From contig JANNGX010000021.1 of assembly GCA_031404115.1 (NCBI GenBank), forward strand, positions 1 to 59,762: DNA of 59,762 bases. The letters run 5' to 3'. This DNA comes from Gemmatimonadales bacterium. Lineage in GTDB: Bacteria; Gemmatimonadota; Gemmatimonadetes; Gemmatimonadales; GWC2-71-9. Every line of letters begins with the position of its first letter. Positions within the stretch are counted from its first letter, which is position 1. Under the pieces are notes generated by a model. It searched no databases, was not told the origin of the DNA, and was given only the letters and a program-made list of their open reading frames with translations. Shown piece after piece: positions 1-59,762 of the stretch. The position numbers were made by a program, and so were the translations under genes.

Positions 1-546
1 GATGTACTTCGTGTCGGGGGGATCGGCGATCGGGGGGATCTCGCGGTCGAGCACGACCCGGTTGCGCACCCGTTGCCGCGGGTCGAGCTGCATCCAGCGC
101 GGCGTGCTGTAGAGATTTCCCGGCTTGGTGTTCCAATGCTGGCCCTCCCCCTTGTCGGGCGGGAGCTTGACGGTGAAGCCGTCAGCGCGGTGATAGGTCT
201 CGTAGCGATTGAGCAGCGCCTGCACCCAGTAGCGCCCCGGCGGCAACTGATCAACGCTTCGCAACGGGTAGCCGAAGGCCTTCCGGTCCACCCAGGCCTC
301 GGCGCCGGGGGCCCACCCGTCCACATCGGTCCCGAAGACCAGCTGGGTTTCAGGTCCATCGGAAATCTGATTCCGCGGCTCAGCGGTCGAGTCGGTGGAT
401 ACCAGCAACAGGAGCCGTCCGTCCAGCGGGGCCTGACTCTTTTCCCTGGGAAAGCTCACGGCCACTCGCAATCCCGGCGCGCCCTGGCCGATGGGCGACG
501 TGAGCAGGAGAAGGGGCAGCGTGGCGAGGGTGAGGGTTCGTTTCAT
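1..546 (-). CDS. Secreted hypothetical protein, first 182 codons only (gene runs off the left edge)
   Basis: Hand translation of the reverse strand from ATG (546-544) stays open to position 1. It begins MKRTLTLATLPLLLLTSPIGQGAPGLRVAVSFPREKSQ..., which looks like a signal peptide. The ATG overlaps the stop of the upstream gene (ATGA at 543-546). It is absent from the ORF track because no stop lies inside the window. No family recognised. Confidence 0.55.
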   Translation of the reverse strand, partial: MKRTLTLATLPLLLLTSPIGQGAPGLRVAVSFPREKSQAPLDGRLLLLVSTDSTAEPRNQISDGPETQLVFGTDVDGWAPGAEAWVDRKAFGYPLRSVDQLPPGRYWVQALLNRYETYHRADGFTVKLPPDKGEGQHWNTKPGNLYSTPRWMQLDPRQRVRNRVVLDREIPPIADPPDTKYI

Positions 547-3275
547 CGCAGCTCCAGTGCGCCGAGTTGGGACAGGTCGTGTCGATCGCCCCGCAGGTAG
601 ATCCATCCGCCGCCACCGGTCCACACCAACTGTCCGGCGCGACGGAGCCGGCCCGGCTGCATGTCGTTGATCAGCAGGTCGAAGCCCAGGCGAGCCCCGG
701 CGTGGTGGCCGGCCAGCCGCTGGTGGCCCAGCCGGAGCGTGACCACGTAGCCGAGCTCGGTGGGTTGCCAGGCGCCATGCACCAGGATCTGCCCGTCGTC
801 GCCGGCGCCGAGCTGCCGAGTGAACAATCCGCCACTCTCCGCGGGAGTCACCAGCACGGCCTGGGGCGGGCCGTCGACGCCCAGGTAAATCTGGAGCCCA
901 TCCGAGTTGATGTCTTCCGGCTCGTTGTCGAGCTCGCTCGAAGGCGCGTCCGCCGGACGGAAGATCATCGAAGGCTTGGACACCGCGACGGCGAGATAGA
1001 GCGCTTCGCCATCCCAGTTGACCCAGGCCCGGGCCGAGAACGTCTCCGGGTCGTAGGGTTCCTCGCTGCGGCGATACTGGTGCTCACTGTCGAGATCGAG
1101 CGGCGCCCCGGTATCGAAGCCCGCCATCGTCCCGTCGAGGGCGGGGGGGGCATGAACAAACGGTGCAAACGCCTCCACGGCGTGGTCCCGCGGCTGGAAA
1201 ATCGGGCGGTGCCGGGGCGGCTCCGGCCGGAGCCCGGAGAGAGCGATGCGTGCTTCTCCCCGCTCGATGGTAGCGCTTGTTTCGGTGAGATGGTAGCGGG
1301 TCACCCCCGTGGAGGACGTGACCTCGATCTGATCGGCGGTGATCCGGAGCCTGGGTGTGGGGTCCGCCGCCAGGGGAGCCAGACCGAGGGCGGTGATCCA
1401 TCGAACCGGGCGCCCGTTCGCAACGACCATCCAGAAGGGCTTCCTCTCCCCGGTCCCGGGCAACCCGGGCGCCATGGCCCGGAGCAGTTCTCCTCCCGGG
1501 ATCCAATGCACGGCCCAGAGGGTCGCTTCACTGTCGGGATGCCTTACCCGCACATCGATCGGCTGATCAGCGACGGCAATGAATCGTTCCGGGTGCGACA
1601 CGAACGGAGACTCGAGCGCTGCCGGCTCCCATGCCCCGTCGGATATGACCTCCATGGATCCGAGGAAGTGCCAGGGCAAGTCGACGATTCCCTCGGCCTC
1701 CTGTGCTATGTCCAGCACATCCAGGAGGACGCCTGGACCGGCAACCAGGGTGCGCCGGAAGTTGCCGGCACGGGCGCGGCACCAGGCCCAGTCTCCGCCC
1801 GACTCAAACGCTTCGCACCAGGCGTCCTCTCCTCCGGAGTTCAGGCCACCCCGGCGAGGGGCATTATGGGCCAGTGAGGAGCGGTACCACTCGAGCAGCG
1901 GCTCCACGTAGGAGCCGGTCCCCGGATCGGGGAGCCAGTGCGCTCCGCCGGCGTGAAGCGTGAGATGCAGCCAATCGGGATGCCCGTGTCCGCCGATTTC
2001 CCGCCCGCACTCCAGGCTGGCGTAGAGGTTGCCCTGCCGCAGCACGGCGAGGCCCTGGCCGGCCAGCAGCACGCTTTGGGGACGCCAGGGAACGACCTGG
2101 GCGGGTCCGGGCGCCTGCCCCATCGCGGTCAGCGCCCACCAGGAGAGCGCGTCGCGCTGATGGGGCTGGCGCCCGGTGCGGCCCGCATCGTGGAGCCAGG
2201 CGTCGTAGAGCAGGGGATTGGTGGTGGGTGACTCCAGCGCGTAGAGCGCGCCAAGCCACGAATCGAGCTCGGCGTCTCGGCCCAGCCACCCCCGTCCGAC
2301 TTCCCAGAGCTCGAGCGAAGGCGCCTCGGCGAGCGACACTCCGTAGCGCGAGTCCCGCCGCGCCGGGTAGGTGAAGTCGGGCAGGGCCGATCGGGTCGGC
2401 GCCAGCAGCGCCTCACGGAAATGGCGCGTGATCTCCTCATCTTCCAGGAGGTGGTACCCTGCCGCGCGAGCCCAATGAAGGCCCAGCATCACGCCCCGCA
2501 GGGCAAACAGGTGGTAGTTCTCCCCCTCCCACCAGAGCCCGTCCTCCCCGAATCCGTCGGCAAGGTGCCCCAGGAGACCCGTACGCTCTTCCACGGCCGT
2601 CCGCGCCAGCTCCGGATCTCCGAACCACGCGGCGATCGCCGTGAGGGCCGCAGCATGCCAGGTCTGCCGGTTGGAGAGGCCTTCGTTGAAGTCCCCGATG
2701 ATCCGGGCCGCCTCGTCGGCCACACGGTTGACCCCCTCGACCCTTTCGTCGGAAAGCCGGCCCGCCTCGCGCAGGATGAACGCGGCCCCCAGCCAGGACG
2801 TCAGCCAGAGCGATTCGAGGTAGGTGGAGAAGAACAGATGCGAGGGACCGAGGACATTGTCGCGATTGGGCAGGGCAAAGTACAAATCTTCGTAGACGGC
2901 GAGCAGCTCGATCGCGCGCGCACCGGCCGGGGCGTCGTCGGCCACCACGGAGATCAGCGCAAGCTCGGCGGTTCGCTCGGCGAGCCAGAGATGCTGCGCC
3001 CGGGCCCAGTGGCTGTGGTGGCGCTCACTGGTGAAGCCTTGTCCACATCGGGTGCAGGTGTGGCGATCGGGGCTCCAGGGGTCGAAGGCCAGCGGCGCGC
3101 CATCGACCGGACAGACCCCGCCGTCCCGGGAAAGGAACGCCTTCACCCTGGGGACCGGGGGCATTTCCAGCAGCAACCGCGCCGATCGGGACCGGAGCGT
3201 GCCAAGGAGGCGGGCCAGGTCGGAGTCCTCGGCGATCCGGGCCGTGAGCGCCTCCAATTCCTCGAGGGTCAGCAT
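543..3275 (-). CDS. Heparinase II/III-like family protein with C-terminal CBM9/DOMON-like carbohydrate-binding module
   Basis: Track ORF 543..3656 trimmed to the ATG at 3275 (MLTLEELEALTARIAEDS). The part upstream is Arg/Ser/Ala-rich and overlaps the divergent epimerase gene. GGHGHPDWLHLTLHAGG...SSLAHNAP resembles the heparinase II/III C-terminal domain. The last ~190 aa (WVNWDGEALYLAVAV...DGLQIYLG...GFDLLINDM) resemble CBM9. No signal peptide is visible. Confidence 0.7.
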   Translation of the reverse strand: MLTLEELEALTARIAEDSDLARLLGTLRSRSARLLLEMPPVPRVKAFLSRDGGVCPVDGAPLAFDPWSPDRHTCTRCGQGFTSERHHSHWARAQHLWLAERTAELALISVVADDAPAGARAIELLAVYEDLYFALPNRDNVLGPSHLFFSTYLESLWLTSWLGAAFILREAGRLSDERVEGVNRVADEAARIIGDFNEGLSNRQTWHAAALTAIAAWFGDPELARTAVEERTGLLGHLADGFGEDGLWWEGENYHLFALRGVMLGLHWARAAGYHLLEDEEITRHFREALLAPTRSALPDFTYPARRDSRYGVSLAEAPSLELWEVGRGWLGRDAELDSWLGALYALESPTTNPLLYDAWLHDAGRTGRQPHQRDALSWWALTAMGQAPGPAQVVPWRPQSVLLAGQGLAVLRQGNLYASLECGREIGGHGHPDWLHLTLHAGGAHWLPDPGTGSYVEPLLEWYRSSLAHNAPRRGGLNSGGEDAWCEAFESGGDWAWCRARAGNFRRTLVAGPGVLLDVLDIAQEAEGIVDLPWHFLGSMEVISDGAWEPAALESPFVSHPERFIAVADQPIDVRVRHPDSEATLWAVHWIPGGELLRAMAPGLPGTGERKPFWMVVANGRPVRWITALGLAPLAADPTPRLRITADQIEVTSSTGVTRYHLTETSATIERGEARIALSGLRPEPPRHRPIFQPRDHAVEAFAPFVHAPPALDGTMAGFDTGAPLDLDSEHQYRRSEEPYDPETFSARAWVNWDGEALYLAVAVSKPSMIFRPADAPSSELDNEPEDINSDGLQIYLGVDGPPQAVLVTPAESGGLFTRQLGAGDDGQILVHGAWQPTELGYVVTLRLGHQRLAGHHAGARLGFDLLINDMQPGRLRRAGQLVWTGGGGWIYLRGDRHDLSQLGALELR

Positions 3276-3291
3276 GGGACTATAGTAACCC

Positions 3292-4308
3292 GTGCCCCAC
3301 GAAGCCGCGCTCGAAGAAACCCTCTCCCGGCCTTCCGCTGCCGTGCTTACGGCCATGGGTGTCCTGCCGGGAGACATCATGCTCCTGGGGGCCGGCGGCA
3401 AGATGGGGCCAAGCTTGGCACGGCTGGCCCGGCGGGCATCGGATGAGGCCGGCAACCGGCGGCGGGTGATTGCGGTGGCTCGGTTCTCCGACGCCGGTCT
3501 CAAGGCGGCGCTCGAGGCCGACGGCGTCGAGACCATTGCGTGCGACCTCTTTGATCGGGCGCAACTGGCCGCCCTCCCGGATGTGCCGAACCTGGTGTAT
3601 ATGGCGGGCCAGAAGTTCGGGACCACTGGGGACGAGGCGCGTACCTGGGCGGTCAATGCGGTGTTGCCCGGACTCGTCGCGGAGCGGTTTCCGCGGGCGC
3701 GGATCGTTGTCTTCTCGACCGGGAACGTCTACCCCCTCTGGCCGACGGACAGCGAGGGACCCACCGAGACTGATCCGGTCGGACCGGTGGGCGATTACGC
3801 GGAATCGGCGCTGGCGCGGGAACGGGTGCTGGAGTTCTACTCCCGGCGGAACCGGACTCCGATGGCGCTGCTCCGGCTCAATTACGCCATCGAGCCGCGG
3901 TACGGCGTCCTCCGGGACATCGCCGACCGGGTTCGCGGCGGCTTGCCGGTGTGCCTGACCATGGGCCGGGTCAACCTGATCTGGCAGCGGGACGCCAACG
4001 CGATCGCGCTGCGCTCCCTGGCGCATTGTGCCTCGCCGCCGCTGGTGCTCAACGTCGCCGGCAGACACTCGCACCTGGTGCGTTCACTCGCCATGGAGTT
4101 CGGCCGGCGATGGGGGAAAGAACCGGAGTTCGAGGGACGCGAAGACGATTCGGCGCTCTTGAGCAACGCCGCGCGCTGCGAGGCGATCTTCGGCGCGCCG
4201 GAGACCGGGATCTCCGAGATGATCGATCGGGTGGCGGAGTGGGTGGAGCAGGGCGGGCGCTCGCTGCACAAGCCCACTCATTTCGAGTCCCGGGACGGGA
4301 AGTTCTGA
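3292..4308 (+). CDS. NAD-dependent epimerase/dehydratase family protein
   Basis: Rossmann motif LLGAGGKMGP near the N-terminus, SDR-like length, divergent from the lyase-like gene. The start is uncertain: GTG 3292 as in the track, or ATG 3355 (MGVLPGDIMLLGAGG). Confidence 0.75.
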   Translation: MPHEAALEETLSRPSAAVLTAMGVLPGDIMLLGAGGKMGPSLARLARRASDEAGNRRRVIAVARFSDAGLKAALEADGVETIACDLFDRAQLAALPDVPNLVYMAGQKFGTTGDEARTWAVNAVLPGLVAERFPRARIVVFSTGNVYPLWPTDSEGPTETDPVGPVGDYAESALARERVLEFYSRRNRTPMALLRLNYAIEPRYGVLRDIADRVRGGLPVCLTMGRVNLIWQRDANAIALRSLAHCASPPLVLNVAGRHSHLVRSLAMEFGRRWGKEPEFEGREDDSALLSNAARCEAIFGAPETGISEMIDRVAEWVEQGGRSLHKPTHFESRDGKF

Positions 4309-5339
4309 TGACTGACAAGAACCTGCTCCGTCGGCTTCGCCAGGGCGTCGTCATTCCGGCCCATCCGCTCGCGCTGACCGCCGCGCGGAAACTGGACGAG
4401 CGCCGCCAGCGGGCCCTGACGCGCTATTACCTCGACGCCGGCGCCGGCGGCATTGCGGTCGGCGTGCACACCACCCAGTTCGGCATTCGGCATCCCAAGG
4501 TGGCACTCGATCGGCCGGTGCTCGAGCTTGCGGCGGAGACCGCGCGCGAATGGGAGGCGGTGCATGACCGACCGGTGATCATGGTGGCCGGGGTGATCGG
4601 CCGGACCAGGCAGGCGGATCGCGAAGCGCAAACCGCGCGCGACCTGGGCTATCACATGGGACTACTCGGGCTCGGCGCCCTCGCCTAAGCGACTGACGCC
4701 GAGCTCATCGCACATGCGCGGCGGGTGGGGGAAATACTCCCGCTGATGGGCTTCTACCTCCAGCCGGCGGTGGGCGGCCGGCGGCTGGCCTACTCGTTCT
4801 GGCGCCGCTTCGTCGAGCTCGAGAGCGTCGTGGCGATCAAGATTGCGCCGTTCAACCGCTACGACACGCTGGACGTGGTCCGCGCGGTGGTGGATGCGGG
4901 GAAGCAGCGGGAGATCGCGCTCTACACCGGAAACGACGACAGCATCGTGATCGATCTGCTCACCCGGTACCCGGGCGGCATCCGCATGGTTGGCGGGCTC
5001 CTGGGACACTGGGCGTACTGGACCCGGAAAGCGGTGAGGCTGCTGGAACGCACCCGGCCGTCATCGCGAGCGCAGCGAAGCGATCTCCTCACCCTTGCCG
5101 CGCAGACCACCGACGCCAATGGCGCCATCTTCGACGCGGCCCACGGATTTCGCGGCTGCATTCCGGGCATCCACGAGGTGCTCCGACGCCAGGGGCTGCT
5201 TCGGGGGCGGTGGTGCCTGGATCCGAAGGAGGAGCTGTCGCCGCGCCAGGCGAAGGAGATCGACCGGGTGTGCCGGGCCTATCCGCACCTCGCTGACGAC
5301 GATTTCGTGAAGGAGCGGCTGGACGGTTGGCTTCGCTAG
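4308..5339 (+). pseudogene. Dihydrodipicolinate synthase/aldolase (DapA-like) family gene interrupted by one in-frame TAA (4686-4688)
   Basis: Track ORFs ending at 4688 and starting at 4725 are in the same frame (4725-4308 = 417). Reading through gives ...GYHMGLLGLGALA*ATDAELIAHARRVGEILPLMGFYLQPAVGG..., a continuous DapA-like fold. The ATG at 4308 overlaps the epimerase stop (TGATG). Confidence 0.6.
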
Positions 5340-6127
5340 CGACGGGCTCCCGGGTCACTCTCCCGGAACGCCTTGAGGTTGCCCGATTCGACCAGCGCCC
5401 GATTCGCCGGCGTAATCTCCAGCAAGTCCAGCTTTGCCACACTGTTTTCCGGGAGCCGGAGCGGCATTCCCGTGCCGAACGTGAATCGCTCGAGCCCCAC
5501 CGTCCGCAGCAGCAGCGCCAGGTGATCCTCGGGCGGGCCCCAGATCCAGCAGATGTCCCACAGAATTCGCGCCGCTTCCTGGGGCGTTGAGCCAAAGTGG
5601 ACTTGCTCGATGAATTCGCGATCGGCGTGGGTCACGATCAGGCGCACCTTTGAGTCCGCGCGGATAATCGCGCGCACAGCGGCGGGCGTGAGCTCGGGCG
5701 CGTGATCGTGGGGATGGCGTTGCCGCCCGTCCTCCAGCCGCACCGCCATCATGAGCGGCAGGCCGACCTCGCCGCACGCCCCAGCCAGGGTCCGCATCTC
5801 GCCACCTTCCGGATCCACCCCGTAGAACGATGGATCGGCGCGAACACATGGCGCCTCCCGCTTCACCGCCTCGTCGAGGCTGTTTTTCCAGTTGGCAAGC
5901 CCCGGGTGCACCGCCGGCACCGGCCGGAACCGCGGCTGTTGGGCGGCGGCCAGGTAGACCACCGAGTTCCCCTCGGTGGGATCCTTCCAGAAGATCGCCG
6001 AGAGATTGGAGAGCCAGGCCCGGTCGATGCCGATGCGGTCCATGGTCTCCAGCAGGGAAGCGGGCGAGCCGCCGGGCACCTTCCGGAAGGCGTACCGTCC
6101 CAGAAATGCGTTGACGTCGATGCGCAT
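5336..6127 (-). CDS. Amidohydrolase-2-like protein lacking the N-terminal HxH metal motif
   Basis: Track ORF 5336..6562 trimmed to ATG 6127 (MRIDVNAFLGRYAFRK), 2 nt downstream of the stop of the preceding gene. TIM-barrel hydrolase-like length and C-terminal pattern. The first strand reads IDVNAF instead of the usual (I/V)DxHxH. Confidence 0.6.
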   Translation of the reverse strand: MRIDVNAFLGRYAFRKVPGGSPASLLETMDRIGIDRAWLSNLSAIFWKDPTEGNSVVYLAAAQQPRFRPVPAVHPGLANWKNSLDEAVKREAPCVRADPSFYGVDPEGGEMRTLAGACGEVGLPLMMAVRLEDGRQRHPHDHAPELTPAAVRAIIRADSKVRLIVTHADREFIEQVHFGSTPQEAARILWDICWIWGPPEDHLALLLRTVGLERFTFGTGMPLRLPENSVAKLDLLEITPANRALVESGNLKAFRESDPGARR

Positions 6128-6129
6128 GG

Positions 6130-6933
6130 TCAGCCGGCTCCGAAGCTGTCTTTGGGGAAGATGGCCGCGGCGTTTCGCCAGCGGATGCGCTCGATCTGCT
6201 CGTGGGAGAGCAGGTACGTCAGATATCGGAGCTTGGCCAGGCCGGTGTCGAGCGTGAGGTCGGCGCCCCAGAGCATGCGGCCCGGGCCGACCGCGTCCAG
6301 ACAGGTTTCGACCATGCCCCCGTCGACTCCGCTTCCCGACAGGTCCACGTACACGTTCGGCACCCCGCGAACGGCGTGGAGCGAATGGAGCCAGTCCCCG
6401 CCGCCGCCGATGTGTGCGAGAATGAAGGCCACTTCGGGGTGCCGGCGTGCCAGGGTGCAGAGCTCCACGGCGTCCGAGGCTTCCTGACCGGGCCAATCCT
6501 TCCGCCGGTGCTGCCAGATGTGCTGGAGAATCGGCACCCCGTGCTGCCGGGCCGCCACGCAAATCGGGTCGAGGAGCGGATGGTCGGCCCGCCGGCTGGC
6601 CGCGAGCTTGATACCGATCATACCCGCCGCAAGGCCGCGGCTGATTTCTTCAAGCGCGTGGTCGGTGTAGTTCGGGTTGACGCAGGCGTAGCTCCGGATC
6701 TTCCCCGGATGCTGGCGAGTCAACGCGAGCATCGCATCGTTGCCGGATATCACATCGTCGGGAGAGGGGAAATAGGTGGGCGAGGTCCGTCCCCAGGTCC
6801 CGAGGATCGACGCGACGTGACAGGTGATGCCGATGCGTTCTCCGGCGGCGAGCCGGCTGGCGTTTCGCTCGGCCCAGTCGGCTCGCGAGCCTCCGGGATA
6901 GTGGAAATGGGCGTGGACGTCGACCAGCGTCAT
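6130..6933 (-). CDS. Amidohydrolase-2 family metal-dependent hydrolase
   Basis: Trimmed to ATG 6933 (MTLVDVHAHFHYPGG, HxH motif present), which overlaps the aminotransferase stop (ATGA 6930-6933). Confidence 0.7.
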   Translation of the reverse strand: MTLVDVHAHFHYPGGSRADWAERNASRLAAGERIGITCHVASILGTWGRTSPTYFPSPDDVISGNDAMLALTRQHPGKIRSYACVNPNYTDHALEEISRGLAAGMIGIKLAASRRADHPLLDPICVAARQHGVPILQHIWQHRRKDWPGQEASDAVELCTLARRHPEVAFILAHIGGGGDWLHSLHAVRGVPNVYVDLSGSGVDGGMVETCLDAVGPGRMLWGADLTLDTGLAKLRYLTYLLSHEQIERIRWRNAAAIFPKDSFGAG

Positions 6934-8084
6934 GTGAGCCCGCGCAGCACACCGTCGAGCGTGCTCAGCGCCCCCCGGATGTCCGTATCGCTGTGAGCCA
7001 TGGATACGAAGTTGTAGGCGTTCCGCTTGAAGAGCAGTCCGCGCCGGGCGCAGGCCCGCGCCGCGCGCTCTGACATGCCGTCCTCGACAAACCGGAGAAA
7101 GCACATCTCGGGTATGCCACCCACCGATGCCACCCGGCTGGAGTGGACCTCCGCCAGTCGCTCGAGCCCTCGGAACAATTGTCCGCCCCCGGCCGCCAGA
7201 CGGTCCGGCAATGCTTTCAGGCGCGCGACCTCGAGGGTGGCGCGAGCGGCGGCGAGCGATACGAATTCCGTGGCCATGGTGGAGGAGATCCAGGTGCGCT
7301 GCACCTGCCGCATGATCTCCCTGCGTCCACCGACCGCGGCAAGCGGAAACCCGTTGGCCATTGCCTTGCCGAGCACGATCAAGTCCGGCTCACCCCCCCA
7401 TCGGGCCCCGGCGCCCCCGAGCGACACGCGGAACGCGGTCTTGATCTCGTCGAAGACCAGCACCGCGCCGATGCGACGGGTCTCTTCCCTGAGGGCGCGC
7501 AGCCATTCGGGCTTGGGCGCCGACTCGACCACCGGCTCCACCACCACGCAGGCGAGCGCGTCTCCCGCCTGGCGGATCAGCGCCCCCCCCCGCTCCGGAT
7601 CGTTGAACGGCAGCTCGCTGTAGAGCGCGGAGATGGATTCCGGCACCCCGGCGCCGTTGGCGCACCAGTCGAGCCAGCCGTGATATCCGCAGCCCATCAC
7701 GCGGTCCCGGCCGGTGAAGGTTCTGGCTAACCGGACCGCGGCGGCCACCGCCTCGGCGCCGGTCTTGAGGAAGCGGACTTCCTCGATCGCGGGGATCATC
7801 GCCGCGAGCTCCTGTCCCAGAAGCTCCTCTTCCACCGGCGCCAGCGGACCGATCGCTCCCCGATTCAGCGCGTCCACCGCGGCGGCGGTCACATCGGGGT
7901 GGCCATAGCCCAGCGAGACGGCACCCAACCCCATGATGAAGTCGAGGTACTCCCGGCCTTCCTCATCCCATACCCGGGCACCCGCGCTCCTGGACATTCG
8001 ACTGGGGAGGCCGTCGTGCTCGCCGCCGCCGAACAGGGCATCGGGCCGCTTGCTGCCCGTGGACGTGAACCCGGAGATTCTCAC
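6930..8084 (-). CDS. Class-III (glutamate-1-semialdehyde aminomutase-like) PLP aminotransferase
   Basis: FDEIKTAFRVSLGG...LIVLGKAMANGFPLAAVGG (PLP-lysine region) and GLGAVSLGYGHPDV. The likely start is GTG 8084, overlapping the kinase stop (GTGA). The track start 8120 is an alternative. Confidence 0.75.
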   Translation of the reverse strand: MRISGFTSTGSKRPDALFGGGEHDGLPSRMSRSAGARVWDEEGREYLDFIMGLGAVSLGYGHPDVTAAAVDALNRGAIGPLAPVEEELLGQELAAMIPAIEEVRFLKTGAEAVAAAVRLARTFTGRDRVMGCGYHGWLDWCANGAGVPESISALYSELPFNDPERGGALIRQAGDALACVVVEPVVESAPKPEWLRALREETRRIGAVLVFDEIKTAFRVSLGGAGARWGGEPDLIVLGKAMANGFPLAAVGGRREIMRQVQRTWISSTMATEFVSLAAARATLEVARLKALPDRLAAGGGQLFRGLERLAEVHSSRVASVGGIPEMCFLRFVEDGMSERAARACARRGLLFKRNAYNFVSMAHSDTDIRGALSTLDGVLRGLT

Positions 8085-9088
8085 TGTTCTTGCGCCACAA
8101 TGACCCCCTCGAGCGCCCATTGGCAGGGGAGTACCTGCGCACCGGCCCCCGTGGCGGCACGGACTGCCGGCCCGGGATCCTCGACCACGAAGAACATCGA
8201 TCCGCCCGCGCCCGCCCCGGCTGCCTTGCCGCCGTGTGATCCTGCCCCGCTCATCGCGGTCTCCAGCGTGGCCATCCCGCTGGTCCGCATGGCGGCGTCG
8301 AGCCGCTGCTGCTCGAGCCAGTTGTCCCTGAGCAGGTGGGCCACCCGGCGAAGCTGTGCGGCCTCCAGCGCCTCCGCCATTTCTTCGGCGAGATCCACCA
8401 GCGCCCGCAGCGCGCTCGTCACCGTTTCATCGCCCCGTTCATAGGCCCCGGTGACCCGCTCGATGGCCCTCGATGATACCCGGGAAACTCCGGTGTAGCA
8501 GATCAGAGTACGCCGTGCCAGCTCCGAGGCGAAGGCCGGATCGACTGCCAGCGGCTGCACGGTGACGGTGCCGCGCTCGAACGTGAACTTGTGAAATCCG
8601 CCGAACACTGCGGCATACTGGTCCTGCCTGCCTCCCGGCAGCGCGGCGTCCACCGACTCCAGGAAGAACGCCTGCTCGGCCAGCTCCGCCCGGGTTCGCT
8701 CGATGCCTCGCGCGGCGTCGAGCGCGGCGGTCAGCGCCACGTCGAGCGCGCCGGAGCTGCCGAGCCCCGATCCCGGAGGCGCGGCGGAGCGGGTGCGCAG
8801 GGCGCAGAAGCCGATTTCGGAGCGCCGGAGGGCCGCCTTGAGAAGGCCGAGACCGCCGGTCGCCGCAAGGGCTTCCGGGCCACCGAGCGACTGGGATTCC
8901 CCCAGATCCTCCGAATGGAGCAGGTAGCAATCTCCCCCGAGGCGCACCTCGGCGTAGGCTCGAAGCTCGATGGCCGCGTTGACCACCACTCCGCGCTCCC
9001 GGATCGGGAACGGCGCCACGTCGGTCCAGCCACCGGCAAAGTCGAGACGCACCGGGGCGCTGGCGCGGAAGACCGGGTTACTGGTCAC
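8081..9088 (-). CDS. GHMP-family sugar kinase (heptose-7-phosphate/fucose kinase-like)
   Basis: N-terminal APVRLDFAGGWTDV and GHMP motif PPGSGLGSSGALDVAL. GTG start at 9088, 10 nt downstream of the binding-protein stop. Confidence 0.75.
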   Translation of the reverse strand: MTSNPVFRASAPVRLDFAGGWTDVAPFPIRERGVVVNAAIELRAYAEVRLGGDCYLLHSEDLGESQSLGGPEALAATGGLGLLKAALRRSEIGFCALRTRSAAPPGSGLGSSGALDVALTAALDAARGIERTRAELAEQAFFLESVDAALPGGRQDQYAAVFGGFHKFTFERGTVTVQPLAVDPAFASELARRTLICYTGVSRVSSRAIERVTGAYERGDETVTSALRALVDLAEEMAEALEAAQLRRVAHLLRDNWLEQQRLDAAMRTSGMATLETAMSGAGSHGGKAAGAGAGGSMFFVVEDPGPAVRAATGAGAQVLPCQWALEGVIVAQEQ

Positions 9089-9098
9089 AGGTCGCTGG

Positions 9099-10523
9099 TC
9101 ACTGTTTGTCCTCCACCCACCACTGGGACAGCGTCACCAATTCACCGCGGAGGTCCATGTGAATTCCCTGAACCCGGCGGTTGATACCCTGCACGCCGCG
9201 GGCGTGATAGAGAAACACCGCGGGCACCGAATCCTGGATCATGCGGAGAAGGTTCTCGCTCGAACCGTCGGCGCGCAAACCGGCCAGAGCAACGAGGCGC
9301 GCCAGGTGGCCGAGTCCCAGGTCTCCCGAGAAGCCGAGCACGGCGGCGTCGAAATCATGTAAGGGCCCTTCGACCCGATCCAGGTAGGTGGAGAGCTCGA
9401 GCTGGCGAATCTCGGCGCGCACGCCGGTGGCTTGCAGCTGGGCCTGGAGCATCTGCTCGAGGGCGGCCTCGCCGCTGCCGACCGTGAGCATTTCGAATCG
9501 GACGCCGGCATCCCGCAAGAACGTCACATCCGCCCGGACCACTTCCTGGGAATCCCCCGGGGCGGCGAGCGGCGGTGGCAATGGACCCGCGGCGGGGGTG
9601 CCGAATCCGAAGAGTACCCCGTCCACGACCGCCCGACGATCGATCGCGCCATCGAGCGCCCTGCGCGCCGCGAGCCGATCGAACGGCGGCCGGCGGGTAT
9701 TGAGCAGCAATGCATAACTATAGAGCAGCGGGTAGCTGAGTACCCGGAGCCGCGGATTCCGCCGTACGAATTCCGCATGGGCGGGATTGATGCCGGCCAG
9801 ATCGAGCTCACCCGAGGTGAGCGCGGCGAGCTTGGTGGTCGGTTCATCGACCACAGCCACCACGAAGCGTTCCAGCCGCGGCGGGCCGCCCAGTGCCGTG
9901 GGGAAATCCGGATTCCGGACGAAGATCCAGCGCCGGTTGGCCTCGTGGCCCACGAACTTGAAGGGACCGTTGCCAACGGGATGCTGGTTCCAGGCCGCGT
10001 GGCGCAACTCCCCCCGCGGCACGGTGTCGAGCAGGTGCCGCGGCAGCATGGCCAGATCAGTGAGCACGTCGGGAATTCGTGGCATGGATCTGGAGAACTG
10101 CAGTACCAATGTCGTGTCGTCCGGTGCAACGGCGGAGAGGAGCGCCGCCAGATCGGTTTGACGAGGGTACCCGGTGGCGGGCGCGCGGGCCGCATCGAGG
10201 GTCCAGGCCGCGTCCCGCGCCGTCGTGGGAGCTCCGTCGTGCCAGGAGAGTCCGGAAAAAATGTCCATGGTAATCGAGGTGCTATCAGGCGACCAGCGCC
10301 ATGAGCGGGCCAGATACGGAACGGGCGTGAGCGCGCTGTCGGAGCGGACCAGGGTCACCAGCAGCGCGTAACGCTGCACCTGCCGGGCCAGAGGATGCGT
10401 GGTCAGAAGCGGGTTGGCACTCTGGAGATCCGCCCCCGAGGCCAGGATGACGGTGTTGGCTCGCCGAGGCGCACTGGAACAGGCGAGGGCAAGGAGTACC
10501 AGGCACAGGATCTGGCGGCGCAC
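9099..10523 (-). CDS. ABC transporter substrate-binding protein, family 5 (peptide/oligosaccharide type)
   Basis: Only the C-terminal ~475 aa of track ORF 9099..11981 look like protein. That part begins with a signal/lipoprotein-like LSVRRQILCLVLLALACSS, then ANTVILASGADLQSANPLL...RSWRWSPD. Start GTG 10523 or TTG 10529. The rest of the track ORF is antisense to the permease genes. Confidence 0.7.
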   Translation of the reverse strand: MRRQILCLVLLALACSSAPRRANTVILASGADLQSANPLLTTHPLARQVQRYALLVTLVRSDSALTPVPYLARSWRWSPDSTSITMDIFSGLSWHDGAPTTARDAAWTLDAARAPATGYPRQTDLAALLSAVAPDDTTLVLQFSRSMPRIPDVLTDLAMLPRHLLDTVPRGELRHAAWNQHPVGNGPFKFVGHEANRRWIFVRNPDFPTALGGPPRLERFVVAVVDEPTTKLAALTSGELDLAGINPAHAEFVRRNPRLRVLSYPLLYSYALLLNTRRPPFDRLAARRALDGAIDRRAVVDGVLFGFGTPAAGPLPPPLAAPGDSQEVVRADVTFLRDAGVRFEMLTVGSGEAALEQMLQAQLQATGVRAEIRQLELSTYLDRVEGPLHDFDAAVLGFSGDLGLGHLARLVALAGLRADGSSENLLRMIQDSVPAVFLYHARGVQGINRRVQGIHMDLRGELVTLSQWWVEDKQ

Positions 10524-10556
10524 GCTCAAGTGTACACCGGGAGTAGATTCTCCGGC

Positions 10557-11528
10557 ATGCCTCGGGGAATCCTGCACGGCCTGCTGCGCGGCGTGGCCGT
10601 GGTACTGGGCGTCGTGACGCTGACCTTTCTCCTGTTGCGCCTGGCCCCCGGCGATCCGGTGCAGCGCCTGCTGGGGCCGGCCGCCAGCCTGGAACAGGTC
10701 GAGTCGGCCCGGCACACGTTGGGCCTCGACCGCCCGCTCGCCGAGCAGTATGCGCAATGGCTGGGCCGCGCGCTCCGGGGAGACTTCGGGCGGAGCATCG
10801 CGCACGGTCGTCCGGCCGCCGCGCTCCTGGGGGAGGCGTGGCCCGCCACCGCGCTTCTGGTCTCGCTCTCCATTCTGCTGAGCTGGACCGGCGGTATCGC
10901 GATCGGCGCGCTGCTGGCCAACACCCGCCGTCGCGGGGTGGATGCGCTGGGCTCGGCCCTCGCCGTGGCCTTGAACGCAATGCCGGGCTACTGGCTCGGC
11001 CTGGTACTGGTGATGGTCTTCACCTATCAGCTGGGCCTGCTGCCCGCGTTCGGTGCCGCCGGTCTCGACGCGGAATTCCTGAGCGGGCCGGCCGGCCTGG
11101 CCGATCGCCTCCGGCATTTGGCGCTGCCGCTCACGACGCTCACGCTGATCGGGCTGGGTGGCACTGCGCGGTTCTCCCGCGCCGCGATGCGGGAGCTGCG
11201 CGGCGCCCCGTTCATCGTGTCCGCACGGGCCCGGGGACTGTCGGAATCCCGGGTGGTGGTCCGTCACCAGCTGCGCAACGCGCTGGTTCCCATCATCACG
11301 CTGCTGGGCCTGGCTCTGCCCGCGCTGTTCTCGGGCGCGGTATTCGTCGAGGCGATTTTCGCGTGGCCCGGGGTCGGGCAGGTGCTGGTCCAGGCGGTGC
11401 AGGCGCGCGACTACCCGGTGGTGATGGCGGCGGCCACGATTAGCGCGGTGCTGGTGGTGGTGGGGAATCTGCTTGCCGAATTCCTCACGACTCTGGCCGA
11501 TCCGCGGACGCGCCATGCCGAGGGGTAG
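10557..11528 (+). CDS. ABC transporter permease (DppB/OppB-like)
   Basis: MPRGILHGLLRGVAVVLGVVTLTFLLLRLAPGDPV is the typical N-terminus of this family. Multiple hydrophobic spans. The ATG at 10557 lies 33 nt from the divergent binding-protein start. Confidence 0.8.
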   Translation: MPRGILHGLLRGVAVVLGVVTLTFLLLRLAPGDPVQRLLGPAASLEQVESARHTLGLDRPLAEQYAQWLGRALRGDFGRSIAHGRPAAALLGEAWPATALLVSLSILLSWTGGIAIGALLANTRRRGVDALGSALAVALNAMPGYWLGLVLVMVFTYQLGLLPAFGAAGLDAEFLSGPAGLADRLRHLALPLTTLTLIGLGGTARFSRAAMRELRGAPFIVSARARGLSESRVVVRHQLRNALVPIITLLGLALPALFSGAVFVEAIFAWPGVGQVLVQAVQARDYPVVMAAATISAVLVVVGNLLAEFLTTLADPRTRHAEG

Positions 11529-12363
11529 CCGGTTGGCGCTCTGGCGCGATGCGAAGGGCCGCGTCGGTGTCGTGATTCTCCTCGGGGTGACCGCGCTGGC
11601 GTTGTTGGCGCCGCTGGTGTCTCCGGTGGGCCCCGATACCCAGACGGACGTGGTGCAGACCCGATTCCTGCCCCCCGGCGCCACCGACGTGCACCAGATC
11701 TTCCATCTACTGGGAACCGACCGACTCGGCCGGGACGTCTGGGCCCGCCTGGTGCACGGTGCCAGGATCTCGCTGACGGTCGGGCTGCTGGGCATGGCGG
11801 TGTCGCTGCTGATCGGTCTTGCCGTCGGCACGGCGGCCGCCTCGGGGCCGCGTCGGGTCGCGCCGCTGCTCCTGGGGGTGACCGACTTCGCGCTGGGCAT
11901 CCCACGGGTGGTGCTGCTGTTGTTGCTCGCATCGCTGTGGAAACCCAGCGCGGTTCTCGTCGTCGTGGTGCTGGGCGTCACCGGGTGGATGCCGGTAGCT
12001 CGGCTGGTTTATGCGGAAACCCGCGCTCAGCTGGCGCGGCCGTATGTGGAGGCGGTGGCGGCGCTGGGCGCCGGGAAGCTCCGGATTTTGGTGCGACACG
12101 CCTTGCCTAACGGGATGGCCTCAGTGCTCGCGCTCGCGACGCTCGGCGTCGGCAACGCGATCACGCTCGAGGCTGGCCTCTCGTTCCTCGGGCTGGGCGT
12201 CCAGCCCCCGGCCGCATCGTGGGGCTCCATGATCGCTTCGGGGCGGGACACGGTGGTCAACGCGCCGTGGGTAGGATTGGCGCCGGGAGTGGCGCTGGTG
12301 CTGGTGGTGATCGGATGTACGCTGGTGTCGGATGCGGTGCGGGAGCGGGGAACTCAGGCTTGA
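11515..12363 (+). CDS. ABC transporter permease (DppC/OppC-like)
   Basis: The ATG at 11515 overlaps the end of the preceding permease. VGVVILLGVTALALLAPLVSP and HLLGTDRLGRDVWARLVHGARISL are family-typical. Confidence 0.8.
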   Translation: MPRGSRLALWRDAKGRVGVVILLGVTALALLAPLVSPVGPDTQTDVVQTRFLPPGATDVHQIFHLLGTDRLGRDVWARLVHGARISLTVGLLGMAVSLLIGLAVGTAAASGPRRVAPLLLGVTDFALGIPRVVLLLLLASLWKPSAVLVVVVLGVTGWMPVARLVYAETRAQLARPYVEAVAALGAGKLRILVRHALPNGMASVLALATLGVGNAITLEAGLSFLGLGVQPPAASWGSMIASGRDTVVNAPWVGLAPGVALVLVVIGCTLVSDAVRERGTQA

Positions 12364-14732
12364 GGAATTCGCGGTGACGAGGGCCGACCGTTCCGCTGGA
12401 AGACCGAGACGACCGGGAGGAACGCGTCCTCCCAGTATTCCTGCAGGCGCTCCGGGCTCGCTAGCGCGTCGGCCCCGACGATCAGCGCCAGCTCGATGGT
12501 GTGCGTCCCAAGCTCCTCGGCGAGCGGAGTTGGCTCGGGCCAGGCAGCGTGCCCGGGACGCTCGGGTAAATCGTTCCGCGAAAGCTCCCCCACCGAGCGC
12601 AGGAGCGTGACGACCAGGTCCCGTTGCGCCGTCCATTCGTACTCGAAGAATCCCGGAGCCAGCACCGCGAGCCCCCGGATGTCCGTGCCCGCCGCGACGA
12701 ACCGCTGCGCCGGCGCCGTGCGACTTGGCCGCTCGATGGCGCCCTCGTGGCCCTCGGCTTCGACTGCCCCGCGCCGCGCCACGCCGAGCGCGGTGCCGGC
12801 GATCGCATCCTCCCCCCCGCCGACCGGGAACCAGGCGCGGAGCCGGTGATCGAGGGCGGCGTTCTCCACGTCCAGTCGGATCCGGACGGTCGGAGCGTCC
12901 GCCAGGAGCGTCACGACCTGCCGAACTCCGATCTCCCCTTGGCCCGCCGATTTCATTGTCCAGCGGGTCTCGAGCGCTCCAACCAGCGGCCCGCCGGCCA
13001 GGATACTCTGTCGAATCGGGCGCTGTTCCCGAACGGTGCGTCCCGAGCCGCGGGAGAAAGTGTAGAGATCTCCGGCATCCGGCTCATCCTCGAGTCGGCA
13101 CAGCCCCGCACAACGGACTCCGGTGCGTCGGTCGTCCAGGGTCAGTTCCCCTCCGCGTGAGACGGTCACCTGCAGGAACCGATTCGCGAGGAAATCCCGC
13201 CCGGCCACGAGCCCCTCGACGGGCGGAGCGATTCTCCCGGAACGGGGTGTCAGCACCGAGTGGGCGAGGCCCGGAAGCTCCGGCGTCCGGAATGCGACCC
13301 AGACCCGGTCCACCTCGTCCTGATCGGGATAATGCCGCATCGCATCGAGCCGCTCCTGCTCGTGCCGCACCGCCAGGATTTGCACCGGAATTCTCTCCCC
13401 CGATGCGGAGAACAGCGCGAAGGGCTCATGTCCTTTTCCGGTCCGCACCGCCCGGTCCGACGGGGGACCCACGAGCACGTCGCTCCGGAAGAAGGTAAGC
13501 GCCGCAGTCATGACCCCCACTCTGGCTCGCTCGGACGGGTTCCAGAGCACCAGCCGATGCGCTTCCGGTTCGACGCATTCGCGCGCGCGGTCTGGATCGT
13601 GCCGGCTGATGTGCCACAGGCTCCGGGACGCCACCTCCCGGCACAACGCGGAAACCGTGTCGAGGCGCACCTCCTGCTCTTTCTGCACATCGTCGCTCGT
13701 GGTGCCGGCCAGCGTGTCGTGGAACTGGCATTGCAACAGCGTTCGCCAGGCGAGCCGGAGCAGTCCGCTCCGGTCGCTCCCGCCCTTCTCCAGCGCGAGC
13801 CGCGCCAGCGGCTCGGCGATCCGGGAGAGGGAAAGCTCAAGCTGGGACACCCGCCGCTTGAGTCGCGCGCGGGTGGCCTGCACGTCCTGCAGCACCCAGG
13901 TATGGCCATCGATCCGGCGCAGTTCTCCCCGTCCGGCCGGCGCGTCCGGCCGGGCGCCCTCGACCGCGCTGAAAAACTCGGTGAGACCGCTGATGCGCAC
14001 CAGGTGCCCCTCCTCGATCGCCTGGAGCCGGTCGCGCAAGGCGGCGACGTTGCGCACCATCGCGTGATGATCGGCGCCCAGGAACACGGCGATCTGATCG
14101 GAAACTGCGCGATCCACCAGCTCCCTTCGAATCGGTGCCCAGGCCTGCTCCAGGTCGGCTCCCATCCTGGCGAGATTGATGGCGATGTCGTAGCCCCCGG
14201 TCGGCAAGTGATACACCAGAAGCCTTTCGCCGGTCGCAGCCTCCCAGCGGTAGAGGTCGCGGTCCACGCCTCCGGGCCGCCCCAGTCCCCGGCGGATCAC
14301 GGCCCAGCGAATCCCGAATTCCGCCGCGAGCTTCGGCAGCTCCGCGGGATGGCCGAACGCGTCAGGACTGTAGAGCACGTCGAGGCGCCGGCCGAAGGGT
14401 CTCGCGTCCCTGAGGCCCTCCGCCAGATTCCGGCGGAGCGACTCCGGTCCGGGAATCAGGAGGTCCGAGAGGATGTACCAGGGGCCGATTTCCAGTGCGC
14501 CGCGCTGAACCAGTGCCGCGATCCGCTTCTGGTTCTCCGGCTTCACGGCCAGGTAGTCCTCCAGCAGTACCGTCTGGCCATCGAGCACGAAGCGTGCGTC
14601 GCTGTCGCGCTCGAGCTGCTCCAGCACCTCATCGACGACCGGAACCAGACGCGCCTGGAACGCCGCGCGGGTGAGATACCACTCGCGGTCCCAGTGGGTG
14701 TGGGGGATCAGGTGAAAGGTGAGCGGAGCCAC
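12354..14732 (-). CDS. Glycoside hydrolase family 38 (alpha-mannosidase-like), cytoplasmic
   Basis: FHLIPHTHWDREWYLT near the N-terminus, then GADHH and a long GH38-like body. The likely GTG start at 14732 shares one base with the upstream TAG (GTAGTG). No signal peptide. Confidence 0.75.
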   Translation of the reverse strand: MAPLTFHLIPHTHWDREWYLTRAAFQARLVPVVDEVLEQLERDSDARFVLDGQTVLLEDYLAVKPENQKRIAALVQRGALEIGPWYILSDLLIPGPESLRRNLAEGLRDARPFGRRLDVLYSPDAFGHPAELPKLAAEFGIRWAVIRRGLGRPGGVDRDLYRWEAATGERLLVYHLPTGGYDIAINLARMGADLEQAWAPIRRELVDRAVSDQIAVFLGADHHAMVRNVAALRDRLQAIEEGHLVRISGLTEFFSAVEGARPDAPAGRGELRRIDGHTWVLQDVQATRARLKRRVSQLELSLSRIAEPLARLALEKGGSDRSGLLRLAWRTLLQCQFHDTLAGTTSDDVQKEQEVRLDTVSALCREVASRSLWHISRHDPDRARECVEPEAHRLVLWNPSERARVGVMTAALTFFRSDVLVGPPSDRAVRTGKGHEPFALFSASGERIPVQILAVRHEQERLDAMRHYPDQDEVDRVWVAFRTPELPGLAHSVLTPRSGRIAPPVEGLVAGRDFLANRFLQVTVSRGGELTLDDRRTGVRCAGLCRLEDEPDAGDLYTFSRGSGRTVREQRPIRQSILAGGPLVGALETRWTMKSAGQGEIGVRQVVTLLADAPTVRIRLDVENAALDHRLRAWFPVGGGEDAIAGTALGVARRGAVEAEGHEGAIERPSRTAPAQRFVAAGTDIRGLAVLAPGFFEYEWTAQRDLVVTLLRSVGELSRNDLPERPGHAAWPEPTPLAEELGTHTIELALIVGADALASPERLQEYWEDAFLPVVSVFQRNGRPSSPRIPQA

Positions 14733-16108
14733 TACTCCGCGAGAATCTTGAGGTTGGCGCGTTGCTCGGGCTGGAGCGCGCTGGGCTTGCCCAGCACCCT
14801 TCGCACGAACGCATCCCACCAATCAACTGTGGGCTCGCCATCGCGGTACTCGGCCAGCGCGGCCCAGGTCCGTTCGTGAATCTCCCGGGCGCGCTCCAAC
14901 GCCTGCTCGGTCGAGACGCCTTCCCGTTTGAGCCACCGGCGGCCGATCTGGGCATGGAGCACCTCGTCGGCCCAGTCGTAGTCGTGGAAGTGGGTCGAGA
15001 GAGCGTCCCCCGCTTCCAATGCGGTCTGATACTCGAAGCGTTTGCCGGTTTCCGCCGGCATCAGCGACTGTTCGATGGCATAGAGAATGGTCTGGCGCTC
15101 CAGCGGGGTGGCGTGCAGGTTGAGCCGCAGCGAAAATCCGACGTTCAGGGGAATCCTGGTCCAGTCCACCCCGCGACTCTCGAAGGCCACGGTTCCCATC
15201 ATCGCGTGCCGGCACTCGTCCCAGAGCTGTCGCGAGTAGTCCAGGTAGAACTCCCACGGCTGGCCGGTGCGCTCCACCAGGATGGACGCCATCAGCTCCG
15301 GCACATCCATCTCCAAGGTGCGCTTGGCCAGGAGCGCGAGGTTGCGCTCGTCGGCGGGCACCCGGGGATCATTGTACACCGCGTGCGGGGGAAACTCGAA
15401 ATCGTGCTGGCCGGTGAAACGCCCGTCCCGGCGGGGATGAAAGTCCGGGACGAAGGCGGCGGTGGCGCGGCTGGTCGGCGGTGGGGACGGCGATTTCGGC
15501 GCCCCACCGGCGATTCCGCCGGCGGCGTCGAGAAACGAGCGCAGGTGATCCTGCCACGCGCCCGCTCGCGCACACGCCGCGGCATCTCCGCGGGTCAGTG
15601 CGTCGAGCGCGTGCCCGGCCCACGCCAGCGCGGCCTCATGATCGAGCTGTGCCCGCTGCAGGACTCTCATGGTCGGCTGATCGACCAGCGGATTGGCGTC
15701 GGCCAGGTGGTCGCGGTAGGCCTGGGCCAGCGCCGCCCGCACCACGCCGTAACTGCCGGCGAGTAACTCGACCTCGTCTGCGGAGCGGAGCGATTCCTCC
15801 AGCAGCGCGTCGAGACCCGGATCGGGGGCGGCGTCCAGCGCCGGGACGGGATGCCGCATCTCCCCGACGCGCCGGCGGAGCCAGTCCACATGCTCGGCGT
15901 CCTGCCACTGGTGCAGTGCGTAACCACACTTCACCTCCCACCGGGGTTCGGCGGTGAGGTGGGAGAGGAGATCGATCATGAGCCGGCGCTCGGTCCACTG
16001 GTAGCGGAGCAGGCGGCGGACGCTTTCGTCGACCGGATAACCGATCCGGGCCGCCTGCGCATAGCTCGCCAGTCCCGCGAGTTCGGGGATCGATGGAACC
16101 GCCGTCAT
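14732..16108 (-). CDS. Ferritin-like diiron-carboxylate fold protein (tandem four-helix-bundle halves), function unknown
   Basis: Trimmed to ATG 16108 (MTAVPSIPELAG). The C-terminal half carries two ExxH motifs (WDECRHAMMG, WADEVLHAQIG). The N-terminal half is similar but degenerate (WQDAEHVDWL). Confidence 0.55.
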   Translation of the reverse strand: MTAVPSIPELAGLASYAQAARIGYPVDESVRRLLRYQWTERRLMIDLLSHLTAEPRWEVKCGYALHQWQDAEHVDWLRRRVGEMRHPVPALDAAPDPGLDALLEESLRSADEVELLAGSYGVVRAALAQAYRDHLADANPLVDQPTMRVLQRAQLDHEAALAWAGHALDALTRGDAAACARAGAWQDHLRSFLDAAGGIAGGAPKSPSPPPTSRATAAFVPDFHPRRDGRFTGQHDFEFPPHAVYNDPRVPADERNLALLAKRTLEMDVPELMASILVERTGQPWEFYLDYSRQLWDECRHAMMGTVAFESRGVDWTRIPLNVGFSLRLNLHATPLERQTILYAIEQSLMPAETGKRFEYQTALEAGDALSTHFHDYDWADEVLHAQIGRRWLKREGVSTEQALERAREIHERTWAALAEYRDGEPTVDWWDAFVRRVLGKPSALQPEQRANLKILAE

Positions 16109-16270
16109 AGAGTCCCTCCGCACTGAATCCGGGCCGGAACGTGACGAAAGGTACTGCGGCCAGGTGGCATGAGCCGGGAGTGGCTCGCCGCCAGGGCCCC
16201 AGTTGCGCTGGGCGGGAGGAGACGGCAAACTTGTCTCCCGCTCCCACACCTTTTCTCCCAGGACCTACGG

Positions 16271-17365
16271 ATGCCCACCATCGACCGCCTGATCGCGGGT
16301 GCGATCATCGCAGCGACTGCCTGCTCTCCCGCTCCCCAAACCGCAGGTTTCGTCTACCGTCTGGGCACGGACACCACCGCTGTGGCCTCGGCCACCCGGG
16401 CGGGCAACACGCTGGAAGGGGTGTACGTGGATCGGGTGCCCGCCACCGTGGTTACCCGGTGGAAGGCGACGCTGGGTCCCGACGACATGGTCCAGCGTCT
16501 CGAGCGGACTCAGACTCGCGGCGACAGCGTGGTCGAGAAGGTCGTCATGACCCAGGGTGCTGACTCGATGATCACCGAGCGCACCCGGGGAGACAGCGTC
16601 ATGGTCTGGCGCGCAGCGATGCCCGGCGGCGCGATGCCCCGGCACGCCACCAGTAATCCGGCGTTCCTGGAGATGTACACCCGCCGGAGCGCGGCCTCCA
16701 ATCTCGAGCGGCAGGTGATCGCCTCCGTCGGGGCGGGGGACACCACAGCAACGGTTGACACACTGGTCCGGGTGAGCGCGGATTCCTTCACGTGGGGCGC
16801 AACCGCGATCAAGGTGGATTCCGCCGGACGCATCCTCCGGATAGGGGCGAACGCGGAGCGGGCCGACCGCCTGGACATCGAGGTGCTCGCGGCCTCCTTC
16901 GGCACCAGACCGCTTGGTGCACTCTCGCCGCGCGATTCGATGATGGCCTCTGTTGGCGACGCGAACGTCCGGTTGGAGTATGGGCGTCCCTACCGCCGAG
17001 GCCGGCCGATTTTCGGAGCGTTGGTGCCCCTGGACCAGGTGTGGCGCACCGGCGCCGGAGACCCGACCTTCCTGACCACCGACCAGGACCTCATGATTGG
17101 GAACACCCCGGTGCCGGCCGGAAAGTATGCGGTCTTCACCCTTCCGACTTCGATGGGGTGGAAGCTCATCCTGAGCAAGAAAACCGGTGACGGCGCGGCC
17201 GCATACTCGGCCGACCAGGACCTGGCCCGCATCGACATGACGGTAGACTCCCTTCCCGAACCGGTAGACCAGTTCACCATTGCCATCGAAACAGCGGGCC
17301 GGAGCGGTACGCTCCGGCTGAATTGGGACCGAACCAGGGCGAGCGTTCCGATTCGGCGTCGCTAA
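16271..17365 (+). CDS. Secreted/lipoprotein DUF2911-like protein
   Basis: The ATG at 16271 gives MPTIDRLIAGAIIAATACSP (lipobox-like). The C-terminal part, LEYGRPYRRGRPIFGALVPLDQVWRTGAGDPTFLTTDQDL...GKYAVFTLP, matches my memory of DUF2911. Confidence 0.6.
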   Translation: MPTIDRLIAGAIIAATACSPAPQTAGFVYRLGTDTTAVASATRAGNTLEGVYVDRVPATVVTRWKATLGPDDMVQRLERTQTRGDSVVEKVVMTQGADSMITERTRGDSVMVWRAAMPGGAMPRHATSNPAFLEMYTRRSAASNLERQVIASVGAGDTTATVDTLVRVSADSFTWGATAIKVDSAGRILRIGANAERADRLDIEVLAASFGTRPLGALSPRDSMMASVGDANVRLEYGRPYRRGRPIFGALVPLDQVWRTGAGDPTFLTTDQDLMIGNTPVPAGKYAVFTLPTSMGWKLILSKKTGDGAAAYSADQDLARIDMTVDSLPEPVDQFTIAIETAGRSGTLRLNWDRTRASVPIRRR

Positions 17366-17418
17366 GCCGAGACCGCCCGGCGCGTTCCGCCTCCACCTGG
17401 GGTGCTATGCCCTGATCC

Positions 17419-19704
17419 TCACTCCCCGCCCCGCCGGCGGGGGCGGATGGCGTCGGCCCAGCCCATCTCGCGGAGCAGGCCGTCGAACTCAGGCGTTCCC
17501 CGTATCGAGTCGAAACCGGGCCAGTCGAGTGCCAGGGCGGGGAAGAGGGAATCCCGCTCGCGCACCGCCGCGCGCAGGTGATCGAAGGCCTCCGCCAGAT
17601 GACCGGCATTGAGCGCCGCCACGGCCTGCACCGGGCGCTGGACGTACTCCAGTGATGCCCGCCCCTTCACTTCGTGGTATACCGCTTGGGCGGTCTCCAT
17701 CGCGCCCGCCATTCCCGACGCAATCGACACGGCCATGAGAATCCAGGGGTGCCGCCCGAATTGGTGGCTCATCTGCCGGGCCGATGCGAGCACTTCCTCG
17801 TGACGCCCGAGGAGCGCGATGGTCATGAGGCGCACCCAATGGGCGTACAGCGAGCGTCCGTCCAGTTCCACCCCTCGATCCGCGAACGGCAGCGCAAGCG
17901 CCGCTCGGTGGCCGAACGTCAGAGACACCGCCATGCTGGTGTAGGCGTAGGAGCTCTGCGGATCCTGCGCGATGGCGGTCTCGAGCTCCCGTTCCGCGCC
18001 CTCCGCGTCCTGGCGGACGTAGGTCAGGTCGAAGACGCCCAGGAGGATGTGCGAGTCGGGATTGGACGGATCGAGCTCGATCGCCCGTTCCCACGACCGG
18101 CTGGCCTTGTCCCGGTCGTACTCGAACATCAGCGCGGTAAAGCCGATGGCGTGATGCGCCTCGGGCAGCTCCGGGTCCAGGTTCACGGCCCGGGCCGCCG
18201 CGGACAACGCGCGATCGCGCACCTGGCTCGACTGCGCCAGTCCCCAGAAGCTCGACAGCGCCAGCGCCTGCGCCAGCCCCGCATAGGCCAGAGCGAACTT
18301 CAGGTCGAGCGCGATGGTCTGCTCGAAGGCGTCGATCGCCCGCTGCAGCTCGGCGCCGCGGTGACGCATGGCGGCGCGGCCCTTGAGGTAAAGGTCATAG
18401 GCCTGGACGTTGCTGGTCGGTGGCTTGACCAGCTGCTCGGGCCCGCCGGTTCCCAGGGTCACCTTGAGCTTCGAGGCGATCGCGTTGGCGATCTCGTCCT
18501 GGATCGCAAAAATGTCGGTGAGCTCGCGGTCATACCGCTCGGACCAGAGGTGGTACCCGGTGGCCACTTCGATGAGCTGTGCCGTGATTCTGATTCGTCC
18601 GGCGGCCCGCCGGACACTCCCCTCCAGGATGGTACTCACTCCCAGCTTTTCCCCGATGGTTCGCAGGTCTTCGTTCTTGCCCTTGAACGAAAACGAGGAG
18701 GTCCGAGCCGCCACTTTGAGCCCGGGGAGCTGGGTCAGCGCGTTGATGATTTCCTCCGCCATCCCGTCACCGATGTATTCGGTGTCGGCTTCGATGCTCA
18801 TGCAGGCGAATGACAGCACGGCGATGGACTTCTCCAGCACGCCGCCCTGCGCCATCGCCGGCGCGCTGAGCGCCTCGGCAAAGCGGGCCGCAGTCTCGAA
18901 TCGGTCGGTCGGCGAACGCGCCATGGCCCGGTACACCGCCATATCGAGGCTGGCGGGCACCGCCGCGCGCCGGGCGGAGACCCGTGGTGGAGGTCGAGTA
19001 AACCGCTGGACCAGGACCGCCTCGGGCGTGCCGCCGGAAAAGGGCGGCTCTCCGGTGAGCATCTCGTACAGCACACAGGCGAGCGAATAGACATCGCTCC
19101 GGCCGTCGGCGTCGAGATCGCCGGACGCCTGTTCCGGGCTCATGTAGAGCGGAGTTCCCAATGAAAGGCCGGTTTGGGTGAGGCGCGGATCGGTCCCGGA
19201 GGCCGCGGCCCGCGCGATGCCGAAATCGACTACCAGCGCCCGGCCGTTCTCGAGCAGGATGTTCTCCGGCTTGATGTCCCGGTGAATCACGCCATGGTCG
19301 TGGGCGTAGGCGAGCGCACCGGCCACCTCGCGGGCGAGCCGCACTGCCTCCTCGACGGAAACCGGCGGCTCCCGATCCATGCGGGCGCGCAGCGATTCGC
19401 CCTCCACCAGCGGCATCACGTAGTAGAGCGCGCCTGCGGCCTCACCGGAATCGTACAGGGGCAGGATATGAGGATGGCGCAGCCGGGCGGTAACCCGGAT
19501 TTCTTGGTGGAATCGCTCTCCGCCGAGCAGCGCGCTCAGATCTGGATTGAGGACCTTGAGGGCGACGGGACGGTCGTGCCGGAGATCCTGGACCAGATAG
19601 ACCGTCGCCATGCCGCCGCGGCCGAGCTCGCGCTCGAGGCGGTAGCGATCCGCCAGCGCCGCCTTCAGCGCTTCGAAGGGAGAAGCTACACCCACGTCTG
19701 CCAC
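17419..19704 (-). CDS. Hanks-type Ser/Thr protein kinase with TolB-N-like and TPR-like C-terminal region
   Basis: GRGGMATVYLVQD, VALKVL, HRDIKPENILL, DFGIAR, GTPLYMSPEQ. A long helical-repeat C-terminus follows. Confidence 0.85.
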   Translation of the reverse strand: MADVGVASPFEALKAALADRYRLERELGRGGMATVYLVQDLRHDRPVALKVLNPDLSALLGGERFHQEIRVTARLRHPHILPLYDSGEAAGALYYVMPLVEGESLRARMDREPPVSVEEAVRLAREVAGALAYAHDHGVIHRDIKPENILLENGRALVVDFGIARAAASGTDPRLTQTGLSLGTPLYMSPEQASGDLDADGRSDVYSLACVLYEMLTGEPPFSGGTPEAVLVQRFTRPPPRVSARRAAVPASLDMAVYRAMARSPTDRFETAARFAEALSAPAMAQGGVLEKSIAVLSFACMSIEADTEYIGDGMAEEIINALTQLPGLKVAARTSSFSFKGKNEDLRTIGEKLGVSTILEGSVRRAAGRIRITAQLIEVATGYHLWSERYDRELTDIFAIQDEIANAIASKLKVTLGTGGPEQLVKPPTSNVQAYDLYLKGRAAMRHRGAELQRAIDAFEQTIALDLKFALAYAGLAQALALSSFWGLAQSSQVRDRALSAAARAVNLDPELPEAHHAIGFTALMFEYDRDKASRSWERAIELDPSNPDSHILLGVFDLTYVRQDAEGAERELETAIAQDPQSSYAYTSMAVSLTFGHRAALALPFADRGVELDGRSLYAHWVRLMTIALLGRHEEVLASARQMSHQFGRHPWILMAVSIASGMAGAMETAQAVYHEVKGRASLEYVQRPVQAVAALNAGHLAEAFDHLRAAVRERDSLFPALALDWPGFDSIRGTPEFDGLLREMGWADAIRPRRRGGE

Positions 19705-20208
19705 CCGATGAACTCCGCGTGTGAATCCGGCTCGTCGACGCCGGCGGCCCAGTCTTCGATCCTGCCGAACCGGAACACGGAGCGGAATCCGCTCGCCCGG
19801 GCCAGGGTTACGAAGTCTATCGGCTCGGCGCCGGACCGGCCCGCGGGCGCACCCGGCGTCGGCTGTGCTCCGGTGACCTCGTACACGCCGTTGTCGAGGA
19901 GCAACGTCACCAGATTCGCCGGGGCACAGGCGGTGATGGTGATGAGCGACCCCAAATTCATGAGCATCCCGCCGTCACCGTTCAGCACGAACAACCCTTC
20001 TGTCCGGACGCGCCAGAGCCATCCTTAGTCCCAGCGAGGTGGCCTGGCCCATGCTCGAGGGGACGAAGATCCAGTCGAGTGGATGGGTTCCGAGGGCCAT
20101 CCACTCGCGCGCCGCGCCCATGGTGGACACCACGACGTCGCCATCGCGCCGCACGGTGCGGAGCGCCCGGAGCGCGTCCACCAGCGACATGCCAGGCGCT
20201 CCGCTCAC
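19686..20208 (-). pseudogene. TPP-dependent sulfopyruvate/phosphonopyruvate decarboxylase beta-subunit-like gene, frameshifted near 19990
   Basis: Track ORF 19975..20208 (...SSMGQATSLGLRMALARPDRRVV) and ORF 19686..19994 (FVLNGDGGMLMNLGSLITI...NGVYEVTG) together form one TPP-binding domain (GDG...N motif). They lie in different frames, and one extra base separates DRR from LFVLNGDG. Confidence 0.55.
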
Positions 20209-20689
20209 GTCCGCCCCTCGGCGATGAGGAGCGTGGCGGGCTCCCCCGCGAGCCGCAGTCGTGGAGGTGCCGTACCATCTCGGGGTACTGGCCCGCGTCG
20301 ACGATGAGCCGACAGTCGATCTGCCAGGCTCGGAGGATCGGCTCGGTGAAGACGAGGCAGGTGTCGCCGGGGAGCGTTTCCTGATTCAGATAGCTCCGAT
20401 AGCCGATGATGGATGGGATGGGGAGCTTCCAGTCGTGCAACATATTCCTCAGCGCATCGCCCGACTCGAACAGGCCGGTGCACTCTATCATGACGAGCGG
20501 CGCCGCCCCGCCCAGATACAGTCCACCCGCGACGGCCCAGGCCTCGCCCTCACGGCATACCCGGATCAATGTGAGCCCACTTATCTCGATGGCGGCTTCC
20601 CATTGGCCGAGGGTGGAATCCGGAACGCTGACGACGTGTGTGATGCCGGCGCCGCGCAGGAGGGAGACGATCTGATCGCCGGTGAACAT
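20205..20689 (-). pseudogene. TPP-dependent decarboxylase alpha-subunit-like gene, frameshifted near 20255
   Basis: MFTGDQIVSLLRGAGITHVVSVPDS...REGEAWAVAGG...IECTGL is a good PYR domain up to ...EMVRHLH. A plausible C-terminus, RLRLAGEPATLLIAEGRT*, is then found in another frame (track ORF 20205..20483). The original frame continues as Arg/Ser/Pro junk across the beta gene. Confidence 0.5.
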
Positions 20690-20710
20690 TCGATGAGCGC
20701 CCGGTACCCT

Positions 20711-21688
20711 TCACACCCCGAGCAGCTGTGCGGCGTTCCCGCCCAGGATTCTGGCCTCATCGGCCTTGGGAAGGCCGAGCGACCTGATACTGGAAAACAT
20801 GCGGGGAATGCTGCCGATCTGGTGGGGATAGTCACTGCCCGCCAGGATCTGGCCGACACCGGCAAACTCGATGGCGAGACGGATCGCCTTGGGGTCGAAG
20901 TTGACGGTGTCGTAGAAGAACTTCTTGAGATGCACGCTCGGCGGCTGCTTCAGATCCTTCCGGCAGTCCGCAAACATTTCGAAGCCTCGGTCCAGCCGCT
21001 CCACGAGGTAGGGAATCGTACCGCCCAGGTGGCCGAGCACCCAGCGGATGCCGGGGAACCGCTCGGGAATTCCGGCGAAGACGAGATGCGCCGCCGCCAG
21101 CGTCGTGTCGAAGAGGAATCCGACCAGCGGCATCAGCCAGTACGCCTGCATCGCCTCCACGCCAAGCGGAAAGGTGGGGTGGATGTACAGCACCGCGCCG
21201 GCGTTGCTGGCCCGCTCCCAGAGCGGCCAGAAGCGCCGGTCCGCGAGCGGCGTGCCGTTCACATTGCCCATCAACATCACGCCTTTGAAGCCCAGCGAAT
21301 GGATGCGCTCGAACTCGACCACCGATTCGGCGGGATCGTTGAGCGGGAGCGTAGCAAGGGCGGTGAAACGATTGCCGCGTGCCGCCATGATCTCGGCCAG
21401 CGCATCGTTCACCAGCTTCGCCAGCGTCACCGAGCGCGAAGGCGTCTCCAGCAGCGTGCCGGGACAGGTGAGCGAGATGAGCTGGCGGTCTACCCCTTCC
21501 TGGTCGAGCACCGCTTCACGATAGGCGATATCACGATGACCCGGAACCGCGATGTTCGCATCCCCCGGAGAGTAGAGCACCGGATTGCCGTCGGCGTCGT
21601 CCCGGACCGCAAGCCGGCTGCCTCCCTTCCGGAGGGCATCGAGAAACGCGGGCGGGTAGTAGTGATTGTGGACGTCGATGACGGTCAT
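20711..21688 (-). CDS. ACMSD-like amidohydrolase-2 family decarboxylase/hydrolase
   Basis: Trimmed to ATG 21688 (MTVIDVHNHYYPPAFLDAL), which overlaps the permease stop (ATGA). HPTFP, GHLGG and GSDYPH motifs are typical of the ACMSD/amidohydrolase-2 family. Confidence 0.75.
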   Translation of the reverse strand: MTVIDVHNHYYPPAFLDALRKGGSRLAVRDDADGNPVLYSPGDANIAVPGHRDIAYREAVLDQEGVDRQLISLTCPGTLLETPSRSVTLAKLVNDALAEIMAARGNRFTALATLPLNDPAESVVEFERIHSLGFKGVMLMGNVNGTPLADRRFWPLWERASNAGAVLYIHPTFPLGVEAMQAYWLMPLVGFLFDTTLAAAHLVFAGIPERFPGIRWVLGHLGGTIPYLVERLDRGFEMFADCRKDLKQPPSVHLKKFFYDTVNFDPKAIRLAIEFAGVGQILAGSDYPHQIGSIPRMFSSIRSLGLPKADEARILGGNAAQLLGV

Positions 21689-23007
21689 GGCAGAGCCCGG
21701 GGCGCAAGGCCCTTCCGGGCCCAGAGGAAATAGACGGGAAGGCCGAGCAGCACCAGCCCCAGGCCCTTGAGGGTGCTCACCGGGTCGGTGTAGATCCGGT
21801 TTGCCACCACGGTGAACGCAGCCACGGCGAAGAGGGCCGGCAGCAGCGGATAGCCCCAGACCGAGTACTCCCGCCGGAGGCGTGGCCGTCGCCGCAGCAG
21901 GAAGAGGCCGATCGCCATCATGCCGAAGAAAATCCACTCGGTGTAGATCACCTGCAGAAACAGGGTCCGAAACTCACTCAGCGCCACCAGGACGGACGCC
22001 CACCCCGCCTGTAGGACGATCGCGCGATGCGGCGTCTGGAAACGGGGATGCACCGCACCGGCCCAGCGAAACAGCAGACCGTCCTTGGCCATCGCGAGGT
22101 AGACCCGCGGCCCGGCCAGGATGATCCCGGCGAGCCCACCGAAGGTGGAGAACATCACGATCGCCGAGACGGCGGCGGCGGCGCCGCGGCCGAGGAGCCG
22201 ATCGGCCAGGTCGGCGGCGACGCGGGTCGAGGCGGCAACCTGGTCGAGCGGCAACACGTAGAGATACACGGCGTTCATCAGCAGGTACGCCGCGGTCACG
22301 ATCAGTGTGCCGAGCAGGAGTGCGCGGGGGATGGTCCGGGTCGGGTTGACGGTTTCTTCCGAGCTGTAAGTCACCATCTGCCAGCCGCCGAACGCGAAGA
22401 GTCCCGCCACCAGCGCGGTGAGAAAATCACTGGCGGTAGTCGCGCGCGCCGTGGCGGGGCCGACGAAGTGCTCGCTCACTCGGCCTCCCAATGCGAAGCC
22501 CACGCCGACGATCAGCGCGACCGCGATCAGCTTCCCGGCGGTGAATGCCGTCTGGAGGCGGCTGCCCTGTGTGACGCCCAGGTAATTGATCAGGGAGAGC
22601 AGGAGAATAACACCGATTGCCACGAGCTTGGTGCCGGTCGCGTCCAGCGGGACCAGGTACCCGGTGTACCGCGCGAACACCACCGCGATAACGGCGATGA
22701 TCCCGGAGTGCACGCTCCAGAACATCGCCCAGCCCCACAGAAAGCCAAGCCAGGGGCCGTATTGTTCGGTGAGATAGACGTAGACGCCGCCGTTGCGGCT
22801 GAAGGTGGAGGCCAGCTCCGCGGTGACCAGCGCGCCGATCAGGGTGAGCGCCCCGGCAAGCAGCCAGACCGCCAGCACCCCCCCGATGGATGGCACGCCT
22901 CTGGTTACCTCCGAGGGCTGCACGAAGATCGACGCGCCGATGATGGTCCCCACCACCATCGCGGTGGCGTGGGGGAGCCGGATGACTCGTCGGAGATTGG
23001 CGCTCAA
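21685..23007 (-). CDS. APC-superfamily amino acid permease
   Basis: About 12 hydrophobic spans. N-terminal LPHATAMVVGTIIGASIFVQPS is typical of APC transporters. The TTG start overlaps the upstream stop (TTGA 23004-23007). Confidence 0.8.
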   Translation of the reverse strand: MSANLRRVIRLPHATAMVVGTIIGASIFVQPSEVTRGVPSIGGVLAVWLLAGALTLIGALVTAELASTFSRNGGVYVYLTEQYGPWLGFLWGWAMFWSVHSGIIAVIAVVFARYTGYLVPLDATGTKLVAIGVILLLSLINYLGVTQGSRLQTAFTAGKLIAVALIVGVGFALGGRVSEHFVGPATARATTASDFLTALVAGLFAFGGWQMVTYSSEETVNPTRTIPRALLLGTLIVTAAYLLMNAVYLYVLPLDQVAASTRVAADLADRLLGRGAAAAVSAIVMFSTFGGLAGIILAGPRVYLAMAKDGLLFRWAGAVHPRFQTPHRAIVLQAGWASVLVALSEFRTLFLQVIYTEWIFFGMMAIGLFLLRRRPRLRREYSVWGYPLLPALFAVAAFTVVANRIYTDPVSTLKGLGLVLLGLPVYFLWARKGLAPRALP

Positions 23008-23675
23008 CGCGCTGCCCGACGCCGCGCGACGATCAGCACCGAGATCTCGTCCAGGCGCGCATTCACGAAGTCGAGTCGCACCCGCCCATCGGCCGTAAGC
23101 GACACTGTTGCCGGGACCGCGCTGTGAGTCAGGTACCAGCCATCCGGGAGGACCACGGCGTTGGTTGGCCGGCCGAAACTCCGATCCCAGATCAGCTCGT
23201 CTCCCTCCACGCGGTAGCGGACCGAATCGGTGTAGGTCTCCGAGATCCGGAGCCGCAGCGATTGGCCCCTTCCTACCGCGGGGAAAGGGATCACCACGAC
23301 CTCGGTCTCCGGTTTTACCGGCTCCCCGATGTCGAGGCCATCGAGGGTTATCTGGCCTCCCTTGAGAAATCGGGTCTTGAGCTTTTCACCGGTGTCCAGG
23401 ATGAAGGCCGACGGATTTGACACCCTGCTCCCGGTCCGGACGACGTTGACGTATTTGTCGGCGCCCTCTCGTGTTTCGGTGTAGTCGTGGTAAAGGTCGA
23501 AGGCATGGGTCTCGGGCTGGCGCAGGAAATAGACGATATCGCGGGTCTGGGCGGCCCGCTCGCCAAGGCGGGATCCGAGCGCTGCCGAGCCCCGGGTGGG
23601 GGTCTGCTGCGCTTGCCCGTGGGTCGCGAGGATCAGTGTAATCGTCAGGGCCTGCAGGGCCCGCAACCGGCTCAT
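23004..23675 (-). CDS. Secreted hypothetical protein (paralog B)
   Basis: Signal peptide MSRLRALQALTITLILATHGQAQQ. Clear paralog of the upstream gene. The ATG overlaps the upstream stop (ATGA 23672-23675). Confidence 0.65.
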   Translation of the reverse strand: MSRLRALQALTITLILATHGQAQQTPTRGSAALGSRLGERAAQTRDIVYFLRQPETHAFDLYHDYTETREGADKYVNVVRTGSRVSNPSAFILDTGEKLKTRFLKGGQITLDGLDIGEPVKPETEVVVIPFPAVGRGQSLRLRISETYTDSVRYRVEGDELIWDRSFGRPTNAVVLPDGWYLTHSAVPATVSLTADGRVRLDFVNARLDEISVLIVARRRAAR

Positions 23676-24313
23676 GGCCGAATCCTCCGGGCCCGCAGCA
23701 CCAGGGACGCCGCATCCGGCCCGTCGTTCATGAAGCTGATGAGCGTCCGTCCGGTGGGCTCGGTCAGTACCTGCGACGGCACGTTGCAGCCGATCAGCTC
23801 ATAGCCGGCCGGAAGGACCACCGCGTTCCGCCTGATGCCGAGCGATCGGGAGAAGACCAGGGTTTCGCCGTCGAGGTAATAGCTCGTGGGATCCTCATAG
23901 GTCTTGTCGATCAGGATCCGGACCTGGCCCTCGGCCGGCACCGGGCGAGGCAATTCGACCCGGATATATCGCGACCCGGTGTCCGCGCTCGCGTGCCCGG
24001 CGGCGCGCGCCGTGGCTCCGTCCACCTCTTCGAATCGCAGTGGGCGGCCGGTGGCGCGGTCGAATACCGCCTCGTCGCTCGCCACGCTGCCCTTCCGAAT
24101 CGGATTGAAAAAGTATCGTGCGCCTGGGGTGGTGGCCCAGACCTCGTAGAGGATGCGGAACTTGCCGCCTCCCGGTACGAGCAGCTCGTAACGCGTGTAC
24201 TCGCCGGCGGAGGTCTGGCGGGGCGGAATTTGAGCGCACAGGTCGACGAACGGAGCCCCGGCCAGCAGGAACGCCACCGCGCCGGCCAGCGGCAACCTTC
24301 TCCGCGCGTTCAT
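23672..24313 (-). CDS. Secreted hypothetical protein (paralog A)
   Basis: Signal peptide MNARRRLPLAGAVAFLLAGAPFVDLCAQ. The ATG overlaps the kinase stop (ATGA 24310-24313). No family recognised. Confidence 0.65.
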   Translation of the reverse strand: MNARRRLPLAGAVAFLLAGAPFVDLCAQIPPRQTSAGEYTRYELLVPGGGKFRILYEVWATTPGARYFFNPIRKGSVASDEAVFDRATGRPLRFEEVDGATARAAGHASADTGSRYIRVELPRPVPAEGQVRILIDKTYEDPTSYYLDGETLVFSRSLGIRRNAVVLPAGYELIGCNVPSQVLTEPTGRTLISFMNDGPDAASLVLRARRIRP

Positions 24314-26979
24314 CGAGTGACGCTCCGCGCCGGCCCGTCCCCGCGCAGCGTCGAGGTCCAGTCGAGCGCGACCACAATCTGGGCGACGTCGCCGGTTAGT
24401 TCGAGCATCAGGAAGTGCTTGCCGTCAGGCGTCACGTCGAAGTTTGCGTGCAGGAGATCGCCGAGGAAATCGGATTCGAACAGCACCTCGCGACGAATGG
24501 GCGCGAATCCAGGCGACACCCGTACCGTTGCGGCGACCAGTTGCTGGCCGTTCCGGAAAAAGATCCGGTCGCCCGAGCGAGCCCAGATCGGCTCCGTGCC
24601 GCCGTCTGACGAAACCTTCCACCGTCCTCCCGGCCCGGGGAAGGGGCGGACGTAGACTTCCAGCGCCCCCGACTCGTCCGAAGTGTATGCCAGCCAGCGG
24701 CCATCCGGAGAGAGCCGGGGAACCGACTCGTCGAATTCGCTGGTGAGAATTGGCTGCGGCTTCCGGTCGCCGTCGAGCGAGACCGAATAGATGTCGCGTC
24801 GGCCCATTCCACCTGATACCGGCGCGCTTCGGTACACCAAGGTTCGGCCGTCCGGGGTCAGCACGCCCTCGTGCGGACCATCCGTCGTCTCGAACAATGG
24901 CTCGGCGGCGCCACTGCCGTCGTACGGCTGCCACCAGAACGACGACGAACCCTTGCCCCGGTCCGATCGAAAGAGGATTCGTTGTCCATCCGGCGACCAT
25001 TCGGGACGATCGTTGTTACCGCCAGAGGTCAGCGGGGTAAGCGTCTTGGTGGCGAGCTCGTAGGTCCAGATGTTGGTCGACTGGCCGATGATGTCGAACG
25101 CGATTCGATGGCCGTCAGGCGAGAACCGCGGATGGCCGAACACCCGCTGTTCATCCAGAAGCGGGCGGGACACACCATGGGCGTCTACCATCACGAGGCG
25201 GCTCTGGTTGGCACCTCGAACGTAAACCAGCGAGCCGGCGTCGCTGACCGCGATCTTCCCGGCCCCGCCACCGTCGAGGGCTATCCCTTCAAGCACCGGG
25301 AGGGGAGCCCCCGTCAGGCGACGCCGTTTCACGTCGAACGGCACCGCCATGACGGTACCATCGGCACGGAGATAGAGTAGCCGGCCGTCGAAGACGCCCA
25401 GCGGAAAGGTGCCGGGGAGGTCGAGCACCGTGAACTCGCCCGTGACGAGAGACGCGACGCCGATGCGGGCGCTCGCGAGCCCCCCTCCCCAGCTCGTAAA
25501 CAACACGGTCGTGCCGTCAGCCAGCGGGCGCGGATACCGATGCATCATGTCGGCCTTGTCATGGCCCGGCTTCGTGAACGGCCGGAGGGTGCCGCCCGAT
25601 GCCGGAACCAGATTCATTCCCGCCTGGTTTGACGTGGAGGAGATGATGATCTGGTCTCCGGGTCCCCAGGCTGCTCCACCCGGCAGGATATTTTCGGCAA
25701 GCATGACGACGGTGCCGCCGCCCACGGGAACCTTGAACAACCTTCGCGTGGCGAGATTGAGAAAACCGATCCAGCGTCCGTCGGGCGAGAAGAACGGGGC
25801 CGACGCGGCGAATGTTCCGGGCAGCGGCCGGGCGGCAAGATCGGCCAGTGACCTGACGTAGAGCTGCCGAGGTCCCGCGTCGGCCACGTACACCACGGTG
25901 CGGCCGTCGGGTGAAATCGCGATCGGACTGGGAGCGAAGTCCGAGAGCCGCTCCACCTGGGGAAAATTGAGCGTGAAGCGCACGGGAACCGGGGGGGCCG
26001 GCGCGTGGCCGCGCGCCCAGAGCCACACAAAGGCGCCCGAGGCCAGCAGGGTGGTCCCGGCGAGGAGCCAGGTGAGTCGGGCCAGGCGACGATCCCGGCT
26101 CGCGATGCGGGGTGTGCCGCGGATTCCGAGTGACCGTCGCCCCGGCTCTTCCTGTGATAACGCGGCCCCGAACTCCGCGGCCGAGGCGAACCGGTCTGCC
26201 GGGAGTTTCTCCAGCGCGGTCAGCACGGCAGCCTCGACCGACTCGGGGACGCTCTTTCGCTGCGGCCCGATCGGCCGTGGCGCCTCGGACATCACTCGGG
26301 CCACGATCGCCTGCACGCTCGAGCCGGTGAAGGGCGGGTCGCCGGTCAGCATCTCATAGGTCACCGCCCCCAACGCGTAGACGTCGGAGCGCGCCGTGAT
26401 CTCCCGCGCGCCCATCGCCTGCTCGGGGCTCATGTATTGCGGGGTGCCCAGGGAGAGTCCGGTCTGAGTCATCCGCTGCCCTCCGGCGCTCTGCACCGCT
26501 AGCGCAATCCCGAAGTCAGCCACCAGGGCGCGGCCGTCGTGGAGCAGGATGTTCTCCGGCTTGATATCACGGTGGATCACGCCGTGACGATGGGCGTAGT
26601 CGAGGGCGCCGGCGACTTCCTTTGCGAACCGGACCGCGTCGGGCACCGGCAGCTGTTTCTCCAGCGTCAGCCGGGCCCGAAGGGTCTCGCCCTCAACGAG
26701 GGGCATGACGTAAAAGAGCAGGCCGTCCGCAGCGCCGCTGTCGAACAGCGGCAGGATATGAGGGTGCTGCAGCGCGGCGGTGGTCTTGATCTCGGCCAGG
26801 AATCGCTCGGCGCCTATCACTGCCGACAGTTCCGGATGCAGGACCTTGATAGCCACCGGGCGGTCGTGCCGGAGATCATGCGCCAGATACACCGTCGCCA
26901 TGCCGCCCGCGCCGAGCTCACGGTCGAGGCGGTAGCGGTCGGCGAGGGCTCGGGTGAGTCGCTCGGGGATGTGCGCCAT
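24310..26979 (-). CDS. Hanks-type Ser/Thr protein kinase with one TM segment and TolB/PD40 beta-propeller C-terminus
   Basis: GAGGMATVYLAHD, VAIKVL, HRDIKPENILL, DFGIAL, GTPQYMSPEQ. TM segment LTWLLAGTTLLASGAFVWLW. Repeated SPDGR/FSPDG (PD40) motifs. Confidence 0.85.
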   Translation of the reverse strand: MAHIPERLTRALADRYRLDRELGAGGMATVYLAHDLRHDRPVAIKVLHPELSAVIGAERFLAEIKTTAALQHPHILPLFDSGAADGLLFYVMPLVEGETLRARLTLEKQLPVPDAVRFAKEVAGALDYAHRHGVIHRDIKPENILLHDGRALVADFGIALAVQSAGGQRMTQTGLSLGTPQYMSPEQAMGAREITARSDVYALGAVTYEMLTGDPPFTGSSVQAIVARVMSEAPRPIGPQRKSVPESVEAAVLTALEKLPADRFASAAEFGAALSQEEPGRRSLGIRGTPRIASRDRRLARLTWLLAGTTLLASGAFVWLWARGHAPAPPVPVRFTLNFPQVERLSDFAPSPIAISPDGRTVVYVADAGPRQLYVRSLADLAARPLPGTFAASAPFFSPDGRWIGFLNLATRRLFKVPVGGGTVVMLAENILPGGAAWGPGDQIIISSTSNQAGMNLVPASGGTLRPFTKPGHDKADMMHRYPRPLADGTTVLFTSWGGGLASARIGVASLVTGEFTVLDLPGTFPLGVFDGRLLYLRADGTVMAVPFDVKRRRLTGAPLPVLEGIALDGGGAGKIAVSDAGSLVYVRGANQSRLVMVDAHGVSRPLLDEQRVFGHPRFSPDGHRIAFDIIGQSTNIWTYELATKTLTPLTSGGNNDRPEWSPDGQRILFRSDRGKGSSSFWWQPYDGSGAAEPLFETTDGPHEGVLTPDGRTLVYRSAPVSGGMGRRDIYSVSLDGDRKPQPILTSEFDESVPRLSPDGRWLAYTSDESGALEVYVRPFPGPGGRWKVSSDGGTEPIWARSGDRIFFRNGQQLVAATVRVSPGFAPIRREVLFESDFLGDLLHANFDVTPDGKHFLMLELTGDVAQIVVALDWTSTLRGDGPARSVTR

Positions 26980-27310
26980 GGAGATCTAAGATGGTGCCTC
27001 TCAGGACGAGACGCGAGCGTCGCCGCCTCCTTATCCGCGCTCCGCCTCAAGCCCCGCGGACAGCGCCTAGTCGATCCGGCCCCTCGACTCCTCGAGGTGG
27101 GCCCGGGTGCAGGCATCCAGTGAGGCCGCGGCTGCGAGGGCCGTTCCCAGGCGCGGCTGCGCTCCTTGAGCTGCATGCGGGCCACCGCACGCGCATGCGC
27201 CGTCGCGCAGGAAGTCTGGAACGTTTCACGCAGAGAGCTTAACGCCCGAACGCCAGGTCGCTACCTTTGGAGGTGTCACTTCGCGTCTTAGCGTCCTAGC
27301 CTCTGGTCCC

Positions 27311-28054
27311 ATGTTCCCCTTCAAGGACGAGCTCCCGACTCTCCGCACCCCCCTCGTCACCGTCGCCCTGATCGCGGTGAACATCCTGGTATGGGTACTG
27401 ATCCAGGGCGCCGGCAGCGACCCCATGCTCCAGCAGTCGGTATGCACGCTGGGGGTGATCCCCGGCCGGATATTCGGCCACATCCCGGCGGGGGCCACCG
27501 TCCCGCTGGGTCCGGGCATGCGCTGCGAGATAGGATCGTTCCCGGCCTGGGCTACCCTGTTCACTTCGATGTTCACCCACGGCGGGTGGATGCACCTGAT
27601 CGGCAATATGCTGTTTCTCTGGGTGTTCGGGAACAACATCGAGGATTCGACGGGGCGGTTCCGCTTCGTGGCCTTCTACCTGTTATGCGGTCTGGCCGCG
27701 GCGCTGGCCCAGTCGGTCATCAATCCTGAGAGTCGGATCCCCATGGTGGGGGCCTCCGGCGCGATCAGCGGAGTCATGGGTGCCTACATCGTGCTCCACC
27801 CGAGAGCCAGGGTGCATATGCTGGTTTTTCTCGGTATCTGGATCACCACCATCGCGGTGCCCGCGTATCTGATGCTGGCCTACTGGTTCCTCCTCCAGTT
27901 GCTGGGCGGGTTGCCCGGACTCGGCAAGGAGGTTGGCGGAACCGCCTTCCTGGCACACGTGGGCGGATTCGTGGCGGGGGCGGCGCTGATCCTGGCGTTT
28001 CGAAACCGATCGCTCGTCGACCGGCACCCGCTCCGCTCGTCCGTGCGATGGTGA
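27311..28054 (+). CDS. Rhomboid-family intramembrane serine protease
   Basis: HGGWMHLIGNMLFLWVFG and GASGAISGVMGAY (catalytic Ser) ...AHVGGFVAG (catalytic His). Six or more TM spans. Confidence 0.85.
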   Translation: MFPFKDELPTLRTPLVTVALIAVNILVWVLIQGAGSDPMLQQSVCTLGVIPGRIFGHIPAGATVPLGPGMRCEIGSFPAWATLFTSMFTHGGWMHLIGNMLFLWVFGNNIEDSTGRFRFVAFYLLCGLAAALAQSVINPESRIPMVGASGAISGVMGAYIVLHPRARVHMLVFLGIWITTIAVPAYLMLAYWFLLQLLGGLPGLGKEVGGTAFLAHVGGFVAGAALILAFRNRSLVDRHPLRSSVRW

Positions 28055-28143
28055 TGAGCGCGAAACCAGGCTCCTCCGGAATGTGCAGGAGCAATCGTTG
28101 GTCGTCGTCCACTCAACCGGCTTCTCTCACCCTCGGAGGATTC

Positions 28144-28818
28144 GTGCGTACCCTAGCCCTGATCGTCGCAGCCTCGCTCATCAGCACTGCAGCACTCGCC
28201 CAGGACGCTGATCGCACCGTCAAGGATGGAGGTATCAAGGTCGGCGGCTGGACCGGACGCGTGGACCGGCGGCCGGCGGCGGCCGGCAAGACCATCGCCG
28301 ATTCGAAGTTCCTGGCCGAGGGCTCGGCGTTCCGGCTGTCCGTCGGGCCGGCGGGCTCCTATTGGAATCCAGCCAATACCGCTTCGGGGGATTACCAGGT
28401 GAAGGCCACTTTCAAGGAGCACAAGATGGCCGCGAGCCATCCCCACTCCTACGGGATCTTCATCGGCGGCTCGGAACTCACCTCGGATGCAGAGAAGCTG
28501 ATGTACTGCATTGTGTACGGGAACGGCACCTACTCGGTCAAGACCTTTCACGGCGCCAAGGTCACCACCCTGGTGGACCGGGCGGCCCACGATGCGCTCA
28601 AGAAGGCCGACGCCAATGGCGAATCCACCAACGAGGTCGGCTGGAAAGTGCAGGGGGGCGAGGTGGCCTGCGTCGTGAATGGCACCGAGGTCAAGTCGTT
28701 CGACAAGGCCGAAGTGCTGGGGGCGGACAAGCTCGCGTCCACCGACGGGGTCTACGGGATTCGCGTCAGCCACAATCTCGAGCTCACGGTGTCCGGCCTG
28801 GCCAAGTCGAAGCCCTGA
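28144..28818 (+). CDS. Secreted hypothetical protein (possibly a DUF1080-like jelly-roll)
   Basis: GTG 28144 is preceded by GGAGGA (28135-28140) and gives the signal peptide VRTLALIVAASLISTAALAQD. The track start 28048 would overlap the rhomboid gene. The family call is only from weak pattern memory. Confidence 0.5.
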   Translation: MRTLALIVAASLISTAALAQDADRTVKDGGIKVGGWTGRVDRRPAAAGKTIADSKFLAEGSAFRLSVGPAGSYWNPANTASGDYQVKATFKEHKMAASHPHSYGIFIGGSELTSDAEKLMYCIVYGNGTYSVKTFHGAKVTTLVDRAAHDALKKADANGESTNEVGWKVQGGEVACVVNGTEVKSFDKAEVLGADKLASTDGVYGIRVSHNLELTVSGLAKSKP

Positions 28819-28891
28819 TCGTGCGAGGGGCCGGGGGCGGCCTGCCGGCGGAGCCGGTTCGCCCCTGATCGCGTCGAGTGCCCCCCGGTAT

Positions 28892-30853
28892 TTACGGCCC
28901 TGGCGGTGCCGGCGCGAGCTCCGACTGCTGTGAGACCCAGCGGTAGGTGGCCGCGATGACCAGCGCAAAGAGCAGGACACCCACCCATCGCGCCGGACCG
29001 GCAAAGCCCGCGCCGACCAGCGCGAGCGGCGCCGCACTCCCAGTCGCGACGATGAGGCCGGCGTTCAGCACGCCCAGGAGGCTCTCCCCCACGATCAATC
29101 CCGACGCCAACAGCACGCCGAACCGCTTGGCCATCTCGGCGTTGCTGCGCCGGTTCATCGCGCGATCGTAGAACCACCCGATCAGCGCGCCGACGACCAC
29201 GGGCTGGGTGGCATCCATCGGCAGGTAGATCCCGATCCCGATCGCGAGCGGCGAGAGCCGGATCAGCTTGAGCGCCCCGAGTGTCTCGTCGATGACGATG
29301 CAGGCCAGCCCCACCAGCGCGCCGATCCCGATCATGTTCCAGTCGAGCTCGGCGTTGAGCACGCCGCGCGCGAGCGTCGAGATCAGCGCCGCCTGCGGAG
29401 CCGGCAGCGGGTCGGCGCTGATGGCGGCCCGGTTGGGATCGCCCGGGAAGCCATAGGCCCGGTTCAGCAGATCGAGCGTCGGCGGAATCACCAGTGATCC
29501 GGCGATCACGCCGACGATGAGCGCCACCTGCTGTTTCCAGGGAGAGGCGCCCACCAGCTGACCGGTCTTCAGGTCCTGAAGATTGTCATTCGAGATGGTG
29601 GCAATAGAGAAGACGATCGAGACCGTGAACAGCGCAAAGGCCACCAGCGCGCCGGTCGCGTCACTGCCGAGCGAGGGCTGCACGAAGAGCGCCAGGAGGA
29701 GGGCGACGGCGACGGTGGCGAGAATGCCGATGCCGGACACCGGGCTGTTGGACGCGCCGATCAGTCCCGCCATGTATCCCGCGACCGTCGCCACGAAGCC
29801 GCCGATCAGCACGGTGAACAGCACGCCGCCCAGCACCAGGGGCCAAGTCTGTCCGGCGAGCGGGGTGCCCCCGATGAAGCCATGGAGGAGCCACCCGATC
29901 ATCAGCAGGCACCCGCCGCTGAGCACCCCGATCAGGCTCAGCGGAATATCGCGGTCGTCCTGACCGTCGATGCGCGCGGCGGTACGGGCTCTGGCGGCAT
30001 CCCTGAGGCCGGCGAATACCGGCCGCACCAGCTTGATGAGGCTCCAGATGGCGGCAACCCCGATCGCGCCGGCGCCGAGGAAGCGAACCTGGGTGCGCCA
30101 CACCGTCACGGCCACCGTGGCGGCGTCTCCCGGCAGGCCCGCGCTCAGGACCGGAGTCGCGATGGCCCAGGCAATGAGAAGACCAGTGAGCATTGCCAGA
30201 CCGACCGAGATACCGACCAGGTGACCCGCACCCAGCAGCGCGAGCGAGAAGCCCAGCTGCACGCCGGAGGCGCCCGATCCCACGCGAAAGAAGTGAGCCA
30301 GTCCGGTCGCGGCGACGCCGGTGGCGCCGATGATCTGGGTCGCGGCGGAGGTGAGCGCGCCGACCAGAACGATCAGCGGCCCGCGCTTCCGCTCGAGGGC
30401 ATCGGGTGACGCCTCGTCCCCGGTGGCTCCCGCCTTCAGCACCGCGGCGGCGGCGAGCCCTTCCGGGAAGGGGAGGGTCGAGTTCACCACCAGCGCCCGG
30501 CGCAGCGGGATGGAGAAGAGCACGCCGAGAATGCCGCCCAGCGCGCAGATCAGGAAGGTGGTCATGAAGGGAAAGCTTCCCCACCAGCCGACCATGATCA
30601 GTCCCGGCAGCACGAAGATGATCGCCGAGAGCGTTCCGCCGGCCGAGGCCACGGTCTGGACGATGTTGTTCTCCCGGATGTTGCCGGTGCGGAGGGCCCG
30701 GAGGACTCCCATGGAAATGACCGCCGCCGGAATCGACGACGCGATGGTGATGCCGACCCGGAGGCCCAGGTAGATGTTGGCGGCGGTGAAGACGATGGCG
30801 ATGACGGCGCCCAGGATGAGGCCCCTTATGGTCAGCTCTGAATCAGCTCTCAT
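28892..30853 (-). CDS. OPT-family oligopeptide transporter
   Basis: N-terminus ELTIRGLILGAVIAIVFTAANIYLGLRVGITIASSIPAAVISMG is characteristic of the family. About 16 hydrophobic spans over 653 aa. Confidence 0.8.
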   Translation of the reverse strand: MRADSELTIRGLILGAVIAIVFTAANIYLGLRVGITIASSIPAAVISMGVLRALRTGNIRENNIVQTVASAGGTLSAIIFVLPGLIMVGWWGSFPFMTTFLICALGGILGVLFSIPLRRALVVNSTLPFPEGLAAAAVLKAGATGDEASPDALERKRGPLIVLVGALTSAATQIIGATGVAATGLAHFFRVGSGASGVQLGFSLALLGAGHLVGISVGLAMLTGLLIAWAIATPVLSAGLPGDAATVAVTVWRTQVRFLGAGAIGVAAIWSLIKLVRPVFAGLRDAARARTAARIDGQDDRDIPLSLIGVLSGGCLLMIGWLLHGFIGGTPLAGQTWPLVLGGVLFTVLIGGFVATVAGYMAGLIGASNSPVSGIGILATVAVALLLALFVQPSLGSDATGALVAFALFTVSIVFSIATISNDNLQDLKTGQLVGASPWKQQVALIVGVIAGSLVIPPTLDLLNRAYGFPGDPNRAAISADPLPAPQAALISTLARGVLNAELDWNMIGIGALVGLACIVIDETLGALKLIRLSPLAIGIGIYLPMDATQPVVVGALIGWFYDRAMNRRSNAEMAKRFGVLLASGLIVGESLLGVLNAGLIVATGSAAPLALVGAGFAGPARWVGVLLFALVIAATYRWVSQQSELAPAPPGP

Positions 30854-30889
30854 GGGTCGCCTCGTGGAATCAGAGTGACGTCGACCGCC

Positions 30890-32314
30890 TCACCGGTTGG
30901 CGAGCGCGCTCCGGAGATGCAGGTGGCCGGCCCGCATCACGTGCGTCCGCGACCGAAACGCGCGCACGTCGTTCCGGGGATCCTCGGCCAGAATCAGCAG
31001 GTCCGCCAGCTTCCCCGCCTCGAGAGTGCCGAAATCCTTGATCCGCCCCATGGCCCGCGCGCCGTTCCGGGTGGACATCACCACGATATCGGACGCCGAG
31101 AGCCCGGCCGACTGCATAGCCTCCATCTCGGCGAAGATCGAGGGTCCGTGCAGCGTGAGCGGATTCCCAGCATCCGTGGCCGTCGCGATGGTCCGGCCCG
31201 CCGCGTGGACTCGGCGGAGGTTTTCCGCCATCACAGCGCTCCGGGCCCCGACGCTCTCCAGCCGCCGATAGGCGAGCTCGGGCGACCGGCGGTCTTCGGT
31301 CAGGAGCGCTCGGAGCGGCTCGACGTTGGCGACCTTGGCCACGGTGTTCGGGTCCACGCATCCGTCGCCCTCGTCCACCGGGAACCGGACGCCGAGCGCG
31401 ATGGACACGCTCGCGCGGGTGGCGTTGCGACCCACCACGAGGGTCGGGGCGTAGATGGCGTTGTTGGCGGCCAACAGGTCGAGGAACTCCTGATCCACGG
31501 GCAGGTCTTCCACGCTGTGGACCAGGAGAACTGCGCCGGCACGGAGCGCGACCTTCGCCTCACGGAGCCCGGTGGCGTGGACGATGAGGTCCAGGCCGGC
31601 CGAGCGCGACGCGGCGCCAACCTCCAGCATCCGGGCGTCGAGCTCCTCGCGGCGGGCCGCAGTCGGTGCCAGGTACCAAACCTTCACCGCCGACGATCCC
31701 AGCCCCTTCAAGCGCGCCACACTCTCGTGCACGTCGGCGGAGGTGGCCATGGGAAGGAAAGTATAGATCGTGTCGTCCACCATCAACGCGCCCCGAGAGG
31801 CGTGGGTGATCAGCGGACCGGCGGCGCGCACGTGCGGCGCCATCGGGTCCGACTCCGCCCGAGCGGGAAGCGCCGCGGTCCACGGGTGACCGCCGACGTC
31901 ATACACGGCGGTGATGCCGCTGCAGAGATAGGAGCGGTACCAGCGCACGGGATTGGCCCGCAGGGCGCGAGCGGTTTCCGCGTAGGGATAGATCGCGGGC
32001 GCGCTCAGCCCGTCGGGCCGGCCATCCACCCAGCCCGTCTGACTGAAGTGCACGTGGGCGTCCACCAGCCCCGGAGTGAGGAATCGTCCGGTCACGTTCA
32101 TCCGCGTTGCATCGCGTGGAATCGGACATTGGGCGGCGGTGCCGACACAACTGAGCCGGTCGCCGGTAACGAGGACCACCGCGTTCGGGATGCCCGGCCC
32201 CCCGTTTCCGTCAACGACGGTGCCGCCAATCAGCGCGGTCCTTTGCGCAGCGGCGTCGATCGCAGCCAAGGCAGCAAGAAGCAGCCAGGCAGCGCACATC
32301 TTGAGTGGCGTCAT
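30890..32314 (-). CDS. Secreted amidohydrolase-family metallohydrolase
   Basis: Signal peptide MTPLKMCAAWLLLAALAAIDAAAQ. IGGTVVDGNGGP...GLVDAHVHF metal motif. C-terminal GTLEAGKLADLLIL is typical of the amidohydrolase family. Confidence 0.75.
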   Translation of the reverse strand: MTPLKMCAAWLLLAALAAIDAAAQRTALIGGTVVDGNGGPGIPNAVVLVTGDRLSCVGTAAQCPIPRDATRMNVTGRFLTPGLVDAHVHFSQTGWVDGRPDGLSAPAIYPYAETARALRANPVRWYRSYLCSGITAVYDVGGHPWTAALPARAESDPMAPHVRAAGPLITHASRGALMVDDTIYTFLPMATSADVHESVARLKGLGSSAVKVWYLAPTAARREELDARMLEVGAASRSAGLDLIVHATGLREAKVALRAGAVLLVHSVEDLPVDQEFLDLLAANNAIYAPTLVVGRNATRASVSIALGVRFPVDEGDGCVDPNTVAKVANVEPLRALLTEDRRSPELAYRRLESVGARSAVMAENLRRVHAAGRTIATATDAGNPLTLHGPSIFAEMEAMQSAGLSASDIVVMSTRNGARAMGRIKDFGTLEAGKLADLLILAEDPRNDVRAFRSRTHVMRAGHLHLRSALANR

Positions 32315-32418
32315 GGGATGCCAAGAACATGCACCTGGAGGGCGGGGCTCGCTAGGCGCGGGCTATCAGGCGCGTATATTGAGGACGTTTCTCCCACCAC
32401 TCCTCAGGACTCCAGGCA

Positions 32419-35400
32419 ATGACCTTCCTCCGGGCCGCCCTCGCCTCCACGCTGGTTGGATTCTTCACGGCAGCGGTGCTGCCGGCCCAGCAGTTCTCCA
32501 CCGAAACCCGGGACCCCAACCAGAAACAGGACCCGACCTTCACGAAGAGCTACCGCGAGTGGCTGCCAAACCCGCGGCTGGGCAGTCCCCTGGTGGATCA
32601 CCTCCCGCTGGTGGCCGGGATTCCGACCCCGCGTGAGGTGCTGGGCTACCACATCGGTGCGCCGAAGACGCTCACCTACTATGCCGACCAGCTCCGCTAC
32701 TACCGGGCGCTCGCCGCGGCTACCCCGCGTGTGCAGGTCGAAACCATCGGCCGCTCCGACGAGGGGCGAGAGCTGGTGGTGGTGTGGGTATCGTCCGACG
32801 CGAATATGAAGGCGATGGCGAGCAACCGCCAAAACCTGGCGAAGCTCGCCGACCCGCGGGGCAGGAGGGCGGACGAGATCACGGCGCTGATAAACACGAC
32901 CAAGCCTCACTACCACCTGATGGGCGGGCTGCACAGCGGCGAGACCGGCCCGTCCGAAATGCTGATGGAGCTGGTGTACCGGCTGGCCACCGAGACCTCG
33001 CCGGTCGTTACCCAGATCCGCAACAACCTGTACGTGTCGGTCACGCCGGTGGCCGATGCCGACGGCCGGGATCGCAACGTCGACTGGTTCTATCGGAACC
33101 TCGAATCGGGGCTGTCGAACCCGCCGCCCGCCGCGCCGGCGCGCGACAGCGCGGCGCGACGAGACAGCGCGGGGGGACCGGCCACGGCGCCCGTCACCAC
33201 CGCACCAACCTCCGGCACCGCGCCGCAGGGCCCGCCCGGCAATCGCGGCGTGCCCGCGGTTCCGTACTGGGGGCGCTACGCGTACCACGACAACAACCGG
33301 GACATCAATCTGGTCCTGCCCCAGATGCGCGCCATCGCCGAGTGGTATTTCACGGCCTACCCGCCGATCATGCACGATCTCCACGAGTCGCTGCCGCTGC
33401 TCTATACCTATAGCGGTGCCGCGCCGCAGAACCCCAATCTCGATCCCCTGCTCTTTGCCGAGTTGCCATGGTTCGCCAACTGGGAATTGTCCCAGATGAC
33501 CAAGTACGGAATGCCCGGGGTCTACACCCACGCATTCATGGACGGGTGGTCGCCGGGATATCTCGGCTCGATCGCGTACAACCACAATGGTCTCATGAAG
33601 ATGTACGAGACCAACTCGGGCAGGGACCTCGATACCACCACCGTCAAGCGCGACTCGACGACGCGGGGTGGCGCCGCGGCCGTAGCAGCCGGCGCGGGCG
33701 GCGGGGCGGGGGCCTTCGGACGCGGCGGCGCGGTGCCCACCGGCCGGGGCGGAGCGCAGGATCGCGAGTGGTACCGGGGCATTCCGATCGGCCCCGAGGA
33801 CTCCGCCAAGTTCACCCGGCGGGCCAACGCGAACTACATGCAGACGGGAGTCCTCTCCTCGCTCCAGCTCGCGTCGATGTTCCCGGCCACGGTACTGGAG
33901 AATTTCTACGTCAAGACCAGGAACTCGATCGAGGCTGGAAAGACCAAGGCGCCCTACGGTTTTGTCATTCCGGTCCAGCGGGACATGACGAAAGCAGCAG
34001 AGCTGGTCAACATCCTCCGGATTCAGCGGATCGAGGTGGGTCTGGCCACCCGGGCGATCAAGATCGACAGCGTCTCCTATCCCGCGGGGTCGTACGTCAT
34101 CAAGCGCGATCAACCGTACGGCCGGCTGGCCAAGAACCTGCTCGAGAAGCAACAGTTCCCCGATTCGCGCCTCAACACCTATGATGACAGCGGCTGGACC
34201 ATCGGGCTGGCGATGATGGTGGACGTCGTCGAAGTGGCGGACTCCGCGATCCTCACGGTCTCCACGACGCCGGTGACCACGGTGACGCTCAAGGGCCAGA
34301 CCATGGGCAACGGAACGGCGGGCGTTGCCGTGGCGCACCATGGCTCCAACAACATGGTCACCTTCCGATACCGGCTCAGGAACACCCCGATGAGGATCGC
34401 GGAGCGGAGTTTCACAGCGGAGGGGATCGAGTTTCCGCCTGGTTCATTCGTGATCGGCGACCTCGCGAATGCGGCGGCGATCCGGGTCGCCGTTGAGGAG
34501 CTTGGGCTCACCGGCGCCGCGCTTACGGCGTTGCCGGCCGTCCCGATGCATGACGCCGAGCTGCCCCGGATCGCGATCTACTCCCAGTGGACCGGGACGC
34601 AGAGCCTGGGGTGGTACCGGATGACGTTCGACAAGTTCGGGATTCCCTACGACCTGATCTACAAAGAACAGGTGGAACAGGGAAATCTGCGCGCGCGGTA
34701 TGACGTGATCCTCACCGCGGAGCAGAATCTGAGCCGGCAGACCGTGATGCAGGCGCCGGGAACGCGTCCGGTGCCGTACTTGAAGACCGATAAGTACCAG
34801 TTCCTCGGGATGTACGGCGAGACCACCGACATGACCGGCGGCTTTCGGCAAAAAGGAGTGGATGCATTCGGAGCCTTCCTCGAAGGAGGTGGCACGCTGA
34901 TCGCGGTGGGAGACGCGGCGCGGCTCCCGATCGAGTTTGGCTGGGCCGGCACGGTGGAAAAGGCCACGGTGGCCGGGCTCACCGCGCAGCGGCCGCTGGT
35001 CCAGGGGGAGATCGTGCGAACCGAACACCCGGTGTTCTACGGCTACGCCAACAAGACCATTCCGATCAAGTACGTGGGCGGACAGCCGTTCCGGGTCGGT
35101 ATCGCGAACGAGGAGAACGTGCTGGCGCGATATGTGGGTGGGAATGCCTCGGTGCTGTCGGGCCTGATGGTGGGTGCCGATTCGCTGCGCCTGCGGCCCT
35201 TCGCGGTGGACATTCCGCGAGCCTACCACGGCTCGGGCCGGGTGATCCTCTTCTCGAACAACCCGATCTACCGGTGGCAGAACCACGGCGAGTTCAACAT
35301 GATCTTCAACTCGCTGCTCAACTGGAACGACGTGCCGGCCGGGCCGGCCGACACGGCGGCAGCCGTGGCGCCCGCTTCGGCCGAGGCGCCCACCCCGTAC

Positions 35401-36213
35401 GCGGCGTGGACCGACGCGGACTGGCGAGTGCTGGACACCAAGGTCCGCTGGGCGATCGCGCAGCGGCTCGACACGCTGCCCATCGGCTCCGCTATCGCCC
35501 GGCTGGGGAGAACCTTCGTAGGTACGACCTACACGCCGGGAACGCTGGAGGTCCCGGGCCCCGAGCGTGTGGTCATCAACCTGCGCGAGTTCGATTGCGT
35601 CACCTTCATCGAGAATATGCTGGCGATGACGCGATTCATCCGGCAGCACGGCATGGCCCTGCTGGCCAGCCGTGCCACCGCGGAAGCTCGATACGCCCGG
35701 TACCTCGAAGAGATTCGCTATCGGGGCGGCCATCTCGACGGCTACCCGAGCCGGTTGCACTACTTCTCCGAATGGCTGACCGACAATCAGGCACGGGGGC
35801 GGCTTCGATTGCTGGCTCGGCAGCTCCGGGGCGTGGAGGACCGCGAGCCGCTGAGCTTCATGTCCGCCCATCCCCTGGCTTATCGTCAGATGGCGGAGAC
35901 GGGAATACCGGAGGCGATTCGCGCGATGGAGCAGCGGCTCAACGAAGCACCCGCGCGCTGGTATCTCCCGGAAGGGCAGATCGCCGAGGCGGCCGACCGT
36001 ATTCAGGATGGCGATCTCATCGCGGCGACGTCCACCCTCGAGGGCCTCGACGTGGCCCATACCGGAATCGCGCTCTGGCAGAACGGGAAGCTCCACTTGC
36101 TGCACGCGCCGCTGGTGGGCAAGGCGGTGGAGATCTCGGTGCTCCCGCTCGCAGACCGCATTGTGGAGTCCAGGACCCAGGACGGGATACTGGTCGCGCG
36201 GGTGCTGCACTAG
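32419..36213 (+). CDS. Secreted M14-like zinc carboxypeptidase fused to a C-terminal DUF1460 (amidase-like) domain
   Basis: Signal peptide MTFLRAALASTLVGFFTAAVLPAQQ. HLMGGLHSGETGPSEMLMELVYRLA (HxxE zinc motif). From about 35370 onward, LGRTFVGTTYTPGTLEV...INLREFDCVTFIENMLAMTRF...GDLIAATS...DVAHTGIA resembles DUF1460. Confidence 0.7.
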   Translation: MTFLRAALASTLVGFFTAAVLPAQQFSTETRDPNQKQDPTFTKSYREWLPNPRLGSPLVDHLPLVAGIPTPREVLGYHIGAPKTLTYYADQLRYYRALAAATPRVQVETIGRSDEGRELVVVWVSSDANMKAMASNRQNLAKLADPRGRRADEITALINTTKPHYHLMGGLHSGETGPSEMLMELVYRLATETSPVVTQIRNNLYVSVTPVADADGRDRNVDWFYRNLESGLSNPPPAAPARDSAARRDSAGGPATAPVTTAPTSGTAPQGPPGNRGVPAVPYWGRYAYHDNNRDINLVLPQMRAIAEWYFTAYPPIMHDLHESLPLLYTYSGAAPQNPNLDPLLFAELPWFANWELSQMTKYGMPGVYTHAFMDGWSPGYLGSIAYNHNGLMKMYETNSGRDLDTTTVKRDSTTRGGAAAVAAGAGGGAGAFGRGGAVPTGRGGAQDREWYRGIPIGPEDSAKFTRRANANYMQTGVLSSLQLASMFPATVLENFYVKTRNSIEAGKTKAPYGFVIPVQRDMTKAAELVNILRIQRIEVGLATRAIKIDSVSYPAGSYVIKRDQPYGRLAKNLLEKQQFPDSRLNTYDDSGWTIGLAMMVDVVEVADSAILTVSTTPVTTVTLKGQTMGNGTAGVAVAHHGSNNMVTFRYRLRNTPMRIAERSFTAEGIEFPPGSFVIGDLANAAAIRVAVEELGLTGAALTALPAVPMHDAELPRIAIYSQWTGTQSLGWYRMTFDKFGIPYDLIYKEQVEQGNLRARYDVILTAEQNLSRQTVMQAPGTRPVPYLKTDKYQFLGMYGETTDMTGGFRQKGVDAFGAFLEGGGTLIAVGDAARLPIEFGWAGTVEKATVAGLTAQRPLVQGEIVRTEHPVFYGYANKTIPIKYVGGQPFRVGIANEENVLARYVGGNASVLSGLMVGADSLRLRPFAVDIPRAYHGSGRVILFSNNPIYRWQNHGEFNMIFNSLLNWNDVPAGPADTAAAVAPASAEAPTPYAAWTDADWRVLDTKVRWAIAQRLDTLPIGSAIARLGRTFVGTTYTPGTLEVPGPERVVINLREFDCVTFIENMLAMTRFIRQHGMALLASRATAEARYARYLEEIRYRGGHLDGYPSRLHYFSEWLTDNQARGRLRLLARQLRGVEDREPLSFMSAHPLAYRQMAETGIPEAIRAMEQRLNEAPARWYLPEGQIAEAADRIQDGDLIAATSTLEGLDVAHTGIALWQNGKLHLLHAPLVGKAVEISVLPLADRIVESRTQDGILVARVLH

Positions 36214-39200
36214 GGGCGCGGCCGGCGCCCCGGCGTCCAGGGAGCTCCCGCCGCCTCGAGATCGGCCTCCAGGCGCGCGAGATCACCCGCGATCAGCGTG
36301 GTGAGCTCCCCCGTCAGGGCGAGGAAAGCGGCGGTGGCGATCTCGACGTCACGTCGCATGGTAGCGGTCGGGGTCTGCCGCGTCTGCCAGTGTCCGGCCA
36401 TCACCAGCCCTATCCGGTCGCGGATGGACGGCGCATCGGATTCGCTGAGCCGCTGACGCGCGGGATTGCCATACAGCCTGAACTCGAACGCCGCGAGCGC
36501 CTGGCTTACCGAATCGATTCGGGCGTAAAGCGCCGGGTCGGCCTTCGGCGTCTGCAGCAGGGCTGCGCGCATGTGCCGGAGCTGATCCCGCATCTGGCCT
36601 AGCTGCGCGCCGGCGCCGGCGACCCGCCGCTGCAGCTCGGCCGTCTGCTGCTGGAACGCCGCGACCGCCACGAAGTCGACGCCTGATGGTGTTGAGGGCA
36701 CCGGTTTCACTTCGAAGGACTGCGGTGCACCCAGGCGCCGGACACCGCTCGCCGACACCACCATCAGGTCCACGGAGTAGCGGCCCGGCGCCATCAAGGG
36801 CCCCCGGGGCTGGTCGTCCCAGGGCGGCTGGAACCCCGGCGGTGTGAGGTCAACCGGGTTAGGGTTGGGGCCACGAAGGTCCCAGTTTGTCCGGTGGAGC
36901 CCTGCCGTCGCGGGTCCCTCGATCCACCGCACCTTCCGGCCCGCAGCATCGGAGATCATGAGCAGAACCTTGGGTCCACCCTCGAGGGCCTCCGCGCTCA
37001 GCCGGTCGAACCCGGGGAAGGGAGCATCGGCACTCTGCTCCCGCAGGGTCTTTTCCCGGGCCAGGCGCGTTTCGCGTGCCGTGGTGGGCGCCTCGGCAAG
37101 GTAGTAGGTCAGGATGGCGCCGAAGAGCGGGTTATCCGTGGTGAAGTCGTCGCTGCCCGCTTCGGGCCGACCGGGAGCCTGGGACGGCTGCGACGGGACG
37201 TACCACCAGGCGTCGCGGACCGGGAACAGGGAGCCCGCGCCGGCCAGCGCGCCCGCGGCGATCTCGCGTAAGGGGGTGTAGTCGTCCAGGACGTAGACGC
37301 CCCGCCCGAAGGTGGCACCCACCAGGTCGTTGTCCCGACGATGGAGCTTGAGGTCCCGGAACGGTATGGTGGGCACGCCGCCGCTCAGCTTGACCCAGTT
37401 CGTCCCCCGGTTGGGAGAGAAATAGAGCCCGAACTCGGTGCCCACGAAGAGCAGGTCGGGACGGACATGATCCTGCTGGATGGCCCAGACGATGGTGCCC
37501 TTCGGCAGGTTGCCCCCAATGGACCGCCAGGTCCGGCCCAGGTCGGCGCTCTCGTATACATAGGGTGAGAAATCGCCGGTCTTATGGGCGTCCGCGACGG
37601 CGTAGATGGTACGGCCGTCGTGGAGCGAGGCCTCGACGTCGTTGATGAACGAAAGCGGCGGCAGGCCCGGTAGCGGTGCCGCCCGCGTCCAGCTCCCTCC
37701 GCCGTTCGAGGAAACCTGGACCAGTCCGTCATCGGTCCCCACCACCAGCACGCCGGCCGACACCGGAGACTCCGAAATCGAGGTGAGGGTGGAGTACTTG
37801 GACATGGCGCCGTTATCGTGCAGCGCGTCCACGCTCCAGACCCGCCCCATGAACGGCTGCTCGTAGCGGTTCCGCCCCTGGGTCAGGTCACCGCTGATCG
37901 GGGCCCAGTTGCTGCCGCGGTCGTCACTCCGCCAGACCCGCTGGGAGCCGTAATAGATCCGGTCGGGGTTGTGGGGACTCACCAGGATGGGCGAATCCCA
38001 GTTCCACTGCTCCGGCGCATCGCCCGGGGCGGGCTCCGGGCGAATGCTCAGTGCCTCGTCGCTCCGGCGGTCTTTTCGGAAGAGCATCCCCTCCTGGTAC
38101 ATCAGGTAGAGCGTCTCGGGATCGCGCGGGTCGAAGGCGACGCCATACCCGTCGGCGCCGAGGGGCACGTACCAGTCCTGGTTGCGGATGCCGTCGCGAT
38201 TCAGGGTGCGGGACGGACCGTGCAGCGTACCCAGGTCCTGCGCGCCCACCAGCACGTCGTAAAACGGTTCGCGATTGTTGAGCGCCACCTTGTAGAACTG
38301 GGAGACCGGCAGGTTCGGGAAGTGGCGCCACGTGGCGCCTTCATCGAAGCTCTCATAGAGTCCGGCATCGGTGCCGACGATGAGGTGTCGCCCGTTGCCC
38401 GGGTCGATGACGAGGGCGTGGTTGTCGCTGTGCTTGTCGTGGCCGGTTTCGAGGATGCCGAAGCCGCCACCCCCGTCCCGGGTTACCCGGAGGAACACGT
38501 CCATCTGGTACACCAGGTCCGGGTTGACGGGGGACGCTTCGATCTCCTGGTAGTAGTGGGGGCCGGTCCCGCCGGAGATGTACCCGTTCCGCCGCTCCCA
38601 GCTTTCCCCCTTGTCGCGCGACCGGTAAAATCCCCGCTCTTCCTCCCCCGCCTCGATGGTGGCGTAGACCAGGTTGGGGTCGGCCGCCGTGACCGCGAGG
38701 CCGATTTTGCCCATGTCGCCCTTGGGGAGGCCGGTCTTGACCGGCCGCCAGCTCTTTCCGTTATCGGTGGATTTCCAGATGCCTGACCGGGGACCGCCCC
38801 CGAGGAACCCCCAGACGTGCCGGCGACGCTGGTATCCCGCCGCATACACCACATCGGGGTTCGCGGGATCGAATTCGAGATCGGTGACCCCGGTATGCTC
38901 GTCGATCTGAAGCACCGCACTCCAGGTGGCGCCACCGTCGCTGGTGCGGTACACGCCTCGCTCACCGCCCGACGACCAGAGCGGTCCCTCGGAAGCAACC
39001 AGCACCACGCGACCGTCCCGCGGATCCACCAGAATCCGGCCGACGTGCTGGGACGCGACCAGGCCCATGTGCTGCCAGGTACGACCGGCATCGGGGCTTC
39101 GGTACACGCCGTTGCCCCAGCCCACATGCCGCCCACTCACGTTTTCGCCCGTGCCCACCCAGATCACCTCGGAATTGCCGGGATCGATGGTGATTTCGCC

Positions 39201-39482
39201 GATGGAGTAGGACGCCTGGCCGTCGAAAATCGGAGTCCAGGTGGTGCCGGCGTTGGTGGTCTTCCAGACGCCGCCTGAGCCTGCGGCGACGTACCAGATG
39301 GTGCGGTCGCGTGGATGGACCGCCACATCGGAGATCCGCCCGCTCATGAGTCCCGGGCCGATGCTCCGGAGCTTCAAGGCGGCGGCGGCTTTCGCCATGG
39401 TGGCCGTGTCGACGGACTGGGCGGTGAGCGACGCGGGCGTCGCCGCCAGGGCGGCCAGCGCGAGGAGCAGTCGAGTTCTCAT
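36210..39482 (-). CDS. Secreted BNR/sortilin (VPS10)-like beta-propeller repeat protein
   Basis: Trimmed to ATG 39482 (MRTRLLLALAALAATPASLTAQ), overlapping the upstream stop (ATGA 39479-39482). Repeated S/TxDxGxTW BNR motifs: TTNAGTTWT, SPDAGRTWQ, TSDGGATWS, STDNGKSWR, SRDKGESWE. Confidence 0.8.
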   Translation of the reverse strand: MRTRLLLALAALAATPASLTAQSVDTATMAKAAAALKLRSIGPGLMSGRISDVAVHPRDRTIWYVAAGSGGVWKTTNAGTTWTPIFDGQASYSIGEITIDPGNSEVIWVGTGENVSGRHVGWGNGVYRSPDAGRTWQHMGLVASQHVGRILVDPRDGRVVLVASEGPLWSSGGERGVYRTSDGGATWSAVLQIDEHTGVTDLEFDPANPDVVYAAGYQRRRHVWGFLGGGPRSGIWKSTDNGKSWRPVKTGLPKGDMGKIGLAVTAADPNLVYATIEAGEEERGFYRSRDKGESWERRNGYISGGTGPHYYQEIEASPVNPDLVYQMDVFLRVTRDGGGGFGILETGHDKHSDNHALVIDPGNGRHLIVGTDAGLYESFDEGATWRHFPNLPVSQFYKVALNNREPFYDVLVGAQDLGTLHGPSRTLNRDGIRNQDWYVPLGADGYGVAFDPRDPETLYLMYQEGMLFRKDRRSDEALSIRPEPAPGDAPEQWNWDSPILVSPHNPDRIYYGSQRVWRSDDRGSNWAPISGDLTQGRNRYEQPFMGRVWSVDALHDNGAMSKYSTLTSISESPVSAGVLVVGTDDGLVQVSSNGGGSWTRAAPLPGLPPLSFINDVEASLHDGRTIYAVADAHKTGDFSPYVYESADLGRTWRSIGGNLPKGTIVWAIQQDHVRPDLLFVGTEFGLYFSPNRGTNWVKLSGGVPTIPFRDLKLHRRDNDLVGATFGRGVYVLDDYTPLREIAAGALAGAGSLFPVRDAWWYVPSQPSQAPGRPEAGSDDFTTDNPLFGAILTYYLAEAPTTARETRLAREKTLREQSADAPFPGFDRLSAEALEGGPKVLLMISDAAGRKVRWIEGPATAGLHRTNWDLRGPNPNPVDLTPPGFQPPWDDQPRGPLMAPGRYSVDLMVVSASGVRRLGAPQSFEVKPVPSTPSGVDFVAVAAFQQQTAELQRRVAGAGAQLGQMRDQLRHMRAALLQTPKADPALYARIDSVSQALAAFEFRLYGNPARQRLSESDAPSIRDRIGLVMAGHWQTRQTPTATMRRDVEIATAAFLALTGELTTLIAGDLARLEADLEAAGAPWTPGRRPRP

Positions 39483-40675
39483 TTCGGAAATCCGCTTCGC
39501 GGAATGGCCGGGGTGATCTTGAGCGCGTTCCCATAGTACAGCTTCTTGAGCACCGAATCCGGAAGCCCCAGGCCGTAGAGCTTCCAGAAGGCGTGATAGT
39601 CGCGGTAGTAATCGAAGTACTCGTCGAACGTCTCGAACACCCTCCAATAGTACGGGTACTCGTCGGGCTGGAAGCTGTCCTTCCCGAACAACAGCCGGTC
39701 CTGGTACTTGATGAAGAACTCCCGGGCCGCCCTCGGCTGTCGACCGAGGTCGTACAGGATGGCACCGACCTCGCTGTAGAGGTTGGGCAGGCTGTCGAAC
39801 ATGCGCCCGAGGCGCGCCAGATCATTGGCATGCCACCCGAGGTGCGCAATGACCCAGGTGGTCTTCGGGTGGCGCGCCAGGAGCCGGTCCCGCTCCGCCA
39901 TCAGCTCTTCGAACGATGGGTACCTGGAGCGATCCTGGTAGCGCCGGCCGGAAAAGAGCGCCAGCTCCAGCCACCGTTCATTCTGGAAATCGAGGGGTGC
40001 GAAGAACTCCGAGGGGTCTCCGGTGTGGATGAACACGGGAATCCTCAGGCGGGCCGCCGTCTGCCACACCGGGTCGAGCTCCGGATCGTCCAGCTTGAGG
40101 CGGGTACCGTCGCTCTTCCGCGCCGAGAGCCCAAAGCCCTTCCCGATCTCTCCGATGCCCGCCGCGCCGGCCGCGACGTCCGCTTCGAGTTGGGCTGCGA
40201 TTCGGGCGCCCGATCCAGGGCCTACGGCTCCGAGGTTGAGCGTCGTGAACATCACGAAACGGTCTTTATACCTGCTCGCGGCGACCGCCGCGACTTGCTG
40301 CTTCAGCCGGTCCCCGGAGCTGCCGTTAGCGGCCACCATCACGCGCAGGTTGAGCGAGTCCATCGCCTCGCCGACGCGGTTGATGCTCTCGGCGGAGGTG
40401 AGCGCGGGGGGATGCCCGTGGAAATCGATCGCCGGGAACCTGGGCCGGGGCACCGGGTGGGCCGGAACCACAAGGGTCGAGCGGGGCTTGTACTCCCGGA
40501 TGCTTGGCGGGGGAAACTCCGGGTCACGCCCCTCCGCCGGCCGGGGCCGGATCTGGCCCGCGGTGGTGGGTTGCTGGGCGATGGCTGATACGGCGGAGGC
40601 CAGTGCGAGGACCCCCGCGAGCAGGATCGCTCGGGGTACCAAGCGCCGCGAGGGACGCGTCAGGGAAGTAGGCAT
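39479..40675 (-). CDS. Secreted amidohydrolase-2 family hydrolase
   Basis: MPTSLTRPSRRLVPRAILLAGVLALASAVSAIAQQ (signal), then FPAIDFHGHP metal motif. The track start 40714 is an alternative. Confidence 0.7.
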   Translation of the reverse strand: MPTSLTRPSRRLVPRAILLAGVLALASAVSAIAQQPTTAGQIRPRPAEGRDPEFPPPSIREYKPRSTLVVPAHPVPRPRFPAIDFHGHPPALTSAESINRVGEAMDSLNLRVMVAANGSSGDRLKQQVAAVAASRYKDRFVMFTTLNLGAVGPGSGARIAAQLEADVAAGAAGIGEIGKGFGLSARKSDGTRLKLDDPELDPVWQTAARLRIPVFIHTGDPSEFFAPLDFQNERWLELALFSGRRYQDRSRYPSFEELMAERDRLLARHPKTTWVIAHLGWHANDLARLGRMFDSLPNLYSEVGAILYDLGRQPRAAREFFIKYQDRLLFGKDSFQPDEYPYYWRVFETFDEYFDYYRDYHAFWKLYGLGLPDSVLKKLYYGNALKITPAIPRSGFPK

Positions 40676-40805
40676 TGGAATGGATCGTAAACCCGTCGAC
40701 AGGTGGAGTACCACATGATTCGGCTGGAGGTGCCAGGCCTGGAATCGGCCAGGCGGCCCAAAGATAGCGACGGTTTCGCCGGATTTTTTCGCGCTTCGGC
40801 ACCAC

Positions 40806-42458
40806 TCACCGCGGCTTCCCGAGCGACGGCGTGTTCGGTGGCGGCCGGCGATGGTGGGTGGCCTGCTCGAACGCGAAGCCCAGGCCCAGCAGCATCGGTT
40901 CAGTGAAGGGCCGTCCCATCAATTCGAGGCCCACCGGCAAGGCGTCGGGGGTGAACCCCGCCGGCACGGTGAACGCCGGAAAGCCGATCGCGGGGCTCAG
41001 CCCACGATTGTCGCCCCGGCCATAGCGGTCGGCCGGCTTTGCCTTGGTCAAGACGCTGTCTCCGATCACCGTCGGCTGGTGATTGAAGGTGGGGTATGCC
41101 ACGGCATCGAGGCGCTGGTCGGCCATGACCTTGAGCACGGCAAGCCGAAGCCTTTCCCGTTTCTGGATCACCGTCAGATAGCCGGGATCACTCGTGGTCT
41201 TTCCCACCAGGCTCATCATGCCCCGGGCCCGCCACGGATTCACCACCCCGGCGAGCAGGATCTCCTTGAACGTCTTGACCGGCGCGTTGGGGTGCTCCTT
41301 CAGGTAATCGTCGGTGGCGCGCTCAGTCTCGTAGTTGTTGTCGATGTCGCGCACACCGGCCAAGTCGGGGATGACCAGGGAGTCGAGGACGGTTGCACCG
41401 AGCGACTCGAGTTTGCGCACGGCTTGATCGAAGACCGCCCGCACCACGGCGTAGTCCTCCGACGCCTTGTCAGTCGTGGTGTCCATCGGCTCGCGCACCA
41501 CGCCAATCCGGACTCCGCGGAGTGCATCGGCGCGGAGGGAGGCGGCGTAGCTGGCCGGCTGGTGCCCCACGGCGTAGGCAGTGATCGGGTCCGCGGGATC
41601 GTAACCGGCGATCACGCCGAGGAGGAGTGCGGCATCCAGTACGGTGCGAGCGATCGGGCCCATGGTGTCTTGGGTGGGGTTGGCCGGCATCATCCCAAAC
41701 CGACTCACTAGCGGCAGGGTCGGGCGGAGCCCCACGAGGCTGTTCACCGCCGCCGGGCCGCGGATCGATCCACCGGTGTCCTCTCCGATCGCGATCAGGC
41801 CGAAGTTTGCCGCGACGCCCGCCGCCGAGCCGCCCGAGGAGCCACTGGGATTGCGGGTGGGATCGTAGGCATTTCGCACCGCGCCGAAGCCGGAACCGAC
41901 GTAACGGGCCGCGAATTCGCCCATGGTGGTCTTGGCGAGGATGATGGCACCCGCCGCCTCCAGCCGGATCACGATGGTCGCGTCCCGCGCCGGGATAAAG
42001 CCCTTGAAGAGGGCGGAGCCGTAGGTGGTCGGCATGTCGCGGGTGTCGACCTGGTCCTTGAGCAGCACGGGGATGCAATGGAGCGGCCCGACCTTGATCC
42101 CCGAGCGCATTACCGCGTCGAGAGAATCGGCCTCGGCGAGGGCGCGCGGATTCACGTACTGGACGGCGTTGAGGGCAGGGCCGGCCTGGTCGTAGGCGGC
42201 AATGCGGTCGAGGTAGGACTGCACCAGGGAGCGGCAGGTCAGTCGTCCGGAGGCGAATGCAGCGCGAACGGTGGTGATCGTCGCCTCGACCACCTCGAAG
42301 TTCTGCGCGGCGAGGTGGCCGGGGAGGAGGCCGAGGAGGAGCGCGGCGGTGGTGCCAACGAGGGATATGTCGGCAAGTGAGAAGCGCACGGAGTCCGCCT
42401 TCAATGATGCACCAAGGAATAGGTTCGGATGGAAGATTATGGCTCCCCCGAGCTCCAT
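40806..42458 (-). CDS. Amidase-signature (GatA-like) family amidase, probably secreted
   Basis: The GSSGGSAAGVAANF amidase-signature motif is present. The probable true start is GTG 42389 (VRFSLADISLVGTTAALLLGLLPGHLAAQ). Confidence 0.75.
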   Translation of the reverse strand: MELGGAIIFHPNLFLGASLKADSVRFSLADISLVGTTAALLLGLLPGHLAAQNFEVVEATITTVRAAFASGRLTCRSLVQSYLDRIAAYDQAGPALNAVQYVNPRALAEADSLDAVMRSGIKVGPLHCIPVLLKDQVDTRDMPTTYGSALFKGFIPARDATIVIRLEAAGAIILAKTTMGEFAARYVGSGFGAVRNAYDPTRNPSGSSGGSAAGVAANFGLIAIGEDTGGSIRGPAAVNSLVGLRPTLPLVSRFGMMPANPTQDTMGPIARTVLDAALLLGVIAGYDPADPITAYAVGHQPASYAASLRADALRGVRIGVVREPMDTTTDKASEDYAVVRAVFDQAVRKLESLGATVLDSLVIPDLAGVRDIDNNYETERATDDYLKEHPNAPVKTFKEILLAGVVNPWRARGMMSLVGKTTSDPGYLTVIQKRERLRLAVLKVMADQRLDAVAYPTFNHQPTVIGDSVLTKAKPADRYGRGDNRGLSPAIGFPAFTVPAGFTPDALPVGLELMGRPFTEPMLLGLGFAFEQATHHRRPPPNTPSLGKPR

Positions 42459-42505
42459 ACGCCAATGGTGACACCGGCTTGTCGGGACGCTACCTTCTTT
42501 TGGTC

Positions 42506-43534
42506 ATGGCCACCCCCACCCGCACCTCCCGCTACGGGTCCGCTCAGGCCCACCGGCCGGCCGCACCGCCTCAACCCTCCGCAACCTTCCCCCGGAACCC
42601 AGGCATGCCCCTGGACTTGGGCTGGATCGGGGACATCCGCATCAACCGGAGTGCGGTCGAGCGCCGGGCGGCCACCATCCCGACCCGTCGCACCGTCAAG
42701 ACCGCCTGGCAAGCGGGCTGGCTGCTCCGCGCCATATCCCTGATGGATCTGACCACGCTCTCGGGAGACGATACACCCGGGCGAGTCCTTCGGCTTTGCG
42801 CCAAGGCGCGCCGCCCGGTGCGCCAGGACGTGCTGGACGCGCTGGGCGCAGGAGACCTGGGTCTCACGGTGGCCGCGGTATGCGTCTATCACGCGTTCGT
42901 GGATACCGCGGTCAAAGCCCTCGACGGCAGCGGCATTCCCGTGGCCGCGGTGTCCACCGGATTTCCCGCCGGGCTGTCGCCGCTTCCGCTCCGGATTGCG
43001 GAAATCGAAGCCTCGGTGGCCGCGGGCGCCAAAGAGATCGACATCGTCATTACGCGCGCGCACGTCCTCACCGCCAAATGGACCGCGCTCTACGACGAGG
43101 TCAAGGCGTTCCGTGCCGCGGCCGGCCCCGCCCACCTCAAAGCGATCCTCGCCACTGGCGAGCTTGGCACGCTCCGGGAAGTGGCCAGGGCCAGCGTCGT
43201 GGCCATGATGGCGGGTGCTGATTTCATCAAGACGTCCACCGGCAAGGAAACCGTCAACGCGACGATGCCCTTCGGGATCGTGATGGCGCGCCAGATCCGC
43301 GAGTTCCGCGAGCGTACCGGCTTCTTCGTCGGGTTGAAGCCGGCCGGCGGCATCCGTACCGCCAAGCAGTCGCTCGACTGGCTGGCCATGATCAAGGAGG
43401 ATTTGGGGGACCGGTGGCTCCGGCCCGACCTCTTCCGCTTCGGCGCCAGCAGCTTGCTGACGGACATCGAGCGGCAGCTCGAGCACTACGCGACCGGGCG
43501 GTACTCCGCCGCCCACCGCCATCCCATGGCCTGA
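42506..43534 (+). CDS. deoC: Deoxyribose-phosphate aldolase (long form)
   Basis: AISLMDLTTLSGDDT, EIDIVI and the Schiff-base lysine motif ADFIKTSTGK. Start is ATG 42506 or ATG 42605. The track start 42377 overlaps the divergent amidase. Confidence 0.75.
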   Translation: MATPTRTSRYGSAQAHRPAAPPQPSATFPRNPGMPLDLGWIGDIRINRSAVERRAATIPTRRTVKTAWQAGWLLRAISLMDLTTLSGDDTPGRVLRLCAKARRPVRQDVLDALGAGDLGLTVAAVCVYHAFVDTAVKALDGSGIPVAAVSTGFPAGLSPLPLRIAEIEASVAAGAKEIDIVITRAHVLTAKWTALYDEVKAFRAAAGPAHLKAILATGELGTLREVARASVVAMMAGADFIKTSTGKETVNATMPFGIVMARQIREFRERTGFFVGLKPAGGIRTAKQSLDWLAMIKEDLGDRWLRPDLFRFGASSLLTDIERQLEHYATGRYSAAHRHPMA

Positions 43535-43535
43535 C

Positions 43536-45935
43536 ATGACGACGGTTCGCGAGTCCTTCGAATCAATGGCCTGGGGCCCGGCGCCGGAATCGGCCGCGAC
43601 CGCCGAGGCGTGGCTCGAGCAACACGGCAGGTCGTTGGGGAATTACATCGGTGGAGGTTGGACCGCCCCAGGGGCCGAGGGATTCGATACGATCAATCCG
43701 GCCGATGGCACGAGACTCGCGCGGGTGACCGCCGGGAGCACATCGGACGTCGACGCCGCAGTGGCCGCGGCGCGCGCGGCGCAAGCGGAGTGGTGGGCGC
43801 TGGGCGGACATGGCCGGGCCCGCTGGCTGTATGCGCTGGCGCGCCAGATTCAGCGCAACAGCCGGCTCTTTTCCGTCGTGGAGACTCTGGACAACGGCAA
43901 GCCGATCCGCGAGTCGCGCGACATCGATATTCCGCTGGTCGCGCGGCATTTCTACCATCATGCGGGCTGGGCCCAGCTCATGGACACCGAGCTCCCGGGG
44001 TACGGTCCGGTCGGCGTGGTGGGACAGATCATTCCCTGGAATTTTCCGCTGCTCATGCTGGCGTGGAAAATCGCGCCGGCGCTCGCGATGGGGAACACGG
44101 TGGTGCTCAAGCCGGCGGAGTTCACCTCGCTCACCGCGCTGCTCTTCGCGGACTGCTGCCATGCCATTGGATTGCCGCCCGGCGTCGTCAACATCATCAC
44201 CGGGGACGGCCGCACCGGTGCTGCGCTGGTGGACCATCCGGATGTGGACAAAATCGCCTTCACCGGCTCCACCGAAGTAGGGCGGATTATTCGCATCGCC
44301 ACGGCCGGCAGTGGCAAGAAGCTCTCGCTCGAGCTGGGCGGCAAATCGCCCTTCATCGTCTTCGAGGACGCCGATCTCGACAGTGTGGTCGAGGGCGTGG
44401 TGGACGCGATCTGGTTCAACCAGGGCCAGGTCTGCTGCGCCGGCTCCCGCATCCTGGCGCAGGAGAGCATCGCCACTCGACTGGTCGAGAAGCTCCGCGC
44501 CCGGATGGAGACGCTGCGAATCGGTAACCCGCTCGACAAGGCGGTGGACATCGGGGCCATCGTGGCGCCGGTGCAGCTCGAGATCATCCAGGGGCTGGTG
44601 CAGAAGGGCATCGACGAAGGCGCCACGTGCTGGCAGCCGAGCTGGAGCGTGCCCAAGGAAGGACTGTTTTATCCGCCGACGCTGTTCACCGACGTCACCC
44701 CCGCCGCGACGATTGCGCAGGTGGAGATCTTCGGGCCCGTCGTGGTGCTCATGACGTTCCGGACCCCGGCCGAGTCGGTCGAGATCGCCAACAACACCCG
44801 CTACGGCCTGGCCGCGAGCGTGTGGAGCGAGAATCTCAACACCGCCCTGGATATCGCCCCGCAGCTCAAGGCCGGCACCGTGTGGGTCAACTGCACCAAC
44901 ATGTTCGACGCGGCGAGCGGGTTCGGCGGATACCGGGAGTCGGGGTACGGACGGGAAGGCGGGAAAGAGGGGCTGTGGGAGTATGTGCGGCGGGAGGGCC
45001 ACCGGACGGACGGGACGGACAGCGTGGGCGGTGAGGGCGGGGGCTTTCCGTCCCCACTGTCCTCGCTGTCCGCCCCACCCTCGCTGTCCGCCCTCCCCGC
45101 CATCGATCGAACTGCGAAGCTCTACATCGGCGGCAAGCAAACCCGCCCCGACTCGGGCTACTCCATACCTATCCTCGACGCAGCCGGCGCGACGGTCGGC
45201 GACGTGGGCCGAGGGAACCGCAAGGACATCCGGAACGCGGTCGAGGCAGCCCACAAGGCCGAGGCGGGGTGGGGCACCGCGTCGGCGCACAACCGGGCCC
45301 AGGTGCTGTACTACATCGCGGAGAACCTCGCGATCCGGGAGCGGGAGTTCGTCGACCGCCTGTCCTCACTGTCCTCACCGTCCTCCCTGGCGGAGGTCGC
45401 GGCCGCCATCCAGCGCGCCTTTGCCTACGCCGCGTGGGCCGACAAGTATGATGGACGGGTCCACTCCACACCGTTCCGCAATGTCACGCTGGCCATGAAC
45501 GAGCCGATCGGGGTGATGGGGCTCATCGCGCCTGCCGAGGCCCCGCTGCTCGGCTTCCTTTCGCTGGTGCTCCCGGCGGTCGCCATGGGCAACTGCGTCG
45601 TCGCGGTTCCATCGGAGCGGTGGCCCCTGCTCGCCACCGATCTGTATCAGGTGCTGGACACGTCCGATGTTCCGGGGGGCGTGATCAACATCGTGACCGG
45701 AAGCCGCAAGGAGCTGGCCCCGGTGCTGGCGGCGCACGACGACGTGGATGCCGTCTGGTTCTACGGACCGCGCGAAGAAGCAGCCGAGGTGGAGAAGCTC
45801 TCGGCTGGCAACATGAAGCGGTGCAAAGTTGAGTGGAGCAAGACAAACTGGCTGGACCGCCGCGAGGCCGAGGGCGAAGAGTTCCTCCGCGAAGCCACGC
45901 AGGTCAAGAACATCTGGGTGCCCTACGGCGCCTGA
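43536..45935 (+). CDS. Aldehyde dehydrogenase fused to a second, catalytically truncated ALDH-like domain
   Basis: First ~480 aa are a complete ALDH: WNFPLLMLAWKIAPALAMGNTVVLKPAE, catalytic ELGGKSP and QGQVCCAGSR. A low-complexity linker follows (DGTDSVGGEGGGFPSPLSSLSAPPSLSALP). Then comes a ~290-aa ALDH-like NAD-binding portion with no Cys/Glu catalytic motifs. The ATG lies 1 nt after the deoC stop. Confidence 0.75.
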   Translation: MTTVRESFESMAWGPAPESAATAEAWLEQHGRSLGNYIGGGWTAPGAEGFDTINPADGTRLARVTAGSTSDVDAAVAAARAAQAEWWALGGHGRARWLYALARQIQRNSRLFSVVETLDNGKPIRESRDIDIPLVARHFYHHAGWAQLMDTELPGYGPVGVVGQIIPWNFPLLMLAWKIAPALAMGNTVVLKPAEFTSLTALLFADCCHAIGLPPGVVNIITGDGRTGAALVDHPDVDKIAFTGSTEVGRIIRIATAGSGKKLSLELGGKSPFIVFEDADLDSVVEGVVDAIWFNQGQVCCAGSRILAQESIATRLVEKLRARMETLRIGNPLDKAVDIGAIVAPVQLEIIQGLVQKGIDEGATCWQPSWSVPKEGLFYPPTLFTDVTPAATIAQVEIFGPVVVLMTFRTPAESVEIANNTRYGLAASVWSENLNTALDIAPQLKAGTVWVNCTNMFDAASGFGGYRESGYGREGGKEGLWEYVRREGHRTDGTDSVGGEGGGFPSPLSSLSAPPSLSALPAIDRTAKLYIGGKQTRPDSGYSIPILDAAGATVGDVGRGNRKDIRNAVEAAHKAEAGWGTASAHNRAQVLYYIAENLAIREREFVDRLSSLSSPSSLAEVAAAIQRAFAYAAWADKYDGRVHSTPFRNVTLAMNEPIGVMGLIAPAEAPLLGFLSLVLPAVAMGNCVVAVPSERWPLLATDLYQVLDTSDVPGGVINIVTGSRKELAPVLAAHDDVDAVWFYGPREEAAEVEKLSAGNMKRCKVEWSKTNWLDRREAEGEEFLREATQVKNIWVPYGA

Positions 45936-48894
45936 GACTCCCCAGGACCCAACGCCCAAGCGCGCCCGGCCGGAAACATCCCCTACCAGGCGGGATGGAC
46001 GGCCGGCGCGGCGGCAGTCTTCACTGCTCCGACTGAGCGCCGCAATCGCTTCGGCTCAGACTGAGTCGGAGGTCTGCCTGGCCGTCGTGGATGGCCTGCA
46101 CGATGAGGCCCTCGGCTACGATTTTCTTGGGCTCTTCCTGCTCGACCCCGCCAGTGGCGACCGGGTGCTTCATGCCAGCGTCGGCTGGGCCGACATTCCC
46201 ATCCACATGCGGGTCCCTCCGGGCCAGGGCTTGAGCGACCGGCCCACTCGGGATCGCCTGCTCCGCTACACCGCCGATGTAACTCGAGAGGAGGGGTACG
46301 TCTCCAGTCTCAACAGCGGCTCCGAAGTGGACGTGCCGCTGCTCACCGGGAACGACGTGCTCGGAGTCCTGGTGGTCGAGAGCCGGGAACGGGGCGCGTT
46401 CGGTCCGGCAGACTTCGAGATTCTCACCGCGGCGGCGCAACACGCGAGTATCGCGATTGCCCGAGTCCGGCTGCTCGAGGAACAGCGGCGGCTCGTCGCC
46501 GAGGAACGCCGCCGGGCCGACGAACGGGAGGCGTTGCTCGCCACCATTACCGATCTCTCGTCCGAACTCGAGCTCTCCCGCCTGCTCCACGCCGTCCTGG
46601 CTCGGGCGGTGACGCTTTTGGGCTCCGCGGGAGGCGAGCTGGCCATTCACGACGAGGCGAAGGGCGACCTGGTCATCGCCGCGAACCACAACATGCGAGA
46701 GAGCTCCATTGGTACCCGGCTCAGGCTGGGGGAAGGCGCGATGGGACGCGTGGTACAGACCGGCGAGCAGATGATCATTCCCGACTACCAGGCCTGGGCG
46801 GGGCGTTCCGGCCAGTATGCCGCGATCGATGCCCATGCCGTCGTGGTGGCACCCTTGCTCATCGGCGGCCGACCAGTGGGGGCGATCAACGTCTGGCACG
46901 AGGACCCGTCCCGGAGCTTCGCCGCCGCCGACCAGCAGCTCCTCAGCCTCTTCGGCCAGCAGGCGGCCATCGCCCTCGAGAATGCCCGGCTGTACACCGC
47001 GGCGCAGCGGGAGCGCAGCTACTTCGAGGTGCTGGTCCGGAATAGCCCGGTGGCGATCGTGGCGCTCGACCTCGAACACAGAATCCTCTCCTGCAACCCG
47101 GCCTTCGAACGCCTGTACGGGTACCGCCAGACCGAGGTGGTCGGGCGGGACCTCGACGAGCTGATCACCACGTCGGAAACGCGGTCCGAGGCGGTGGGAT
47201 ACAGCCGTCAGGCCCTCGATGATCAGCCGGTGCAGGTGATCACCAAGCGACGCCGCAAGGATGGGAGTCTCGTGGACGTTGAGGTCCTTGCCGTGCCGGT
47301 GGTCATCGGGGGAGAACGCATTGGCCTGATGGGCCTCTATCACGACGTGACCGAGCTGCTCGCCGCGCGCAAGGCGTCGGAGGCGGCCAATCACGCCAAG
47401 AGCCAGTTCCTGGCCAGCATGAGTCACGAGCTGCGCACCCCGCTCAACGCTATCATCGGCTACAGCGAGATGCTCGAGGAAGAGGCCGCCGAGCGGGGTC
47501 ACGACAGCTACGTCCCCGATCTCCAGAAGATCCGATCCGCGGGGCGGCATCTGCTCGCTCTGATCAACGATGTGCTCGATCTTTCCAAGATCGAGGCCGG
47601 CAAGATGGAGCTGCATCTCGAGACGTTCGAGCTTCGGCCCGCCATCGACGCCGTCGCCGCGACCGTGGCACCACTCATCGAGAAGAACAACAACACGCTC
47701 GCGCTGGACCTCGCCGCCACCATCGGCGTCATGCGCGCCGATGTCACCCGGGTCCGGCAGGTGCTGTTCAACCTCCTGTCCAATGCCAGCAAGTTCACCG
47801 AGCACGGCACCATCACCCTGCGCGCACACCGGGAATCGGGAGTCGCGGGCGATACCATCCTCCTGACCGTGGAGGACACCGGGATCGGCATGACGCCGGA
47901 GCAGCTCGGTCGCCTCTTCCAGGCATTTTCCCAGGCCGAGGCCTCGACCGCGAGCAAATACGGTGGCACCGGGCTGGGGCTTGCAATCAGCCGCAAGATC
48001 TGCGAGATGATGGGCGGCGAGATTACCGTGGCCAGCACGCCAGGACAGGGAACCGCCTTTACCGTGCGGCTGCCGGCCGAGGTCCGCGAGCCGGGCGAGC
48101 CGGTCCTCCCCGTGCCTCTCAGGCCGGCTGGCGGGGCGGGAACGGTGCTGGTGATCGACGACGATCCCGCGGCGCGGCAGCTGGTGGCCCGGATGCTGAA
48201 CAAGGATGGGTTCCGGGTGCTCGAAGCCGCGAACGGCCGGGAGGGCCTTCGCCTGGCAGGTACGGAACGACCCGATGTGATCACCCTTGACGTGCTCATG
48301 CCGGAGCTCGATGGATGGGGTGTGCTGTCGGCGCTCAAGAGCGATCCGCTGCTGGCCTCGATCCCGGTGGTCATGCTCACGATCACCGACCAGCGCAATC
48401 TGGGATTCTCGCTCGGGGCTACCGAGTATCTGACCAAACCGATCGAACGGGCCCAGCTTTCCGCGGTGCTCGCGCGCTATCGTCGCCCGGCGGGAGCAAG
48501 CGTCCTCCTCGTCGAGGACGATCCCGCGACGCGCGCCGTGTTGCGCCGCTCGCTGGAAAAGGAAGGCTGGCGGGTGACCGAGGCCGAGAACGGCCGGGTT
48601 GGCCTCGAGCGGGTCGCGACGGACCGCCCCGCGCTGGTGCTCCTCGACCTGATGATGCCCGAGATGGACGGCTTTCAGTTTCTCGAGGGCCTGCGCTCGT
48701 GGAAGCCGGCGGACGCCCCGGCCGTCGTGGTCATTACCGCCAAGGACCTGACCGACGACGATCGGCGGCGACTCAACGGCGCGGTGCGCGACGTGGTGCA
48801 GAAAGGATCGCAGGAAATCGACTTGCTGCTCGAGGACGTCCGCCTCCGGGTTACCGCCCACCTCCGCCGTTCCGTCCTGGATATCCCCGCGTGA
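45829..48894 (+). CDS. Soluble hybrid sensor histidine kinase 1 (GAF-GAF-PAS-HisKA-HATPase_c-REC-REC)
   Basis: H-box [16 protein letters not shown] (His codon 47425-47427), N-box [26 protein letters not shown]. Two receivers (VLVIDDD...TLDVLMP...TKP and LLVEDD...LLDLMMP...QKG). No TM segments. The start is uncertain, see findings: the only canonical in-frame start upstream of the conserved N-terminus is TTG 45829. Confidence 0.8.
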   Translation: MSGARQTGWTAARPRAKSSSAKPRRSRTSGCPTAPETPQDPTPKRARPETSPTRRDGRPARRQSSLLRLSAAIASAQTESEVCLAVVDGLHDEALGYDFLGLFLLDPASGDRVLHASVGWADIPIHMRVPPGQGLSDRPTRDRLLRYTADVTREEGYVSSLNSGSEVDVPLLTGNDVLGVLVVESRERGAFGPADFEILTAAAQHASIAIARVRLLEEQRRLVAEERRRADEREALLATITDLSSELELSRLLHAVLARAVTLLGSAGGELAIHDEAKGDLVIAANHNMRESSIGTRLRLGEGAMGRVVQTGEQMIIPDYQAWAGRSGQYAAIDAHAVVVAPLLIGGRPVGAINVWHEDPSRSFAAADQQLLSLFGQQAAIALENARLYTAAQRERSYFEVLVRNSPVAIVALDLEHRILSCNPAFERLYGYRQTEVVGRDLDELITTSETRSEAVGYSRQALDDQPVQVITKRRRKDGSLVDVEVLAVPVVIGGERIGLMGLYHDVTELLAARKASEAANHAKSQFLASMSHELRTPLNAIIGYSEMLEEEAAERGHDSYVPDLQKIRSAGRHLLALINDVLDLSKIEAGKMELHLETFELRPAIDAVAATVAPLIEKNNNTLALDLAATIGVMRADVTRVRQVLFNLLSNASKFTEHGTITLRAHRESGVAGDTILLTVEDTGIGMTPEQLGRLFQAFSQAEASTASKYGGTGLGLAISRKICEMMGGEITVASTPGQGTAFTVRLPAEVREPGEPVLPVPLRPAGGAGTVLVIDDDPAARQLVARMLNKDGFRVLEAANGREGLRLAGTERPDVITLDVLMPELDGWGVLSALKSDPLLASIPVVMLTITDQRNLGFSLGATEYLTKPIERAQLSAVLARYRRPAGASVLLVEDDPATRAVLRRSLEKEGWRVTEAENGRVGLERVATDRPALVLLDLMMPEMDGFQFLEGLRSWKPADAPAVVVITAKDLTDDDRRRLNGAVRDVVQKGSQEIDLLLEDVRLRVTAHLRRSVLDIPA

Positions 48895-51800
48895 CGCCGG
48901 CTGGCACCGAGCCATCCCACGACCGTCATCGAGAGGCGGCGCTCCTGCGATTGAGCACCGGCATCGCGGCCGCGGAGACCGAACGGGACATCAGCCAGGC
49001 CGTCGTCGTTGGGCTGCAGGACGTGGCGCTCGGGTTCGATTTCGTCGCGGTACTGCTGGTAGACTCCGAGACCGGCGACCGGGTGGTGATCGCGAGCCGC
49101 GGCTGGGAGGGCGCGCCGCCCGGGCTCCGGGTCCGGCCCGGCCAGGGGCTGAGCGAGCTGCCCCTGCTCGACGGGCGGCTCCACTACACGCCCCAGGTCA
49201 CCCACGACACCCGCTATCTCCCGACCCGCAACGAGGGGTCGGAGGTGGACGTGCCCCTCCTCATCAACAAGCAGCTCGTTGGGGTACTCGTGGTGGAAAG
49301 CAACCGGCACCACGGGTTCGGGACGGACGACTTCGAGGTGCTTCGAGCCGCGGCTAATCAGGCCGGAATTGCCATTGGCCGGGCCCGACTGCTGGCCGCT
49401 GAGCGACGCCGCGCCGACGAGCAGGAAGCGCTCCGGGCGACAATGGCAGACCTTTCCGCCCGGCTGGAGCTCCCCGATCTGCTGCAGGCCGTGCTCGAAC
49501 GGGCCATCCAGCTCCTCCGGGTGAGCCATGGCGAGCTCGCGATCTACGACTCCGAACGCGAGCAGCTCGAGATCGTCGCGAGCTACAACCTCGGCAGGAA
49601 GGACACCACCGGCACCCGCATGCGAGTCGGGGAGGGTGCGATGGGGCACGTCGCCCTGACGCGCGAGCCGTTCATTATTCCCGATTACCAGGCCTGGGCC
49701 TCGCGCTCCGAGCAGTACTCGCAGTCCGCCTTTCACGCGGTCATGGTCGCCCCGCTTCTCATGGGGCGGCAACTCGTGGGTGCCATCGCCTTCATGGACC
49801 AGAACGAGGCGCGCCGGTTCGGCCCGGACGATCTCCGCCTCCTCGATCTGTTCGTCCCCCAGGCCGCCGTCGCCATCGAGAACGCCCGGCTTTTCACGGT
49901 CGAGCATCGCCGAGCCGAGGAACAACAGGCGCTGCTCGACACGATGAAGGATCTGGCCGGCCAGCTCGAGCTCTCCAAGGTGCTGCAGCGGGTGCTGGAA
50001 CGCGCGGTCGCGCTGCTCACGGTCACCGGGGGCGAGCTCGCCACCTGGGACACCGAGTCCGGGGACCTGGTCATCGTCGCCAGCCACGACATGGGCACCG
50101 ACGCGGTCGGCACCCGGATCGCGCTGGGCGACGGCGCCATGGGGCGCGTGGCCGAGACCCGCGAGTCCCTCATCATTCCGCGCTACCAGGAGTGGGATGG
50201 ACGCTCCTCCAAATACACCCAGAGCACCGTGCAGTCGGTGATGGCCGCGCCGCTGCTCATCGGAAACCGGCTGGTGGGTACCATCGCCAGCGTCCATTCC
50301 GATCCGGGCCGCGAGTTCGGAGCGGAGGATCTGCGGTTGCTCGAGCTATTCGCGCCAGAGGCGGCCATCGCCATCGAGAACGCGCGGCTGTTCACCCAGG
50401 CCCAGCACCAGCAGCAATACTTCGGCGAGCTGGTTGCCAACAGCCCGGTCGCTATTGTCACGCTCGACACCAGCCACATCGTGACCTCGTGCAACCCGGC
50501 CTTCCTGGCGCTCTACGGCTACAACGAGCCGGAAGTTCTCGGCCAGCACCTCGACGACCTGATCACCACCGAGGAGACCCGGGCCCAGGCGGTGCAGTAC
50601 ACCGCGCAAGCGCTCGACCACCGGCCGGTGCGCGCCATCGCACAGCGTCGCCGCAAGGATGGGAGCCTGGTGGACGTGGAGGTGCTGGGAGTGCCCGTGG
50701 TCGTGGAGGGCACGCTGGTCGGCATGATGGGCCTGTATCATGACATCACGGAGCTGCTGAAGGCGCGGCGGGAAGCGGAGCTGGCCAATACCGCCAAGAG
50801 CCAGTTCCTGGCGAGCATGAGCCACGAGCTGCGTACCCCCCTGAACGCCATCATCGGGTACAGCGAGCTGCTCGAAGAGGACGCCGTCGAACGGGGGCAG
50901 CCCGACTCGGTGGCCGATTTGCAGAAGATCCGCGCCGCGGGCCGCCATCTGCTCGCGCTGATCAACGACGTGCTCGATCTGTCCAAGATCGAGGCGGGCA
51001 AGATGGAGCTCCACCTCGAGACCTTCGCGCTTGGCCCCGCCATCGAGGCCGTGGCGGCGACCGTCGCCCCGCTCATCGAGAAGAACGGCAATGCACTCCG
51101 GCTCGAGCTTGCCGACGGGCTTGGCGCGATGCGAGCCGACGTGACCCGGGTTCGCCAGGTGCTGTTCAACCTGCTGTCCAATGCGAGCAAGTTCACCGAG
51201 CGCGGCACCATCACCCTCGCCGCGTACCGGGAGCCGGCGGCCGGCGGCGACACCATCCGCATCACCGTCCGGGACACCGGGATCGGCATGACCCCGGAGC
51301 AGCTCGGCCGGCTCTTTCAGGCGTTCTCTCAGGCCGAGGCATCCACCTCCAGCAAGTATGGCGGGACCGGCCTCGGACTCGCCATCAGCCGCATGTTCTG
51401 CGAAATGATGGGCGGCGACATCGCCGTGGCCAGCGCGCCGGGTGAGGGCACAGCGTTCACCGTCCGGCTTCCCGCCGAGGTGCGCGAGCCGCACGATGCC
51501 GCGAGCGCGCCGGCAGCCCCCGGCGAGCACAGCGGCGCCGGCACCGTGCTCGTGGTCGATGACGACCCCGCCGCGCGCGACTTGCTGGCGCGGATGCTTG
51601 GCAAGGAAGGCTTCCGGGTCCTGCAAGCGGCCAACGGCGAGGACGGCATCCGCCTCGCTCGAGCGGAGCACCCCGATGTGATCACGCTCGATGTGCTCAT
51701 GCCGGGACTCGATGGCTGGGGCGTGCTCGCCGCCCTCAAGGACGACCCCGCGCTCGCGGCCATTCCGGTGGTGATGCTTACCGTGACCGACGAGCGCACC

Positions 51801-52280
51801 CTGGGCTTCGCGCTGGGCGCGACGGAGTACCTGACCAAGCCGATCGAGCGCGCCCGGCTATCCGCGGTGCTGGCGCGCTACCGTCGCGCCCCGGGTTCCG
51901 GGGTCCTGATTGTGGAAGACGACGCCGACACCCGCGCGGTGCTGCGTCGCTCGCTGGAAAAAGAAGGGTGGCGCGTGACGGAGGCGGAGAACGGGCGGGT
52001 GGGGCTCGAGCGAGTCCACGCGGAACAGCCCTCCCTGGTTCTGCTCGATCTCATGATGCCGGAAATGGACGGCTTCGAATTTCTCGATGGGCTCCGGGCC
52101 GGGTCCGCCGCCGGCGCACCCGATGTGATTGTCATCACCGCGAAGGAGCTGACCGAGGACGATCGGCGGCGACTGAGCGGAGGGGTTTCGCGTGTGTTGC
52201 AGAAGGGTGGGCAGCGCGGCGAGGACCTCGTCGCCGAGGTCCGTCATTGCGTGGCGGCGCGGGCCGGTGGGCGCCGATGA
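48891..52280 (+). CDS. Soluble hybrid sensor histidine kinase 2 (GAF-GAF-GAF-PAS-HisKA-HATPase_c-REC-REC)
   Basis: The GTG at 48891 overlaps the HK1 stop (GTGA). His codon 50823-50825 lies in [16 protein letters not shown]. Same motifs as HK1, plus one extra ~168-aa GAF module. Track ORF 48315..52280 is trimmed. Confidence 0.8.
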
Positions 52281-55159
52281 CCCGGAAATCGAATGGTCAC
52301 GCCGCCCGCCGGCAGGCCGCGCTGCTCCGGCTCTCGGCCGAAATCGCCGCGGCGCCCGATGAGGGAGAGGTCTGCCGCGCAGTCGTCAACGGGCTTCGCG
52401 ACCCGGCCCTCGGGTATGTCTTTCTGGGATTGTTTCTGCTGGATGACGCCACCGGCGATCGGGTGCTCCAGGCCAGCGTGGGATGGCCCGACGCTCCGAC
52501 CGGTTGGCGGGTCCACCCCGGACAAGGACTGAGCGAGCGTCCGCTGCAGGACGGCAAGCTGCACTACACCCCCGATGTCACCCGCGAGGCGGGCTACCTC
52601 CCCAGCCTGAACAGCGGCTCCGAAGTGGATGTGCCGCTCGTGATGGGGAAGACGGTGTTCGGCGTGCTCGTGGTGGAGAGCACCGAGCCGGACGCCTTCA
52701 CCGGAAACGATCTCGAGATTCTCACCGCGGCCGCTACGCAGGCCAGCATCGCGATCGGGCGAGCGCGCTCCCTCGCCGCGGAGCGACGGCGCGCCGACGA
52801 GCAGCAGGCGCTTCTCGATACCCTGGCCGATCTCTCGGGCGAGCTCGAACTCAGCAAGCTGCTCCAGGCGGTGCTTCGGCGGGCTACCACCCTCCTCGGC
52901 GTGAGCGGCGGCGAGCTCGCGATCTACGATGAGGTGCATAAGGAGCTCGAGATCGTCGCCAGCCTGCATATCGGGGTGGACTCCACCGGGACCCGCCTTG
53001 GTCTCGGCGAGGGAGCGATGGGCCACGTGGCGACGACCCAGGAGCCGATCTGCATTGCGGAATACCAGGAATGGCTGGGCCGGTCGGGGAAGTATTCCGG
53101 CGTCGAGGTCCACTCGGTCATGGCGGCGCCGCTGCTCATCGGGCACCGCCTGGTGGGCGCGTTTGCCTGCGTTCACGATGATCCTGCCCGGAAGTTCGGC
53201 CCCGACGATTTGCGCCTGCTCAACTTGTTCGCACCCCAGGCCGCGGTCGCCATCGAGAACGCGCGGCTGTACACCGCCGCCCAGCGACAGAAACAGTATT
53301 TCGAGGAGCTCGTCCTCAACAGTCCCGTGGCGATCGTCACACTCGATACCCGGCACGACATCGTCTCGTGCAATCCGGCGTTCGAGCAGCTGTACGGGTA
53401 CGAGCAGGACGAGGTCACCGGGCGTAACCTCGACGAGCTCATCTCGACGGCCACCACGCGCTCGGAAGCGGTGGCCATCACGCAGCACGTCCTCCAGGAA
53501 GGCGCCATGCGGAGCATCGGCCGCCGCCGGCGCAAGGACGGTACGCTGGTGGATGTGGAAGTCCTCGGGGTGCCGGTCCTGGTGGAGGGCAAGCTGGTGG
53601 GACTGATGGGGCTCTACCACGACATCACCGAGCTCGCGCGCGCGCGGCAGGCGGCCGAAGCCGCCAACAGCGCGAAGAGCCAGTTCCTCGCGAACATGAG
53701 TCACGAGCTTCGCACGCCGCTCAACGCCATCATCGGGTACAGCGAGATGCTCGAGGAGGAAGTCGCCGACATCGGGCACACCGAGCTGGCGCCCGATCTC
53801 CGCAAGATCCGCTCGGCGGGGCGGCACCTCCTGGCCCTGATCAACGACATCCTCGACCTCTCCAAGATCGAGGCCGGCAAAACGGAACTCTTCCTCGAGG
53901 ACTTCGAGATCGGTGCCATGGTGGAGGACGTCGCCACGACGATCCGGCCGCTGGTGGAGAAGAACGCCAACCGGCTGGTCGTCCGCGTGGAGGCGGCCGG
54001 CACGATGCGCGGCGACCTTACCAAGGTCCGCCAGATGCTGCTCAATCTGCTCTCGAATGCGTGCAAATTCGCCGACCACGGAACGATCACGCTGGACATC
54101 GTGCGCGGCCCTGGCGCAGAGGGGGCGGAAGAGATTCGCTTTGTGGTGTCGGACTCGGGCATCGGCATGACGCCGGCGCAGACGGCGCGGCTCTTCGAGG
54201 CGTTCTCCCAGGCCGAAACGTCCACCAGCAAGAAGTACGGAGGAACCGGGCTCGGCCTCGCCATCACGCGACAGTTTGCCCGGATGATGGGGGGAGACGT
54301 GACCGTGGAGAGCGAGCCGGGCCGGGGCTCCAGCTTCACCATCCGGCTCCCGGCAACCACCGCGGCGCCGGCGGAAGCGGGTGAAGGCGCGGAGGGCTCC
54401 GGCCGCGCCGGGACGGTGCTGGTCATCGACGACAGCGTGCAGGCCCGCGAGCTCATCCGGCGCTTCCTGGTCGATGACGGTTTCCGGGTCGTGGAAGCCG
54501 CGAGCGGCGAAGCGGGCCTCGAGCTGGCGCGCCGGGAGCCACCCGACGCCATCACCCTCGACGTCCTCATGCCCGGCATGGATGGGTGGGCAGTACTCGC
54601 GGCGCTCAAGGCCGACCCGTTGCTCGCCGGCATTCCGGTGATCATGCTGACGATGCTTGACGACCGGAGTCTCGGGCTGGCGCTCGGCGCCACCGATTTC
54701 ATGACCAAGCCCATCGATCGGGAGCGACTCCGCGCTTTGCTCGCGCGCTACCGGCGGAACGGTTCGGGCGATGTGCTCGTGGTCGAGGACGATCCCGGCA
54801 CCCGGGAGCTGCTGCGCCGCCAATTGGAAGCGGACGGGTGGTCGGTCACCGAGGCGGAGAACGGCAGGGCGGGGCTCGCCGCCGTCGAGCGCACCATGCC
54901 GTCGCTCATCCTCCTCGACCTCATGATGCCGGTCATGGATGGATGCCAGTTTGCCGCGGAGCTCCGGAAACGGGAAGCATGGCGTGGGATCCCGGTCATC
55001 GTCATTACCGCGAAAGATCTGACGTCGGAAGATCGCCGCGCGCTCAACGGAGATGTGCAGGGCGTCCTGCAGAAGGGTGCCTTCGGTCGCGAGGAGCTGT
55101 TGCGCGAGATTCACCACCTGATGGGCCCGGCGGTCGCCGGGCCCCAGCACGGGAGGTAG
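52277..55159 (+). CDS. Soluble hybrid sensor histidine kinase 3 (GAF-GAF-PAS-HisKA-HATPase_c-REC-REC)
   Basis: The ATG at 52277 overlaps the HK2 stop (ATGA). His codon 53702-53704 lies in [42 protein letters not shown], and two receivers. Confidence 0.85.
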
Positions 55160-55162
55160 CGT

Positions 55163-55534
55163 ATGCCGAAGATTCTCCTGGTGGAAGACAATGAGATGAA
55201 TCGCGACATGCTTTCGCGTCGCCTGCAGCGGAAGGGGTTCGAGGTCGTGCTTGCGGTGGATGGCCTGCAGGGCGTGGCCATGGCGACGGCCGGCGGGTAC
55301 GACCTCATCCTGATGGACATGAGCCTCCCCGAGCTCGACGGCTGGGAGGCCACCCGCCGCGTGCGGGAAGCCGAAACCGGACCCCGGGTGCCGATCATCG
55401 CGTTGACCGCCCACGCGATGTCAGGCGACCGTGAGAAGGCCATGGCCGCCGGCTGCGACGACTACGACACCAAGCCGGTGGAGCTGGAACGGCTGCTCGG
55501 GAAGATTCAAGCCCTGCTTGGGAAGCAGGCATGA
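55163..55534 (+). CDS. Single-domain CheY-like response regulator
   Basis: MPKILLVEDNEMNRDML...DLILMDMSLPELDG...IIALTAHAM...YDTKP. GGGAGG lies upstream, inside the end of HK3. The ATG lies 3 nt after the HK3 stop. Confidence 0.9.
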   Translation: MPKILLVEDNEMNRDMLSRRLQRKGFEVVLAVDGLQGVAMATAGGYDLILMDMSLPELDGWEATRRVREAETGPRVPIIALTAHAMSGDREKAMAAGCDDYDTKPVELERLLGKIQALLGKQA

Positions 55535-57444
55535 CCGGGCTCACCACGCCCGAGGCCGTCGCCGAGCTCCGCCACGAGCTACGTACGCCGCTCAACCTCA
55601 TTATCGGCTACTGCGAGATGCTGCTCGAGGATGCGACCGACGCCGGGCAGCGCGGCGCGCTGGAACAAACCCTCGCGGCGGGCCGCGATGTCCTCGAGCG
55701 GATCAACGCGTCGGTCCCGCCGTCGCGGGGGGAAATCAGCGAAGCGGACTTTGCCGCGCTCCGCCACGCCCTGCGGGAGCCGCAGGGGCGCATCGTCATC
55801 GCGACCACCGCGCTGCTCGCCGCGGACCCGATCGATCCCCAGTTCGAGCGGGATGTGCGGCGGATTCGCAGCTCGGCCGAGCGGCTGCTCACCGTCGAGC
55901 TCCCGTCCGGCCGAAGCGCGAATCATGTGGCCGTGACCGTCGAGCATCCGGCGGCGGGTGCCGTCGCAGTCCCGCCGGTGCAGCCGGCGCACATCCTCGT
56001 GGTGGACGACCAGGAAGACAACCGGGCCGTGCTGGAGCGGCGGCTTCGACGTCAGGGCCACACCATTGAATCCGCCTCGGGCGGCCTTTCCGCGCTCGAG
56101 ATGCTGGGGCGGGAGCGGTTCGATCTCGTGCTGCTCGATGTGCTCATGCCCGATCTCGACGGCCTGGCCGTCCTCGAACGGATAAACGCCGACCAGAACA
56201 CCCGCGACATCCCGGTCATCATGATTTCGGCGCTCGACGACGTCGGCAGCGTCGTGCGCTGCATCGAGCGGGGGGCCGAGGACCATCTGTCCAAGCCGTT
56301 CGATCCGGTGCTGCTCCGGGCCCGAATCGGCGCCTGCCTCGAGAAGAAGCGGCTCCGCGACGTCGAGCTCGAGTACCTCCGCGAGGTCGGGCGAGTCATC
56401 CAGGCGGCCACCGCGGTCGAGGCGGGGAGTTACCAGCAGGGCGCGCTCGCCCAGGTGGCGCAGCGGGGCGACGAGCTCGGGCGGCTGGCCCGGGTGTTCG
56501 ACGGCATGGCCAATCAGGTACGGGCCCGCGAGGACCGGCTCAAGGAGCAGGTCGTGGCCCTGCGGCGGGAGATTGGCGAGGCGAGACAGACCACCCGCCA
56601 GTCCGTACCGCACGGGGTACTCAGCCTGCTCACCGGTGAGCTCTTCGCCGGGAGATTCGAGGTCCTCGAGGAAATCGGCAGCGGCGGCATGGGCATGGTC
56701 TACCGCGCGCTCGACCGTGAACTGGGCGACCAGGTTGCCATCAAGACCCTCCGTCCCGAGCTGCTGCAGGACCCCACGCTGCTGGAGCGGTTCAAGTCCG
56801 AGATCCGCCTGGCCCGGCACATCTCGAGCAAGCATGTCGTCCGGACCCACGACATCGGGGAGCGCGACGGCGTCTACTATTTGACGATGGAGTACGTCGA
56901 GGGCATCACGGTCCGGGAGCTGCTCGATACCCGCGGGCGACTTGGCACCGCGCCGACCCTTGCCATCGCGAGCCAGCTGGCCCAGTCGCTGGTGGCCGCC
57001 CATGAACAGGGAGTCATTCACCGGGACATCAAGCCGCAGAACCTCCTCCTCGATGGGGCCGGCGTGCTCAAGGTGATGGACTTCGGCGTGGCGCGCCTGG
57101 CCGGGGGGAACGCCAACCTCACCGAGGCGGGCATGGTGGTGGGCACGCCGTCGTACATGGCGCCGGAGCAGATGCTGGGAGAGAGCGTCGACGAGCGGAC
57201 CGATCTGTATGCGGTGGGGGTGGTGCTCTTCGAGTGCCTCCTGGGACGGCTGCCCTTCGAGGCCGGGTCCGCCATCGCGCTGATCGCAAGGGTATTGCGC
57301 GATCAGCCTCCCGTGCCCGCGGCGCTCGATCCGGAGATCCCGCCCGCGCTCTCCGAGCTGGTGGTGCGGCTCCTTGCGAAGGATCCGGCGCAGCGGCCCG
57401 CGAATGCCACCGAGCTGGCGCGGCTCCTCTCCGATCTCTCCTGA
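55531..57444 (+). CDS. Fusion protein: ATPase-less H-box (DHp/HisKA-like) region + receiver + HAMP-like helix + Hanks Ser/Thr kinase
   Basis: The ATG overlaps the RR stop (ATGA 55531-55534). aa 12-30: [19 protein letters not shown] (His15, codon 55573-55575). aa 154-272 is REC: VVDDQED, LLDVLMPDLDG with Asp203 (codon 56137-56139), and SKP. aa ~313-345: DELGRLARVFDGMANQVRAREDRL. aa 376-637 is the kinase: GSGGMGMVY, VAIKTL, HRDIKPQNLLL, DFGVARL, GTPSYMAPEQ. I see no N/G1/G2 ATP-lid motifs. Confidence 0.85.
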   Translation: MTGLTTPEAVAELRHELRTPLNLIIGYCEMLLEDATDAGQRGALEQTLAAGRDVLERINASVPPSRGEISEADFAALRHALREPQGRIVIATTALLAADPIDPQFERDVRRIRSSAERLLTVELPSGRSANHVAVTVEHPAAGAVAVPPVQPAHILVVDDQEDNRAVLERRLRRQGHTIESASGGLSALEMLGRERFDLVLLDVLMPDLDGLAVLERINADQNTRDIPVIMISALDDVGSVVRCIERGAEDHLSKPFDPVLLRARIGACLEKKRLRDVELEYLREVGRVIQAATAVEAGSYQQGALAQVAQRGDELGRLARVFDGMANQVRAREDRLKEQVVALRREIGEARQTTRQSVPHGVLSLLTGELFAGRFEVLEEIGSGGMGMVYRALDRELGDQVAIKTLRPELLQDPTLLERFKSEIRLARHISSKHVVRTHDIGERDGVYYLTMEYVEGITVRELLDTRGRLGTAPTLAIASQLAQSLVAAHEQGVIHRDIKPQNLLLDGAGVLKVMDFGVARLAGGNANLTEAGMVVGTPSYMAPEQMLGESVDERTDLYAVGVVLFECLLGRLPFEAGSAIALIARVLRDQPPVPAALDPEIPPALSELVVRLLAKDPAQRPANATELARLLSDLS

Positions 57445-57458
57445 GCCGGTCCGGCTCA
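57442..57458 (+). terminator. Palindrome/hairpin candidate at the end of the signalling operon
   Basis: TGAGCCGGTCCGGCTCA is a perfect 17-nt palindrome that begins with the stop codon. It could form a 7-bp GC-rich stem with a 3-nt loop. A TTTT run follows only about 13 nt later, so this is not a canonical intrinsic terminator. Confidence 0.25.
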
Positions 57459-57549
57459 CCGCCTCGTCGGTTTTCCCGGCCTCTCCTGGTTGAGGGGGAT
57501 TCCTGACGAGCGACGGTACTGAATTCTTAACCCCAAATCTCACAAGCTG

Positions 57550-57590
57550 TTAACGAATGGACTTCTCGTCCACCTATAACTACTTATAGG
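57550..57590 (+). promoter_or_regulatory. Candidate promoter/operator in a visibly AT-richer spacer upstream of the repeat lipoprotein gene
   Basis: TTAACG (57550-57555), a 19-nt spacer, then TATAAC (57575-57580), 24 nt upstream of the ATG. The perfect inverted repeat CCTATAA-ctac-TTATAGG (57573-57590) overlaps the -10-like hexamer. Confidence 0.3.
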
Positions 57591-57603
57591 GGTATGCGAG
57601 ATC

Positions 57604-59762
57604 ATGGTGCATAGCACCGCACGATTCTTCCGCACCCTCCCCATTCCAGTCCCCTTGCGAGCCGCAACCGGGACATTAGCGCTTGTCCTCGTCAGTTTCC
57701 TTGCGACCTGCAAGCAGAATGATCTGACCGGCCCGCTCGCCACGGGTCCGGCTGCGAAGCTCACGATCACGACCCAGCCCTCGGCCTCGGCGGCGAGCGG
57801 GGTCGGGTTTGCCCAGCAGCCGGTAATCCAGCTCCAGGACGCGGCGGGCAAGCCGGTCAATCAGGTGGGCGTGGTGCTGACGGCCGCGATCGCCACGGGC
57901 GGCGGTACGCTGGGCGGCACGCTCACGGCGACCACCAACGCCAGTGGGGCGGCGACCTTCTTCGATCTATCCATTACCGGCACGGCGGGCGATCGAACCC
58001 TGAACTTCTTGGCGCCGGCGCTGGCGGGCGCAACTTCGAATACGATCGCCATCAGCGTCGGTGCGGCCACCAGCCTTACGATCACCACCCAGCCTTCGGC
58101 CTTGGCCGCGAGTGGTGTCCTTCTGAATCAGCAGCCGGTGCTCCAGCTGCTCGACGCGGCCGGGAACGCCGTGAACCAGGCGGGCGTGGGCGTTACCGCA
58201 ACCATCGCCTCGGGCGGTGGCACGCTGGGCGGAACGACGACCGTGCTGACGAATGCCGCTGGCGTGGCGACCTTCACGGACCTGTCGATTAACGGCGTCA
58301 TCGGGGATCGGCTGTTGAACTTCAGCGCCACCTCGCTCATCGGCGTCACCTCGAGCACGATCACCCTCTCCCCGGGGGCAGCGACCCAGCTCACGATCAC
58401 CACCCAGCCCTCGGCCTCGGCGGCGAGTGGGGTCGGGTTCGCCCTGCAGCCGGTGCTCCAGCTGCGCGACGCTGCGGGCAACGCGGTCAGCCAGCTGGGC
58501 CATACCGTGACGGCGGTGATCGCTACCGGTGGGGGCACCCTGAACGGGGCGACCAGCGTGGTGACGAATGCCAGCGGCGTAGCGACCTTCGCCGGCCTCT
58601 CCATTACCGGGACGATCGGCGATCGCACCCTCAGCTTCGGCGTCCCGTTACTGACCGGGGCGACTTCCAGCACGATCACCCTCACGCCCGGCGCAGCCAC
58701 CCAACTCACGATCACGACCCAGCCCTCAAGCTCGGCCGCCAGCGGTGTCGTCTTGCCCCAACAGCCGGTGCTCCAGCTGCGGGACGCCGCCGGCAATGCG
58801 GTCAGCCAGTTGGGGACCGTGGTAACAGCCGCGATCGCCACCGGCGTCGGCACGCTGGGCGGCACGCTCACGGCGAGCACCAACGCCAGCGGCGTGGCGG
58901 CCTTCACCAGCCTGACCATCACCGGTAGCACCGGGAGCCGGACCCTGAATTTCAGCGCCCCGGCAGTGGCGGGGGCCACCTCAGGTACGATCACCATCAC
59001 GGCGGGCGGAGCCACCCAGCTGACGCTCACGACCCAGCCTTCGGCCTCGGCAGCGAGTAGCGCCGTCTTTGCCCAACAGCCGGTGCTCCAACTCCGGGAC
59101 GCGGCGGGGAACGCCGTGAACCAGGCGGGCGTCGGCGTTACCGCCACCATCGCCACGGGCGGCGGGACGCTCGGCGGCACGCTGATAGCCACCACGAACG
59201 CCGCTGGGGTAGCGACCTTCACGGACCTGTCGATGACCGGCGACATCTCGAATCGGACGCTGAGCTTCAGTGCAACCGGGGCCACCGGTGTCACCTCGGG
59301 CGCTGTCAACATCACGCCGGGCGCGGCGACCCAAGTCACGATCATCACCCAGCCCTCGGCCTCGGCGGCGAGCGGGGTCGGGTTCGCCCAGCAGCCGGTG
59401 CTCCAGCTGCGCGACGCTGCGGGCAACGCGGTCAGCGTGGCAGGCCATACCGTGACGGCGGTGATCGCGACCGGCGGGGGCACGCTGGGAGGGGCGACCA
59501 GCGTGGTGACGAATGCCAGCGGTGTGGCGACCTTCGGTGGTCTCTCCATTGCCGGCACGATCGGCGATCGCACCCTCAGCTTCAGCGTCCCGTCGCTGAC
59601 CGGGGCGACTTCCACTACGATCACCATCGCGCCTGGCGCAGCCACCCAGCTCACGATCACCAGTCAGCCTTCAAGCGCGGCAGCAAGCGGTGTCGTCCTG
59701 CCCCAACAGCCCGTGCTCCAGTTGCGGGACGCCGCCGGCAATGCGGTCAGCCAGTTGGGGAC
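57604..59762 (+). CDS. Lipoprotein with tandem 105-aa bacterial Ig-like (Big_1/invasin-like) repeats, 3' end beyond window
   Basis: I hand-translated all 719 codons from ATG 57604 and found no stop. The N-terminus is MVHSTARFFRTLPIPVPLRAATGTLALVLVSFLATC (lipobox LATC). At least 7 repeats follow, of the form LTITTQPSASAASGV..QQPVLQLRDAAGNAV...TA.IATGGGTLGG....TNASGVATF..LSITG..GDRTL.F. It is absent from the ORF track because it has no stop in the window. Confidence 0.8.
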   Translation, partial: MVHSTARFFRTLPIPVPLRAATGTLALVLVSFLATCKQNDLTGPLATGPAAKLTITTQPSASAASGVGFAQQPVIQLQDAAGKPVNQVGVVLTAAIATGGGTLGGTLTATTNASGAATFFDLSITGTAGDRTLNFLAPALAGATSNTIAISVGAATSLTITTQPSALAASGVLLNQQPVLQLLDAAGNAVNQAGVGVTATIASGGGTLGGTTTVLTNAAGVATFTDLSINGVIGDRLLNFSATSLIGVTSSTITLSPGAATQLTITTQPSASAASGVGFALQPVLQLRDAAGNAVSQLGHTVTAVIATGGGTLNGATSVVTNASGVATFAGLSITGTIGDRTLSFGVPLLTGATSSTITLTPGAATQLTITTQPSSSAASGVVLPQQPVLQLRDAAGNAVSQLGTVVTAAIATGVGTLGGTLTASTNASGVAAFTSLTITGSTGSRTLNFSAPAVAGATSGTITITAGGATQLTLTTQPSASAASSAVFAQQPVLQLRDAAGNAVNQAGVGVTATIATGGGTLGGTLIATTNAAGVATFTDLSMTGDISNRTLSFSATGATGVTSGAVNITPGAATQVTIITQPSASAASGVGFAQQPVLQLRDAAGNAVSVAGHTVTAVIATGGGTLGGATSVVTNASGVATFGGLSIAGTIGDRTLSFSVPSLTGATSTTITIAPGAATQLTITSQPSSAAASGVVLPQQPVLQLRDAAGNAVSQLG
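57760..59762 (+). repeat. In-frame tandem repeat, unit 315 nt, with 945-nt (three-unit) higher-order periodicity
   Basis: Unit starts (CTCACGATCAC-like) fall at 57760, 58075, 58390, 58705, 59020, 59335 and 59650, exactly 315 nt apart. Units 3 and 6, and units 4 and 7, are near-identical at nucleotide level. Units 2 and 5 share AGVGVTATIA. Units 1, 4 and 7 share VV.TAAIATG. Confidence 0.9.

Follow-up and report, generated by a model that had tools for sequence, protein, structure and literature searches.

A conserved Gemmatimonadota gene cassette as a candidate multi-input His-Asp-His-Asp phosphorelay ending in a receiver-fused Hanks-type Ser/Thr kinase

The Bacillus subtilis sporulation relay, which comprises KinA-E, Spo0F, Spo0B, and Spo0A, leads from several sensor kinases to a single-domain receiver, then to an ATPase-less four-helix-bundle histidine phosphotransferase (Spo0B, a homodimer with an alpha/beta domain), and finally to a terminal receiver with a DNA-binding output. 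The yeast Sln1-Ypd1-Ssk1 relay controls the MAPKKK Ssk2/22. Cyanobacterial CyaC is a receiver-controlled cyclase, and RsbY of Bacillus cereus is a receiver-PP2C regulator. Cross-talk between bacterial two-component systems and Hanks-type kinases runs mostly from kinase to regulator, the kinase phosphorylating a response regulator. The alphaproteobacterial relays, namely, the general stress relay Pak-SdrG-PhyT-PhyR (PMC5898713) and CckA-ChpT-CtrA (PMC9981736, PMC3433190), connect many kinases through an intermediary receiver and a kinase-derived but kinase-inactive histidine phosphotransferase to a terminal regulator. The former provides a precedent for the series of several kinases, single-domain response regulator, ATPase-less histidine phosphotransferase, and terminal response regulator (PMC5898713). 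Two-component and Ser/Thr phosphosignaling are coupled within one protein or operon in B. cereus RsbK (PMC4574943) with RsbY and in fusions of Ser/Thr kinases to histidine kinases, such as the Spirulina hybrid HK-STYK (PMC1183210) and fungal CHK1 (PMC9069115). An earlier survey of the signaling helix recorded no case of this helix preceding a Ser/Thr kinase (PMC1592074). Our literature search turned up neither a paper dealing with receiver-fused Hanks kinases or with the cassette described here nor a characterized bacterial His-Asp phosphorelay with a Hanks-type Ser/Thr kinase as its terminal output; the Galperin response regulator censuses and Perez et al. (2008) may list the bare REC-kinase architecture.

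The window analyzed here, the whole 59,762-nucleotide stretch of contig JANNGX010000021.1 from a Gemmatimonadales bacterium, carries five codirectional genes on its plus strand (45829-57444), and ORF analysis gave junctions of -4, -4, +3, and -4 nt. The first three genes encode paralogous cytoplasmic hybrid histidine kinases: HK1 (45829..48894) and HK3 (52277..55159) both have the Pfam architecture GAFx2-PAS-HisKA-HATPase_c-RECx2, and HK2 (48891..52280) has one extra GAF domain (GAFx3-PAS-HisKA-HATPase_c-RECx2). They are followed by RR (55163..55534), a single-domain receiver of 123 amino acids, and by STK (55531..57444), a terminal protein of 637 amino acids that consists of a tandem DHp module, a receiver (REC), a HAMP-like linker, and a Hanks-type Ser/Thr kinase, for which Pfam gave HisKA(9-59)-REC(155-266)-HAMP(284-331)-Pkinase(376-624). 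Four canonical H-boxes were found in the block, those of His533 in HK1 (47425-47427), His645 in HK2 (50823-50825), His476 in HK3 (53702-53704), and His15 in STK (55573-55575). All eight receivers had an intact acid pocket, phospho-Asp, T/S, and K; the acceptors are Asp821 and Asp940 in HK1 (48289-48291 and 48646-48648), Asp934 and Asp1053 in HK2 (51690-51692 and 52047-52049), Asp762 and Asp881 in HK3 (54560-54562 and 54917-54919), Asp52 in RR (55316-55318), and Asp203 in STK (56137-56139). No transmembrane segment was evident in the block proteins, and Pfam showed neither a DNA-binding nor a cyclase domain within the block, leaving the Ser/Thr kinase as the only evident output. The initial annotation had listed the same five genes and junctions, the same domain content, four H-box histidines and eight receiver aspartates, and this single output; all of this was borne out, with the HAMP match falling below the Pfam cutoff. 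STK, RR, and HK3 reached no NCBIfam family at the curated cutoff. Two additional, unrelated Hanks kinases are encoded in the window.

We consider it about an even call that the block encodes, as a conserved cassette, a multi-input His-Asp-His-Asp phosphorelay with a Hanks-type Ser/Thr kinase fused to its terminal receiver. Its composition parallels that of the Spo0 relay, but here the terminal regulator itself carries the histidine module, which consists of two hairpins on one polypeptide; a Ser/Thr kinase takes the place of the DNA-binding output, and the kinases of this window are hybrids with two receivers. The alphaproteobacterial relays likewise have receivers split into intermediary and terminal classes, but PhyT and ChpT exist as separate dimers and have retained a CA-like domain, of which STK has no remnant (its residues 120 to 150 are predicted to be disordered), and their relays end in anti-anti-sigma or DNA-binding outputs. 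The yeast pathway is also a His-Asp-His-Asp relay whose endpoint is the control of a Ser/Thr protein kinase; there, however, the regulator binds the kinase noncovalently and the carrier is a true HPt protein, whereas here receiver and kinase form one polypeptide and the carrier is DHp derived. RsbY is a phosphatase rather than a kinase, and in the fusions of Ser/Thr kinases to histidine kinases the sensor kinase protein itself contains the kinase domain, which does not lie downstream of a receiver. A further likeness is to a cassette of Rokubacteria, Verrucomicrobia, and Proteobacteria with the same gene order and orthologous RR, terminal receiver, REC1/REC2, and tandem DHp; its output is Guanylate_cyc, and the HAMP-like linker was not detected in the cyclase-type proteins.

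HK1, HK2, and HK3 are hybrid sensor histidine kinases of the HisKA type, with an H-box His (HisKA, 74 to 77 bits against a Pfam cutoff of 26.9), HATPase_c (104 to 112 bits against a cutoff of 26.4), and two C-terminal receivers, each with the D/E-D, D, T, and K residues. REC1 of the kinases has a shortened alpha4 region, and in REC2 neither an aromatic switch residue nor the K-P pair is present. These kinase-borne receivers vary among relatives: in 13 of 28 STK-type cassettes the kinase adjoining RR had none, and only nonhybrid kinases were seen in the retrieved DNA of three loci (L016, L022, and L026). Minimal cassettes consisted of only a nonhybrid kinase, RR, and the terminal protein. RR, in contrast, was found in 49 of the 49 cassettes with upstream DNA. 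It is a CheY-like single-domain response regulator that has the receiver fold only (Response_reg, 92.7 bits) and all of the residues looked for (E/D, D52, T, Y, and K-P), and it most closely resembles intermediary receivers of hybrid kinases, e.g., those of BarA, RcsC, and TorS. Between kinase-type and cyclase-type cassettes, identity was 68% for RR, 63% for the terminal REC, 56% for kinase REC1, and 46% for REC2, while identity between receiver classes was at most 38%; by these comparisons the four classes are separate orthologous groups retained across the output types, and RR is the best conserved receiver of the cassette. Its constant presence and conservation, together with the frequent absence of kinase-borne receivers, point to RR as an obligate relay intermediate. 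The complete CheY-type switch set (T, Y, and K-P) implies that RR could also be an allosteric output or phosphate sink instead of a passive shuttle, a concept discussed elsewhere (PMC9981736).

The N-terminal module of STK begins with DHp hairpin 1 (55549..55713, residues 7 to 61), whose canonical H-box of 11 residues contains the invariant His15 and is followed by no HATPase_c (CA) domain. Hairpin 2 (55741..55887, residues 71 to 119) is a degenerate copy in which R82, P84, and Q85 are invariant and which contains a fifth, H-box-like motif, LRHALREPQ, whose His79 is not conserved. The case for duplication comes from relatives with a clear HisKA match in hairpin 2, with or without a second one in hairpin 1; when only Gemmatimonadota were considered, the two hairpins showed weak homology to each other (BLASTP E = 8e-4; profile-profile comparison by hhalign, E = 0.015). 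The model of residues 1 to 128 comprised four helices (pLDDT, 93.6; pTM, 0.85), and the prediction has the two tandem hairpins packing together as a single-chain four-helix bundle; residues 124 to 150, predicted to be disordered, run straight into the receiver. Single-chain four-helix bundles were also the nearest folds; a Foldseek search of this model against the PDB returned generic four-helix bundles only (E values of at least 0.02), with no HPt- or DHp-specific match. The initial description of an ATPase-less DHp carrying His15 stood with respect to the HisKA H-box and the missing HATPase_c, but the module does not appear to be an ordinary dimerizing DHp. Membership in the HPt domain family was considered and rejected, as the block proteins had no Pfam Hpt match and the fold no specific one, and the module may work in an HPt-like manner without belonging to that family. 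It was likewise set apart from the Spo0B/ChpT-type phosphotransferases by its two hairpins in one chain and the absence of a CA-like alpha/beta domain.

Among 53 family members, the H-box His lay in hairpin 1 in 49, whereas 5 alphaproteobacterial members had it in hairpin 2 instead and one locus (L038) had it in both hairpins; at least one H-box His was kept in every one of the 53, which is what a phosphotransfer site would lead one to expect. The H-box helices were almost invariant among loci, and at the positions following the His the module and the kinases hardly differed in this helix, a similarity compatible with a common receiver partner. The module H-box also includes an HExxT motif adjoining His15, which we take to be the HisKA phosphatase motif, implying that His15 could act in dephosphorylation rather than transfer. 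We propose tentatively, with somewhat less than even confidence, that the module represents a new histidine-phosphotransfer class, a tandem-DHp pseudodimer in which one His is kept in a lineage-dependent hairpin, and that together with the invariant RR it forms a portable relay head found on cyclase, kinase, or no output and joined in Gemmatimonadota to a Hanks kinase.

Behind the module lies the terminal receiver (55990..56304, residues 154 to 258), in which Asp203, Asp159/160, Ser233, and Lys255 are invariant. The helical, HAMP-like linker (56305..56589, residues 259 to 353) was modeled by AF2 with moderate confidence as a helix at 259 to 298, a connector, and a helix at 315 to 353, with the last helix of the receiver continuing into the first of these. 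Its HAMP score of 20.5 bits was below the Pfam cutoff of 25, which was exceeded in two relatives (L025, 25.3; L037, 26.7), and HAMP is also listed for some orthologues. The C-terminal domain (56656..57438, residues 376 to 636) is a Hanks-type, PknB-like Ser/Thr protein kinase with all of the motifs, namely, a GSGGMG loop, the VAIK Lys405, H497-R498-D499, N504, D517-F518-G519, and APE, and it scored 175.6 bits against a Pkinase cutoff of 31.7. These motifs were invariant in 20 orthologues except for the Ala of APE and some of the Gly loop, and Thr531 and Thr539 of the activation loop were both invariant. The best solved relatives were the Staphylococcus aureus entries 9ymt and 4eqm, StkP, and PknB (E values of approximately 1e-54 to 1e-52).

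The order of one to four GAF/PAS kinases, a single receiver, and a DHp-REC-kinase protein was found in approximately 30 Gemmatimonadota species genomes with differing flanks, and a homologous cassette, [GAF hybrid kinase-REC-REC]-[single REC]-[HisKA x1-2-REC-Guanylate_cyc], was found in Rokubacteria/Methylomirabilota, Verrucomicrobia, and alpha- and gammaproteobacteria. Variants with DHp-REC-HAMP but no output occurred in one deltaproteobacterial MAG and one Anaerolineae MAG. The 80 loci returned included none from a cultured Gemmatimonas. In a search of 50% representatives, the full architecture fell into about 10 clusters among the best 150 matches, which were mostly multikinase proteins. 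Outside Gemmatimonadota an adenylate/guanylate cyclase was the usual output, implying that the Ser/Thr kinase is an output swap; we propose that the Gemmatimonadota cassette arose when a kinase replaced the nucleotide cyclase output of a widespread cassette built along the same lines. The initial annotation had asked for a synteny search and held that a block absent from related genomes would point to a chance juxtaposition, here of independent signaling genes. Such genes are common in this genome, as the further Hanks kinases of the window illustrate, but the shared order in so many genomes with unrelated flanks, the homologous cassettes in other phyla, and the 4-nt overlaps at the junctions leave chance juxtaposition with a next to negligible probability, and comparative synteny already speaks against it to the point of refutation.

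The elements of a relay are represented by RR and the six kinase-borne receivers as candidate intermediary receivers and by the His15 module as a candidate second phospho-His carrier without an ATPase. In the favored route, HK1, HK2, and HK3 would each detect some ligand or state inside the cell and become autophosphorylated on His533, His645, and His476, respectively, and the phosphoryl groups would pass to Asp52 of RR, which would act as a common hub resembling Spo0F or SdrG. Transfer from Asp52 to His15 would then give the ATPase-less tandem-DHp module the job done elsewhere by Spo0B, ChpT, PhyT, or an HPt domain, and His15 would in turn phosphorylate Asp203 of the adjoining receiver. Phospho-Asp203 would work by way of the continuous helix and the HAMP-like linker, shifting the positions of the PknB-like kinase domains within a dimer and so switching activation loop autophosphorylation (Thr531/Thr539) and the phosphorylation of substrates encoded outside the block. 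The receivers fused to the kinases would be accessory, perhaps serving as sinks within the kinases, as gates, or as a second way in to His15 alongside the main one.

Since all three kinases of the window are hybrids, the classical route from a kinase receiver to a histidine module is equally available to them, and the initial annotation had preferred it, with transfer from the kinase His to REC1 or REC2 of the same kinase, then to His15 and Asp203, and with RR merely a sink, shuttle, or side branch. The two intact receivers on each kinase fit such a route, as does the age of the REC-REC tail, which is conserved across output types; the short alpha4 of REC1 and the missing switch features of REC2 are compatible with intermediary receivers (PMC9981736). 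Yet the absence of these receivers from the kinase next to RR in nearly half of the STK-type cassettes, and from every kinase seen in three cassettes, argues against this route, which would also leave the never-missing, best conserved, and translationally coupled RR with no necessary function. We therefore regard transfer through the kinase-borne receivers as unlikely and keep it as a secondary option behind transfer through RR.

Ordinary two-component logic, in which the kinases phosphorylate Asp203 (and RR) directly, the histidine module is a phosphatase, reset device, or scaffold, and RR is a competing phosphate sink, appears quite unlikely. Direct transfer would suffice in the minimal cassettes, and the HExxT motif beside His15 is presumably that of a phosphatase. 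PhyT, moreover, combines the roles of phosphotransferase and negative regulator (PMC5898713). However, if the module were purely structural, there would be no evident reason for one canonical H-box His to persist throughout the family while the second hairpin, whichever of the two that is, degenerates, and conservation of RR above all other receivers would be equally unaccounted for. The relay through RR thus remains favored as the main route, and the broader idea of the initial annotation, a hard-wired bridge between two-component and Hanks-type signaling with one enzymatic output, fits all of the sequence evidence, including the invariance of His15, Asp203, and the kinase catalytic residues.

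Soil Gemmatimonadota commonly carry the cassette; to our knowledge, their signaling has not been studied. The cassette appears to connect the two main phosphosignaling systems of bacteria in a hard-wired manner, and a receiver placed upstream of a kinase domain in one polypeptide offers a compact, defined system for learning how a phospho-aspartate can switch a eukaryote-like kinase. The cassette family also constitutes a natural output swap experiment, in which the same relay head is combined with a cyclase, a kinase, or no output, and the tandem-DHp module may be an unrecognized route by which HPt-like carriers evolve.

With respect to the limits of the unit, all five genes are, by their junctions, translationally coupled: HK2 (GTG start) overlaps HK1 by 4 nt, HK3 (ATG start) overlaps HK2 by 4 nt, and in four other genomes RR and STK either overlap by 4 nt or abut directly. 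Counts from promoter and terminator consensus scans equaled the shuffled expectation and were therefore uninformative on the transcription unit. The upstream deoC-like and aldehyde dehydrogenase genes show no conservation with the cassette and were rejected as members on that ground. The start of HK1 is uncertain, and a look-up of the exact protein in the gene position index, made for a public placing of this start, returned no record. TTG at 45829 is the sole in-frame ATG, GTG, or TTG upstream of the conserved N terminus and produces a 107-nt overlap with the aldehyde dehydrogenase gene; the orthologues of two other loci (L001 and L003) start with ATG shortly before a conserved ARRQSALLRLS motif, at a position that HK1 of the window reaches only approximately 60 codons past the TTG.

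The feature at 45829-57444 is real: it comprises five co-directional ORFs, and the junctions of -4, -4, +3, and -4 nt agree fully with the initial annotation. The window has a G+C content of ~68%, and its nearest relatives are metagenome-assembled Gemmatimonadota genomes. Pfam assigned the following domains to the five plus-strand genes: GAFx2-PAS-HisKA-HATPase_c-REC-REC to HK1 (45829-48894) and HK3 (52277-55159); the same arrangement with three GAF domains to HK2 (48891-52280); a receiver domain alone to RR (55163-55534); and HisKA (residues 9-59), REC (155-266), HAMP (284-331), and Pkinase (376-624) to the terminal protein, STK (55531-57444), the HAMP match of 20.5 bits being a borderline call under the Pfam cutoff of 25. 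The three histidine kinases are paralogues sharing 60-67% identity, and no hydrophobic stretch resembling a membrane span was seen in the block's proteins. The count of four canonical H-box histidines and eight receiver aspartates was correct, and all were located in the sequence, including His15 and Asp203 of STK. Alignment with CheY showed that the acid pocket, phospho-acceptor Asp, T/S, and Lys are kept in all eight receivers. A second H-box-like motif in STK, LRHALREPQ, contains His79, which is not conserved.

STK has more than 120 full-length relatives (≥71% identity, among sequences clustered at 90% identity), and none departs from its domain set; those named were from Gemmatimonadota, and the public names for the protein are unspecific (“protein kinase,” “CheY-like chemotaxis protein,” and “DNA-binding response OmpR family regulator”). 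On four long contigs, the STK gene was preceded, with a 4-nt overlap or abutting, by a gene for a 121- to 126-aa receiver and, before that, by one to at least three GAF/PAS kinases, and the genes outside the block were different in each. A scan of one genome per GTDB species returned 80 loci, on which domains were mapped by HMMs made from the window's own domains. About 30 of these loci encoded a full-length STK relative (53 to 91% identity), nearly all labelled Gemmatimonadota. The initial annotation had held that absence of the block from related genomes would point to a chance juxtaposition; the block was found, since the order [1-4 x GAF/PAS kinase]-[single REC]-[DHp-REC-linker-kinase] was the same in every locus with enough upstream DNA. 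No further conserved neighbour of the cassette was seen on the four contigs or in the scanned loci. Two full-length kinase-type cassettes, L020 and L025, lay in metagenome-assembled genomes labelled Acidobacteriota (Vicinamibacterales and Solibacteraceae), reflecting either horizontal transfer or mis-binning. In addition, the Gemmatimonadales locus L054 (2000-12000) carried a second, much more divergent copy (33% identity) split up into many short ORFs, which is either a decaying paralogue or poorly assembled.

The scan also gave loci matching STK solely over residues ~8-323, which cover the DHp and the receiver and reach into the linker; these came from Rokubacteria/Methylomirabilota, Verrucomicrobia, alpha-, beta-, gamma-, and deltaproteobacteria, and Anaerolineae, in the unchanged order [multi-GAF kinase, usually with REC-REC]-[single REC]-[DHp x1-2-REC-X]. 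Ten terminal proteins were submitted to Pfam, and 8 were HisKA-REC-Guanylate_cyc; a cyanobacterial one was REC-Guanylate_cyc without HisKA. The terminal proteins of L037 (11240-13124) and L038 (11206-15834) stop after the HAMP (DHp-REC-HAMP), with no enzymatic output, and are followed by a ParA/MinD-like ATPase gene, preceded in L038 by a STAND NTPase (NB-ARC/TPR) gene. A cNMP-binding transporter adjoins the L037 cassette, and in the Rokubacteria/Methylomirabilia versions L043 (3072-10595) and L044 (2509-9954), the kinase reaches ~2,500 aa, with 11 to 12 tandem GAF domains before HisKA. Between kinase-type and cyclase-type cassettes, identity was 68% for RR, 63% for the terminal REC, 56% for kinase REC1, and 46% for REC2, and it was ≤38% between any two different receiver classes. 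Judged by these identities, the receiver classes are four old sets of orthologues that persisted through the change of output; the Gemmatimonadota cassette is thus an ancient relay head whose output has been swapped. Among 1.84 billion representatives at 50% clustering, the full DHp-REC-(linker)-kinase architecture occupied at least ~8 clusters among the matches listed, and a few more listed clusters were partial or started at the receiver; STK, RR, and HK3, the three proteins compared with NCBIfam, matched no model at its cutoff.

The full-length AlphaFold model of STK was of moderate confidence (pLDDT 74) and contained four N-terminal helices, a disordered stretch (residues 124-150), the receiver, whose last helix was continuous with a long helix, and then a connector leading to another long helix and the kinase. 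Residues 1-128 modelled alone (pLDDT 93.6, pTM 0.85) formed helices at 7-34, 38-61, 71-96, and 103-119; the nearest solved folds were single-chain up-down four-helix bundles, including a ROP dimer redesigned as a single polypeptide, at TM-scores of 0.5 to 0.59 with E-values that were not significant. The two hairpins resembled each other weakly (BLASTP E = 8e-4; hhalign E = 0.015), and it was the relatives that settled the repeat: both hairpins are clear HisKA matches in an Anaerolineae protein, and five alphaproteobacterial cyclase-type proteins have Gln for His in hairpin 1 and a canonical KLRHDLRTPINAIKGY box in hairpin 2. The other 49 proteins have the His in hairpin 1 and a degenerate hairpin 2. 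Thus, at least one H-box His is always kept, in either hairpin, as would be predicted if a pseudo-dimeric bundle held a site of phosphotransfer or phosphatase activity but not if it were a mere scaffold. The module showed no CA-like remnant and no match to Pfam Hpt, and therefore it is neither Spo0B/ChpT-like in build nor a member of the HPt family.

The initial reading of the block as a phosphorelay was supported in part: the cassette is conserved, and the proposed route, from kinase His through the kinase-borne receivers to His15 and Asp203 with RR as a sink or shuttle, was revised to pass through RR. RR was present in all 49 cassettes with upstream DNA (an automatic rule found 46, and inspection the other 3), shows the highest conservation of any receiver in the cassette, and had its best matches among hybrid-kinase intermediary receivers, for example those of BarA, RcsC, and TorS. 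Kinase-borne receivers are inconstant; L016, L022, and L026 had solely non-hybrid kinases in the retrieved DNA, so that the smallest cassettes (L016 and L022) consist of one kinase, RR, and a DHp-REC-output protein. This minimal layout is that of Spo0F/Spo0B/Spo0A, but with the last two parts fused, and it is also similar to the Pak-SdrG-PhyT-PhyR relay, which has been demonstrated experimentally (PMC5898713). The H-box helix of the STK module is nearly the same as that of the kinases, which is compatible with both docking one receiver. Because of these features, the favoured route is one in which phosphate would pass from kinase His to RR Asp52, on to STK His15, and finally to Asp203 of the adjoining receiver.

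In this window, transfer through REC1 or REC2 is a possible route. REC1 has a shortened alpha4 region and REC2 lacks the aromatic switch and the K-P pair, both of which are in keeping with a role as non-allosteric intermediaries or sinks as PMC9981736 describes them; however, the kinase adjoining RR carries no receivers in 13 of 28 STK-type cassettes. A further option is direct transfer from the kinases to Asp203, with the HExxT motif giving the His module a phosphatase role. Phospho-Asp203 would act via the helical HAMP-like linker on an STK dimer, switching trans-autophosphorylation, as suggested by PknB-type kinases and receiver-coiled-coil regulators in general. The kinase domain is PknB/PrkC/StkP-like (E of ~1e-54 to 1e-52 versus solved structures), with all catalytic motifs intact and two invariant threonines in the activation loop; no STK substrates are encoded in the block.

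Precedents exist for multistep relays, for ATPase-less His carriers, and for receiver-controlled enzymes. What is new is the kinase output, the fused tandem-DHp carrier with one histidine lost complementarily, and the recognition that one cassette, with an output that can be swapped, spans several phyla. No description of the cassette or of a receiver-fused Hanks kinase was found in our literature search; key response-regulator censuses lay outside it, so the bare REC-kinase architecture may already be listed. A 2006 survey never found the signalling helix upstream of a eukaryote-type S/T kinase (PMC1592074).

The true start of HK1 is uncertain. TTG 45829 is the sole canonical in-frame start upstream of its conserved N terminus and gives a 107-nt overlap (45829-45935) with the preceding aldehyde dehydrogenase gene, and the orthologues in L001 and L003 begin at an ATG just ahead of the conserved motif ARRQSALLRLS; in the window, this motif lies only ~60 codons past the TTG. 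The 91% identical relative L007 shares this layout and likewise has no canonical start near the conserved N terminus; more distant orthologues have an ATG there. A non-canonical start may explain this, as may a long overlap. Upstream (42377-45935) lie a deoC-like aldolase gene and, 1 nt later, a gene whose 799-aa product matches aldehyde dehydrogenase twice and is apparently a fusion of two such enzymes; both are co-directional with the cassette, yet they are not conserved alongside it in relatives and were ruled out as part of the conserved unit. Downstream, a 159-nt spacer separates STK from an unrelated repeat-rich gene (57604-59762, plus strand) that runs past the window end and encodes a lipoprotein-like N terminus and many near-identical repeats of ~100 aa each (TITTQPSASAASGV...QQPVLQLRDAAGNAV). 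Its Pfam matches are weak and fall on domains of Ig-like or invasin type, and these repeats probably account for the long antisense ORF at 58128-59660 as an artefact. Two further Hanks kinases are encoded on the minus strand at 17422-19704 and 24313-26979, one carrying TPR repeats and the other PD40/TolB-like repeats. An STK-TPR gene often lies just outside the cassette in related loci, upstream in L001, L004, and L011 and downstream in L006, L013, L018, L019, and L027, which may reflect a functional link or the mere commonness of such kinases.

Follow-up and report, generated by a model that had tools for sequence, protein, structure and literature searches.

A tandem DHp module fused to a receiver and a Hanks-type Ser/Thr kinase in Gemmatimonadota, a candidate phosphorelay end-piece

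In bacteria, most of the known cross-talk between two-component and Hanks-type signaling consists of kinases that phosphorylate response regulators. The last gene of a signaling operon from a Gemmatimonadales bacterium raises the question of whether the signal might run the other way, from a His-Asp relay to a Ser/Thr kinase, and of what a histidine-bearing segment without an ATPase domain would contribute. The operon lies in a 59,762-nucleotide stretch of DNA (contig JANNGX010000021.1) that was analysed as a whole and that we call the window. The gene is a single plus-strand ORF that starts with ATG and encodes a protein 637 aa long (Table 1). The original prediction, made from the sequence alone, had described one polypeptide with exactly these ends, in which an H-box region lacking an ATPase is joined to a receiver, a HAMP-like helix, and a Ser/Thr kinase. 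A check of the domain boundaries with Pfam returned HisKA, Response_reg, and Pkinase, with HAMP below its cut-off and HATPase_c absent. More than 120 sequence clusters consist of single proteins of 626-646 aa with a Pfam set identical to that of the window protein, and the one-ORF form is present in about 30 species-level genomes. With hundreds of single-ORF homologues, a fusion created by misassembly is ruled out. In one MAG (L012) there is a split copy of the gene, probably caused by a frameshift. Residue invariance was scored in an alignment of 23 homologues that are 70-92% identical to the window protein, and every receiver, kinase, and His15 H-box residue named in the original prediction is invariant in it.

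Table 1. Features of the five-gene operon and of the protein encoded by its last gene.
Feature	Coordinates	Strand	Basis
Hybrid histidine kinase 1 (HK1), GAF-PAS-HisKA-HATPase_c-REC-REC	45829..48894	+	Pfam; start codon uncertain
Hybrid histidine kinase 2 (HK2), GAF x3-PAS-HisKA-HATPase_c-REC-REC	48891..52280	+	Pfam; GTG overlaps HK1 stop
Hybrid histidine kinase 3 (HK3), GAF-PAS-HisKA-HATPase_c-REC-REC	52277..55159	+	Pfam; ATG overlaps HK2 stop
Stand-alone DivK-like receiver, 123 aa	55163..55534	+	Response_reg, 92.7 bits; TGA overlaps ATG of the kinase gene (ATGA)
Whole gene, [DHp-DHp*]-linker-REC-coiled coil/HAMP-Ser/Thr kinase	55531..57444	+	ORF, Pfam domains, full-length homologues
DHp copy 1 (aa 7-61), live H-box helix 1 and helix 2	55549..55713	+	HisKA match, likeness to GacS/RetS DHp
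DHp copy 2, degenerate (aa 67-121), relic H-box, well conserved last helix	55729..55893	+	hhalign, z-scores, helices
Flexible linker (aa 122-152)	55894..55986	+	Low pLDDT, column identity
Receiver domain (aa 153-270), phospho-acceptor Asp203 (codon 56137-56139)	55987..56340	+	Response_reg, invariant active-site residues
Alpha5 continuation helix, HAMP-like unit, signalling helix to aa 354	56341..56592	+	HAMP score, predicted helices
Hanks-type Ser/Thr kinase domain (aa 376-624), RD kinase	56656..57402	+	Pkinase profile, Foldseek, invariant motifs

The five genes form a translationally coupled operon in which the [2xDHp]-REC-kinase gene is last; the junctions are stop/start overlaps (GTGA and ATGA) plus one 3-nt gap. 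There is no canonical in-frame start for HK1 between 45829 and 46087, and a scan 3' of the kinase gene found no terminator or promoter. The stand-alone receiver matches DivK (1m5t) with an E value of 1.9e-24. All cross-pairs among the eight receivers of the operon are 24-40% identical, so that a guess at the phospho-donor from identity is uninformative. According to Pfam, none of the operon proteins contains an Hpt domain.

The N-terminal region of the window protein matches HisKA (PF00512) at aa 9-59, scoring 48.6 bits where the cut-off is 26.9, and this first DHp copy aligns to the DHp domains of GacS and RetS. In its H-box, HELRTPLN, the residues His15 (codon 55573-55575), E16, T19, P20, and N22 are invariant in the 23 homologues, in agreement with the H-box that had been predicted at His15. 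Helix 1 of this copy is the best conserved segment of the protein, with a mean column identity of 97% and 19 of 28 positions invariant, compared to 88% for the receiver, 84% for the kinase, and 57% for the linker. This helix is also almost the same in sequence as helix 1 of the kinases in the operon, suggesting that the same receiver could dock on both. The H-E-x-x-T beside His15 doubles as the HisKA phosphatase motif.

The catalytic domain expected of a sensor histidine kinase, HATPase_c with its N, G1, F, and G2 boxes, is absent from the window protein. There is no Pfam match to HATPase_c in the 637 aa even at E<=1, none of the more than 120 homologues carries PF02518, and aa 1-155 contain no D.G.G, G.G.G, or N-box strings, only helices and a disordered linker. 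The claim that the ATP lid is missing was thus borne out. We also considered a degenerate HATPase_c in aa 60-150 and ruled it out, since this segment has no profile match and no lid motifs and consists of two helices and a disordered linker.

Comparison of the two halves of the N-terminal module with hhalign gave a probability of 88.9% (E 2.4e-6) over 54 columns in register. The second half resembles the canonical DHp domain of HK3 (z=7.0, a score attained by 0 of 500 shuffles) and the second copy at locus L033 (z=8.3), where two intact HisKA copies precede the receiver. Judged by these sequence comparisons, the DHp hairpin has been duplicated in tandem to give the N-terminal 125 aa, which are not a broken histidine kinase. 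The second H-box-like helix noted in the original prediction is a real DHp-derived helix, but it belongs to a decayed copy. Its relic H-box reads [RY][HDN][AS][LF]REPQ, and position 79, a His in the window protein, is D, N, S, or another residue in the 23 homologues. Because His79 is not conserved, it is ruled out as a second phospho-acceptor. In the alphaproteobacterial versions with a cyclase output the pattern is reversed, with the His gone from copy 1 and kept in copy 2. The two types have decayed in opposite copies, so that one live His is kept either way.

In the structure model, aa 1-121 form four helices (7-34, 38-61, 71-96, and 103-121) and aa 126-150 are disordered, with pLDDT below 50. 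The monomer prediction for the N-terminal module is a closed four-helix bundle (pLDDT 93.3, pTM 0.85). The module is thus predicted to be a single-chain bundle, unlike an ordinary dimerising DHp; this being a monomer prediction, a domain-swapped dimer might take its place. Foldseek with this model returned only up-down four-helix bundles, among them single-chain ROP, and the best matches were generic (TM 0.5-0.59, E at least 0.02). No Hpt domain (PF01627) was detected in the window protein by Pfam, PDB sequence matches, or Foldseek. There is likewise no CA-like alpha/beta domain of the Spo0B/ChpT type, and neither Spo0B nor ChpT was matched by sequence or fold. Homology of the bundle to Hpt, Spo0B, or ChpT was not detected by sequence profile or Foldseek, and the nearest solved sequences to the module are histidine-kinase DHp domains. 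The decay of copy 2 and the absence of an ATPase could mean that the N-terminus is an inert remnant, left behind when a hybrid kinase shed its ATPase and serving at most as a dimerisation handle. We find this highly improbable, since helix 1 is so well conserved, the module is kept with differing outputs across phyla, and the bundle is modelled as closed and not as an open dimerisation hairpin.

The receiver and the kinase are both intact. The receiver (Response_reg, PF00072, aa 155-266) scores 98.5 bits, its best NCBIfam match is of the PleD type, and D159, D160, D203, S233, and K255 are invariant in the 23 homologues; the earlier description of it as complete therefore stands. HAMP (PF00672) at aa 284-331 scores 20.5 bits, under the cut-off of 25. 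Homologues score 21-27 bits, with L032 exceeding the cut-off at 26.9, and precomputed Pfam annotation places PF00672 in several of them. The HAMP-like unit consists of AS1 at about 284-298, a connector, and an AS2-like string, DELGRLARVFDGMANQV, at 314-330, and is flanked in the model by long helices at 259-298 and 315-354. This is consistent with the HAMP-like and coiled-coil linker proposed earlier, with a profile score that is borderline. The kinase domain (Pkinase, PF00069, aa 376-624) scores 175.6 bits (E 1.7e-51). Every Hanks catalytic motif is invariant in the 23 homologues (G383/G385/G388, K405, E424, H497-R498-D499, N504, D517-F518-G519, and T539-P540..P545-E546), as expected from the prediction of a fully equipped kinase, and so are Thr531 and Thr539 of the activation loop. 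The top Foldseek matches of the kinase are the kinase domains of PknA, PknB, and Stk1, and a search with the full-length model returned kinase domains alone.

From these features we infer a route by which the window protein would act as the last response regulator in a phosphorelay encoded by a five-gene operon, with the Hanks-type Ser/Thr kinase as its output. The operon kinases would autophosphorylate and pass the phosphoryl group to a receiver, most simply the stand-alone receiver and possibly the kinases' own receivers as well. From there it would return to a histidine, His15, the sole phosphorylatable one in a tandem-DHp bundle acting like an Hpt domain, and then move in cis to Asp203. 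We consider the stand-alone receiver the more likely immediate partner of His15. Once phosphorylated, Asp203 would signal along the alpha5 helix, HAMP-like unit, and signalling helix and favour a dimer arrangement in which the kinase domains become active, probably including phosphorylation of the activation loop at Thr531 and Thr539, and the active kinase would then phosphorylate its substrates. We give an even chance to this scheme, in which His15 is a built-in transfer station between a phosphorylated receiver and Asp203, and Asp203~P turns the kinase on via the coiled coil and HAMP.

We examined whether the arrangement is kept elsewhere. Where upstream sequence is available, the stand-alone receiver (63-95% identity) almost always directly precedes the homologue. 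Gemmatimonadota keep the gene order, with kinase(s) first, then the stand-alone receiver, then [2xDHp]-REC-output, and it recurs in MAGs labelled Rokubacteria, Verrucomicrobia, Gamma-, Alpha-, and Deltaproteobacteria, and Anaerolineae. About six phyla have the arrangement. The output is a Ser/Thr kinase in Gemmatimonadota, a class III cyclase in other phyla, or none. That [2xDHp]-REC also drives class III cyclases points to a portable cassette rather than an isolated fusion. At several loci the adjoining kinase is a plain one lacking a receiver. All of the H-box (His, acidic residue, Thr, Pro, and Asn) survives in the clade of the window protein and at almost every locus examined. The original prediction had proposed both that Asp phosphorylation gates the kinase and that the DHp serves as a transfer station, and both ideas are strengthened by the conservation of the operon, the lack of an Hpt domain in it, and the conservation of the His15 helix.

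Other observations from sequence count against a transfer station and would fit a different role. Two distant representatives of the kinase family at the 50% level (P0130 and P0135) keep the module and have no H-box His, and the bundle has no Hpt, Spo0B, or ChpT match. At five loci (L053, L054, L058, L069, and L072) the kinase and stand-alone-receiver pair adjoins a REC-cyclase or REC-PP2C that has no DHp module. The stand-alone receiver therefore needs no DHp partner there and direct kinase-to-REC transfer must be possible, which leaves room for a phosphatase or docking role of the module.

Phosphatase activity can persist in isolated HisKA DHp domains, and this favours a reading in which the module is a phosphatase or timer in cis. 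The kinases would phosphorylate Asp203 directly, perhaps with the stand-alone receiver in parallel, and the H-E-x-x-T of the DHp would dephosphorylate either one, setting the lifetime of the active kinase. The HELRT is invariant in the 23 homologues, the DHp-less pairs point to direct transfer in related systems, and Galperin et al. raised this possibility for HATPase-less HisKA proteins (PMC5847659). We nevertheless regard it as unlikely, as it leaves unexplained why decay can affect either copy yet always spares one intact His, and why the stand-alone receiver accompanies the module across phyla, even beside receiver-less kinases. Nor would it exclude a transferase role, given that PhyT does both (PMC5898713).

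The bundle might instead bind the phosphorylated stand-alone receiver without any chemistry and steer the receiver, HAMP, and kinase allosterically. The profile of the module also matches the DivL DHp (E 1.1e-4). Such docking would follow the DivL/DivK precedent (PMC4211667), and would suit the DivK-like character of the stand-alone receiver and the His-less modules of P0130 and P0135. We consider it quite unlikely because pure docking would not be expected to preserve a complete H-box so widely, in the clade of the window protein and at almost all loci examined; DivL itself has lost the His.

Tandem DHp modules may form an undescribed phosphotransfer class, which we propose tentatively and think somewhat doubtful: a single-chain pseudo-dimer in which one His is kept and either copy decays, used as a portable relay end-piece fused to a receiver for Hanks kinases in Gemmatimonadota or for class III cyclases in several other phyla. 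Histidine phosphotransfer would then have a third structural solution, in addition to the monomeric Hpt and the dimeric Spo0B/ChpT type, and the module would be an evolutionary link from DHp to Hpt-like bundles in which a monomeric bundle arose from a dimeric DHp. If it works as proposed, the protein turns the signal of a His-Asp relay directly into Ser/Thr phosphorylation, a hard-wired link that a whole, little-studied phylum has kept. Being small, soluble, and modular, the cassette lends itself to direct testing in vitro. Our literature search found no description of a HisKA-REC-Pkinase protein, a receiver-kinase fusion, or a tandem DHp, in line with the original prediction, in which no experimentally characterised protein of this architecture was known; REC-kinase fusions may be listed in Galperin 2006 and Perez 2008. 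A 2025 review of two-component/Hanks cross-talk (PMC12189002) describes a receiver-controlled Ser/Thr phosphatase; the word "fused" occurs nowhere in that review, and a receiver-controlled Hanks kinase is not mentioned in the passages drawn on here.

There are precedents for individual steps in Pak-SdrG-PhyT-PhyR (PMC5898713), in ChpT (PMC3433190), and, in those same passages, in the REC-controlled phosphatase PA3346 (PMC12189002). In the Spo0F-Spo0B-Spo0A relay of Bacillus and the CckA-ChpT-CtrA relay of Caulobacter (PMC3433190), the His of a kinase-inactive, DHp-derived bundle shuttles phosphoryl groups between two receivers, as proposed here, and in Bacillus a stand-alone receiver is likewise upstream of the bundle. 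Spo0B and ChpT are separate homodimers with a C-terminal CA-like domain, whereas the window module lacks that domain and is predicted to be one chain of two tandem hairpins fused to the receiver that it would serve. In Sphingomonas melonis several kinases feed the single-domain receiver SdrG, again as proposed here, and PhyT, which is histidine-kinase-like without kinase function, uses a conserved His to pass the phosphoryl group to the terminal regulator and also acts by sequestration and as a phosphatase (PMC5898713). PhyT differs in being a separate membrane protein without a tandem DHp, and the output of its relay is a sigma-factor mimic and not a Ser/Thr kinase. Monomeric Hpt domains (PF01627), such as those of ArcB, Ypd1, and LuxU, are also single-chain four-helix bundles with one exposed phospho-His between receivers. 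The window module shares no detectable homology with them and is HisKA by Pfam; it would be an independent route to an Hpt-like solution.

On the output side, HsbR/PA3346 of Pseudomonas aeruginosa, a REC-PP2C protein, resembles the window protein in that a receiver controls a Ser/Thr phospho-signaling enzyme below hybrid kinases; as described in the passages cited, it differs in its phosphatase output, its lack of an N-terminal DHp, and the separate Hpt protein HptB in its relay (PMC12189002). At L069 a protein of the same REC-PP2C architecture adjoins the same type of stand-alone receiver. With PknB, PknA, and Stk1 the kinase domain shares 32-36% identity, the fold, and all catalytic motifs, and like them it is an RD kinase with activation-loop Thr residues. 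Unlike them, the window protein has no transmembrane segment or PASTA domain and takes its input from a cytoplasmic receiver and not an extracellular sensor; the PASTA kinase equivalog (NF033483, PknB_PASTA_kin) matched the kinase domain alone, with 314 bits against a cut-off of 450. HstK of Anabaena (PMC2176072) also joins modules of both kinds, a Ser/Thr kinase, GAF, and a histidine kinase, in one polypeptide. HstK has its Ser/Thr kinase at the N-terminus and a complete histidine kinase, whereas the window protein lacks the ATPase and, if our reading is right, reverses the flow, from a His-Asp relay to a Ser/Thr kinase.

The last gene of the operon (see the table below) is a single reading frame at exactly the position originally predicted. 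With Pfam we found no HATPase_c domain in its protein, even at E≤1, and a direct motif scan of residues 1-155 returned no G1, G2 or N-box string, in agreement with the claim that the protein lacks an ATPase. Residue conservation was judged from an alignment of 23 homologues that are 70-92% identical. His15, E16, T19, P20 and N22 of the H-box, D159, D160, D203, S233 and K255 of the receiver, and the Gly loop, K405, E424, HRD, N504, DFG and TP..PE of the kinase are invariant in this alignment. The residues named in the original prediction are all among these except His79, the histidine of a proposed second H-box, which is replaced by D, N, S or others in homologues.

Features of the operon and of the protein encoded by its last gene
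Feature	Position	Strand	Details
HK1	start uncertain-48894	+	stop overlaps HK2 GTG (GTGA)
HK2	48891-52280	+	stop overlaps HK3 ATG (ATGA)
HK3	52277-55159	+	3-nt gap to next gene
Stand-alone receiver	55163-55534	+	TGA overlaps kinase-gene ATG
Kinase gene	55531-57444	+	ATG start, 637 aa; last of five genes
HisKA	aa 9-59		Pfam, 48.6 bits (cut-off 26.9)
Response_reg	aa 155-266		Pfam, 98.5 bits
HAMP	aa 284-331		Pfam, 20.5 bits, under cut-off 25
Pkinase	aa 376-624		Pfam, 175.6 bits, E 1.7e-51

More than 120 clusters of proteins 626-646 aa long have the same Pfam set, none with HATPase_c, and the homologue is one ORF in about 30 species-level genomes; together these rule out an assembly artefact. The named sources are MAGs of Gemmatimonadales or Gemmatimonadaceae, plus two Acidobacteriota-labelled MAGs, one labelled Vicinamibacterales (L015) and one Solibacteraceae (L020). 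Both of the latter contain full-length orthologues with the operon layout of the window, reflecting either horizontal transfer or mis-binning. At another related locus (L012, 1182-3257), the orthologue is broken into two adjoining ORFs where the receiver domain ends, probably by a frameshift in that MAG.

AlphaFold2 predicted, for the full protein, N-terminal helices at residues 7-34, 38-61, 71-96 and 103-121 followed by a disordered linker (126-150) ahead of the receiver. Residues 1-128 modeled by themselves (pLDDT 93.3, pTM 0.85) are confidently predicted to pack as a single-chain bundle. Foldseek with this module returned generic up-down four-helix bundles only (TM 0.5-0.59), engineered single-chain ROP among them. 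In sequence the module matches DHp domains, and there was no match to Hpt, Spo0B or ChpT. Profiles of the two halves aligned in register over 54 columns (hhalign, 88.9% probability, E 2.4e-6), and half 2 gave z=7.0 against the DHp of HK3 and z=8.3 against the second intact HisKA copy of a relative, with 0 of 500 shuffles reaching the score in either case. On these sequence comparisons, the two halves are homologous.

A protein from Anaerolineae (L033, 11206-12561) carries a tandem pair of fully intact HisKA copies (RHELRTPIN in each), followed by a receiver and with neither ATPase nor output domain; it looks like an undecayed form of the tandem module. Alphaproteobacterial versions have Gln in place of the copy 1 His and an intact copy 2, and copy 1 is kept and copy 2 decayed in the window's type and in versions from Rokubacteria, Verrucomicrobia and Gammaproteobacteria. 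From these relatives, the predicted second H-box is a genuine relic of a DHp copy and not a phosphorylation site. That the whole N-terminus is an inert leftover seems to us highly improbable; the helix carrying His15 is conserved more strongly than any other part of the protein (97% mean column identity, 19 of 28 positions invariant), followed by the last helix of the bundle (94%), the receiver (88%) and the kinase (84%).

The five genes of the operon are translationally coupled. HK1, HK2 and HK3 share the layout GAF-PAS-HisKA-HATPase_c-REC-REC, the stand-alone receiver resembles DivK (1m5t, E 1.9e-24), and none of the five proteins has a detectable Hpt domain. No canonical in-frame start (ATG, GTG, TTG) for HK1 occurs between 45829 and 46087, and with the TTG at 45829 as start its first ~107 nt would lie inside the aldehyde dehydrogenase gene before it (end 45935); HK1 may start elsewhere or carry a frameshift. 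In the 799-aa ORF of that gene (43536-45935), the Aldedh domain is limited to aa 42-485, and Pfam assigns nothing to the ~300 C-terminal residues. The gene downstream of the operon (57604-59762, +) runs off the end, has a lipoprotein-like signal start (…LVSFLATC), is built of repeated Ig-like units of ~100 aa each, and matches CarboxypepD_reg and Invasin_D3 weakly. Long minus-strand ORFs in this interval are shadows of the Ig-like repeats. In many related Gemmatimonadota loci, including L001 (11577-14267), L008, L012, L013, L014 and L022, a second Ser/Thr kinase of ~900 aa directly follows the orthologue, carrying TPR repeats in L001, the one scanned with Pfam; it is missing from that position in the window.

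Across 80 loci from species-representative genomes, the recurring gene order is one or more kinases, a stand-alone receiver, and the tandem module joined to a receiver and an output domain. Essentially every Gemmatimonadota locus with upstream sequence has a Ser/Thr kinase as the output. A class III cyclase domain takes its place behind the same module and receiver (40-49% identical) in Rokubacteria/Methylomirabilota, Verrucomicrobia, Gamma- and Alphaproteobacteria, and one deltaproteobacterial MAG and one from Anaerolineae have no output domain. The stand-alone receiver is ~70% identical across phyla and the DHp-CA region of the kinases ~60-70%, with kinase helix 1 almost invariant and nearly matching its counterpart in the tandem module. 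The DHp of the kinases in this operon (window 48891-55159) is nearly unchanged in loci from Gemmatimonadota, Rokubacteria, Cyanobacteria, Anaerolineae and Proteobacteria, suggesting that the interface between kinase and stand-alone receiver is very constrained. At several loci, the kinase next to the stand-alone receiver itself lacks a receiver domain. The REC-coil-kinase core occurs in ~10 representatives among the best 150 matches listed (50% clusters, 1.84 billion proteins), most of them with the N-terminal module; proteins with the kinase output thus seem to form a small family, found mostly in a single phylum.

The same pair of kinase and stand-alone receiver also precedes REC-cyclase, REC-PP2C or REC-PP2C-HATPase_c_2 proteins without a DHp module (L053, L054, L058, L069, L072), the last architecture, found at one locus, being HsbR-like. 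The DivK-like receivers there are 60-70% identical to the window's. Thus, pairing of the stand-alone receiver with a REC-enzyme is broader than the tandem-DHp cassette, and the stand-alone receiver has a role independent of the bundle.

The best-supported reading, to which we give an even chance, is a four-step relay with two steps built into the kinase-gene protein and the bundle as transfer station. Phosphate would pass from a kinase His to a receiver Asp, most simply that of the stand-alone receiver although the kinases' own receivers are possible, then to His15 of the bundle, and in cis to Asp203, whose phosphorylation would activate the Ser/Thr kinase. Unlikely by our estimate is that the bundle acts as a phosphatase; the H-E-x-x-T motif is compatible with this too, and both phosphotransfer and phosphatase roles have been raised for HATPase-less HisKA proteins in general (Galperin et al., PMC5847659). 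A DivL-like docking part (PMC4211667) is somewhat less probable again. The His is missing in two distant representatives of the kinase family, which speaks for docking and against the transfer station. For the output of the relay, helix alpha5 of the receiver continues as one long helix into the HAMP-like unit (AS2 DELGRLARVFDGMANQV), followed by a second long helix and ~20 poorly ordered residues ahead of the kinase. Judging by PknB-type kinases and by REC/HAMP signaling, the likeliest output step would be control through dimer geometry or proximity, then activation-loop phosphorylation of this RD kinase.

Our literature search turned up no account of HisKA-REC-Pkinase proteins, of tandem DHp bundles or of Hanks kinases under receiver control. 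The parts are all of known kinds. Three things about their arrangement appear new: DHp is predicted to form a single-chain pseudo-dimer, this pseudo-dimer is fused to the receiver that it would serve, and the output is a Hanks kinase. The proposed relay follows the logic of Spo0F/Spo0B/Spo0A and has a close parallel in Pak -> SdrG -> PhyT -> PhyR, where a single-domain receiver hands its phosphate to an HK-like protein, which delivers it through a conserved His to the terminal regulator (PMC5898713).
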